DNA of 64,000 bases. Source: Antedon mediterranea. Its lineage: Eukaryota; Animalia; Echinodermata. The notes below the pieces were generated by a model that was not told the DNA's origin, ran no database searches, and worked only from the letters and a program-made list of their open reading frames with translations. A program made the translations under genes and the position numbers. Positions 1 through 64,000 of the stretch are shown piece after piece (the first letter of the stretch is position 1; each line of letters begins with the position of its first letter). The DNA is taken from the NCBI RefSeq assembly GCF_964355755.1, contig NC_092674.1, positions 5,146,001 to 5,210,000 on the forward strand, in the 5' to 3' direction.

Positions 1-11
1 GCGTTACCTGA

Positions 12-151
12 AGCTCTGTCTATACTATCAAACTAGTTTAACAAAAAATGTGTGATGTGCACAAATATGGTAGTGATATGACATCATCATGTCCATATAT
101 GGGCACATCACATTTTTTTGTCACACAAAGATTGATAGTGTAGACAGAGCT
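12..151. mobile_element. Harbinger/PIF-type MITE family A (TIR AGCTCTGTCTACACTATCAAAC)
   Basis: Inverted termini agctctgtctatactatcaa...ttgatagtgtagacagagct followed by TAA. Further copies at ~740-896, 22240-22361, 23756-23932, 24424-24547, 24745-24880, 29588-29753, 40110-40238, 58730-58804 and 61791-61936. Confidence 0.8.
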
Positions 152-737
152 TAAGCTACCATTTACTCTCAAGTTAATTTCAGTGGCGGATCCAGTAAAA
201 AAAAAAAAAAAAACACTATTATTAAACCATTAAAAAAACGGAAACGGATACATTTTTTAGCTGAATTTTGACATTTACAGGAAATAAGGCCTACATAAAA
301 ATGTTTTTGGTCAAAACTATTTTGATATAAATTACCTTTTTCAATCCTATCAATGTGGCGGGATTACCGGATTAGTGTTGATAGGATGTAGGCCTATTAC
401 AAAAAGTTTTGTAGAGCTTTATATTCGTTGGTACCGACACTTGTTATTTTTTCAATTTGCCCTTTCATTCAACTTTATCCTTGCAGCGTGGGTTTGTAAA
501 TACTGTATGTAAAAAACATACTTTTCAAATACTGATGTCACAGATAACCACCGGACACTGTTCACAACCGGTTGTAAAAGTAAAAGTAAAAAAACATTTA
601 TGTACCCGAAGGGGAAAACATGCATTGATTCAGTACGGGCTTTATATTGCACTGATGAATGTTTTTAATTTAATGGGATTTGGTATTTCCCAGTGTATTG
701 CATAAACAATTTCGTCTCCGTATAGGCCTACCTTACT

Positions 738-1147
738 AAAGCTCTGTCTACACCATCAAACTAGTTTGACAAAATTGTGATGTGCCCAAATGTGGTAGTG
801 ATATACTCAAATATGGTAGTGATATGACATCATCATGTTCATATGGGCACATCACTTTTTTTTTGTCACACAAAGATTGATAGTGTAGACAGAGCTTAAG
901 ATACCATGAATTTACTCTCAAGCTAATTTCAGTGGCGGATCCAGTAAAAAACAATAATAAAAAACTTTCCACTAAAAAAACGGAAACGGATATATTTTTT
1001 AGATGAAATTTGACATTTACAGGAAATAGGGCCTACACAATATTTTTTTTTTGGTCAAAACTATTTTGATATAGATAACCTTTTGTCTATCCTATGAATG
1101 CGGGATTACCGGATTAATGTTGATAGGATGTAGGCGGCCTATTACAG
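738..1147 (+). repeat. ~400-bp direct duplication of 11-411 (MITE A plus its flank)
   Basis: Same order of MITE A, atttactctcaag, cagtggcggatccagtaaaa, ggtcaaaactattttgatata and gggattaccggatta in both copies. Confidence 0.85.
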
Positions 1148-1344
1148 ATTACAGAAAAAAAAAACAAAAGCATTGCAAAAATACTATCGCTACCTCCAAG
1201 AATTGCAGTGTATTTTTCAAAATGAGTCCATCTCCATCGTGTTGTTTATGGTCTCAAGTAGGACCCTTCCTAAACATTTTTCCGAAGACTAAACACATTA
1301 TAGTGAGTGAGTGGCAGAGCTGTGGAACCATAATTACGTACATA

Positions 1345-1540
1345 ACATCGACAAGGGTTCGAAGCTCACTCGCTCAATATTTCTGATGGTAGAACGAGTC
1401 TTCTTGGATAAGGACTATAAACCGTACACATACATCTAGCTCATGTGCACTTTAAAGAACCTAGTACATTTATCGAAACGATTAGGGGGGTCAACTTATA
1501 ACTGGGCCCTCATGGAGAACAGTCTTTAACTCATATAAAA
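1345..1540 (+). mobile_element. tRNA-headed SINE with Deu/Nin-like central domain (degenerate)
   Basis: B-box-like GGTTCGAAGC, then ggataaggactataaaccgta...gcactttaaagaacc, shared with the copy at ~41950-42200. Confidence 0.55.
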
Positions 1541-2144
1541 CAAATAAACAAACAAAAAAAACATAATGAATTAGACAACAACAGTCCACCAACAAGTTTG
1601 ATAATATAAAACAGACACCGATATTTCGATCTTCTCTTTAGTCAGGAAATGAACAACCTGAAGATAAACAAATAAAGTTCGAATATAGAATCATAATAAA
1701 TTGTCTCACTATTCAAGTTCAAAAGCATTGATTATACAACGATTATCAGAAAGTAATTGATAGAACGATAAGATCGTGTCTGACCAGGAGCTGAAAAGTA
1801 AAGACAATACGCGGTGGGCTTTTAAAATTGTCTATTTGAGAACTTCTCTGTTTATTTAGTGAGAAAACAACTCTTTTTAATTCAGTGTATTTTGAAAGTA
1901 GTTAATTATAATTGATCTATTAATAGTTCATTTCATTTGTCCAAAATGAAATTCATGTTGACATACAATTGCTCAAAATTAGTTGAAGGTTAGTAACACA
2001 GAAGAATACAATAACATTAATACAACAGAGCGACAACATTACTCAATGCATTAACTGAGTTGATTGAAAAGCCTGATTGAATGTGGAACAATAATTATAA
2101 CACTTTTAAGCCTAGCCATTCCTTGTCTAATATTTTATATTTAA

Positions 2145-2419
2145 AGATGTATTGTTCCCCCTAAAACATGAAAAATTAAGATTAATAGATTATTTTGTAG
2201 TTTTAAATTATGTTTTAACTTATAAAATGACAAAATAAATGGTTAAATTCAACCAAAAATCTATTGACTCAATTTTTTACTTTAAATTACAGTTTTTTTA
2301 GGTAAATACATTTTTTTCCGATCCAATTTTTGGTCAAAGTGGATAACTATTAGGTAATATTAAAATGGCATATTAAAAAAAAAATTGTAAGAATTATTTG
2401 TTCAGGGGAAAATACATCT
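2145..2419. mobile_element. Kolobok-type MITE family B (AGATGTATTGTCCC termini, TTAA TSD)
   Basis: ttaa|agatgtattg...aatacatct|ttaa. Relatives at ~5020-5210, 37880-38047, 45950-46200, 47814-48478, 59190-59380 and 61480-61627. Confidence 0.7.
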
Positions 2420-2554
2420 TTAAGCATATGAAATTATTACGGTATACAGTATTTATATAATAAAAATTTAACGATTACTGCAGTATTCCGCTACCTTTCC
2501 CTTCGGAGCCGTTCCTTTCACACGTTTTTACGACGGAAACCGCGCATTCCCAAG

Positions 2555-2564
2555 GGGAATTCCC
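2555..2564. promoter_or_regulatory. Palindromic NF-kB site upstream of IL-17
   Basis: GGGAATTCCC, a perfect kB consensus, about 160 bp upstream of TATAAAA (2727-2733). Confidence 0.6.
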
Positions 2565-2726
2565 TTTTCCATGCGATATCCTACTATCCTCAATATTACT
2601 ATCCCATAAATAAATCTTCTTTCGCCAAGTACTTTCATGTTGATCTTAGAATAGGTATCTGATCATACTACTGAAAGCTGCTTTGACCGCAAAATAAGAT
2701 GATTCGATTAGGATGAAATCGAACCA

Positions 2727-2855
2727 TATAAAACATGCCAACACTAACATTAATTTCATTTATACAAAATTATTTAAGTTTTACACACCCAGCCGATACC
2801 ACCTACAAATCTGATCGTCGACAGATCTCTATATCGTATAACGATAAAGCACAAT
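2727..2855 (+). promoter_or_regulatory. Putative TATA box and non-coding first exon of IL-17
   Basis: TATAAAA at 2727, donor aat|gtaagt at 2856, and acceptor tacag| directly before ATG 3464. Confidence 0.5.
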
Positions 2856-3463
2856 GTAAGTATAATGTGTATACAGTATTGTTCGTTTTAGCTTTTCTTT
2901 GCATTTTTCTTCTTCTGCCCTATGCCCATCTCTATACTTCTATATTTCTCCACAATTAATACCACGTAGTTAATAAACTTTTTACTAATATTATTTTCTA
3001 AAATAGACTCTGAAAAGTGATTTAGTAGGATGGTATTATGTGCCCTTGCCTTATAATATGCCTATATATACAAGTTCTTTTAAAAATGCAATTAAATTGT
3101 GATATAGTAAATATATTAATATTCAAACAAACATTTTGTAAGATCGATCATATTTTTAAAAATTAAAATTTGCGAATGCGTAATATCGTAACAGTTATTT
3201 ACATAGGCCTAGTGCGAATTCCAAGTTATGAGTCGGAAAAAAAATCAAACTCCCAGTTATGAAAACGGTCACTGGTGTTTTTGAAGTTCTTAAAATAATT
3301 TAAATTAGGCCTACGTGAATTATAAGTCATTTCATCATAAACAATATTTATTTCCAAAAAAGTAAACGGTAAGGATTGTGTAGGCCTAAAATACAATGCC
3401 AAATATTAACTGTACAATCAACATTATCTGGTAAAACTAACACTTTATTTATTAAAAATACAG

Positions 3464-4596
3464 ATGACAAACACAATGTTTTCCTGTTTACTATTACTTT
3501 GCTTGTCTGCGACTTCCGAAGCAGCAGCGTTCGCTACGACTGTACCTTGCACCACCAGTGGTACAACCGATAACAGTACACCAGTGCCACAGAATAACAT
3601 TACGTTCACCACGAACGGGACATATAGTCTTGTCCCACGAGACCAACTATACGAATTTGCGACCACTCTCTGCCCGGTCCCCAGACGAACAGACTACGTG
3701 AACCCGCGTACCTCACCGTGCCCTTGGAGAAACTTGGTGGATTCAGATGCAACCAGGTAGGCTATACTTCTATAGTTCAATAAAGCAATTTATAATAAAC
3801 TTATGCGCGTCTAAAGGCTCGTTCAGACTTAGTTATTTACCAGCCGATTCTCAGATGTATCTATTCGTGAAAAGGCTCGTTCAGGCTTAGTTAATGGGAC
3901 TTACGAAACAGGACGGTTGGGGGATCGGAGGACGACGGACATCCTGTGTTCGTCAGCGCGTTAAATCATATCAGTCTAAATAGCCGTTTTATTAGTTATG
4001 CACTTTCTTTACCCGGATGACGGTTGGTTACGGGCTGCTAAGTTATCTCTAACATAACAAGTGTAATAATAATAATAATAAGTGGGTGGAAAGCAGGTAA
4101 ATAAATGAACGGGCACCAAGTACAAAATAAGAGTTAAATTTCACTCTTCCAAAAAAAGCGCTTGCCCTCCAACTTACACGTTAACCGGTGTGCCAGATGC
4201 ATGCGCATACAAACGGGCTGATAATGTAAACATTTTTTATAATAATGATACACTTTCGATACGGAACATTTTAATGTATCGAAAATACAAATAAGCTTCC
4301 GCCTCGCGACTATCTACTGACGGCGCATAACGTACAAAGCGCGTTCATTTACCGACTATTATAGCCTACAGACAAAATAATGGCCACATTTACCTCTTTA
4401 CAGACAACCACAAGACATCACGTACGCCAAATGTCACTGCCAATCATGCCGTAATTACGGCTCAGACTTCACCTGCCTGCCAGTAAACCGGACCATCATG
4501 GTAATAAAGGAGATCGCAACTGGGCAATACGAAACAAGGCACATCGAGGTCCCCGTAGCTTGCACCTGCGTTAAAACTTTGATTATAAACAGCTAA
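3464..4596 (+). CDS. IL17: Interleukin-17 family cystine-knot cytokine, 161 aa, exons 3464-3756 and 4404-4596
   Basis: Signal peptide MFSCLLLLCLSATSEA. Spliced product RTSPCPWRNLVDSDATR|QPQDITYAKCHCQSC...CLPVNRTIMVIK...YETRHIEVPVACTCV carries the IL-17 motifs (PW..D..R.P..I..A.C.C..C; VPVxCTC). GT-AG intron, 486 nt in frame. Confidence 0.93.
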
Positions 4597-5215
4597 TTTA
4601 AACAAATCTAAACATAGGCCTAGTTGGATTGTTTGTTTCTAGTTCTATCCCATACACTATTTAAAACAACAAGTAGAAACAATAGCAATCACAAGAAAGT
4701 ATGAAGGTGGGATATTCCTGGTAAATTTCGCAAAGTAGGCCAACTACTCGAAACTAATTTCATAGATTATCGCTTTCGATCGCTTTATTTAGCGCTTCTT
4801 AGTACGTCTATTAGAAACTCTTTATTACGAAAGTAAAGACAAATCTATGCGAGTTAAATATGCTTATATTAATTATCAACCACATTCTTCAAATTAATTG
4901 AGAAGAACCTCTTGATCGTTGTGTTTGTCCCCGATTCTTTTCATAGTGTCCACTTAATATAAGGATGTCGTTAAGGAGGGGTATTTCCTCTCACCAATTA
5001 CTGCAAATTTGGAAGTGGGTGATGTAATTTAAAGCAAAAAATGGTCAAATTGGTTGCCAGCCAATGGGGTTTTGGTCAAATTTAACCATTTATTTTGTCA
5101 TTTTATAAGTGAAAATATTAAGTGATTAACTTTATTAACAATACAAAATAACATATTCAAAGTCTGATTTAATTAATATTCATTTTTCATGTTTTGGGGG
5201 GACAATACATAATAA

Positions 5216-5373
5216 AGCTTGGTTCCCACTAGGACGTAACGCAAGGACGTAAGCGCAACGAAAGGGAACTGACCAATGACAAGCGACAGTTCGAAAAATC
5301 CATCGCGTGTCATTGGTCGAATTACTTGCGTTGCTCTTACGTCTTTGCGTTACGTTCTAGTGGGAACCAAGCT
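5216..5373. mobile_element. Harbinger-type MITE family C (AGCTTGGTTCCCACTAG TIR)
   Basis: taa|agcttggttcccactag...ctagtgggaaccaagct|tta. Copies or fragments at 18481-18570, 53105-53170, 55077-55284, 56570-56682, 56925-57102 and 57233-57448. Confidence 0.8.
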
Positions 5374-5574
5374 TTATTTATTTAAACAATATTTAACGAG
5401 GGTGGTCCATCCAGGCAAAGCTGAACCGTAGACCCTCACAAAATAAATTGTTTGCTATAAAATACTTTTACAGATGATGTAGCCTACAATATTACAACAT
5501 ATTTATCTATTTATTATAAAATGTTAATCTTAACAATACAATAAATTGTTTCGAATAATGTGACAGCAGGTAAA

Positions 5575-5749
5575 GCCTGTTTTCGTGTCGACGTTATTCG
5601 ACGCTATCGTCGTTGATCGTTAACAGTTCAACGACGATCGTTTGAAAACGATCAAGTTGAAATGATAACGATAGCGAGTACCTTTTCCTGAGAAAATTAC
5701 CAATTATTGTTAACGATAGCATCGAGTAACGTCGACAGGAAAACAGGTT
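5575..5749. mobile_element. Small Harbinger-type MITE
   Basis: taa|agcctgttttcgtgtcgacgtta...taacgtcgacaggaaaacaggtt|taa. Absent from the paralogous block at ~18730-18750. Confidence 0.7.
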
Positions 5750-6261
5750 TAACTTGTCCTTTGATGGTTGCCTTAACAATTTAGTTTGTTTACATGAAAG
5801 GTCTTAATTTGCATTTCATATCAATCATATATGAGAATGTAATGTGTAGAGTGGTTTGTTTTTGCAAAATAAATGCTTGTGCTAAGGTATTATATAGTTT
5901 ATCGTGTATTTTTCCTAGTTTATATTTTTGCAAATTTTTAAAACCCTGAGCCACATAAAACATCTTCGGTTTGAACTTTGAAAACATAATTACTGTAGTA
6001 CACGCAGTAATAGAAAGCATTTATATCGGTTTTACTACCTTCAGCATGTGCGTTATCAATTACATATCCGAACCAAAAAATGACGTCGAATTAACAATAA
6101 AAAGTATACAATTTATACTTCTTCAAAAATTCGACAGACGCGAATACATTTAAATAGAGAGAGGAGGAATCGACTGTATTTCATATATAAATGTCCTAGG
6201 CACTGTTCATAGGAAAGAAATTAGTATTTCGTTGCCTTATTGTGTAAAAGGGGGCAGGGGA

Positions 6262-6889
6262 AGGTTGAACTTCCTAATAAATACATGTCGACATGACGAG
6301 ATAGATTATCTTGCCAAGTTCACTTCTAATAAATACATGTCGACATGACGAGATAGATTATCTTGCCAAGTTGACTTCCTAATAAATACATGTCGACATG
6401 ACGAGATAGATTATCTTGCCAAGTTCACTTCTTAATAACTACATGTCGACATGACGAGATAGATTATCTTGCCAAGTTGACTTCCTAATAAATACATGTC
6501 GACATGACGAGATAGTTTATCTTGCCAAGTTCACTTCCTAATAAATACATGTCGACATGATGAGATAGATTATCTTGCCAAGTTGACTTCCTAATAAATA
6601 CATGTCGACATGACGAGATAGATTATCTTGCCAAGTTGACTTCCTAATAAATACATGTCGACATGACGAGATAGATTATCTTGCCAAGTTCACTTCCTAA
6701 TAAATACATGTCGACATAGATTATCTTGCCAAGTTCACTTCCTAATAAATACATGTCGACATGACGAGATAGATTATCTTGCCAAGTTGACTTCCTAATA
6801 AATACATGTCGACATGACGAGATAGATTATCTTGCCAAGTTCACTTCCTAATAAATACATGTCGACATAGATTATCTTGCCACGTTGAT
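6262..6889. repeat. 53-bp minisatellite, about 12 units
   Basis: Unit aagtt(g/c)acttcctaataaatacatgtcgacatgacgagatagattatcttgcc with an internal palindrome catgtcgacatg. Two units share an 8-bp deletion. Confidence 0.95.
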
Positions 6890-6964
6890 TTTACAAAAAA
6901 TATATGTCAATTATTTCTATTCTAACTTTAAGCAAATTACATTAGCAATATAGCTTGAAATAAA

Positions 6965-7505
6965 ATGGCCAGGTGCGGCAACAAGTTCTAGTGATATTCA
7001 GTGACGTCTTGTTTTTTATGTGTTTGTATTATTATAATTTGTATTTATATATGTGCTATATTCATTTAATAACTAGCTAGCGTCTGTTAACTAAAAATGT
7101 ATTCACCTCTTGCTTATTAATAATAGATGAATTCTGAATAATTATAGGCCTAATTCGTGCATATGCTTCTTTCATTGAATTTTTAAGGCCAGGTGCGGCA
7201 AACATTTATAATGATATTCAGTAACATCTTTTATTTTAATTAATTATTTTATTTTATGTGTCTGTATTTTTATGATTTGTATTTATATATATGCAATATT
7301 AATTTAATAACTAGCTAGCATCTGTTAAATAATTATTTTGTATTTTATTTACAAGGCCAAATCCACGCAAGCGAAAGCCATAAAAATGTATTTGCCTCAT
7401 GTTTATCATTAATGAATAAAATTTCAATAATTAAAGGCCTACTTCGTGCATATGCTTCATTTATTAAATTTTAAAGGCCAGGTGCCGGCAAAAAATTATA
7501 TTGAT
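6965..7505. repeat. Degenerate ~220-290-bp tandem repeat (about 2.2 units)
   Basis: ggccaggtgcggcaa recurs at 6967, 7187 and 7476. taataactagctagc and ttcgtgcatatgcttc each occur twice. Confidence 0.75.
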
Positions 7506-8930
7506 CATACATTTCAATAATTATCGATCTATAATTTCCCCTAAGTTTAATAATTTTTGGGATTTTATTTTGCTACATGATTTTGTTTTATTTTCTTATA
7601 AGTGGGGGATAGTTCAAATTACACAGTAAAATCCCTATTGTACACAAATGTTGTAAATAGAGAGGTATTTACAAAAAAAATGAAATGAGATGAAAAAGAA
7701 AAAGAAAAGCTAACTTATAAAATTTACATCGTTCTCACTAGAAAGCGACATTATTTTCATCAAACTGAAAATTGAAATACAATGGGTTCTAGTAAAAATA
7801 ACGAAAAAAACACCTTTTAGTATTATAGCATGGACAAAAAATCCAGTCAAATTTGTAGGCATTATGTCGGCTATAATAAAAAAAAAGTGTCAATAGAAAA
7901 AAATTGAAAAACAAATTACATAATTAGACCAGGTATTGCAACTATGGAAACCTCTCTTTTTTTTTTGGTAAAATAATAATCATTAAAATCATAATAAATA
8001 AGAATAAATTTAAATAGGCCTATTGAATCCAGAATTCTTAACTCCGTGCTTCTCAACATAAGTTATTGGCTCTCGATGATCACTGTGTAGGCCTATGTGT
8101 GTGATTGTAAATAAACCAATAAATCATTGATTTACAATTTTAATTATTAAAAGATGTATGTTGAAATCCGATAATGACAACGCCCATACGTTGTAAGTTA
8201 ATCAGATAAATGTTAAAAGTAACAATAGTAACAGACAACAAAGTAAATACTGTACCACTTTTGATCTCGAAAATTCTAGGCCCTAAAACAATGTTTCCAC
8301 TCCCTTCTTTAAACATGCTTATCATTTTGATTTCTTATTTTTATCTTTATTTCGGAAAAAAATAAAATATAGTGTGAAAAAAAATACGTATATAAATCGT
8401 TTTCTGTACCAGATAAACACGAAGGTTCTTATTATAATAAGAAGTAACTAAACAACAATAAAGTGCAAACGGTCATTAAATTATCATTTTCTTATTATAT
8501 AATATGTAATATTGTAATACCCTCTTGACAATTAAATAAACAGATAACAAGGTATTGGCAATAATGATATATTCATCCCTAAAATAACAAGTGTAAACCA
8601 GCACATTTGGTAATATTGATCGATAAGAATTTACGACGTACCCGGTACCGAATCATCGATTGCAAATTAACAAATTTGTTATCGAAATGATTGGCCGGAT
8701 CACCTGAAGCATATCATACAGCACCCTTATATATAGAGCATCTCTTTCTACTTTGGTCACAATATCTGAAACATTGAGCAAGTATCCAAGTATCAAGCTT
8801 CACTGTCTTAAGAAGAAACTCAGCACTTTCTCGAATCAACAATGGCCAAACGTCGTACTCATCATCGGAATGCTCGCTCTTAGCGTCATCCTCCCGGTAA
8901 GTTTTCTTTTCTTTTTTTTTTAAACTTCTA

Positions 8931-9805
8931 GGCTAGGTAATCTATCATTATGAGTGAAACTAATTGCAAACAGATATATTTTTTAATGGTCACATATGAT
9001 GAGGAAATCAAAATTTGAGCATCACACCTCTGTAACTCATCCCGATGATATGCAAATTAGCTTAAATATTCATATTAGGGTGAATCTACAGGGTTACCAT
9101 ATCTCAAAAACTACTAGTCAAAGAGAGTTGATGTTTTCACTGATTTAGTCATAATTTATATAGGCCTATTTGTATTTGCTCTAATGAAACATTTTACAAA
9201 AAAATAACCGGAAGTACAGAATTTGACCCTCGAACCCATTTCTCAATATTGCATATATAATGAAATTAAAATGTCTGTAGAGACTTTGTTCTGCCCTCAC
9301 AAATGACTGGGATACAGGTTTCTAATAGCCAACATTGGATTGTTAATCTCAAAATCACACCTGTATCACTCACCTCGAAGGTATGCAAATTATTAGTACA
9401 ATATATAGGGGTTCCCATATATCAAAAACCTATAAGGCTAGAAAGTCTACAGACATTTTAGTCGCATTACGGTATGTATGCAAACATTAAGAAATGGGGT
9501 CGAGGGTCAAATGTTGTACTTCCGGTCATGTTTTCATAAAGTGTTTCATTAGAGCAAATATTAATATATACATTCTGAATAAATCAGTGAAAAATCAACT
9601 CTCTCTAACTAGTAGTTTTTGAGATATGATAACCCTGTAGATTCAACCTAATTTGCATATTTAAGCTAATTTGCATATCATCGGGATGAGTTACAGAGGT
9701 GTGACGCTCAAATTTTGATCTCCTCATCATATGTGACAATTTAAAAAAATCTCTGTTTGCAATTTGTTTCACTTTAAGCTGTTTTTTTAGATAGATTACC
9801 TAGCC
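8931..9805. mobile_element. Foldback/MITE with ~350-bp inverted arms and TA TSD, in ShK intron 1
   Basis: ta|ggctaggtaatctatc...gatagattacctagcc|ta. Region ~8950-9285 is the reverse complement of ~9447-9775. Confidence 0.85.
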
Positions 9806-10522
9806 TATTCAGTACTTTCATTTCTCAACATTTTCTCTACAAAATGTTATTGGAAATTTTGAATGTTTTTGGTAAAACTGCAATACAACGGAAATAAACT
9901 ATTTGTCGAAAACTCTCTAAAGTTTGATTTCACCTTTTCTACTTTACTGTAATGTCTAAATTATACTCTTACCAGTCGTTTTGGGGTAATTCTGAAATAC
10001 AAATAAATTAAACCATTCTGTCTGTATGTCGCACACTCTAAAAGTTTGATTTCACCTTTCTACTTTACTGTGAAGTAACCAGTCGTGTCTCGGTAATCTT
10101 GAAATACAACGCTATTAAACTATTCTGTCGGCTGATAAATTAAAAATAAAATAAAAAAACAAGTGAGTAATTTAAATTATTGTGAATATGTTTAAATCAA
10201 AGCGTGGAGAAATACAATGATTATTTATTTTTGTTTGCTCCCAAGATCCAATTGGCTTATTTTGTAAACTATAATAATATGTATTTATTCATTGCAGGCA
10301 AAACAAACGACCGCAGAAGCAGGTACATTTTCTTTATATAAATATCTTTAGATGTCTTGTGGATTACCACCTTTAAGGATATGTGATTGAATTCGCTTAT
10401 GGTTATCCAAATTATATATATAAACATCACAGACACAGAATAAATTCACATTGTTCATTACATGGCAGCCGTGACTGATTTTACAATAGACCTCTTGAAA
10501 TACCGACAATACATCTTTAAAT

Positions 10523-11327
10523 AAACAAGGCCAACAGCCATTAAGTCGCGTGCTACAATGCATAGTGATACCGGACCGACAGACAGACCGACAGACCGAC
10601 AGACAGACAGACCGACCGACCGACATAGTGAACTATACTGACCGAAATTACTGAACATGTTTAAAAATGTTGAAATGTTTAAAAACATTTATATTTTTTT
10701 AATTTACACGTGCGTAGCCTGTCACTTTTGACGTGCTCGTATAACGTAATTTCGAGTTGAAAAGTAAGTCAAGAAAACAGAAATCGGGCAAAAAGAGTGC
10801 GCAATAACATTTAACGCGCAGTGCGCGCGCAAAAATATGCGCACTCATGGCAATTTTGTAAACGCTTAAAATTGCCTGAAACGTACTCTTATTTCATCGA
10901 AAATAAATTTTGAAAATGTTAAGCGCGCGTACGCATGCGTTACATGCGCTACGCACGTAATTGTATTGCCATAATTATGATGATTTATGCCCTGAAATTT
11001 ATGAGTACCAAATTTTATTTAATTGTGATTCATGGTTGTGAAGATATGATTACAAACGTGATTTCGTTAAATCGTGCGTAGACCGCGTAATTTTTTATTG
11101 CGCACCGTGAAAACATAACCACATTGATTCCTGGCCATAAGGAATATACTGTGAAAAATTGACCTAGCTAGATTAAACTGATATCAAGATAAGGTCAGAA
11201 AGCGATAAAACGCATAGTGATACCTGACCGACAGACCGACAGACAGACCGACAGACAGACAGAGACCGACCGACCAACCGACCGACCGACATAGTGAACT
11301 ATAGAGTCGCTTCCACGCGACTAAAAA
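10523..11327 (-). mobile_element. Helentron-associated element (HINE/DINE-1-like)
   Basis: Subterminal IRs agtcgcgtg (10544) and cacgcgact (11314), (GTCT/GTCG)n microsatellites, short terminal hairpin ggccaacagcc, T-rich ends. A short relative lies at ~58828-58931. Confidence 0.75.
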
Positions 11328-12561
11328 CAATACCAACCAATAACATGAGATTATTATTACTTCTTGTTGTCTTAGACACAAATTGTGTTAACATATTCAG
11401 TGATGCCTAACTGCATTGAACAAAAACAAATGTGCATCTTCTCCGGATATTCTACAAACTGTAAAAAAACATGTGGCAAATGCTGTGTTGACAAATCGAG
11501 TGATTTCTACTGCACAGGCATTGAAGAAAATCAATTGTGCGACTTAACCCAATATTCTACAAAGTGTAAAAATACATGTGGCAAATGCTAACAGCTTAAA
11601 GGCAGGTAAATGTTAATGGCGTAGCCATGTTTTCTGAATGAAAGTTTTCATATAGGTTTGAAATTGCAATAAATTTGATGATAAATTAATACCGTCCATG
11701 TAGTCCGGTGGCAGGAAGGGGAATCACCACCCGAAAGGGGACAAATTGCCATCCAACTTTTCCGTAGATTACGAATATGGAAGGTAATCGATCAGGATAG
11801 GAAGCGTTTTCGAGATATAAGGGGTCAAAGTTCAAAATTGACCAATTACAACAATGTATTATGTATATGTATTATAACAAATTTAATGAATCACAATTTG
11901 GTCTTTTATTACATTTTTATGATTATAGGTGTCTATTCAATCACCTATGTCAATATTGACCAATCATAGAACGTACCTATAAAACGAAATAAAAACTAAT
12001 ATTTAACAAAAAGGGGATGTTTTCTCCTCCTGTTAATCAATCGCAAAAGAGTGAAACCAAAATTTACAAAAAATACAAACTAAAATTTAAGACAAAATGT
12101 TATGTTTTATCATTCTGACATCAATCATACACAATCAAAAGAGCACATTCATCATTACACCAGTTGACATAGGTCAAAGGTCAACATTTGAACAAGTGAT
12201 ATACTAAATAATGCACAGTTATTCAAACTATGAGATCGATCGTTATTTGATCAGTGAAGTTATGGTATTTTTTCTAGTGCGCATTATTTTAAATGTATTA
12301 TAATACTGCAAAATAAATAATAAAATTAATATTATGACTTAAAATTTTATGATGTTAACATGTTACGCTCACCTTCAATGATTTGCCACTACACAGTTGC
12401 ATTTACTAGGGCTACAATATTCATTTTTGGAAAATAAACTACTATTCATCAGAACCAGAGAATACCAATTCGTTCACAGGATAGGGCATAGGCAGATCCA
12501 GGTGGCCAAACTCAATCCACAACTCACTACACAGACCGACCACAATTTTTATATAGCCACA

Positions 12562-15363
12562 TAGTCGAGTCAAACTGTTTCATTACCCCAAAAAAATTGC
12601 AAGAAAATGTGTTTTGATGAATTACAATAAAAAATTGTCTCAAAAAACATATATCAAAAGTTTACCAAAATCGGACTACCGCAAAGGTTCAAAATTTGAC
12701 GTTAAAAAAGATGGCTGTCAAAATGTTCAGAACATACATATTTATATTTACCCTTTTTAAACATTTTGTTGAAACATGACCAGAAATTCCATTTTGTGAC
12801 CTTTGACCCATATATGGCATAAAAAAATGTTCATATCTACGTAACTAAAAATCATAGAACCTTGATATTGGTGTCGAAATGTTCGGAAAATACATATTTA
12901 TATTTACTGTTTTTGAACATTTTTTTCAAAAATAACCGAAAACATAAGGTTTTGACCTTTGATACTTATGGCATGAAATATTTTCACATACATGGCATGT
13001 TTTACGCGAATGATATTTTTTTTTTTTTTTATCTTATGTCGGTTCATCCCACTTTTATTTCCAAACCACTGTTCTCTTTACATATATTTTTCACTATACA
13101 CTATACATATCATTATATTTACAATGTTTGTTTAATCATCTGTATACATATACTTATTTATTCATTTGTTTACATATTATCACATTGATTAAACATATTA
13201 TCTGTAAACACATTTTCATTAACAAGCTTTTTTTTTTCTTACATAGTTGTTTTTGATTTTTTCATCTACCACATTTTCATTTAACAATGCATATTCTCTG
13301 TTATACTCATTACTTACTACATGTTTACTGTTAACATAATATTGTTCTCATCCTTTAACATTAATATTAATATTTTTGTTCTTTAATGTTTACAAAACTT
13401 TTTTACTTTCTTCTCTTATGTGGATTCATTCCACTTTTTTTTTTTTTACTTATTTTCTTTAAAAAAAAAAACTATTTCCATATATTATTTTGTTTTGTTT
13501 GTTTGTTACGCGAATGATATTTTCATGCAGAGCCTGTAATCAACTTTTACGCACTTAGAAGATTCAAACGTAGTGTTTTGTAAAAATTGTTAAATATAAA
13601 ATACCTAAATTATTCCTAACTTGATTACAGATTAATATAGAGGAATCTTTATTTGTAATAACTGCCAGGTTTGTGGACGTTCAGTTTAATTGTTTGTTCC
13701 GACATACCACGCTTCTGCTCCTTTGTAATTTTGTCCTCGTATAAATGCTCCACATACTTTCCAAAAAAAAATCTGGAATGGGAATATTTGATGCACATTT
13801 ACATTTCGATGGAGAGTTCAGATTTTTGTATGATTCTTGTTGCCATGATTTGTAACGAGAAGTTAAATTGTGTCATCTTTGGTTTGTACAGTATTTGGAT
13901 TTTGTTCACAGTTTTTGTCTTTCGTCGGAAAGTATTTGCAGAGAAAGTGGATGCGGTGTAGATTCTTCAGTAGAGCCTGTATAATGGTTGTGGTGAATGA
14001 TTACTTTCAAATTTGATAATTAATTCATCTGTTGATTTGCCATCATTGTTCCCAGTTTCCCATAACTTTTGGTAGATGTTCGAATCGTGACAATTCCAAC
14101 TGTGCTATAGTTTTCTCCTTTTTTAGACGTTCCATCTAGATGTAATGTATGATTGGATTTGTCAAGCAGTTCTTGCGAGGATGACAACTAATCCATGTGT
14201 ATTTTTGATAACGGCTCTGCCTCCTCCAAGCTTCCAAGTTGTTAAACACTTGTAGTCTATAGCATTTCTAGCTCCAACAATTTACTTTGTTGTTGTTGTT
14301 TAATAAATCCATTATTTAACTATTTTATCATTGTAATGTCCATGTTCATATTACGTCTTCATCACTCTGTTTTTTCACTTCTTCGTCATTTCTTCAAGTT
14401 TGCTTGCTCAAGATTTGAGGCATGTTCAAGAAGAATTCCATTATATTTTGTTTTCATTATTGCACCACAGCTCTTACAACTTTCTCCCCCTTTAACCTCC
14501 TTCCTTTCACTTCTCCCTTGTTATTGCTTCCAATTACTTAATTTAATCTTTAAATAGTGTGTATCGTGATATTTTTTCTCTTGCATCTATTATTTTTACA
14601 TTATTTTCAAACTGTATAGTTACACAATCAAGTTCCTTTGCCATTGTTTGCATTTGATTGTTTTCACTGCCATTTGCCTTTCCTTTAATCCATTTTCACA
14701 TGCAATTCTTCCAGATCCTGTATGTATATTACAGGCTCTGCATAGACATCGTGTCAAAGGGAAAACCTTGTGTTTTCGATTATTTTTGAACAAAATTTTC
14801 AAAAACAGTAAATATAAATATGTATGTTCTGAACATTTTGACACCAATATCAAGGTTCTATGATTTTTAGTTACGTAGATATGAACATTTTTTTATGTCA
14901 TATATGGGTCAAAGGTCACAAAATGGAATTTCCGGCCATGTTTCAACAAAATGTTTAAAAAGGGTAAATATAAATATGTATGTTCTGAACATTTTGATAC
15001 CAATATCAAGACTCTGTGATTTGCAGTTACGTAGATATATAAACGTCATGCCGTATATGTCAAAGGTCACAAAATGGAATTTCCGGTCATGTTTCACAAA
15101 ATGTTCAAAAAGTGTAAATATAAACATATATATTTTGAACAATTTGACACCAAATACAGCTGTCTACTACAAGCGGTTACCGATTTTCAAAAATTGGCGG
15201 CCATCTTTTTTAACGTCAAATTTTGAACCTTTGCGGTAGTCCGATTTTGGTAAACTTTTGATATATGTTTTTTGAGACAATTTTTCATTGTAATTCATCA
15301 AAAAACATTTTCTTGCAATTTTTTTGGGGTTAGGCCCTATATTTTCATATGTTGACCCGACTA
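12562..15363. mobile_element. 2.8-kb DNA transposon with ~400-bp TIRs and decayed internal coding remnant
   Basis: 12590-12960 is inverted at 14755-15330, ends tagtcgagtcaa/ttgacccgacta. Minus-strand remnant QELLDKSNHTLHLDGTSKKGENYSTV at ~14095-14175 resembles a first-Asp DDE motif; many stops. Confidence 0.65.
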
Positions 15364-15399
15364 ACAGATAGTTTGGCCCATACAGGAGTGAGGATTCTA

Positions 15400-16165
15400 A
15401 AATAACCCATATGGATTTGCCCGAATGAACCCTCTAAGGACCCTTTTGGAAACTCTATGTGGTGTAACTTAACTCTTCCCTGGTGGTGTGCTACATAAGG
15501 CCCTGTATTAGAAATTAATATGGGGTAAATAGTTCATAGATGAACTATAGAATAAAACTAAATGTGCCAAGGGCCGACCTTCATGGACCTTTCGGGGTTC
15601 TCTATGTGAAGCTACAAGAGACCCTATATTGGAAATACTGTATGTGGGGTGAAAATGTGGGTTCATAGAGATATAATAAATATCCCTGTGCACCCTCGAT
15701 CATCCATAAGGGCCGGCCGGTCATCCTTCATGGATGGACATTAAGCCCCATAATGGAAATATAAGGGGTGACACATGTGAGTTCATATAGACAGGCGCAG
15801 CCCATGGAATAAAGCTGCCTGTGCACTCTCGATCCTTAAGGAAAATGTATGGATTTGCCCAAATTAACCCAAAGGGCCTGTCCTCCATGGATGGACATTA
15901 AGCCCCATAATGGAAATATAATGGGTGACACTGTGGGTTCATATAGACAGGCGGGGCCCATGGAATAAAGCTGCCTGTGCACTCTCGATCCTTAAGGAAC
16001 ACTTATATGGATTTTCCCAAACTAACCCAAGGGCCGGTCCTCCAAGGACATTAAGTCCCATAATGGAAATATAAGTGGTGACAATGTGGGTTTATATAGA
16101 CAGGCACATGGAATAAAGCCGACTGTGCACTCTCGATCCTTAAGGAACCCATATAGATTTTGCCT
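15400..16165. repeat. ~150-160-bp tandem repeat, several diverged units, resuming at ~17385-17490
   Basis: Recurring atggatttgcccaaa, ggacattaagccccataatggaaatata and catggaataaagctgcctgtgcactctcgatccttaagga. Confidence 0.8.
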
Positions 16166-16305
16166 AAAATAAAACAGGTCATCTATTTAGACCCTTCTGT
16201 GGTTCTCTACTGTATGTTCAGTTCTACATTTGGCCCCCTGTATCGGATCAATGCATCTGGCTACATTTAGGTTACTGTGTTAGAAATATATCGGGTAACT
16301 AAAAC

Positions 16306-17376
16306 GGGTGTCGAAACCTAAGACCACGAAAGCTAAGACCCCCTAAGACCACGAAAGCTAAGCCCCAAGACCAAGATTACAAAAATCTTTCGCACCTGCC
16401 TTGTATTTTAACTCCCAACATTTATTCTGAATACCACACCTTAGAATTGGCACTTTTATGAAAAAGAATCACATAAAAAGTAACAAATACATTTTTAAAT
16501 TGATGATTTTACAGACGTTTTTCTCGCACAAAAACTGTTTGCGAATTTCGCATGACAAGCCTACAGTACAGTAGCAGTTGTAGGCCTACCATGTTCAATG
16601 TTTTTGTTTCTATGGAACGTCAAACGAGCAAAAATTATATAGAGGGCTGAAAACTCTGTGGAGTCCATCAGTGTGGATGGAACAATGTAAAATTAAAATT
16701 GTAATGATAATAGTATAATCATGCAAGTACGAAGAAATAAATACTGGCAAATAAATTTTAATTTAAAAATCATGATTTGTTTCGTTTTCTTTCTGTTTTT
16801 ATACTTGTACTATTATTGTTGCTCTTTTGGCGCTCCATAGAAACAAAAACATTGAGCATGGGGGGAGCTCGAGGAGTTACAGTATACAAAGAAACATGTC
16901 TGTAAAATCATCAATTTAAAGGATTTATTTATTTGTTTTTATGTGTTTCTCCGTCTGAAAGTACTTATAAATCCTAATTTTAAAGTGTAGTATTCAGGAT
17001 AAAGTTAGTCAACAAATTTGGAGTCAAAATACAAGAAAGGCAGGTGCGTAAGAAAAACATCCTCTGAACCAACACAATGGAGTAAATATATACCAACAAA
17101 CAACCCGTCAAGTTTGTTTGTTGTAAAGAAAAAAATATACATTTACTCAACGGGCGAAAATAATGTGAGTTTAATCTATGTTTTGCGGTAGTATTTAATT
17201 ATATTTATGGTAATAAATGAAACCTACTGTGTTTAAAATTATGTATGGATAAACAAGTATTGTTTTTAAGCTGTAGTATATCTTAGAATTTGTAATTTTA
17301 GGTCTTGGGTCTTAGCTTTCGTGATCTTAGGTCTTAGGGGGTCTTAGCTTTCGTGGTCTTAGGTTTCGTGACACCC
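16306..17376. mobile_element. Mutator-like foldback non-autonomous element
   Basis: TIR gggtgtcgaaacctaagaccacgaaagctaagacccc / ggggtcttagctttcgtggtcttaggtttcgtgacaccc, imperfect TSD taactaa(aac/gat), internal inverted arms. Confidence 0.7.
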
Positions 17377-18634
17377 TAACTAAGATTAAGCCATGGGAAA
17401 AGCCTGTCTGTGCACCCTCAATCCTTTTAAAAGGAACCCATATGGATTTGCCAAAATGAACCAAGGGTACTTCTGGATTCTCTATGAGCCGTACATTCTG
17501 TTTAATTAGAAATACATGGATACCTAGATACCTGAATGAAGTTGCTCAAATGTTTCTGAAAGACATTGTACTGTATAGTAGTAGTAGTATTCCCCTTCCA
17601 CACCTCTTTGAATTAAATCAGGCCCGATAGGCTCTTATGTTCAAGATTTCAAAGCAATAATCACACTTGTATTTTTCAAACAGTTAATCTATTAGATTGA
17701 ATAAAAATATCTAGGCATATATTATAAACGTTAGAAATCTCTATGCCATGTCGTTATTTAGATGAGAAAAACAGGTCAAAGGTTGAAATTACAGAAAAAT
17801 AGGTGTTTCAGTCATTTTTTGAAAAAACTTGGCTCCCTACGACAAATATTTATTAATTTATGTTATTATATAACCTTATTAAATTATGTCAAAGGTCAAT
17901 AACCACACTTCCGGTCATTTTCAAGCAATATTATCTGTTACACTGAATATAAATGTATATCATGGAAACAATTTGCTCCTATTTTCAATTCTATCCGACC
18001 TGCCGTTACTTAGATATAGCGAAAGGAGGTCAAAGGTCAAAGTTGCTAAAAATGGGGTTTCCAGTCAATTTTCCAAAGAAAGTTCTGTTAGAGCTAATAT
18101 AAATATATACATTGTGAACAATGAACACCAAAATTATCTCATTACGTCCAGTATTTCCAGAGATATAGCATGTTTTATAATTGGTAAATTTTGAACTTTG
18201 ACCCCTTATATCTCGAAAACGCTTCCTATCCTGATCGATTACCTTCCATATTCGTAATCTACGGAAAATTCTGGTCTAGAAAAGTTGGATGGCAATTTGT
18301 CCGCTTTCGGTTATCAATTTTCGTATTTTAAATGTTTTAGGACCCCGTTGAAAACAAGCTATATTACAAGTTTTATCCTGATTTTCTCCGTTATTGTTTT
18401 TTGACAATTTCTAATAAAGTCAATCCATATCTATCCGTTTCTTCACACATCTTCTTGGGCGTACGCCGACTCAGCACTAAAGCTATGTTCCCACTACTAG
18501 AGACGAAACGCAGGGACGTAGATGCAAAGCAAGTGAGTTGACCAATGACAAGCAACTGTTCGCAACAATCTACCACCTCTGCCACCAACTACTGTGTATT
18601 CGGGGATTGGTTACGTCACTTCTTAAAAAAAGAC

Positions 18635-19122
18635 TTCCTAAAATACTTTTATAAATGAAGTAGGACATTATTATAACCTATTTATTTATTATACAATGTT
18701 ACCTTAAACAATAAAGTAAACAATGTGACAGGTAGGCCTACAGTAGGCCTAACTTGTCGATTGATGGTTACCATAACGATTTTTTGCATTTCATATCAAT
18801 CAATTGTGAGTATATAATTTGTAGTGGTTTTGTTTTTGCGAAATAAATTTTGAAAACTCTGAGCGACATATAACATCTTCGGTTTGGACTTTGAAAACAT
18901 AATACTGTTGTATATGCAGAGTAGCAAGCATTTGTTTTCCCCACCTTCAACGTGTAGGCGTACGTTATGAATTACATTACATTCGGCATATCCGGACTTA
19001 AAAACGACGTCAAAGGTCAAATTCCACTTAAAAATAAAAAGTACACGATTTATACGTCTTCAACAATTCGAAGGCGAATGTTTGACTCAAATAGAGTAGA
19101 TTTTGGGGAATCGACTGTATTT
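18635..19122 (+). repeat. Diverged direct duplicate of ~5455-6181
   Basis: Shared blocks aatgtgacag, aacttgtc..ttgatggtt, ttgcatttcatatcaatca, aacatcttcggtttg.actttgaaaacataat and gaatcgactgtattt. Confidence 0.75.
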
Positions 19123-19509
19123 AGCTGCCTATTGAGTGTGGGAGTGAGTGCAAGTGTAAGGTTTAAAAGTGTCCGTCGGTTTGAAGACGGTGCATGGGGA
19201 TGGAGAGGGTGAATGGCGGTCGAGAGGGTTAGTGTGGAAGGTGATACACCTCTGCAATAAAAATAAAAAACCACTTTTCTTGTTCTATCTAAAACTACGA
19301 ATACACATATATATAGGTTTTTATTATTTTGAGCATAAAACAAGATGTACTATCTAATATAGAGAAAATACTGTAGAGAAATTGAATACATCATTATTGT
19401 AAAACAAAAACTTAGAATGAATCACATGTACTGATCTATACAGTATACTGGTACCTCATAATTTATGTCAATCATAAAACAAAATATTCGTATGTATTAT
19501 TTGTCAAAG

Positions 19510-20070
19510 TTGTGACATCCATTGATGCACTTTTTTTTAATATGCTGGTATGTCAACAAAACTTGTTTTAAATTTGTCGCCAATGGGTGTATACATCATG
19601 TCACCACTAATGCTACTTTCATTCAAATTGTGACATCAACTGGTGAGTACATTTTGTTACCAATATGTAATGCACCTTTTATGCTGGTATGTCCACAAAA
19701 CTTGTAAACATCTCCTAATATGGAGTGTTACAAATGTGTCACATTCCAAATTGTGATATCAACTGGTGCATACATTTTGTCACCACTAATGCTTCTTTCA
19801 TGCTGGTATGTCTACAAACTTGTAAACATCTCATTATATGGAGTGTTACAAATTTGTCACATCCTAAATTGTGACATCAACTGGTGCATACACCTTGTCC
19901 CCACTAATGCTCCTTTCATGCTGGTATGTCTACAAACTTGTAAACATCTCCTTATATGGAGTGTTACAAATGTGTTGCATCCCAAATGGTGACATCAACT
20001 GGTGTGTACACACTGTCACCACTAATGCTCCTTTCAAGCTGGTATGTCCACAAAACTTGTAAACATCTCC
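19510..20070 (-). repeat. ~118-bp tandem repeat (about 4.5 units) spanning the PELP1 stop codon
   Basis: gctggtatgt recurs at 19544, 19683, 19802, 19920 and 20038. The last copy is the PELP1 C-terminal coding sequence. Confidence 0.9.
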
Positions 20071-23000
20071 TCTTCATCGTTATCCTCATCCTCACCAGTT
20101 TCAATTTCTTTTACATCTTCACTCTTCTGTTGTTGCGTCTCAATCTGGTCACCAATTTCTTTCAGTACTTTTGATACTGGTTCTGTAAACATATTTTCAG
20201 AACTTTGTAAACTTTTTTCTTCAGTATTACTAATTTCTTTACTTCCTCTCCTTGACATCCATTCCAATTCAATTTCAGTATCATCAGCATCAACTTCTTT
20301 TATACAATTCTTCTCTTTTTCTTCAGTGTCTATTCTAATAACTTCTTCTTGTTCTACTACTATCTGACCTTCAACCTTTGTTCGCTTTTTGTCCGTTTCA
20401 GATATTTCATCAGTTCTAACCCTTTTATACTGGTCACCACTGTTCTGGTTCATTTGCATACTCTCACTACTGCCCTCTATAGACTCATTTTCTATATGTT
20501 TCGCTTGTAAATCAACATTTGATGATAGACTAGAGGTTCCCAGTACTAAATTTTCCTGCACATTTTGAGGCATGGACAGTCTGGATTGTAGACTAGTACT
20601 TTCTTGAAGTTCAACCACAGGAAGACTGGATTGAAGACTATGTACTCTAGGATGCATCAAGGCTGCACATGTGATAGAGGCTTCTATACAAAAACTTGAA
20701 ACCTAAAAAAATACAAATAAAAATCATGATTTTGTGAACTTTCAACATAAAATTAAACAAATTTTAATCCGATTGATGGAAAATTAGCAACTTACAAGTG
20801 AGCTGGGGTCTTGTCTGCCAAAACGAAACAATTGCACAGCACAATGAAGCGATGGCGGCCATCTTGGATGCGGGGCTAAAACTTGAGCCAGCAGTACATG
20901 GTACAGGTTCTTGCGGCAATCTTGTGAACTGTACGGTACTGGAGGTTCTTCAATATGCTGGTGAACTTGTAGGAGCTTGCTAACGGTGAATTCATGGATA
21001 AGCTGGGAAAAAACCAGACAAAAACATGATGCATATTTTAAAATAAAAATACAGTAGGAGGCCTTTGGGCTACCACTATTAGGAGAACACTTTCAATGGG
21101 TAATATACAGACAACTCTCCCAATACTGGACTCTATGAACTGGAAACTCTCCCAATACCACTATTTTTTAACTTTGAACGATCGATTACAAATAAAAAAT
21201 TACCTTGTGTTGAGCAGGACTTAATTGGCATGACAATAACATAATTCTCAAAACTGAAATAAAAAAATAAATACTAATAAAATAATAATCTAATCTCCAG
21301 CTGAGTTTAGTCTAACATTTCAAAAATTTTCAAAAAACTACATTTTAAAAACTTGGAAGCCATTTTAAATTATAACTAATACCTTTACTATATTAAATAC
21401 ATTTTTTAATTGTAAATATTCTACCTTTCAGAGCAGCACCACAGACACCACTATTTGAAAATAAGTTAAATTTCTGTTGACTATTGAACCCTTGAACTTT
21501 GACCGATGACCCATACAAGCTGGCTTGTGATTGGCTACAATCCTGCACAATGTAGTCCATTAGCTTGTCTGCATTGCTACCTATCCCAGCTGCTGCCCCT
21601 ACCGTTGCTATCCACTTTTCAAGAACAGTATAAACTTTTGTACGCAAAACACTAAATAATATAGAAACCTTTACAACTAAAGTGATAAATTCTCTCCATG
21701 TTTAAATACATCAAAAAATGATAAAATTCTGAAATAATTATTTTTCTTTATGAAATTTAAACTACCTGTATGGTTTCTGAGAAATTTTACTTGTTTCTGA
21801 ATTTGTTGACTGTAAACATTGAACAAGCAATTGATTGATTGTACGCCCCTCCGATATTAGGTTACCATGACAACTGAAAACAAAGTTTGACAAGTAAAAA
21901 CACCAGATGAAAACTAGAATTTAAGTCGTCACAACAATACATGTAATATCAAAGTCTGTACAAACAAAAATTTAGTAGTACAATACTGAAATGCACAAAA
22001 ATCATGTTAAAGTTTTACACATTTGAGAGATAAGTGTAAAGTGTAAGCAAAACTTGTTACCTTGAAATCAACGACGATAAGATATCCAATGCTGCCCTCT
22101 GGAGAATGTAAAGATTTGCTAAAAGTATACAGTACTCAGTAGATTTTTGACCAGCCTTTAAAACATAACAAATGTGTTGACAATTGTTTTACACTAACAA
22201 GTTCTTATTAAGTTTCAATAATTTATATATTTTAAGCTTGAAAACTTTAAGTGACAAAAATATGTGATGTGCCTATATATGGACATGATGATGCCATATC
22301 ACTACCATATTTGGGCACATCACATTTTTTGTCAAACTAGTTTGATAGTGTATACAGAGGTTTAGGTTTAAAAAGCAAAGCAAAACAGTTAAAAATACTA
22401 TTACTCACAAGCATGTATGGTTGAACTGTGAAACATCTACAGCATAAACGGACAACTTCAGGGAGAGGCACTCTAGCAACAACTGAAAATGGTCCCCTAA
22501 AAAAGACAAGATTTGCATAATAAGATTTGAATATGAGATTTGCATAATGAGATTTGCATTTATGATTTGCATATGAGATTTGCATAATGAGATTTACATT
22601 TAATTACTTTGATTTGGATAAGTGTTAGTCCAATGTTGTAAAAAATTATTTTACATAATTGGTTAAAAATTATCCAAAATAGCAGTTTGATTGAGTATGG
22701 CATGGTGATGCCAAAATAAAGTTACTGGAAATCTGATTTGACCTTTGACCAAAATTGAGCCCTATAAACTTACTGAAGCATGTTACAGACACATGCACAC
22801 AAAACATCAAAGTGTTGCGTAAGGTGCAGTGTTCTTGATGGCTCAATGTCAGGGACATCTGGCATATTGATACTGACTGCAGTTGGAAGACAGTAGTTTT
22901 CTATAAAAAATAATATTGAAATGATAAATATTTGGGGGTGGTTATTATTAGGGTGGGCTTATTTTGATAGGTAGGGCTTATTCTGAGGGATAGGGCTTAT

Positions 23001-26000
23001 TCTGAGAGATGGGACATTTTCTGAGGGGCTAGGCTTATTCTGAGGGGTTAGGCTTATTCTGAGAGGTGGGGCTTTTTTTCTTATTATGAGGGGCGAGGCT
23101 AATTCGGAGGGCGGGGCTTATACTAAGGGATGACCTTTATACTCTCTAGGCTATTATTCTCACCTGTTTCCAACCCATCAAACAAACTCCCTAGAATTTG
23201 ATGTGCAGTGACAAGCAGACGATCAAAGTAGTGAGTCCATGCTTCTGTATGCTTAATACCTGCATTTCCACCTCCTCCAATTGTTGCTAGCAAAGGGTAA
23301 CACTCAGAAGCCGCCTTAAAAAAAAAACCACATTATGATAAATTACAATATCCCTATAATCGAAAAAAACAATTTTAAAAGATCACATTTAGAACAATGC
23401 ATCGCAGAATTGTTGACATTTCAAAGAAATATTAATTTGATAAATTACTATCTTCAGGGGCAGATTTGGGAATTTTTCAATGAAGGGGTGCTTACATATA
23501 TTATTTATAGTCTGCCAATAATAAATATCAAAGAGGGAGTGTGCGGAACTATCGTTTCCACCCCTGATCTTCCATTAATCTAATCTTTGTACAGTATTTA
23601 GACAATGACTTGTGCATGTTATATAACCAAAATATACTGCTGGGACTAAACAAACAACTAGAGAGGAAAACAGTAGCATTATTAATAAAGTTTAATATGT
23701 AAATAATAAATACTTTGTTCTTTCTTCATCATGCAAACCTCTTAAACAACCTTATACAGTCTACACTGTCAAACTTTATGTGACAAAATAATGTGATGTG
23801 CCCATATATGGACATGATGATGTCATATCACTACCTAATTTGGGTATATCACTACCTAATTTGGGTATATCACTACCATATTTGGCCACATCACACTTTC
23901 GTTGTCAAACTAGTTTGATAGTGTATAGAGCTTTAAAACTCTACCTTTGCAATATCAGTATCTAAGCTTCTCAATGAAGGCAAGACCTTGTCCTCCAGTT
24001 TGGACTTGATAGGACCACATGGACCAGGAAAGTAACGCATACAAGATAACAGTAACTGCAAAGCAGAGACTAACCACTACAAAAATAAATTAAATTAAAA
24101 GATTTTTATTTAAAGAAATATTTATAGATTTTATTTTTTAAATAAATTAAAGCCTCGATCACACTGCTAAATTAACCCCAAAAAAAGTTCAATCTAAACA
24201 CTGGCTGCAATTATCTTAAGGTTGAATTAACAACTACCTGCCCAGTTAAACTAATAACATGGTTTAGTAAAACCATGTTACTAAGTCAATGTCGCCATAC
24301 CTTGGTAAAACCAGAGCAAAACAAACCGCACTATAATCCAAGTGTGAACAGTGGTTAAAGTGCTCATGTTTGAATTTAATATTTTTCAAGTGTGGATTAT
24401 AAAAACCAGTGAATATCTGTAAAGGTCTGTCTACACTGTCAAATTAGTTTGACAAAAAGTGTGATGTGCCCAAATATGGTAGTGATATGACATCATCATG
24501 TCCATATATGGGCACATAACAAAAAGTTTGATAGTGTAGACAGAGCTTAAGCCTACCTCATCAGAATCTTTGATTAAACACAACACAATTGAAGGTATGA
24601 GTTCTGTAGCTACTTGTCTCGACAACTCAGGGAACACAGTCACCTGTTCTAGGATCTTACTTGTTGTAGAGCAGGCTACCTCAAGTGTTTTCACAGTATT
24701 ATGAGACTATAAAACACAAAACATGATATATCAAAAGTGTGTAAAGCTCTGTCTACACTATCAAACTTTATGTGACAAAAAAAGTGTGATGTGCCCGTAT
24801 ATGGACATGATGACATCATATCACTACCATATTAAGCCATATCACACTTGCTTGTCAAATAACCTTGATAGTGAAGACAGGAATTTAGAGATTGAAAGAG
24901 AAGGATTGACAATTCTGATCAGCAAAATTAAGGTAAGATATTTTTTTGACAAGTAATAACTTTTAAGTTAGGAATCATGATCTTGTTGTACCTGGAATAT
25001 TTGAAGTAGAAGTCTAAGCCACGATATACAGTGCTGGTTGAACACTTCACTGGAACACTGGTCGACAATCAAACCCAGTAAACATAATGCTTCAAGTCTG
25101 AAAAAAAATATCCAACAATTCATTAAATATAAAAAATGTTCATATCATCAATACAATTATAAAATAAAAAGTAGTGTGTTTGAATTTGAAACAATTATTG
25201 TATATGAAAAAGGTACAAATCATGTATATATCTATAATTACAGTAGACCTTCTCCTTTCGGACACACCCCTTTGCGTGGACACCTTTCCATGAATTTAAG
25301 GAGAAATATAGGGTTTTTTCCCCCCGGAAATTGAGGTTGGGTTCCGAAGTACATGTACATGTTTTAATTAAGTCTTTAAATTACCTTGTTTTCCTAGAAT
25401 TTAAAGCGTTGTTAATTCTGCCAATCCAATCTTCAATACTTTTTGTCTGTTGGTAAAAAAAAAATATTTTCATATATTGTAATAATAAAAACGAATTTAT
25501 TAATATTCTCAATACAATTTTTAACTTAATTAAATTGTGACAGTGTGGACGTGGTTAATAATAATAACATTGTCTATTTTATGTTTATAAAATGCTAAAC
25601 TATTTATTATAGTAGTAGGCTAGAGTGCCTAGTAAGTATAGTGAACCTTACTAATCATGGAAAATATTAATTTAAAAAAATGTTATTTATTAATTATTAA
25701 TAAAAACAAAAAATATGCCTATAATTTTATTGCTAATTTGATGTTAAGTTTTTACTGAAATTTTTGCTACACTATTTTAATTTATGAATGTGTAGTAATA
25801 AGGTAGTTTTGTGCAGAACATTGCACCTCCTACATAGTACTTTAGACCTTAAAGACTAGAACTGTTGATATCTAACTAAACTAGGCCTAGGCCACGAGTC
25901 ACTGCCATTATTCATTATTAGGCCCTAACACCTGTCTGAGCATTGATTGAGCCTAGCTAGAAGAGTATGTTGTAATGCCCATAATTTGTATGAATTGTTG

Positions 26001-26130
26001 AACATACCGATATTTGCAGTATCTTTAGCTCCGACAAAGATTGAAGCACACTTGGAAGAGCATCTTTATCTGCATTTTGGCCTAAAACTGTAGAAAATAA
26101 CGTTGAAGAAACATCCACGTGCGACACCAT
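20034..26130 (-). CDS. PELP1: PELP1 / Rix1 homologue, ~764 aa, 14 exons (26130-26008, 25446-25385, 25097-24992, 24706-24557, 24076-23945, 23314-23164, 22900-22774, 22496-22409, 22155-22061, 21873-21766, 21651-21425, 21253-21204, 21002-20796, 20702-20034)
   Basis: KTRLEALCLLGLIVDQCSSEVFNQHCISWLR, CMRYFPGPCG, LRTKVYTVLEKW, PYSSQDCRKNLYHVLLA, VSSFCIEASITCAALMHPR and an acidic tail ending MFTSFVDIPA match PELP1. All GT-AG, phases consistent. Confidence 0.93.
22508..22600. repeat. 13-14-bp tandem repeat made of octamer motifs
   Basis: Five perfect ATTTGCAT (22511, 22538, 22552, 22565, 22578) plus two one-mismatch copies. Confidence 0.85.
22935..23135. repeat. ~19-bp GGGCTTATTCTGAGGG tandem repeat (intronic)
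   Basis: About 9 diverged units of gggcttattctgag. Confidence 0.75.
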
Positions 26131-27175
26131 GTTTATCGTCTATTGATAAACAGCGACCTCTATATTTCTACGTCATAAAATCTTTTTTTCCCCAAGAACA
26201 AATTAATTAACTTTAAAAAAATATAACAAAACATTTACTAGATGTTTATATTATTGTATTATTATTCAACAATTGATATTTTGAATTCTAAATTTATTTA
26301 CAAAAATATGTTGGGTAAAATTTAGACAGAAATTAGTAAACAAATTAGTATTGCAATTTTGTACGCATATTAAAATAAAGTAAGTCTTATTTAAAACAAA
26401 TAGAGGTAATTAATAATAAAAATATACTGAATGACACAACATTTTTAACAATAAAACCTGATTAATAACAAATCTTTGTATAAAACGGTAGATACCATTT
26501 AAAATTTTAACCAGGGAAGAGTAAATTGTAACTTAACGCCTTATACAGGAAAACTTTTCTGTATATAATTTAGGTTTTAATAGTAAATTTATATAATTTT
26601 AACAGTTTCAATTGGTTGAGTCATTATCAAATCTATGTATGGGTCTTTTACCTATTCCAAAATAAAGTGATACACATATTCATGATGTATTAACAATAAA
26701 ATAGTAAATATGTTAAATTCACTGCAGGTATAAAATATTGTAAAGCAAAAACTAAATAACTGGTAATAGTAATACTGTACCAATCTGGCAAAACAGTAAT
26801 GAAACAAATTATCTTTACACAAAAATACAACCATCATTGGCTGGTTTGGATGTCAAAATTAAAACATAAAATAAAGGGTTTTAAAAAAAACAAACCATAG
26901 ATCTAGAAGTTATTTATTGTGTATTTAAAGTATAGCTTCTAAATATATATATACTGTATATATTCCAAAGGGCAAGGGTTTGAATATTGGTAAAAGGGGG
27001 AGGAGGAACAATAAAAGAAACCCCTAAAACAGAGTTTCTGGGTGCCAAGTTGCTTCTTTAATTTATGGATTTGTATCCTAAAAGTTGTGGCGCCATCCCC
27101 TTTAAATATAGGAGAGAATGTCCCAATCAACCCCCTCTCCCCTCCCTAGGATCTGCACCAGTGCCATTTTTGCAT

Positions 27176-30100
27176 TCAAGGTAAATTTGATACAACTGTT
27201 CTGTAACTTGTCTTTCGACTTCTGAGTTGATACTCGGATTCACTACCACGTGATCTGTTAACGTGATCCATCTCTGCCTTCATTTCACGGTTTATCTCTC
27301 GCTGAAGCTTTAGCGCCATCTTCCTATCCAACGCTTCCTGCTGTAGTCTTCGCTCTTCCTCCGTCTGCAGATTAAGAAATCGTTTGTGCTTTAAAGTTCC
27401 AGGACTTAACGGTTCGCTATCGCTCCTAGTTTTTCCTCTTTTCAGTTTACTTTTCTTTGGAGAAGGCGATTGTACGATTTGCGTTTTCTTTGGTGAAGAA
27501 TGAGAAGACGTTTGTTTATATTTTCGTTGTCCTTCAATTGTTTCATCGCATTTTCTTTTGTTACTAGAAGAGGAATCTGCAGAAGGTTTAAATGACAATG
27601 TTTTATTAAGTATCAAGATCTTATGATCTGGTTTACCTTCAAAGTCATCTTTATCTTCTGGTGTTTTTATGCAACTTCTATCCTCAGACTTTTCTTTCAA
27701 ATTGGTTGTGTTTTCAACATTTTTTAAATCTTCATGTTTTTTCTTAAATTTGGCAAACATGTCCTCGATAGTTTTACAGTTTTTGAAGTCAATATGATGC
27801 TTCCTTCTTCCCTTTTCTTCTGTTTGGTTTCTTTTCTTAATTGTTTTCTCTTCTGAATACAGCTTACTTGGTTGATCTTTATTTTTCATGTGACTTTCTC
27901 CAACTTTAACTTCATCTAATAAAGAAGGAGAATGACTACATATTCTATTTACATAATCAATTTCTTTATCATTTACATCTTCATAATGTCTATCTGACAT
28001 TTCATTATTCTGATCAACTAATTCATTCATATTTTGTTCATTCTCATCAAAATCTTCTTCAACAGTTTTAACTTCTTCAACTTTCCTATTCTTGTCATCT
28101 TTCTGTTGGACAATTTTACTTAAAATGTTTTTATCAATTCTAGTAGTCTTGTTCTCAGACATCAATAATCGTGTCAAGTTTTTCCGTTTCGATTGAGATG
28201 GTGCTTTCGGCTTCATACGATAGACTTTTCCTGGGCTACGCTTCAAAGAATCTGCAGATTCGGCACTAGTAGCGCTCTCTGCTTTTTTATCAAGAAATGT
28301 CTGTTTGCCTGTTGTTGAAACAGGACTTGAAGTACTCATTATAGTACTGTCTTCATGGTTGACAGATAAACCCTTACCAGGACTGTATTCAGTGTCTCTT
28401 TCTGAAGGTGTGTTCACATTAGATAACTTCTCACTACTATTTTCTTGTATAACACTTTTACCAACCATGACAGATTTCGAACCTTCTAAAACTCTGTGCT
28501 CACGCTCCTGTGCCAAACTTAACCACTTATCCATGAGCAATGGACTTTTCTGAAGGATTTCGCTCTCACCTTTCTCAAAAGCATTCTTTAAATTTTTCGG
28601 TGTACTATGAACAAGCGAAGGTGTTTTTCCATCGGCCAGTTTCCGAGCAGCTGTACGAGGCGAGATTACTATTGGTCTGAAATGAGACAACTCATGAGAT
28701 ATGCTATCTGTACTACCAACACTATCTGACCGGAGTGAGTTAATCCTTGGAGCACCTGTAGGAGGCGTCTTTGCAATCAGTGTAAAAGCGCCAGTAGGCT
28801 TTGAAACTATTTCTTCTTGGTTGCTTCTAGTTTCGTCATCAACATCAGAAGGTGGTGAGATGTTTAGAACTGCCATTGGACTCGGTGTAAGATCCTTACT
28901 GTCGAGAATAGTACAATCATCAAATAAAGAGAGTTTATCACTTTCTGCTACAACTAGAGATTCCACCATATCTTCAACTGGTTCATGCTTGAAATTTGAG
29001 TTGGAGTTTTCATCAAATTCCATAGCTAAGTCATCATTGTATTCTTCAACACATACTAATGAAACATCAGCTCTTCCAGTAACTTTGGAAGTGGAAGGAC
29101 CAAGAAACATTGGACTGGTGGTACTGTTGGAATCATCATTAATTACATCCGCTATTTTTATTTGGCTACAACTCACTTCTGGTGAGCTCTTCTCCACATG
29201 AGTAAAATCGTCTGCCAAGAGATTATCTTTGGTGGACTCACCAGACAAGCTGCATCCGGAACCACTACAAGGTCTGCTCTGGTAGTTCTCACCCTGTTGG
29301 GGTTTTTTGAAGAAGGTTTCGATGTTCATAGCTGGAATCTTTGTGTTCTTTTTGGAACGTGGGGTCAGACGTTTGTTTGAACTTTGACTCATTGACATTG
29401 AAGTCTGAAAAAAAAAAAATTGTATTTGAGAGCCACTAAATCACTAACTGAAATTCAACTCACATAGGAAAATGTAGGAAGAATAGAGGGGCATATAATA
29501 AGCATTTTCTGTAAGAAGTAGTGCAAGCTAAAATCCCATTCCTGCACCTTTAGTAAATATTATTCAAGAATTCCCGATTCGTCCTATAGCTCTGTCTACA
29601 ATATCAAACGAGTTTGACAAAAAGAGTGTGATGTGGCAAAAATATGGTAGTGATATTCCCAAACATGGTACTGTAGTGATATGACATCATCATGTCCATA
29701 TATATGCACATCACATTTGTTGTCACATAAAGTTTGATAGTGTAGACAGAGCTTTACAAATCAGGACAATCCTGTATAAATCGGGAAGGAATGTTATGAA
29801 TAGTTACCCTTTCTAGTTGCTCCTGCAGTTTTCTTGCAAACTCTTCATCTCTCTGAGTTTGTTTTAATTTGCCCTTAAAAGGTAATGATAAAAAGAATGT
29901 TTGTAAAGTGATAAATGAAGTTATGATCATGTATAATGATATATAGGATATTGTATAATGATATATAGGATATTGTATAATGATATATAGGATATTGTAT
30001 AATGATATATAGGATATTGTATAATGATATATAGGATATTGTATAATGATATATAGGATATTGTATGATGATATATAGGATATTGTATAATGATATATAG

Positions 30101-31645
30101 GATATTGTATAATGATATGGCAAGTGGATAAAATAATGTAGGTAAGAGTGATATTACATATATAATGTATGATACTTAGACGAGTGTTAGTACTGCGACA
30201 TAGTAGAATTCGTTGTATACCTGTTTTTCTTGTTCTTCTTGAAGCGCCCTCGCTAGTTGTTCATCTAGTCGTGCTTGCTCATCAGCTAAATTTCCAGAAT
30301 TCTAGAATAAAATAAAGTTTCTTTACTTTAAGTTTCTTCAATGACACAATTCAGAAATGTATATTTTTTGTTTCCTGTGGTTGAAAATTGGTTGAAAATA
30401 AGTTTCATCCAGTACATCTGTAAATCAATGGCAGGTGGCCATGTTGAAACAACATGGATACTATCATTCATTTAAAACTTTAAATACTCCACAATAAATA
30501 CATACATGTAGACCAGGTTCTTCAGTCTCAGCTATCTTCCTAGCCAGTTTCTCATCTAGTTCTCTCAACCTCTCTTCTTCTTGTCTACGTTTTTCATACT
30601 CCCTAAGTTCCTCTTCTTGTATCTCTTTGATAATCTTTTGACTCTTGGCTTTCTCTATTTTCTCTTGCTCTTCTTTTTCCATTTGATGCTTAAATTAAAT
30701 TTAAAACATAAAACATATTTAAAACATATTTGATAAATAAAGGCATTTTTATATATCATGGGCTCTTCCATTAGTTTTAGGTACCTTTTTAACTTCCTTT
30801 TCATATTCTTCTCGGACTTCTCCTGGTTCACACACACGGATTGGATTTACAGGCTGAAGAACTACAGAAGAGACAACGGAAATGCGTAATGATTCAAGAT
30901 TCAAGAAATTGTATAAAGTTATAAAAATACCAGCACTTTAGTGGATTATTCCATTAAAAAATAGGGGTAAATTGTATCAAATAAATAGGCCTACAAAGTA
31001 TTTACCCCCTCAGCAAGTGATGTACAGTATGTTATGCTGTATCAACGACATATTTGAATCCCAACAAAATATATGACAAAATTAGACTGCTGATTAATGT
31101 TTATTTTAAGCTAGGTCTAGTCTATGCCATGGAATGGGCCTAGAAGATCCTAATCTAACAGATATTAATTATTATATTACTAGTCTACTACTTCTTTAAA
31201 ACTTTGGTTAAAAAAATCAAAACAATACAATATACTGTAGGCCTAGTCATTTGGCAGGATATCCAGTCATTTGACATTTGACCTATGAATAGGCCTAAAT
31301 ACCAAATAATTTTAAATTTTACGTACCGTCATCCGTATCTTCGCCTTGAAGCCTTTTTCTGATTTGTTCAGGAAAAGTCGCCTGTATTTCATGCCATTTC
31401 GTCCAGTTTATCAACTTATTTAGCTTAGTCTGTTTCCTAGCCCAATTACTGATTCGCAATCGGCAAAGCGGGCAGGTAAAGTTGACCTGCTCAACCGTAT
31501 CGCGAAAACAAGGCCTGCAGAGTTCATGAGAGCAGGGCATTGTAACTGGTTCTACAAGAATACTCATGCATATCGGGCATATACAATCGGCTAGACGAAT
31601 GCCTTGTTCATTTGTGTAACTTGTCTCGGCAATTTTTTCTTCCAT
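27176..31645 (-). CDS. RNF168: E3 ubiquitin ligase RNF168/RNF169 family, ~984 aa, 6 exons (31645-31327, 30861-30785, 30688-30506, 30301-30221, 29873-29808, 29404-27176)
   Basis: N-terminal RING CPICMSILVEPVTMPCSHELCRPCF...CPLCRLRISNWAR, then PGEVREEYEKE, MIU motifs DExLAR, and C-terminal MIU+LR motif QQEALDRKMALKLQ...VNRSRGSESEYQLRS. Confidence 0.92.
29930..30118. repeat. 22-bp minisatellite, about 8.5 units, in an RNF168 intron
   Basis: (tgtataatgatatataggatat)n. Confidence 0.95.
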
Positions 31646-31939
31646 AATGTCAAATTACGCCACAATCATGAAATTTATTTCGAAAACTTTGACAAGACAT
31701 GATAGAACTCGTCTGTTGACTCAAGATTCTGTAATCGCGCTTCGCTCTTTTACGCCCTCAGGAAGTTCATAGACTTCTTAATCCAGAAAGCTGTAGTAAC
31801 TAGATTATCCTATCTAAACACACGGCAGCAGTAAATATATTATTAAATTATACAGCCGATGAATAAACTCTTGCGCAGTTCATCAAAAAGTGTATAATAC
31901 GCCTTTTTCATGGAACGGAAGACATATTCGATCGATGAC

Positions 31940-32800
31940 AAATAATGCAGGATCAGGTGCCGTTTTCGGCCACCTCGACTTGTATGGACTATACCATTAT
32001 AAAAAGATGGGAAAATAGGGGTGTCCCATTTATTAATTGAGTGTGTTAAAATACTGCTTCTTTTGTTCTTTTGTTTTTCTTGTTGTTTCAGCAACAAAGC
32101 AACAACTTTAATTTACCTAACGATAACACAGTAGTACATTTGATAAAGATGACAGTAGTACATTTATCACATACTGATTATTAGGTAATCAGTAAAACAA
32201 ATAAACATTATAATTTTGTCAATGAATCTGTACCATTTTGTTCCCAGAAAACACAGCGTTTGACATTGCATGTTTTTAGGTTTGGTCTTTCTAAATGTTT
32301 TAAACACGTTTTTAAACGTTTCTGTGTAGAAATACATGTTCTAATTGAACAACGTTTGCATCAAAACGTTATAATAGCGAATGCAAAACGGAGCTGATAA
32401 TGTCGCCATGAAGAGGGATTGATTGGTGTCTTCCAATATAGCATGGAATACATCGGCAAGCCGTTCGCTGTAGACCGAGTCAATCATTTGCATACTAGAC
32501 AAACCAATTACTTTCCCCGCTCTACCCAGCACCTTCTCAATTCGGTCTTTATCCCCTTACATTTCCTTACTGATATTCCCAGACAGTATACAATATGCCC
32601 AAATAGAACATCACTGATTAGTAAAACATAAACATTCTATAGTACAAATATCCTGCTTTACCCCAAAGAACCGAGTTTCCTCAAGCAGTACAGCCTTGTA
32701 ATTAACTTCTTAACTACGATCATGTCCACCCATTTAGCTTTAGTCAAACACTACTCCCAGATACTTATAATTGTTAACAATCTCTACTTCCTTTACTTTA
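31940..32800 (-). mobile_element. Decayed Rex1/Babar-like non-LTR retrotransposon 3' fragment
   Basis: Broken frames YKYLGVVFD, RLYCLRKLGSLG and RAGKVIG...DSVYSERL...ILEDTNQSL. 3' tail ataatggtatagtccatacaagtcgaggtggccgaaaacggcacctgatcc recurs in opposite orientation at ~35720-35775. Confidence 0.7.
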
Positions 32801-33234
32801 ATTAATATATACTGTCAGACCAATTATGTTTTCGAAAATCCGATCCTTATTTCTTTCGTTTGATTTATATTTAGTTGAATATGATTTATCTACCGATAGG
32901 ATTGGGCCGATTAGAATGCATTTGCCAACATTCTTTTACATATTTCACAACATTATAGAGTTTAGGTAATTTAACCGATTGTAATATAGTATTTAGGATA
33001 TTTTAATATCGATTGTACTGTAGTATTTAGGATGTTTTAATTCTGATTGTATTGTAGTATTTAAGATTTTCTAATTTCGAATCCGATTGTACTAAAATTT
33101 AAAGTGTTTAAATCCAGATAGGAATAACATAGGCCTAGTATTTAATATGCTTTAATTTTGATTATACTGTAGTGTTTAGTTTAGTTTTTATATATAATAA
33201 GTAAGTATACGTACTTATATAGTTTTTATTTATT

Positions 33235-35600
33235 TATTTATTCATAGGAATCACCTTTATATCGGTGTCACACATTTATCAGTTAATGGTGCATCCAATT
33301 TTAAACAGACAAAATTACAAATAACATAAGCCACAAAGTTCTAAATACTAATACATAACATCAAAACAAAATGTAAACTAATTAATTAATTAATTAGATC
33401 TGTATGAAAATACATAATACGTAAATTGTACAATATATATAACTACAAAAATAAAAACAGAACAACAAAAATACAGGATAGGCCTAATAAATAAATAAAA
33501 CATACAGATACATCCTCATAGAGATGTCTGTAGCTTGGTTACTATATTAATCAATTTGTTGAGATAGGTAATGCTGATAACATTGTAGATCTAGCAACCC
33601 ATGCTTTCATTAAATATTTTTTACAATAAAAATCAAAGATTTTTCCTAATGTTTCATTTTCAGTGAATAAATTGTCTAGCATATTAAAAGTGGTGTTTTA
33701 ATTCCTGAGGTCCACAATTAAAATTATCCCGGTACATACTTAATTATTGTCTAACAGAGTTTAATGAAGGACATTTAAATAAAAAATGGTTTACTGTTTC
33801 TTTTTCGTTAGTACTGTACACATCTTACATAATCCTGTGTTATGATTTGACCAGGATTGTCTACGACCCTCAAGATCTAGAGAGTTTGATCTTTCTTTAA
33901 ATTTTAAATTAATGATACTCTTAAAATTACGCTTAAAAGAGAACGACGTTTCGACTCCATCATGGGGTCATTATCAAGTCCAATGAATAAAATATAAAAC
34001 AACAACTAATTAAGTAGCACAAGCCAAGGGTCAAAGTTTAAATAACAAAAGACCTATTGTCTAACATCCTGTCAAATGAAAAGCTTAGCTTTTACAGAGT
34101 CACTTTGTTTATTCAGACTAGGTTTTAATTGTCTGATATACAACATTTCATAGATAAGACAGTCAAATTTGTTTTTGCATTTCCTAAGTATACTAAAACA
34201 TGAATTAATTTTACTGGGATTAACAATCACTTTATGATCCTTCAAATGCTGTCCTATTAAGCATCTACTATGTTCAACAATGCGTTGGTAGAGGTGTCGG
34301 CATGTATATCCAACATAACTTGCATCGCACAAGTCACATTTAAATTTATACACAACACATTGTTGACTTATAATAGTTGGTTTCTTTTCGACTTTCCTAA
34401 TGTTATCTTTAACTTTTTTACTTATGAATACAGGGACAATGTTTTTGTTTATCTTGTGACTTAGTTGGCATAGTTGTCGCTTGACGGAGTTCGCAGATTT
34501 CTGGTCTTTGAATGGCAGGATGATTCGCACTGGTATTTCGGATAGATCTGTTTCATCTTCTGCAGTGTTGTTATTGCTCTCTGCTGGTTTAAAGTTCTGT
34601 ATGGTTGTTGTTATTAGTTCATCTGGATATTTCAGACGCTTAAAAATCTTCCTTAGAATTTCACATTCATCATTAAAAAGCTGGTGGGTCGACGATAGTT
34701 TGTAAGCCCGATTTAACATAGTTATAATAAGTGACCTTTTATACTTGTTGTCAACGTGACTATTGTAGTGTAGCAATAAGCCTGTGTCTGTTGGCTTTCT
34801 GTAAACCCGTGTGTGCAATTTTTCCAAATCTTTGGTTATCAGCATTCCTAGGAAAGGGATTGAATTGTTCACGGCAGTTTCCATTGTGAACGCTATCGCA
34901 GGATGGGTTGTGTTGAGTAAAGCTAAAAATTCATTGGCTGCTTCTAGATTTGGCATGAATACTAGTGTGTCATCAACATACCGTTTGTAGTATTTGGGCA
35001 TGTGGTTCGTAGATTCAAGGCGTTCCTCGATGTGGCACATAAATACATTTGCCATAAGGGGCCCTAGAGGTGATCCCATTGCAACTCCATCAACCTGTTC
35101 ATACAAGTTACCATTAAATTGGAATGTTGCTATATTGAGGAGTACAATTAAATCGTCCTTATCTAAGTTTAGTCCATAATTATCATTGAACCAGTTGTTA
35201 GTAAATGCTTTATCAGCAATAATTTGAATTGTCTCGGTTAAAGGAACATTTGTGAATAAGGACGAAAAATTCTTAAAATTAGTTTTATCTAACAAATATT
35301 GTTCAAGGTTTGGTTCCTTTATACATGTAGTAATAGTATATTCCGTTAACGTTGTTTTGCATGGAATTTTGTTTTGCTTTGGGCCTTTGAAAACCACCCG
35401 TTATGATCAACTTGTTTATTATTTTTCCTAAATGGCTTTATCCAGTTAGTAGATGGTTCTTCATTAAATTTGTCTATAAAATTTGTTTTATTTAAAATAT
35501 CTTTAGTTAATATAGTAATTGTTACAAAATCTTGGCATTCCCTATAACACAGTACCTAATAATAACATGCCTTATAAAAAGTACATGCATTGCTAGTTTT
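33235..35600 (-). mobile_element. Decayed LINE 3' part with CCHC zinc knuckle, interrupted by a Penelope element
   Basis: Removing the Penelope insert restores EQYLLDKTNFKSIINLKFKERSNSLDLEGRRQSW..GLCKMC, then (after a frameshift) ETVNHFLFKCP. A-rich tail near 33240. Confidence 0.65.
33930..35270 (-). mobile_element. 5'-truncated Penelope-like element (RT + GIY-YIG endonuclease), 11-bp TSD
   Basis: ORF 34072-35397: SLFTNVP, GVAMGSPLGPLMANVFM, YKRYVDD, VVYKFKCDLCDASYVGYTCRHLYQRIVEH. TSD tcttaaaatta at 33919-33929 and 35271-35281. Confidence 0.92.
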
Positions 35601-36095
35601 TGATGTTTTGTATTGTTCCTTGTAGTTTGTACTGTAGGTTACATAACAGAACAATTGTATTGTCTCCCCATTCAATAGACACCATTCTCTACATAAAACA
35701 TAATACACCACATCCCTATCATAATAATGGTATAGTCCATATAAGTCGAGGTGGCCGAAAACGCCACCTGATCCAATAAGGGATCAGAATAATGCATAAT
35801 AAATTACTGTAAGAATGTTCTTAAAAGATTGGCCTACATCACGGTATGATTTAACAAAATTTAAAAAATGTTTTTTTCACCGAATCCATCGATAATTAAC
35901 AGCACAGACAGTGTGATTTCTAATTATTGTTCAATCACACAGTTATGTAGGTTAATCTCTTAAGAACATTTTACAGTAAAAAAAATTGTCCATACCACTG
36001 TCTGTTAAGTAGTTACGAATTTTTAAGTCTTGTCCCCAGAAAATATGCACGCCGCGCTATGTTATTATTTCTGTTGGTTGCTGCGCGTACGTCCC

Positions 36096-37006
36096 TGTCA
36101 CACTAAAATCTGTCCGGGCCAAAATCGGTCCGGTGGACCAGTTTTGGCTGCCAAAATCAGTCCGGGGGACCATTTATGGCTGCCAAAACCTGTCCGGCCG
36201 GACCAATTTTGGCCGCCAAAACTGGTCCGGCCTGGATAAAATCGGTCCGGGCAATAGGACTGTTTTTGGCCGCCAAATATATGGTGCGCAAAATTAGTCA
36301 TAATGCATATATCATTAAAAAAAGGCCATGATTAGTCATTATATTGAAAACTATGGGGTTTTATTTATTATTTTAATATTATAAATTAAGCCTGTTTTTT
36401 TAATTATCATTATTAGTAGTAACTCATCAATAATAAGTACTAATTGTTAGGCTTTTTGTATACAATATGTATATCTCTGCCTGTTTTTAATCCAGTTTGT
36501 TCTTTTTTAACATCTTCTTTTCCCCATGATGTTAAAAACAATTTAATCATCATCATTTCAATCATTATCATTTATTTATGGTTAATCAATCAATATATCA
36601 ATTCAATACAATTATTATAAACCAATTATCCAATATTGATTAGGCTGAGGAAGGAAAAAATGCCTCAATCCTATAAAATCTAGCTGGCAATATCGATCAG
36701 CGTCTCATACCCGTTCATGTGAGTGTGTGGCAGGCCCAATATGAGTGAACACCTAAGTCATGTTTTTAGATAAAATACATTTATTTATAGTATTTATCCG
36801 ACAAGATAACTTGCTAATATATATCATGGGATATTTTTCTACCCATAAACAACTTAAAACAGCATCATAGGCCTAGTAATTCAATTAAAATCGACAGAAG
36901 AAAAGCCCGGACCGATTTTGGCAGTGGCGGACTGCTTTTGGCCACAATTTTGCCAAAACTGGTCCGGCCGGACCGATTTTGGCCCCGGACCAAATTTATC
37001 GTGACA
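36096..37006. mobile_element. Ginger-like non-autonomous DNA transposon (TGT...ACA ends, 4-bp TSD)
   Basis: tccc|tgtcac...gtgaca|tccc, with subterminal repeats ggtccggccggacc and tttggctgccaaaa. Confidence 0.7.
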
Positions 37007-37424
37007 TCCCCGCATATAGCGTTGTTTGTCATGCTTAGTGAAAAAAGCACATACGCCCAAAAAATAACTGAAAAAGTTTGGCTGCTAACTTGCAAAATGT
37101 GTTTTAATTAATTACCTGATTAAATAAATGCTATAAAACCGACTGTCACATTGTTCTAATAGACTGTCTATAGATTACGTAATGAATCATTCTACTAACT
37201 TAACAGTGACCTGATAAGAGATAAAAAAAAATCTAAAGCTTTAATGTGTATTGTCTTTGCAATTTGCATGTGTAGATGGGGGGGGGGGGGGGGCGTCCCT
37301 ATGATGTGGTTGGGTATATGGCCCGTCGTGACTGCAACAACTCAAAACGTATACGTATGAATAGCATAATGAAGTATGATAGGCTCATAATCCAGTAGTT
37401 GAAACAGACACGTTTTGTAACAAG

Positions 37425-40400
37425 ATGGCTGCGCCCTATCCGCTACTTGCGTGTGAGTTTAAGCAAACATATTGCTTAAAACTTGTATTTTATGATAACT
37501 TTTGTAGAACTATTGTTTGCATAAATTGTAGAGTTATAAATTATTGATTAAAGATGCTACATTTGTACCTTTTAAAGATAGAATATAAGGCTAGGCCTGC
37601 CGACAAAGCAAGGTCCTTTTTTTCGTGGTCATCGTCGTGATGGGCACTGAGTTGAGTAGGTGTGAGGCACCTGCATTCTCACCAGGACCAGGACGTAGGG
37701 CCTAGACCAAAAGGAGGTCCAAGCAACATTATAGTTGTTTTAAGTAAACATTAATTACTCGTTTTCCTTGAATTAAAAAAGTACTCACATTATATTTTTA
37801 TAATTGTTGTCTTTTTCTAATAAAATAAAATGTTTGGATTTATTTTTTGGTGAAGTTAACTCCTATCCTATTAAATTAAAGATGTATTGTCCCTTTTTTG
37901 ACTAAATATGTATATTAATGAAAATATTATTTGTTTTTATTTTTTTTGGTAGAAGTGATTAACTTGATTAAAACTACAAAATGCCTATTCAAAAATAATA
38001 ATAATAGGATTTTATTATTCTTCATTTTTCATGACACAATACATCTTCAATTATTTATTGATTAATAATGCACTTGTCAATTGTATGACCCACTATACGA
38101 CCCCCGGGAGAAGTGCGTCATGGGTGCGTCATTTACAAATAATTACTGACGCAGGGGTCAAAAAACCTAGATGGTACGTCACATCAATGAACAAGGTGTG
38201 TCAATGTCCGTCACTTTATCACCCACCACATCATAAACAACATGGTCACAGTGCGTCAAAATGGGTGCGTCATGGTCACCTAAAGGTAAGTCACCTTTTT
38301 GACGCACGGGTGCGTCATGGTATTCAAAAGTATGACGCACATCGGACAAATGACGCACCTCTCCCGGGGGTCGTATAGGGGGTCATACAATTGACAAGTG
38401 CATAATGCCAACTTACTATCTAACATGTTGTTTTTTTAAAGTAAGAGGAACACAAGGTGTCCGCTTGTGTCGACCAAGTGCTCCCCGAGATGAAGAAGAA
38501 GATGCAAGAGGAATTTTTATCCCTAAAAGGTTCAAGTAGCCATTTTTTTACCAGTTTTTGATTTGTGTGAACTGCATTTATTATTTTTTATACATTTCAA
38601 GTTTACCTCAAGATTTTAGGTGCGTGATGTGAGAGCTAAAGTAAACATGAGTAAAAAAGCATCATGTGTAAAACTTGAAATGCTATTCAATGTTATATAT
38701 GAAAATGGTTTCAAAAATGTTTATCATAACTTTATTTTTTACAATGATCAACACTTATGCTCAGTATTATCAATTATAGATTTCTCATTTTCATAAATTC
38801 TAGACTGAATGTTATTATTGGAAATAAAATGAATATTTTATTAATAATTCATTAATACAATTTTGTGTTTTCATCAGTTCTCAAGGACTTTACAAAGTGT
38901 TTATATTTAGTGAAGATGGAAGTCTGTTTTCCTGGTGTGATGGAAAAAGGTACAGATTTAAACATGTATTTAATTTATATATTGTTTGAAGGTTTGCATG
39001 GCAAAATAAAATGTTGACATCAAGTTTGCGGTACACCACATTTATTTAGTTCTGAAAAGAACTGTTGAGTTTCTCGACATTTCAATCAATATGCTTTGAT
39101 CGTCCTCTGGATTGAGAATGCAGAATGTTCAGGCAACTGGAAATATAAGTGAAATAGGTTTCCAGTAAAATACTGAACCTTCTGCATTATCACTCCTGAG
39201 GACGATATAGATAGATATATATTGATAGAAATGTTGAGAAACTCAACATTTCTTTTGAGAACTAAATATAAACTTGTATCAACATGTATAATTTAAAAAT
39301 GAATGAATTACAAAGTAAAGCAAAGGTCAAGTTCAATATTGAATATCGAAACGTGGCAGGCTGAAGGCGCTTGACCTTTGACAAGATCGCCTAAATTTTT
39401 AATATATTAACTTTACAATACTTAGTGTTGTATATTCTGGTACAGCCGCTCCATAATCTCTTTGCTTTTCTTCCTTATATCTATATTTTTTAATTTATAC
39501 TAACAAATATCTTTTTTATTAATATAATAATAATAATATATCAAAAATTTATTAAATAATATTCATCGCATAATATGCAATCTACGATAATTTGATTAAT
39601 TGATATAACAAATTTATTAAATACATAACATCATTTGAATAAAAAGAACAAATCACATATCTACACATAATCATAACATCGTATACTCTATCTCTAACAA
39701 TTTTTTCAATCTTCTATCGACTAAAGCCGAAGTATAGTCGTTATCTCGGGACCGTTCTATGGCCACCACCAGGTAGGCTTACTTCATTAAGGCTTCTATG
39801 AATGGATGTACTGGTTGGGAGCAGGAACGCTAGTAGACCAAACTCAGTACCGTTTTGATTACGATCAATCGGGAAATTACCTCATGACGATACAAAAGTT
39901 ATTTTTTCTAATTATATAACAAATATAACATTACATATAATATTCATTTTACCAAATATATCTCCTATTATAGTGTTTTTGTACGACATACCGTATCAGG
40001 CAAAGATGTTCTAAGTTTACCTAGGCCTAAAACTTCAGCTCTAAGTTTTTCACCAAAGGGGTCTTATCTTGCCACTTGGGAAACGTATGCAGGTAAGACT
40101 GTAATGCATTGTCTACACTTTCAAAAAAAATGTGATGTGGCCATGTATGGACATGATGATGTCATATCAATACCCTATTTAGGCATATCACTACCATATT
40201 TTAGCACACTCTTTTTGTCAAACTAGTTGGATAGAGCTTTAGACATCATTACATTTTGTACTTTTACTGTAACCTTTGCAATTATCCACATGATTTTATG
40301 AAAGTTTCATATCAAAGTTTCTTTCAATTTCAGTCACAAAAGATATTCCTGCTGGCACGCCTAACTTCCATATTTGGAATATAAAAACAGGGGAATTAAT

Positions 40401-43400
40401 GACATCTTACGTTCACAAGAAACTTAGTAATTGGTAAGGCTTTAATTTGATAAAAATTGAGATGCTCAATTGGCTTGACCAGATCTCTGCCCTTGACTCT
40501 CCCTGATACAGTGGTGTAACGGCTATGAGCGCTCACTGGCTAAACACCTGAGCAGTGACCAGAAGAAAAAAGAGGCATTAAAATATGTCGAAAAAGGCTA
40601 AAAACATTCGAGGCCTTCAGCGTTGGAGGGCCAGTTAGAGTTCCTAAATCAGGGCCTCAAACCTCTGCTTTACAACACTGCCATACTAATATTGTTATAA
40701 ATTATGAAATGAAAATGTTCAGTAGCATCACTTTTAACCATCACTTTCTTTTTACTTATTGAACTTGTTACTGTATATAGGATGCCACAATGGAGTGGAG
40801 ATGAGAGTATATGTAGCAGAGATGTCAACAACGAGATTATGTTCTATGAAATACCCAATTTCAGTAAGATAATATTTATACAATTCAAATTTGTTTTGAT
40901 ATAATTCCCCCATAACATATTGTAATTTTATTGTAAAAAAATGCAGCAGTTCAGCTTTTGACTGCAAATGTATTGTTCTTGTCATAATAAAGATACCACG
41001 ATCTAGGAGTGTTCTGGGTATTATATATAATAGACCTCAGATTTAGATTCATAGAAGCCCTTTATCATTTTTTAAACAAGGAGTTGGTGGGGAGAAGGCA
41101 CCAGCCTGACCCAAGCTCTTTACCCACCTATGATTTTATTTATTTATCACAGTAACAATTTCCGTTATGACAACAACATTTCTTTATAATTCTGTAGAGC
41201 AAGCAGCTAATAGACTGCATCTTGAAAAAGTATCAAATTGTTTTATATCACCTGGTGAAAGTCCATTCAAGATAGCAGCTTATGTTCCAGGTAGCAAAGT
41301 AAGCACAATACCCACTTTTAGGCTGGCAAGCTAAAATCGAACCAATCTTCATGACCACCTGGGTAGAGCTGCTTGCCATATTCCTTTTTGTACATAAGTT
41401 AGGGACCCCTCATGGCTAACATATATACAATATTTATTAGTCATATCCATAAGGTGTGACGTAAGAATTGATCCACAATTGCAATTGAACTAAAATTCAC
41501 TAATGCAAACGCTTTCCGTTGAGTCGTCTGTGTACTCGAATGGATTAGACTATCGACTTTGCATTTCGTTGTATGGGGTTAGAACAACTTTAACAACTTT
41601 TTACTTTAAAGCGAGAGAGAGATTGTTTAGAGGGTTAGGTTAAGTTATATTTAGGAAGTAGTTCGGCTATCTTTCATAGTAAGTCCCCAACTTATGTATG
41701 GAAAAAAAATCGCAAGCTGCTTTATTTTAACTGTGTATTTTATTTTTTAGGGTGGGCCATCATTTGTAAGGATGTTTAAGTATCCAAACCTCAATACAGT
41801 CGGAGCAGCGATTGCAAACAAGAGTTTCTTTAAGGCAGATAAAGCAGATGTTTTATGGAATAAAAAAGGTAGCCATATTGATCTATAAAAATGACTTACT
41901 TTCTCAAGTTCTTTTAGGGGTGTAGCTTCAAGAAGCATGAGCGGATGCCAAGTTAAAACTGGGTCTGTGGGTAGAACAAGTCTTCTCGGATAAGAACTAT
42001 AAACTGTAGGTTCAGTGTACACATCTAGCTCATGTGCACTTTAAAGAACCTAATGCATCTTTCGATACGAGTAAGGGGTTACCCCGGTGTAATAGTTCAC
42101 ACAGCCACTGTCACACACAGCCACTACTTAAAAGTAGGTCTTCTAGTAGGCCTCCTGGTTTCATAACAGTCAGTTTGTTGATCTTCTTCTTCTTCTTCTT
42201 CGTATTAGGAGCCAACTTCATATGTGAAGACTCTGCTCCTCCAACTCTGTTTTGCTAGCTCTACTGCATTTGGTTGTGTATTATTGTTCTATTTAGTTAT
42301 TCTTTTACAGAGAGAAACTGACTGCCTTATTTATTTATAATTATTATTATTAATTATTATTATTATTATTGTTATTATTATTATTATTTTTTTTATTTAT
42401 TTTTTTTTTTCCCTTTCTTTTTTTCCCCTTACTTCTCCTTTCACTTTTCTTTCTCTCTTTTCTTCCCTTTCCCTTATCTCTTTTTTAAAGTTTTACTTAT
42501 ATAAATATATATACATGTTTAGTATGAATATATATAATTATTTGATCTATCCTATCTATTATATAATTGTATTGTATTCAGACACCTTGTAAAGATTAAA
42601 AAAAAGAGTAAACTGTACCCAACATTAAACACTATGGAAGTCTACCGTCCGTGCCAACCGCTATCACTTTCCTGGGCCGCTACCTAGGAGGCAGAATAAA
42701 GTAGCTGGATACCCATTTACCCCGCCTCAGCCATCCAGTTGCCCAGCGAGCTGTCACCAAGACAGAGACCCCCAGAGAGTAAGTTGTGACAAGGGGTACC
42801 CTATTTAATTAAGTTTGGACAATATGGGTTTTGAATTCCAGAATAGAAGTACAATTTACAACCTTATCTGGTAGATGATTCCAGTCGATGGCAGTGCGTG
42901 GAAAGAATGAATACCTAAAGTAATCAACTGTTGAGTGAGGAATATGGTATGATTGACTGTTCTCTCTCCGACTGGGTCTACAGGTGTTTTTCATGACCAG
43001 TTTCATATCGGCTGCTACATTGCAGTAGTGTATCTTATGGAACATTAACAGTCGAGCTATCCTCCTCCTCTCTTCCAAGGTTTCCCAACCAAGGACCTTC
43101 ATCATTTCAAGTTTACCAATTAAATTGGAATTATATGGGTCCCAGACGGTGTTAGAATACTCTAATAGAGGGCGTACACAACATTTATATGCAAGGCCTT
43201 TTATCTGTTTGTTCCTGACACACAAGTTTCTTCGCAAAAAGTTGAGTGCATTATCTGCCTTGGAAGTTATGGCATCCACATGGGAGTTCCACTTCATATC
43301 TTGGGAGATGTTGACGCCAAGGTATTTAGCAACATCAACACTCTTTATTTCGCTTCCACATAGGGTGTATTTCTGCTTTACTTTCTTCTTCTTCTTTCTT

Positions 43401-46400
43401 GTTATTGTGAGAAGCTCACTCTTTTCTGGGTGGAACTGCATTTGCCATGTCCTACCCCATTCTTCAAGTTTGTGGAGATCAGACTGCAGGAGACCGCTAT
43501 CAGTATTACTTGTAATGGTGGTATATATCATGGTGTCATCAGCAAATAACCGGATAGTAGAGTTGAGACCATAGCTTATGTCATTGATATAAAAAAGGAT
43601 TGTTGAACTTACGGCGATGAAGATGAAGTGGATCACTAAATATATAGGCTTATTTGAGTATGTTTTACAGTAGGTAAATGAATCTTAATCTTTGTGATTC
43701 CCAGGTTCCGCTGTTTTAATTATTACATCGACAGAGGTTGATAAGACTGGTGCATCTTACTACGGTGAACAAGGCCTACATTATCTTGCTGCAGATGGTG
43801 GAAGCAGCGGGGTTGCTCTTGGTAGGTTGAAATGTCCAATTATCCCAAGTATTGTAATCGAATTACATATCAAAGTGTCAAAATATCTTTTTCACCAGAC
43901 AAAATGTCTCAATTCAGTGGCGGAATTTGGAAATAGTGGGGCCCATACCCTAAAAGTAGTGAAATGAAGTTCTGAACTTAATTTGATGTCCTATCTTTTG
44001 CATTACAATTTGTGAAATTTAGAAGGGGCCCGGGCCATTGAAATGGATGTCCCAATGAAGAAAACATCATCGATTTTTTAAAATTATTAAAATAATTTAT
44101 ATTTTGGATTTTCGTTTTGTATTTCCAGGTAAAAAGGGACCAATTTACAGTGTTGATTGGAATAACAATTCTACAGAATTCTGTGCTGTCTATGGATGTA
44201 TCCTTTTTTGACCGATATAAGATTTAATTTACATTATTTGATAGATTAGAATTACCGTAGTTTTCTTAACAAGATCATTAGTCATGCCTGCCAAAGCGAC
44301 GTTATTCAACCTCAAGTGTGAACCAATCTTTGACTTTGGAACAGGACCACGCAATTCAGTATTCTTCAATCCTCAGGGAACTAATATCCTTTTTGTATTG
44401 TCTTCCCTTTTAAAGTTTGATGTTTAAGGAGGCACAGACCAGTGAACGTATCACCAATCACACTTAGGTTAAGGGAAACACTTACCCTTAAAATTAAGAA
44501 AAATCTCCTATCTAAGTGAATACAATTTAAGGGTTTATTTATTGAGTTAAGTGAAATACTTAATATTTAAGGGAAATATCTCACTTTGATTGGTGAATAT
44601 GGCCACTAGCATTCAGAAGATTTATTATTGTGTACACTTACGATATCTTATCTAACTTAAATCCATGTGGTTAAATGTACTTTATACTCTTATTGGTGTC
44701 CCATTCTACAGGCCATTAATTTTGGCCATATACTAACATTAATACTGTATGTATTGAAGATTAAAAAATGTTATTGCCTTAACTTACCATCACTTCTATG
44801 CATTGCTGGCTTTGGCAACCTTCGTGGTGATATGGTAAATATACTTCCAGATTTTGAAAATGTTCTGAAGAAAAAAATAATAATAATAATATTGATTAGA
44901 ATTGTTTAATTTCATTTAAAATAATCAACCTAATTTTGTTTTATTTTAAAGGAATTTTGGGATCGAAAGCAATTGAAATTAATATCGAAACCTCAGGCAT
45001 CAGATTCTACTTTCTTCCAATGGTGTCCAGATGGAGAGCATGTGGTGACCGCGACTTGTTCACCTCGTCTACGACAAGACAATGGGTGAGATTTTCAGAC
45101 ACAGTATTAATGTTAGAATATGGAAAACAAATAATGGCTTGTAAAAAGACTCTAGCATGGGACACCAAGACAATGTTTGAGTATTTCTAGATGGTACTAT
45201 ACAGATAATGTGGCTTGGTGGTTATGATGCTTGTCTACCAATCCAAGGGTCCTGGGTTCAAGTCCTGTCTCCACTCCACTGCCAAAGACTTGTATTAAGA
45301 CTTTGTTTATGTAGAGCATCTTATGTATATGTTTGTGTTGTGAACAGGATTGCCACCTTTAAGAATTCATGTATGCTTAGCCTTTTGCGATTTGCCCAAA
45401 TATATGATTTTCAAAATGTTTAAATGTGGAGACACAGTACAGAGAATCAGGTGATTAATTTATATATGAATGTATGGGTTTCCAGGTCATGTGACTACCT
45501 CATTGATTTAACAATCGTTTTTATATTGCAGATTTAAAATTTGGCATTACAACGGCGAACTACGAAACACGTTTCAGTATAGTGCTGGTGATGAATTATG
45601 GGAAGTTGGTTGGCAGCCGTTCCCATTGGGTGTTTTCGTTGCTAAGCCAATTGTAAAACCTACTGTATCAGTTGCACAAGCTGAGGCAGCAAAACCTGGA
45701 GTGTATCGACCACCCGGTGCTAGGGGTAAACCCCCACCCAAGAAAATTGTAAGTTGGCGGTTTGATATTTTTATATTTTAAAGATATAGCAGACCTCCCA
45801 GGAATCGTAGTTTGGTGTAGTTTTTCAATTGTTATTGGACTCTTGTTGTTTGGTCATTCTTTCAAAAATTCTCTCGATATTTAACTTTTCTAAGTTGAGA
45901 CCTCTAATGTAGTATTAAGAATTTATGTATTGAAATGTTGAATCAATTTTAAAGATGTGTTGTCCCCAAAAATCATGAAAAGTAAAGATTTATAAGGTCA
46001 GACTTTTAATAGCCCATTTTGCAGTTATTCACTTCCATAGAAAAAAAACAGAAACAAAATAATGATTTCATTTATAAAAAGACAAATAAACAGTTAGATT
46101 TAAATAAGTAAATAATTTGTTTTCCAATTCAATTCTGGTCAAAGTCAATAACTATTATGTGACATTAAAATGGCATATTCAACAAAAAAAATTAAAACTT
46201 TTTTTTTAGTCCGAGTTAGAGCCTGCTGAAAATATGAAGAAAATTGCTGTAGAGGGTGTGTATGTTTTCGATTATTAGTAAACATTTTATTGTACATTAT
46301 AATATATCTTTGCTATTAAACATTCTTGATATTTTCATTCAGAATTTTACACAAATTATAATTTTATTTTTAGAATCTAATTTATCGAAGTCAGCTTTGA

Positions 46401-49400
46401 AAAATAAAAGAAAAAGAGAAGCCAAAGCAAAGGCTAAAGATCAACAAGCACATGACGGTACTTTAGTAAGTTTTAAGTTTATTATATTATAATGGCTCTT
46501 AAACCTTGTAATGGATTCAAATGACACTTTCTGCTACCATATTTAACTCACTATGCACTTTCCTATAAGCATTAATTGTTACAAAGTATTTCAAAAAGTT
46601 CATCAAAGCATGCTAGCTTTTATTTGTTATTAACTCATTTTAGATGTCACGGTCCAGTGATCAGCGTGATGCAATAGCTATGACGAATTATATTGTGGGA
46701 GGAGCTACAACTCGACAGCAGCCAGTCAGTGAAGGCAATGCAGATGACGACAAGAAGATTAAAGCATTGAAGAAGGTAATGTTATTAAAAAATTTAAATA
46801 AATATTAAAAATGAATTTGATTCGATATTCAACATTCTTCCATACACTTATGCATGTGCATGTTCGTGTAAGCTCAGCGGTTTTGAAGTCAAATGTCAAA
46901 TAAGACCATTTTAATGCATGTCAAGACGTTTTAGTTGTTGAATTTAATGCTTACATGAAAGGGGCATAGCATACAAGATGGAAGAATAGAAATGTTCAGA
47001 TTAAATACAGCGATTTTTAAAAACAGACAAAAACAAAGCAATAAAGGTATTCTTAAATCTTGCACAAGAAAAGAACACATCTGTATCAATTGTATTTACA
47101 AAACATACAATTGTGTTCATATGGTCCCTATGTAGGCCTAGATTAAAAAATCCCAAAATTATATTTAAGTGAAAATGTAGTGGAAAAAATCCATACTACA
47201 TACACTGCCATACATTCTTCAGGTAGTTCTATATGGCCTCTAAGTCCCCTTTATAATCTAGCTAGGCCCCACTATACAGATCAATTTGATAGGCCTAGTA
47301 GTAGTATATGTCCTCCAAGTCCCCTTTATAATCTAGCTAGGCCCCCACTATACAAATCAATTTGATATGCCTAGTAGGCCTAGCTTTTAAACTTACCTTC
47401 TTTACCCAGTTTGATAGTAATTTTGGTGTATGATTGTATTCTTTATACTTTTACTTCTGTTGTCTGTTCACATGATGTCCTAATAGCCATTATTTTACTC
47501 AAATAATCAATTAGTGCATCATCTTAGTTCACCTGTCAAACTCACACTCACATGTTTATTTTGACTTCATTGTCTGCTAAAATCTCTCTTCTCTGATTTG
47601 TTGAATCTTCAAAACTCAACAGTTATCATACAGACATACATTAATGAAATGTTATATAACTCTGTAAAAAAAATCAGTTCTTCATTGTTTTACTAAATAA
47701 TTTTATCAAAAGTTCATTGATCTAGACTGATTTAACATTAATAGTAATATTTTTTATTTTCTTTAAATTATCTGTGGTTCAAGTAGGCCTGTTTATTTGA
47801 CACATTGCATTAAAGATGTATTGTCCCCCTGAAAAATTAATTCTTAACAATTTTTCTGTGGAATATGCCATTTCAATGTCACCAAATAGTTATCCACTTT
47901 GACCAAAAATTGATCCAAAAAAAAGTATTTACTTAAACAAATTTTGTATATTAATATTTTTGTCCTCAGTGAGGAAATTCGGATTAGGCCCTCCACAGAC
48001 CCACGGCAGCCAGCAGTGCAGCGCCTACCAGATTAGGCAATGAGAGTAAAGCATCTTGCCTAAGGATGCAATTAGTATGGTACAGATAACCTCGAACCCA
48101 TGCCTATCACATGCTAGTCCGATATTACCATTACACCATCACTCTCCAGTATATACAGCACCCGCCACGATTTCTAGACGGTCTCCCATCCAGAACGCAA
48201 CCGGGCCCAACGTTGCTTAACTTCGGTGATCTGACGAGAACCGGTGTTTCAACGCAGTATGACCGTAATGTAATTTAAAGCAAAAAATAGTCAAATTGGC
48301 TGCCAGCCAATGTGTTTTTGGTTGAATTTAACCATTTATTTTGTAATTTTGTAAGTGAAAACTTTTTTTCCAGTTTTTTTTCTACAGGAATGATTAACTT
48401 TATTAAAGCTACTAAATAATGTATTCAAAGGCTCATTTTATTAATTTTTATTTTTCATGTTTTTGGGGGAATACATCTTTAAGTCAAGTCAATGAGTTGG
48501 GCTTGATTCAGTACTAGCCAAAGGAGTTCACTCACTAAGATACTAATCAATTTTGAAGGAGAAAGGGAAAAAGTTTGTTGCCCCCCCCCCCCCCATATTA
48601 CTGTCAATGCTAGTTCAAACATTTCTCATTGTTTTTAGTTAGTAAATCTTGTTATGAGGAAGTATAAGTTTTATTTAAGTGTACACTCAGTTTCAATCAA
48701 ATATATTTTTAATGTGTTTACTTTCAGTTTTATTTTAGCTTTCTTGTTGATATAGTGTCTATTGTTGAACCTTCTGTTTTCTCTATAATATTTAGTAGAA
48801 TACCGTACACAATGAACGTTATGTAAGCCTTCAGGCCCAACACAATTATGCAATAAAGAAATAATTCTATGTTTGTGCAGCTTTACATGCTTTTTTGTTT
48901 TCTTTCTTTTCTTTGTTAGCTTTACTTCACTTAGGAAGGAAGTAAAGAATTTAAAACTAGAAGTCTGCTTTCTATCAATAATATTATTATTACTTGTATT
49001 ACAATACTGATCTCATATGACCCTGCATAAGTACAATATTTGATATTTGAGTGCAATAGGAAGTTGACCTACATTATTCTCTGGCCTTTATAGGATACCT
49101 GGATTTGTTTTTTGCATGAAGGGAGCTTTTGTTAACTTAACTTTAGTTTATACTGTAGTTTCTTTTAATGTAGCTCCACCATTTGTATTTTCAAAACTAG
49201 ATCATTTCAGCTCAAGTATAGGTATAACATGCCATATGTGTCAAAATGTTTTTCTTTTTACAAATAATACCCTTTAACATTGCCTCTAAAATCTCCAGAG
49301 TTTATACACCGGGGCGTCAACACCTGCTAATATAAAAGGGGTCTAAAGTGCCTCAGTGGAGAAGAATGTTGTTGAAAGGGTGTAACATCTAAGTCAACAG

Positions 49401-49708
49401 CGCACTGATCTTCATGAAATAGTGCTATATAAATGTCGCATTACGTAGAGTCTAGAACCCAAATGCGTTTAGTTCAATAATTCACTGAATTCATATCACT
49501 CATATTTGACAATATAATTTATATTAATATATTATAGTAAAAATATTTTTGTTCATTTTACGGTTCTTTTTTCTTCTAGAAATTGAAAGCTATTGAGAAA
49601 CTTAAAGAACAGCAACAGCAAGGAAAGGAACTAGAGAAAAACCAACTAGATAAACTTAAGACAGAAGAAGCTCTTTTAAAGGAAATACGACAGCTTGAGA
49701 TATCCTAG
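37425..49708 (+). CDS. EIF2A: Eukaryotic translation initiation factor 2A, ~595 aa, 18 exons (37425-37452, 38442-38529, 38878-38949, 39974-40092, 40334-40433, 40781-40863, 41198-41298, 41751-41868, 43705-43821, 44129-44197, 44282-44383, 44794-44834, 44952-45085, 45532-45748, 46210-46255, 46374-46465, 46644-46775, 49580-49708)
   Basis: FSPKGSYLATW, ANKSFFKADK, EVDKTGASYYGEQGLHY, EFCAVYGFMPAKATLFNLKC, AGFGNLRG, YRPPGARG, LSKSALKNKRKREAK, KLKAIEKLKEQQQQGKELEKNQL. Phases sum to an open 1788-nt CDS. Confidence 0.95.
38069..38402. mobile_element. Harbinger-type MITE, TAA TSD, in eIF2A intron 1
   Basis: taa|tgcacttgtcaattgtatgaccc...gggtcatacaattgacaagtgca|taa, with ~50-bp TIRs and tgacgca repeats. 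Confidence 0.85.
40509..40680. mobile_element. hAT-type MITE (CAGTGG...CACTG)
   Basis: Uninterrupted relative of the split copy at ~50008-51568. Confidence 0.65.
41950..42201 (+). mobile_element. Deu/Nin-domain SINE with (TTC)n tail
   Basis: tcggataagaactataaactgtagg...gcactttaaagaacc core shared with ~1400-1470; simple-repeat tail. Confidence 0.6.
42335..43610 (-). mobile_element. 5'-truncated CR1/L2-group LINE, antisense in eIF2A intron 8
   Basis: ORF 42809-43636: RLFADDT, LQSDLHKLEEW, KYLGVNIS, RPLLEYSNTVWDPY, SFFPRTAIDWNHLP. Apparent in-frame deletion after KLEM; (TAA)n tail at ~42340-42390. Confidence 0.9.
44198..44281 (+). other. U12-type GT-AG intron of eIF2A
   Basis: 5' site GTATCCTTT, branch TTTTCTTAAC about 11 nt before AG; splicing restores YGF|MPAK. 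Confidence 0.9.
44384..44793 (+). other. U12-type AT-AC intron of eIF2A
   Basis: 5' site ATATCCTTT, branch TGCCTTAAC (44775-44783), 3' AC; splicing restores NPQGTI|LCIAGFGNLRG. Confidence 0.92.
45205..45430 (+). mobile_element. tRNA-derived SINE
   Basis: A box TGGCTTGGTGG and B box GGTTCAAGTCC at tRNA-like spacing, followed by non-tRNA body. Confidence 0.6.
47955..48268 (-). mobile_element. SINE with 5S rRNA-derived head, tRNA-derived second unit, CORE-like domain and LINE-like tail
   Basis: Minus strand: 5S-like tacggtcatactgcgttgaaacaccggttctcgtcagatcaccgaagttaagcaacg...ggatgggagaccg, then TGGTGTAATGG/GGTTCGAGG boxes, then tccttaggcaagatgctttactctc. Sits inside MITE B (47814-48478). Confidence 0.75.
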
Positions 49709-50088
49709 GTATATATAGATATGTTTTGTCTGTAGATATCAACATACAAATTGAACAATTACAATTAAATCTAAATATGACTAATGTAAGAGATACAATT
49801 TCTGTTACATATTAGTTTGATGTCATAGGTCAAATGTGTATGACATGTCACACACAACATGTGTGGCGTGCCATACATATTAACTGACAAACTGAAATTA
49901 TAAAAACGGTGATAAACTTGTGAATATTGTGAACACGCACCTTTTTCCGGTTTGATTACATTTATGAGAAAAATTAAACATTTATTTAAGATTAAAACTA
50001 TTATTAGCAGTGGCGTAATGGCTATGAGCGCTCGCTGGCTAAACCCAGGAGCCCCTAAGCAGTGCCTAGAGGAAACAACAGGCATTAA

Positions 50089-51465
50089 AGTGGAGCTACA
50101 CTCAGACTTTCTCAGCTTATATTATGTTTAAGTATGTTTAATTGAAAGTGATTACATAAAAAAAACCAGGAAAAATACGGAAATATTTTCCAAAAACTCA
50201 TTTCTAAAAAAATCGGTCAGAAAATAGTGTTTTAACAAATTACAGTTTTTCAGTAACTTAGGGGTTATTAGTTTACAATACGTCGCGAAACGCGTTACAC
50301 TTAGCGACTGACGCGTTTTAGTCGCCGGTTCAACGCATTGATGAAATGTCTCCCCTTTGGTAAATTATGTGTCGAAAAATGGGGAATAAATTTTATACAC
50401 ACAATTAATACGATTTGTTTAGGCCTAAGTAATATTTCCGATAAGAATGTCAGTATAATTTACATGTAACCTCATGATTTTCACTGTACAACAACAACAT
50501 AATAATAATCTTATCAGATTGCTTTTAACTTTAAGCTAGGGCTAGGCCTAGCTAAGCCGTCTGCTCAACCAAGCTAGCCTTGAATTTTTGTCTAGAGGCC
50601 TATGTATTCATAGGCATGGTCGTTTCGCCCCATTTATCGTTCCTGGGTTTTCTCGCACATTAAGAATTGTGAAACACACAATCCTATACAGAACAAGAGT
50701 AGTAAAGCGATGTGCAAGCTTAGACCTGACTGAAAAGCAACTATTCAGGCACCCTATCATGGCCCATGGGTAGGCCAAGGTCGGGTGCCAGCAAAACAAA
50801 CTTCACTGCTGTCAGCCTAGCCTAGCTAGAGGCCAAGCAGCAACGGTACATACCTACACTCTAGTAGGCCTAGGCCTAGCTTTATTGAATATATAGCTAC
50901 GTCTTTCTCAAATCTCGTTAAATTTGACATTTTAGTAATAGTCTCATAATCACATTATTACACTGTGAAACATAATAGGGTCATATTCAGAATGTTTTAA
51001 TATACTTTTCGCCCGTCAAAAATAACATCGCGACAAAATAACAGATCGCCAGCACTGCAGTAGTGTGATTATGAAAAATGTCACGTGATCGTACTCCCTA
51101 GCAAAATAAAAAACCCAATTGGACCCGAACGGGGGAAAGTGTCTATTTACGCAAAATTGCGCAATGTATACGTGATAAAAATACCAGAAATAGAAAGATC
51201 TGGAAAAATTACATAAATATACATTTTACATTTTTTTTTTGGTGAAGAAATGAATTTTTTAGGATTATTCAAATATACCCCCCTTTTGCATGTAAAAGAA
51301 TAGGAAATTACAAGGTATCCCCCCAAAACGCAAAAAGGCGTGATTTTCAAGAAAATCGTACTCATTGAAAAAAAATTTCAAAAAAATATGAAGTATAAGG
51401 GATGATATTTTTAAATAATAGTTGAAATGTATGAGAAATAGTAATTTTCTGGGTGGAGCTCCACT
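50089..51465. mobile_element. Kolobok-type non-autonomous element, TTAA TSD, inserted in a hAT-type MITE
   Basis: ggcattaa|agtggagctacactcag...ctgggtggagctccact|ttaaaatatg. The empty site ggcattaaaatatg is visible at ~40574. Confidence 0.85.
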
Positions 51466-51839
51466 TTAAAATATGTTGAAAAGGGCTAAAAACGGCCGAG
51501 GCCTCCAGCGTTGGTGGGCCACTTAGGGTTCATAAACAAGGGGCCTCATGTCTCTACGATAAGCCACTGTATATTAGCAACATTATAACAAGATGTTTAA
51601 TTTTAAAGTATAAATGACATTCGTCAGTATTCATAATATTCAGTCCTACTAAATTTATATTTTGTTGAATTTCATTAGAAAAATACATGAACAGGCGGCC
51701 ATGTAGTTATCGTTTTAAAAATATTAAACTAATTTAATCTCTGTATGAGTCATATTTTATAACAAAAAAGTGTTGCTAAAAACAATAAACATAATTTACA
51801 TTTACAATTGTTTTATTTAGCTTGCAAGGAAATATAATT

Positions 51840-52220
51840 GCTCAGGCCACTCTTCCTTTGGTCTGCCCAAGGCACTCTTCCCTGGTCTTCCAAAGGCACT
51901 CTTTCGTGGTCTGCCCAGGGCACTCTTTCCTGGTCTGCTAAGGGCACTCTTACTTGGTCTGCTCAGGTCACTCTTCCCTGGTCTGCTCAGGTCACTCTTC
52001 CCTGGTCTGCTCAGGTCACTCTTCCCTGGTCTGCCCAGGGCACTCTTCCCTGATCCGCTCAAGGGACTCTTCCTTTGGTCCGATCAGGCAGCTCTTTCCT
52101 AGTCTGCCCAGGACACTCTTTCCTGGTCTGCCCAGGGCACTCTTCTTTTGTCTGATTTAGGCAACTCTTCCCTGATCTGATCAAGGGGCTTTCCATTGGT
52201 CTGCTCAGGACACTTCCTCC
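51840..52220. repeat. 24-bp GC-rich tandem repeat, about 15 units
   Basis: Unit ggtctgcccagggcactcttccct; gives 8-aa periodic ORFs on both strands. Confidence 0.9.
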
Positions 52221-53186
52221 TCAAACCAATCAGTTCTTCATTACACAAGAAATGATTGAAAACGATTCTCAATGGCAATTTAGTTACCAGGATTGTGTCC
52301 TCAACGACCACTGTCGCGCCCACTGTCTCTCCCTAAGTCACCATCTCCTCACTCTTCCTCTTTTCCATAACTTTTTACAATAAAGTGAGCTACAACTAAA
52401 TATCCGATTCAATATGTTTTATTAATTTATCCAATACTTCACTTATTTTTTACAAACAAAACCAATACATTGAACTTATCTTACTTAAAAGTTTAAATTA
52501 GTGACCACACTTGACCACTATTTCCGGGTCTGACGAATATTTATCTCACTTTGTACATTTTAAATAATACTTTTTTTAAATAGATAGAAACCACATTGTA
52601 ACCGTTAGTCAACCATAACACCACAGCAATCGGATTATAAATATATAAATACTATGTTTACAATAAATAAATTAGTTTTTAAAACTTAACAATAATAGTC
52701 ATTTAGTAATGCTTGTTTTTGAATAATTTCAATATGAAATGACGAGGTTTTTTTTACAACATTTGAAGTATAACATTAAATGAATTACGGAGTTTTCAAA
52801 TGTGACGCTTATTCCCTGTCAAACGGAAAATGCTAGCTTTGTTTATTAATATGTTATAAATATTATACATTTCTTTTTAATCTAATACATTTTTTTTCCA
52901 TTTAATAAATAAATCAAGTTTTTGGGCGCGTTACAATAATTATATTATTATCAAACAAATATTAAATAATTTCAGTTGGAATGTTTACAAATTTTAAATC
53001 AAGTTTTTGGGCGCGTTACAATATATTATTATAATAGGCCTACAAATATTAACTGATTTCAGTTGGAATGTTTACAAATGTTAGTACTTTAGCTAAGCGG
53101 CAAATTATCCGCCGCTTTTCATTGGTCAAATTACTTGCGTTGCTGGTTATACGTCATAGCGTTGCGCGTACTACTTCTTCCCAAGA

Positions 53187-55535
53187 CTAGATTGTGACGT
53201 GTATGAAGAAAACGTTGAGGGAGTCACCCATCTTGTCTTCAATGTCTGAGTCTGTCAACTGGTACAAAGTAATATCATGGGTCGTACGATCGTACCCCAG
53301 ATAATAACCTGTAAAAAGAAAAATATAGAATTGTTGGATGTCAAAAATATCATTAAAACCGAGTCAGTGGGTGAAGATGTAATTCTTGATACTAATATTT
53401 GGAATTCACTCTTGCAGACTTTCTCGTAAATGTACGGTGTAGGAGAGAAACAAATGTTTTCTTAAAACTGTGGAATTATGAAGCGCTGCGGTATTTATAT
53501 GTATTTTTTTCCTTTTTAATTGATATTGTAGAAATTCGAAAATTAGGAAGGCTTACCTGAATTTGTAACCGACTCAAAGTAATAATGGTCAAGGGTCGAA
53601 TCATAATGCCTGTAGAATAATTTGTTGTCCGTTGATTGGAAAAGTTGTGGCTCAGTAGCAACATCCTGTAACAAAAAAAATCAATAAAATTGTCAGTGCC
53701 GATGTAAAATGAAGGAGAGAAAAGTGTCGCATATCTTTTCATTCATTTCATTTTTTATTGTTCCATATAAAATAAATAAACGATCAAGAAAAAGTAAGAA
53801 AAAAAATGGTTAAAACTTAGTTTATGCAGGGAAGAGTTAAATTACAATTTAACTCTTCCCTGGTTTATGTGTGGAATCTCAAATAAGCCAACAAAGGCTT
53901 TAAGGCTGAGATTCCAAAAGACATTACATTGTGCATTGTAACGTACAATTGCTTTCTAAAAAAATATCTATCTCTAATATTTTTTTTATGACGTCATAGT
54001 TCTTAGTTCCCAGAATGCTTCATGAAATAAAAGTTACTCTCCATCTTGATCTCTAAAAGTAGTTGGTCGACATGTCATTTCTTTCGCAACTAATAATTGC
54101 AATATCACAAAAGTACAGTATACGGTAGTACTTCTATTTACGTTATTACTTTTCTGCCACAATCCCATCCTTAAACTGTTTATTAAAATGTTACCAGCTC
54201 GTTAGAATGATAGCATGCATAAGGTTAGGCCTATAGGTAATATACTTACCACCAAAGAAATGGAAGTAGATGAGGGAGCCGACACGTACTTGGACGTGTC
54301 TACGTGCTTGAATGCCACTGCGGTTAGGCTGTTGGCCAAGTCTGTGTACGTGCTCACAAAAAATTTACCTGAAAATAATCGTCAGTATTAAGTTTATGTT
54401 GTGGTCATTCGTATTCATATTCAATATCACAGTATTCTCATTTGTGCACAATTTTGTTTCATGATATTTCCCCCCAGCCCTTCTCCAAACACAAATGATA
54501 TTAGCGCTTCCCCATTAACAGAGGGATCCACGGGTTGAGGCCTACAACAACTGATCAATCATCTTCCATAACCCTCACTATTTTAACCTACCACCATCAT
54601 CTTATTCTCATAATTAATTTAGTCAATCCGTTAGGCCTAATTGTACTTTATGCTAATTACGTCCAAGATAGGGCAAACATTTGACCAATCAAATTAGCCT
54701 TGACTTTGAATTATCGATATGATTCATTCTCGCCATTATTCTTTTTATCAACACCATCTTCCTTTCATCACTAAACATTGTCTAAGATTTGAAAATAAAA
54801 ATAGGAAAATCTTACATTTATCTTCGCTTGTGGTAGCTGTCATTTCAAGAGCATCGTTTTCAACGGCTAGGTATCTCTGGTCGTTGCCATTTGGATAATT
54901 TCGCATGTAGAAATTTTGCCCCTGAGTACTCTGAAGTTCTGCAAACAGACTCTGAGTTATGACTTCTTCGTTGACGAGCGATTCCTGTTGGTCTTTTGAT
55001 TCGTTGTTCTGAAATAGAAGTGTTGTTTCAGTGATTAGGGCTGGCGTACCTTCTGTGACTTGAACGATGTAGGCTTACGCGTGGTTCCCACTAGAACACA
55101 ACGTAACGCAGCGACGTATCGACGCAAAGTGATGTATTGCGTAATCGCAAGTGGGAACCGACGACGCACCTTTGTTGTAATCGCAGGTTTGATTTCACGC
55201 AGGCGGGGGCAAACACAATTATTAGAAGTGCATTTGCTTACGTTGCGTATTGCGTTACGTTGCGTCGCTAGTGGGAACCAAGCTTTAGAGACCTAGGCCA
55301 TAGTTGTATGTTTATTCAGCCTTCTACAAGGGTCTATTACCGTACTTACCTTCATATTTGTGGTATTGAGACATGCGTCTTGATCCCCGATCGGTATATC
55401 ATTGCCGCAGGTTGCTGGTGGACTTTGTAACTTTGCTAAATACTTCTTCACTTGAGAAAAGGAAAACACATTTCCAGATTTGCGGGTTGTGTTGTTGAAT
55501 TCATTAGGCGTGTTGATTTCGTTGGTGTTCGACAT
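53187..55535 (-). CDS. IL-1/IL-18 family-like leaderless beta-trefoil cytokine, 242 aa; coding exons 55535-55350, 55008-54816, 54368-54250, 53665-53557, 53308-53187
   Basis: All GT-AG, phases 0,1,0,1, 729 nt open. C-terminal ~160 aa LFAELQST..FYMRN..DQRYLAVE..CKFFVSTYTD..TAVAFK..YVSA..ISLV|DVATEP..KLFYRH..YYFESVTNSGYYLG..DKMGDSLNVFFIHV parallels IL-18. No signal peptide. Confidence 0.8.
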
Positions 55536-56286
55536 CTTTGTATCCTGCACAATAAATAACACACAATTAATACTTGTGAATAACTTCTGCCACAACAATA
55601 GTAACGTACTGTACCTAGGCCTACAGTATAATATAGTAAACATTAACAAGAAATCGCTCTACCATCCCTAACATTATTCTTCTGCTTCTAAAACTAAAAC
55701 TTTGTAGGTTTACAACATTAATAATAATGAACGAATTAATGAATACCGCATGCCTTGGTTTATGACTGAATATGGGTCTTTTGGCATTTTAACGACTTTT
55801 TAATGACTTTTTAATGATTTGATTTACTGTGTACTTGTATAATATAGCCTATACTATTGTTTTAAATTCTGTTAAATGTTTACTTTGTACGTTGTTTGCA
55901 GAATTATTCAGCCGTTGGCTGCCTTCTCTTTGTACTATTTATGTGTTTTTATGAATAAATACCTACATATAAAAGAAGCCGAAATTAAATAAGATATGCG
56001 TATAAATCTTGAAAATAATCTCGTCTTTTAAAAAGACATTGAATAGAAACCCATATCCAAGCTCATATATAGGCCCATATAAAAACTAATCTCAACCATG
56101 AAAGAATCTACGCTTGAAGTCGGAAGCGCAAATCGAAAGACTTTCGAAAAACAGTTTTCCGAATTGAAATCTCGAAAACGTAGATGCGTAGGTTGCTGTA
56201 CTGGAATCTTGGAGGAAATAGGCCATAGCGCTGAATTGTAAAACAATGTTAGTAAAAATGTTGAAACAATTAATTTAGCTACTTAC

Positions 56287-56420
56287 TGTGATTCGTTACT
56301 TATTACTTTACTTGGGGTTTTTAACTTCAGCGTCTTTAACTTCAGCTTCTTGAGTATGAATTTTCACAAAAATGTGCTGCTTTTATACGCTTTAGACATC
56401 CGGAATATGTATGACGAAAG
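56287..56420 (-). promoter_or_regulatory. Putative promoter and non-coding first exon of the IL-1-like gene
   Basis: Minus-strand TATAAAA at ~56381-56387, ETS-like CCGGATGT just upstream, donor ca|gtaagt at 56286, acceptor tgcag at 55545. Confidence 0.5.
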
Positions 56421-57899
56421 TCTATTTAAAACATGTTGTTATAGCAAGTTCAAACGACCTGTTAGATATGCATTTTGATCTCATTATAAAATGATACATC
56501 CGTTTGACTAACAATACAAATTTTGGCACAAATATTAGTTTAGAGGTCATTCATGCACAAAGTATCAATGAAGCTTGACGTACGTTTGATTTGACCAATC
56601 GCAAGTGATAGATTATTCGCATATTCGCTTGTCATTGGTCACTTGCATTTGCGTCTATGTCGTTTCGTTGCGTCTTCAAGCTTGAAGGCCTGTTTTTTAC
56701 TACGAAGATAACGATCGACGATAAATTTATAACCTTGCATTTTTCTTAGATGCAACAAAATAAATTCGAAACGTTTTTATTCTAGAATTATAGAATAACC
56801 ATTTGTGCTGTCTTTAATATAACTAATATTTTTTAAAGTCATGATCAATAAGAACAATAAAATCGTTGTATCGTCAATATATTTCTCTTATCATGACGTA
56901 ATTGTATTGGACGTGTCACATTAAAGCTTGGTTCCCACTAGAACGTAACGCAAGGACGTAAACGCAACGCAAGCGTTTTAACCAATGACAAGCGAAGTTA
57001 TAGACAGTTAGCAATCACAAGCGAATAAGCCATCGCTTGTGATTGGTCAATTCACTTGCGTTGCGTTACGTCCTTGTGTTGCGTCGCTATTGGAACCACG
57101 CTTTATGTTTATCAAAGGCAGTATAGATGGTTATCATAAAGTTCTATGGTTTTAGATTTCTTTTGTTTTATGTAGAAAAAATGCATATTATCTATTTATC
57201 GTCGATAGCGTCCTAGTGTAAATGGGCCTTAAGTGTGGTTCCCACTAGAACGCAACGCAACGTAACGCAGCGACGTATCGACGCAAAGTGATGTATTGTG
57301 TAATCTCAAGTGGGAACCGACGACGCAACAGTGCTGCAAAAATCGCAGGTTTGATTTCACGCAGGCGGGGGCAAACACAATAATTGGAAGGGCATTTTCT
57401 TACGTTGCGTAGATTGCGTTACGTTGCGTCGCTAGTGGGAACCAAGCTTTAACGGCTTCCACTATCCAACATTTTAGTTGACGTAGCGAAATAAAATGTA
57501 TTAAAATCAAATGGCAAACATTGTTCTTTTATATGAATGTTGTAGCATCAATGATGTGTCGTAGAAGTTGATTTAACATAGGATTTAGTCAGGAGGGTGA
57601 GGTTACACCGTGTCCATGAATGCTAGGCCTAAACGGAAAGAGGAAGAGAATTAAGCTATTGTAGGCCTACATCCGTTTATGTAGACCTATTGGCTACACA
57701 ATTACACACAGGGCTACATTAAGTGAAAGTTTCTATACCAAACTTAGAAATCTCTCTCTTCAGAAAAAAAAAATACGTGAGCCTTTAATGATAATGATTT
57801 CTTTTAAAGTGATCTAGACCTACGGTAATACAAACTAAAAACATAATTTTCTTTCCAACAAAGAGGCTACTGATAGTGATTTACTTTTTCAAAAGTCTG

Positions 57900-58497
57900 A
57901 ATATACTGCCACTAGGGGTATTATTCTTAGTCTACATGATCTATTTACAACACAAATTGCTTCCTTTATTTTTCAATTCTTTAATACCAAACTCCCTGTG
58001 ACAATGTCTAATCTATTAAGTCATCATACAAAATCACACAAGTACTATTTACGTATCGACAATAAATTTCAGCATCTTGAAGTACCTCCTTTTAGACTGA
58101 AAATTTCCGAATATTTTGTTTCTGTTTCAGGACCGCGAATCTGGAATGATCTTGATGATAAACTAAAGCATTTTAAATCTCTTTATACTTTTCGTAAAAA
58201 TTTTAAATAATATCTTATTTCTTTATACTAATTTTAATATTATGATTGTAGTACACTGAAAGTATTTTTATTTCATCATTTTTGTTTTTATTTATTATTT
58301 TATGTAGTAAATTGTATTAGTTTAAATGTATGTATATTGTTTCTGGGGTCTTTCTCGAGACAAGAAACTTGTTTTCTTCTAGAGAAGACCCCAAATGATG
58401 GCTTATTGCTATGTTTTCATTTATGTACACACCTATAATTATATTATTGTATAATGCCATTGTTGAATAAATAAATGTTTTTTGAACTTTGAACTTT
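57900..58497 (+). mobile_element. L2/Crack-type LINE 3' end
   Basis: SVSGPRIWNDLDDKLK..SLYTFRKNFK, 3' UTR hairpin ggggtctttctc...gagaagacccc, AATAAA and (TTTGAAC)n tail. A separate CR1-like fragment FFTQRVVNSWNALP follows at ~58545-58630. Confidence 0.75.
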
Positions 58498-59747
58498 GGG
58501 TCATAAATTGTAAAGGAATAATGCTCGATTAAATTGCCGTAGTCATTTTTTTACCCAACGAGTCGTAAATTCATGGAACGCTCTCCCTGCCAGTACAGTA
58601 GAAGTTGACACTACCATACTATTTAAAAGACAATTTCAGAAGACGAGGGAGGCTAGAGGGCCACGACCGGCCCACCAGCCTCTTACACCACTCATTTAGA
58701 GTGGTGTACGGTGAGTTAATAAGGCCTCAGTAGTGATATGACATCATCATGTATGGGCACATCACTTTTTTTTTCACATAAAGTTTGATAGTGTAGACAG
58801 AGCTTTAGATATATTGTTCCCATCATGTAACGAGGCCATATACATGGCTGCAGTCGCGTGCTCAAGTTAGTGTTTACCGGCCGACCAACCGACATAGTGA
58901 GTTGTAGAGTCGCGTTACACGCGACTAAAAATAATAAAAATGTTGAATCAGGGAGATTTTACATCTCCCTTGTTGAATAGGCAAATGTAATGTTACATTT
59001 GGTAATATATTAGTATTCACATGTTATGCTTGTTTTAAGGCTGCACTGAAAACTCACATTTTAACTATTTTTTCTCTTAGTTTTCCGCTTTTTATTTCTA
59101 AAGCGCATTGAGGCTTTGCATTATGCGTTAATAAAGCCTCATTTATTATTATTACTGTATTACCATCCGTCAATCAGCAACATTCAATTCTTTGATGTAG
59201 TGTCTCCCTGAACAAATAATTTTTTGTTTGAATATGCCATTTTAATGACACATAATAGTTATCCACTTTGAACAAAAAATGAATCGAAAGAAAAATGTAT
59301 TTACCTAAAAAAAATGTATTTAAAGAAAAAAATACTCAAATTGGCTGCCAGCCAATGTAATGGGTTTTTGGTTGAACTTGTTTTTACATACATCCACTGT
59401 TTTAATTTTTTTCACGCTGCTGTATTAGCCAGCTACGTCCAAGAGGACTATTCATTCAGAAGCTGAAAGCAAGCAGTTTTATAGTTCTAGAAACCGACAT
59501 TTTTGTTTTTTTTGTAAACTAAGACACATCATGCTAAAATTACAAATCCCAAAGCATTTCGGGTATTTACAATGAGTCCATTTGACTGTCAATCTAGATA
59601 TAATACTGTAATTCGCTGTCAGATAATCATTGAATTATTATCTAAACAGTCCATTCAAGTTTTTATTTGTAATAGGATACTTCACACTTGATGAAGTGAC
59701 ACCAGACTTGACCTTAGCAATAAAATAAACTAAAGTGACAGAAATTG

Positions 59748-61341
59748 CTTTGCGACAAGAAAATCCTAATAGTTCACAGGAGAAGAGTTTTCAACCAGTG
59801 TGTGCTCCCTAAAATGACTTATGGTTGTGAAACTTGGACAACAACAACATTTTTGGAACAAAAACTAACCACTGCACAAAGAGCTATGGAAAGGCAGAAA
59901 CACAGTAGTAAGGAAATTGATTTAAGTCAAAGATAAAAGAAGCAAAATGGCGTTGGGCGGGACGCGATTTTTTTTTTCGTACATAAGTTGGGGACCCCCT
60001 CATGAAACGTCACAAAATAAACATGAATAATTCATCAGTTAAATTTTCTTGTTCCGTGTGCACCCAAGCGTATAGCAACAAGAAGTGATTACACAAGTTT
60101 CTAGGCCTATCTCCGCTGTTGAAGAATAGCGGCGTTTTGTGTGGATTGTCGAAATAATCGGCCTTTAGTTTATGGTGTTTTTAATATAATTTATTACTAA
60201 AGAATTACGTGTTAAAATTATAGTTTCTATTAATACTATTAGGCCTAATTATTAGTCTCTAAACCCATGTCTATTCTAGTAGTAGCTGTGTGGATGTGTG
60301 TGACGTGTGTGTGTGTTAGGTATGACCAAAGATAGTTACACTATCTTTGGTATGACACAATCCGAGTAATAAGTCAGCAAAATTAAACAATAAACATTAC
60401 ACAAAAATACATTTTTTATTCTCGTGGGTCAAATCTTCCCATCTCATGTGTTCATATACGCGCATTTTTAAAGTTCCTTTGAGTACATTGCATATTGTTT
60501 GATAATTGATAGCAGAATTAAAAAAATACAGTACACAAATTATACACATTCTTTATTCTTGTGGGTCTAAGCTTTCTTTGGGCTATGTCCAAGAACGCTT
60601 GGGTGCACACGGAACAACAACTGCGATACGATTCTTTCTACAATAATAGGCCTAGGATTCTAGGTCAATTCACGTGATTGCCTTCGCGCACTCTTCTTCA
60701 CACACACCACTATGCAAAATGTGTCGAGGCTAATCGACAGCTAGGCAAAACATTAAAATAAGTAGTAATTGGACATAGCCCAAAGACACAAGTCACACAC
60801 ACCGTACCCACACAGCTACTACTAGAATATACAGGGGTTTAGAGACTAGTAATTAGGCCTAATAGTATCAATAAAAACTATAATTTTAACACGTAATTCT
60901 TTAGTAATAAACTATATTAAAAACACCATAAACTAAAGGCTGATTATTTCGACAATCCACACAAAACTCCGTGTAACTTGTGTAATCACTTCTTGTTGCT
61001 ATACGCTTTGGGTGCACACGGAACAAGAAAATTTAACTGATGAATTATTCATGTTTATTTTGTGACGTTTCATGATGGGGTCTCCAACTTATGTACGAAA
61101 AAAAAATCGCGGGCGGGACACCTTGCAAGAAGGGATGACAACAGGTGGACAAAACGTATGACAGACTGACAACCAAGAACCGGCACAAGAAAAAGGGGAA
61201 GGCAAAAACGGCGATGGAGGGATGACATTACAAAGTATGCAGGCCCCACGTGGGCGAGGATAGCACAGAACAGATGGGATTGGCCGAAGCATGAGGAGGG
61301 CTACATACGACAGGGGATGATACAGCTAAACTGAACTGAAC
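59748..61341 (+). mobile_element. 5'-truncated RTE LINE split by a DNA transposon, 12-bp TSD
   Basis: VFNQCVLPKMTYGCETW; rejoined KWRWAGHLARRDDNRWT..RGRQKRRWRDDI; (AACTG)n tail. TSD tgacagaaattg at 59736-59747 and 61342-61353. Confidence 0.88.
59963..61111. mobile_element. Long-TIR non-autonomous DNA transposon with 7-bp TSD
   Basis: ggcggga|cgcgatttttttttcgtacataagttgg...ccaacttatgtacgaaaaaaaaatcgcg|ggcggga, inverted arms of about 300 bp. A relative lies at ~41385-41714. Confidence 0.85.
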
Positions 61342-63169
61342 TGACAGAAATTGAGTCTGTTTCATATCAAAGTATGAATTCTTGTTGTATTTTACTTCAA
61401 ATACAAGTTATTCACTTCTGTAACAAAACAATAATATTTATTCACGTATAAAAAGAGAAAAGAAACGTTTAATTATAACCCAAAAACCATTGTCTGACAG
61501 ACAATTTAAGTATGTTTTGCTTTAAATTACATTTTTTCAGGTAAAATAACTATTTGGGACAATAAAATGACACATTCAAAAACAAATTTGAAATAAAAAA
61601 TATTTTTCAGAGGGATAATATATCTTAAAAACTGTTACGTCAATAAGCGAGCAGCGTTGTTGTAAGAAATATTCTTGTTTATAGTGTACATTCAATGTAA
61701 ATTGAATTTTTGTTTTTGAAACAAAAATAATAAGAAGGGAAAAAACAAAAAATAAGGTTGCGTGAATGTGTTTCTACCTCCCCCGCCTTAAGCTCTGTCT
61801 ACACTGTGAAGCTACTTCAAGTATACAAATATGGTAGTGATATACTCAAATATGGTAGTGACATTACATCATCATGTTCATATATTGGCACATCACATTG
61901 TTTTATCACATAAAGTTTGATAGTGTAGACAGGGCTTTAGATATATTGTTCCCATGAAAAAAAATTAACAATGTTGAATCATTTTACATCTCCCTGCTAG
62001 TTGAATAGGCAAATGTAATGTTACATTTGGTAATATATTATTATTTACAAAAATCGGTAAAATATATTAAAATCGTTTAATTTGTTTGTAGCCTAATTTG
62101 TTTAGCGCAATCATTGCTTTTGCTTTTTTTCCGAGAAAATAAATGACTTTGTTAAAACTTCAATGTCACCTAATTAAAGTTTAATTACAGTTTGATGACG
62201 TGTTTAAGGTTCATCGCATATTTTTATTGCAGGTGTTGTCCTGAATTCTTAAAAACTGATATACTAATGTTACATAAGAGTTCGTGTTTCCCTGAAATTT
62301 GAGTGGACTAATTGTTTCCTATTATGGAGGATATTGTAGCGTATTATATAATATATAGGTTCCCCCAAGGACATGTTACCGGTAAACGTTTCCAGACAGT
62401 TGAACAGTAATAGCCTACTACCGATTTATGTGCCGTATTTGTATTGTTTCGGGTTCCTATGATGTTGTATTCGTTAAATCCCCAACGGAAAATCAATCCT
62501 TTTGTTGTTATAACACATTGTGGTTGTTAGTGACGTCAACTGACTCCTGACGTTTCATTTTGTTGTTGTTAAGAACCAGTTAATTTATAGTAAAATACCA
62601 TTTATTTAAACCTCAATTGTTTTTTTAATTTGTTTGCAATTTAGGCGGATAGCGAAGTGGTACGGATGTTGAGAAGTGGTTTCACCCATGGTCTAAACTA
62701 TTATAGTTCAATGGTTTCAATTCACGTTCACTTCTGTTCGAAATGGTTCATTGTCAGATGAATGTAAGACTAATTTGCATTGTCGTTCACGACAGAAGTC
62801 GACCATAATAATAGGAGTAGTCATACTCGAATTAAAATATTGAATGATGGGTCATTTTGTATCGTAGGTACCAAAACAATGCAACATTAAATCGTCAAAT
62901 AGTTGCTATTTATAGTGTTATACATCAATAATGTAATTAGTCATCAAGTGGTTACTGTGCGCTCGTGTTGTTTAACCATGGAGATATACCCTTATGATTT
63001 AACCTTGTGCTGTGCGGCTTTGCAATTACCTCATCAGTGGGGATTTTCCCTCTTTTTCAGGCTTCCGACTCTGGACAAGTTGCCACTTCCTATTTAGCTT
63101 TTTATAAACAAAAACAATCCTGGTATATTAATAATTTATTTACTCATTATTGTATTTATTCCTGTTAAA

Positions 63170-63960
63170 TAAGGAACACTGATTGCATGTGCACTTCAAC
63201 TTGTTAAGGTGCGTCCAAAGAAACAAAATATAACAATAAACAAAGAGGAATACAAAAATGGGAATGTATATTCCTACTAATAAACAAAGACTACCAACAT
63301 CACACCAAGCTTCAACTAATTAACAGACTATGTAGTATCTATATACAACAAACAGATCAAAACATTAAAGCTTGATCAACCTGTAGCCGAACATTTTAAT
63401 TCAGTTGGTCACTCGATTGCAAGTTTCAGAGTTATTGCAATAGACCACGATGTCAAATGGAGCGACAAAACTCGCAAAGACAAAAAAAACCACTGGGAAT
63501 TACTACTTAAAACCACAAAACCTTTTGGACTTAACATTAGGAACATACTCCCAGATCGGTCAAATTATTCCATTGACTACCAAAATTTAAGTTTCAATTT
63601 TAACCACCATTTTAGCTGTTTTTTTAGTTTCATTCCAAAATTGTTTATATCTCTACTAAGCTACCTTCTTTGTTTTCGACTCTTATTTAGTCTCCACCCA
63701 CCATTCACCACCCTGTCTCCTTTGTTGTATTTCTTTTATTCCTGTCCACCCAGACAGCACTTGCCAGTTCTTATGCTATGACTTTATCCAAATTCCTTCA
63801 CTGATCAAGGGATAGTGTTTCCCGAAAGCTCTGATAACTTTTCTGGCTATTTTACTTTATCGTTTTGATTTAGCTTTTCGCTTCTTTTTTTTAATCTCTA
63901 TTGAGATCCAGCCACTGATACACCCACAGCATTGTCATTTTTCCAGTATTTTTCCTTTGG
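63170..63960 (+). mobile_element. Penelope (Neptune-like) 3' fragment: GIY-YIG C-terminus and pLTR with hammerhead-like motif
   Basis: QPVAEHFNSVGHSIASFRVIAID...WELLLKTTKPFGLN, and CTGATCAAGGGA..TCCCGAAAGCTC at 63802-63831. Confidence 0.75.
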
Positions 63961-64000
63961 ATATATATACATATATACATATATCTATCCATTACGGGCT

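Follow-up and report, generated by a model that had tools for sequence, protein, structure and literature searches.

IL-1 has only recently been discovered in invertebrates, and the minus-strand gene found between 53187 and 55535 of the window (the whole 64,000-nucleotide stretch of Antedon mediterranea DNA that was analysed) raises the question of whether a feather star possesses a cytokine of this superfamily and, if so, whether it is a new kind of gene. It was described in an earlier note on this DNA as a hidden pro-cytokine gene with likeness to IL-18. The gene turns out to be a small, RNA-supported and PDZ-free example with detectable IL-18 likeness; it extends a known group by one species, is no new kind of gene, and leaves the picture given by the 2026 paper on this family (PMC13736523) unchanged.

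Gene structure and transcript support

The reading of five minus-strand exons with GT-AG junctions as one 242-aa protein, proposed in the earlier note, is borne out by the open frame, by an identical protein in RefSeq and by read joints across the four introns. Joined together, the five coding exons give an open frame of 242 aa followed by TAG. Coding exon 1 (55350–55544, with the ATG at 55535 and coding from 55535 to 55350) carries residues 1–62 of the N-terminal extension, with neither a signal peptide nor a PDZ domain. Coding exon 2 (54816–55008) carries residues 63–127 and is followed by a phase-1 intron, coding exon 3 (54250–54368) residues 127–166 and a phase-0 intron that falls between V166 and D167, coding exon 4 (53557–53665) residues 167–203 and again a phase-1 intron, and coding exon 5 (53187–53308) residues 203–242 and the stop; all five were placed by translation and read joints. 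The introns measure 341, 447, 584 and 248 nt, all are GT-AG, and their phases are 0, 1, 0 and 1.

Read support comes from four public runs (X1–X4) over 52500–57500. In run X1 a contig joint was found across each of the four introns, exact and at a depth of 933–1554, compared with about 30–46 for unspliced intron contigs, so that the spliced reads sought at these junctions are present for all four. Runs X2–X4 are DNA-like and showed none of the four intron-skipping joints in the same interval; the splicing evidence is thus that of one run of one study. None of the runs is on record as RNA; the RNA status of X1 is a program's guess, and its spliced joints are what RNA would give. The feather star gene is thus real and spliced. 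It is also annotated, which disposes of the word “hidden”: a search with exon 2 retrieves the identical 242-aa protein (P0001), which RefSeq holds under two accessions as an “uncharacterized protein” of Antedon mediterranea, and the present finding gives that unnamed entry a name. No second IL-1-like gene was detected in the window, as tblastn and a profile search over 487 six-frame segments returned only the gene’s own exons.

A MITE-like element of high copy number, bounded by terminal inverted repeats, lies in coding intron 1 (55074–55288, strand unassigned); it was recognised by repeat comparison and by a read depth of 10^4–10^5. Further MITE-like copies with common terminal inverted repeats are located upstream of the promoter (56921–57105 and 57228–57452), and a fragment of the family lies within the likely 3′ UTR (53100–53143).

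Domain layout and family evidence

The protein consists of an 83-residue extension and a predicted beta-trefoil of 18 kDa (predicted) at residues 84–242, which starts near 54945; the earlier division into an extension of about 80 aa and a domain of about 160 aa agrees with the ESM Atlas model, in which residues 84–242 align to IL-18 clusters. The absence of a signal peptide was also upheld, since no 9-residue stretch among the first 45 aa scores above 0.56 on the Kyte-Doolittle scale (a measure of hydropathy only, not a SignalP prediction). Pfam detects no PDZ domain in the 242-aa protein, and the likely 5′ UTR carries in-frame stops. An FES motif occupies residues 196–198 (53570–53578, minus strand) and is aligned to the FES of IL-18 in the HMMER alignment; the IL-1-family motif is defined as (F/L)ES in strand 9 (PMC13736523).

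The sole real homolog found in the database searches is the Anneissia japonica protein XP_033118264.1 (P0002, LOC117117896, 168 aa), a one-way best match with 52–54% identity (E 5e-50). Two other candidates, P0003 and P0004, are chance matches to coiled-coil repeat proteins, aligned only to residues 27–93. Against Pfam, IL1 (PF00340) was the best of two matches for the Antedon protein (E 0.0057, 16.8 bits) and the sole match for the Anneissia protein (E 0.00038, 20.5 bits); the comparison with the IL1 profile suggested in the earlier note therefore gives the expected family as the best match for both crinoid proteins, but with scores below the cut-off of 25 bits. According to PMC13736523, HMMER fails on invertebrate IL-1 members. 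Taken singly, none of the five exons matched Pfam. A thioredoxin match, the only one returned by single-sequence phmmer (E 0.047), was set aside as noise, as was a C5-epimerase match. When a profile of the two crinoid sequences was run against PDB sequences, all six matches at E<=10 were IL-18 (E 0.16–0.86), with the FES block aligned. The collinear IL-18 blocks picked out by eye in the earlier note are largely recovered, as four of the five recur in the HMMER alignment with IL-18 chains of the PDB (E 0.16, which by itself is not significant) and the fifth, C-terminal, block lies outside the aligned stretch.

Searches of the ESM Atlas point in the same direction. With the whole protein, IL-33 and IL-18 tie for the top (0.95), an unrelated bacterial cluster being third by features. 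With residues 84–242, IL-18 is first by features (0.94, 190 of 256 in common), and by structure IL-18 clusters reach TM 0.78 and 0.77 compared with 0.65–0.70 in the eight other rows listed; lectin and FGF trefoils trail by about 0.08 TM, with both sides predicted and a middling pLDDT of 0.60 for the Atlas model. The C-terminal domain is thus predicted to fold as an IL-1-type beta-trefoil. Membership of a different beta-trefoil family (FGF-like, fascin-like, ricin-B lectin or fungal-type protease inhibitor), with an IL-1 likeness that would be convergent, has to be considered here, and FGF, fascin and ricin-B trefoils were indeed tied on an AlphaFold model, the AlphaFold models being of too low a quality to decide the fold. 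On the other hand, neither crinoid protein matches Pfam FGF, fascin or ricin at E<=10, the top IL-1-family clusters share 172–190 of 256 features with the domain whereas lectin and inhibitor clusters share 104–122, and the FES motif, the intron phases and the linkage to EIF2A all speak for IL-1; convergence is considered very unlikely.

Intron phases and linkage to EIF2A

The two central trefoil introns of the Antedon gene, both upstream of FES, are of phase 1 and then phase 0. The introns of vertebrate IL-1beta are reported to be of phases (1, 1, 0) (PMC4880838), and the Antedon pair equals the last two of these, in keeping with the earlier observation that the introns follow the phases of IL-1 genes. 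IL-1 trefoils are described as having two central introns of conserved phase, with three to five trefoil exons allowed (PMC13736523). The fourth Antedon intron, of phase 1 and located after FES, is additional to the (1, 1, 0) pattern. In the HMMER alignment, the phase-0 intron between V166 and D167 is aligned to the K/E step of the ISFKE block of IL-18. IL-18 itself has an intron between the K and the E of this block.

On its 3′ side the gene faces EIF2A (43698–49708, plus strand), which was identified by reading its exons and by Pfam; the two genes are arranged tail-to-tail, EIF2A begins further left and its last exon is 49580–49708. Three of five EIF2A exon segments match PF08662 (E 1.9e-12 to 4e-06). 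EIF2A is given as a syntenic marker of ambulacrarian IL-1 loci, and an IL-1R-like gene and GCC2 as further linkage markers (PMC13736523). Upstream of the IL-1-like gene, none of the 45 minus-strand segments of at least 35 aa matches PDZ, Ig or TIR in Pfam, a search which is weak for single exons and which covers the 8 kb up to the end of the window. A 24-nt tandem array of 15.5 copies (51839–52214) lies between EIF2A and the IL-1-like gene. Contig 1 of X1 (3765 nt) covers 52500–53117, and its other 3146 letters are nearly equal in number to the 3144 obtained by adding the terminal EIF2A exons to the DNA that extends to 52499. This hints that the 3′ UTRs of the two genes overlap as convergent transcripts (49580–53117), by arithmetic only and with the strand unassigned.

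IL-1-superfamily identity, as first proposed from the sequence, is supported because the Pfam, Atlas and PDB-profile searches, the motif, the intron phases, the synteny and the 52% identity to the Anneissia protein (AjapIL-1.1, see below) converge on it, and membership of the IL-1 family is regarded as very probable. A narrower placement would make the gene a member of the IL-18 line and not an offshoot of the invertebrate IL-1anc family that lacks a PDZ domain; the split between IL-18 and IL-1beta would then be older than the divergence of echinoderms and chordates. IL-18 is top both in the PDB-profile search, with all six matches, and in the Atlas searches with the domain, and the V166/D167 intron aligns with the K/E step of the IL-18 ISFKE block. 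Additionally, IL-18 and IL-33 are described as only distant kin of the other IL-1s (PMC13736523). However, similarity ranks do not amount to a tree, the whole protein scores equally with IL-33 and IL-18, the gene adjoins EIF2A, which marks the IL-1anc locus of ambulacrarians, and the authors of that paper report repeated PDZ loss within IL-1anc and leave the trees across phyla unresolved. Such a placement is very improbable. Its stricter form, a true IL-18-line pro-cytokine made of a short pro-piece and a trefoil whose sequence still resembles IL-18 in searches, with the IL-18 and IL-1beta lines split before echinoderms and chordates and an Anneissia model that misses the pro-peptide exon, is likewise quite improbable. 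The lean of the Antedon protein towards IL-18 is one of the small additions made here to a known family.

Relation to known IL-1 proteins

The Anneissia homolog has already been described, since XP_033118264.1 is AjapIL-1.1 in Table S2 of PMC13736523 (Nat Ecol Evol 2026), where its PDZ entry is “n”. The likeness between the two crinoid proteins extends over the trefoil, includes an identical HYYFESVTN block, and comprises the absence of both a PDZ domain and a hydrophobic leader. They differ in that the Anneissia model starts at Antedon residue 73, so that the Antedon gene has 72 additional N-terminal residues, of which a spliced coding exon carries 62. This hints that the published 168-aa Anneissia model may be without its first coding exon. 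With the IL-1anc family as a whole (Fontenla-Iglesias et al., PMC13736523; preprint PMC12338702), the Antedon protein shares the predicted C-terminal IL-1 trefoil, FES, the leaderless state, two central introns and the ambulacrarian EIF2A linkage, but it is without the N-terminal PDZ domain, regarded by the authors as the distinguishing feature, and it falls outside a strict definition of PDZ plus trefoil. It is assigned to the IL-1 superfamily and, within IL-1anc, to the small PDZ-less subset of the AjapIL-1.1 type. With vertebrate IL-18, IL-33 and IL-1beta (PF00340, PF15095) it shares the collinear IL-18 blocks, the predicted fold (TM 0.78), the leaderless precursor layout and the order of phase 1 and then phase 0 introns; it differs from them in its sub-threshold sequence scores, in the extra phase-1 intron after FES and in having no match to the IL1 propeptide in its 242 aa.

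The caution in the earlier note that invertebrate IL-1-like proteins might already have been reported was well placed: the invertebrate IL-1 family and a crinoid counterpart of the Antedon gene have been in print since 2025–2026 (PMC12338702, PMC13736523). In the openly accessible literature, nothing relevant was found on IL-1 of Antedon mediterranea, and for an invertebrate IL-18 ortholog only PMC13736523 and its preprint were relevant. Antedon is not named in the text and examined supplements of PMC13736523 or in the text of the preprint PMC12338702. Among 4532 candidates for a longer, PDZ-bearing relative none gained a score, a weak result since PMC13736523 gives two such crinoid proteins. 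The additions made here are small: the species, the RNA support and the 72 N-terminal residues that are absent from the 168-aa Anneissia model. The gene is small and PDZ-free and keeps its IL-18 likeness; these properties recommend it as a ligand for testing receptors and cleavage, and as a starting sequence for profiles to join invertebrate and vertebrate IL-1.

Promoter, first exon and 3′ end

Upstream of the coding exons, consensus matches on the minus strand place a TATA box (TATAAAA, 56381–56387) 30 nt before an initiator-like element (56359–56353), with a likely start site at 56357. A likely non-coding first exon of 71 nt (56287–56357, minus strand) would follow, with no ATG, in-frame stops and a donor GTAAGT at 56286. 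This exon is inferred because the X1 contig ends (at 56286, 56315 and 55515) and the depth (529 at 56290) fit it, the joint itself being absent from the displayed rows, and it is predicted to splice onto the acceptor at 55544. At the other end, sequence signals mark a likely AU-rich 3′ UTR (52423–53186, minus strand) with AATAAA at 52847 and 52423. ATTTA occurs 12 times in the first 687 nt below the stop, compared with a window mean of 2.7 and with 4.0 in shuffles, and 0.5% of sliding windows reach 12; the 687-nt span is arbitrary, and this part of the DNA is rich in AT and partly duplicated. No NF-kB consensus was found between the IL-1-like gene and 59 kb on the upstream side.

Proposed function

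The Antedon protein is probably a leaderless agonist cytokine that, judging from its relatives, would be induced by infection, released independently of the Golgi and read through Ig-TIR receptor signalling. Sea urchin IL-1anc and vertebrate IL-1/IL-18 provide an analogy: the Antedon mRNA would be short-lived, AU-rich and inducible, and the protein would be made and stored in the cytosol. A protease may trim part of the 83-residue extension, with aspartates 46, 51, 53 and 68 as candidate positions; release would occur through lytic death or pores, bypassing the Golgi route, and the released trefoil would be recognised by an Ig-TIR receptor that leads to NF-kB/AP-1 signalling in the receiving cell. 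The term pro-cytokine, which means that the N-terminus is cleaved, may apply on the same grounds. The analogy is a partial one. In PMC13736523, sea urchin IL-1 paralogs are reported to be induced by Vibrio, two of the five consistently so in coelomocytes of adults; SpurIL-1.3, which is without a PDZ domain, is cleaved by caspase yet not induced. Cleavage is reported there for only one of five sea urchin and none of three lamprey proteins, and ligand–receptor binding is not among the demonstrations that the paper presents for any IL-1anc member.

A protein of this family might instead act as a receptor antagonist or an intracellular regulator, which occupies the Ig-TIR receptor and damps the signal of PDZ-bearing paralogs. 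The fish IL-1anc member nIL-1F is reported to antagonise IL-1beta (PMC7144542), such a role is raised by the IL-1anc authors for a PDZ-less lamprey member (PMC13736523), and the lack of an NF-kB consensus upstream of the Antedon gene is in line with it. Unlike secreted IL-1RA or PmarIL-1.1 as described, however, the Antedon protein has no signal peptide, and its AU-rich 3′ end fits a mediator expressed in pulses; both features are also compatible with an antagonist, which is considered unlikely. The agonist reading is preferred.

Other genes and elements in the window

The window also contains, at a distance of some 49 kb from the gene described above, an IL-17-like cytokine gene of two predicted exons (3464–3756 and 4404–4589, plus strand) with a hydrophobic N-terminus and a Pfam IL17 match on exon 2 (E 3.5e-10). 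A perfect NF-kB consensus is located upstream of it (2554–2564) and another at 4709. Further genes are a RING-finger gene on the minus strand (27176–31654; Pfam zf-C3HC4, E 4.9e-10; an open frame of 754 codons), which we take to resemble RNF168, and a minus-strand gene with exons at 20034–24076, a weak RIX1 match (E 0.084) and an acidic tail, which presumably resembles PELP1. Retroelement remains on the minus strand comprise reverse transcriptase with GIY-YIG and a reverse transcriptase fragment (34072–35400 and 42809–43684), the fragment lying inside an EIF2A intron; the element with GIY-YIG is presumably Penelope-like.
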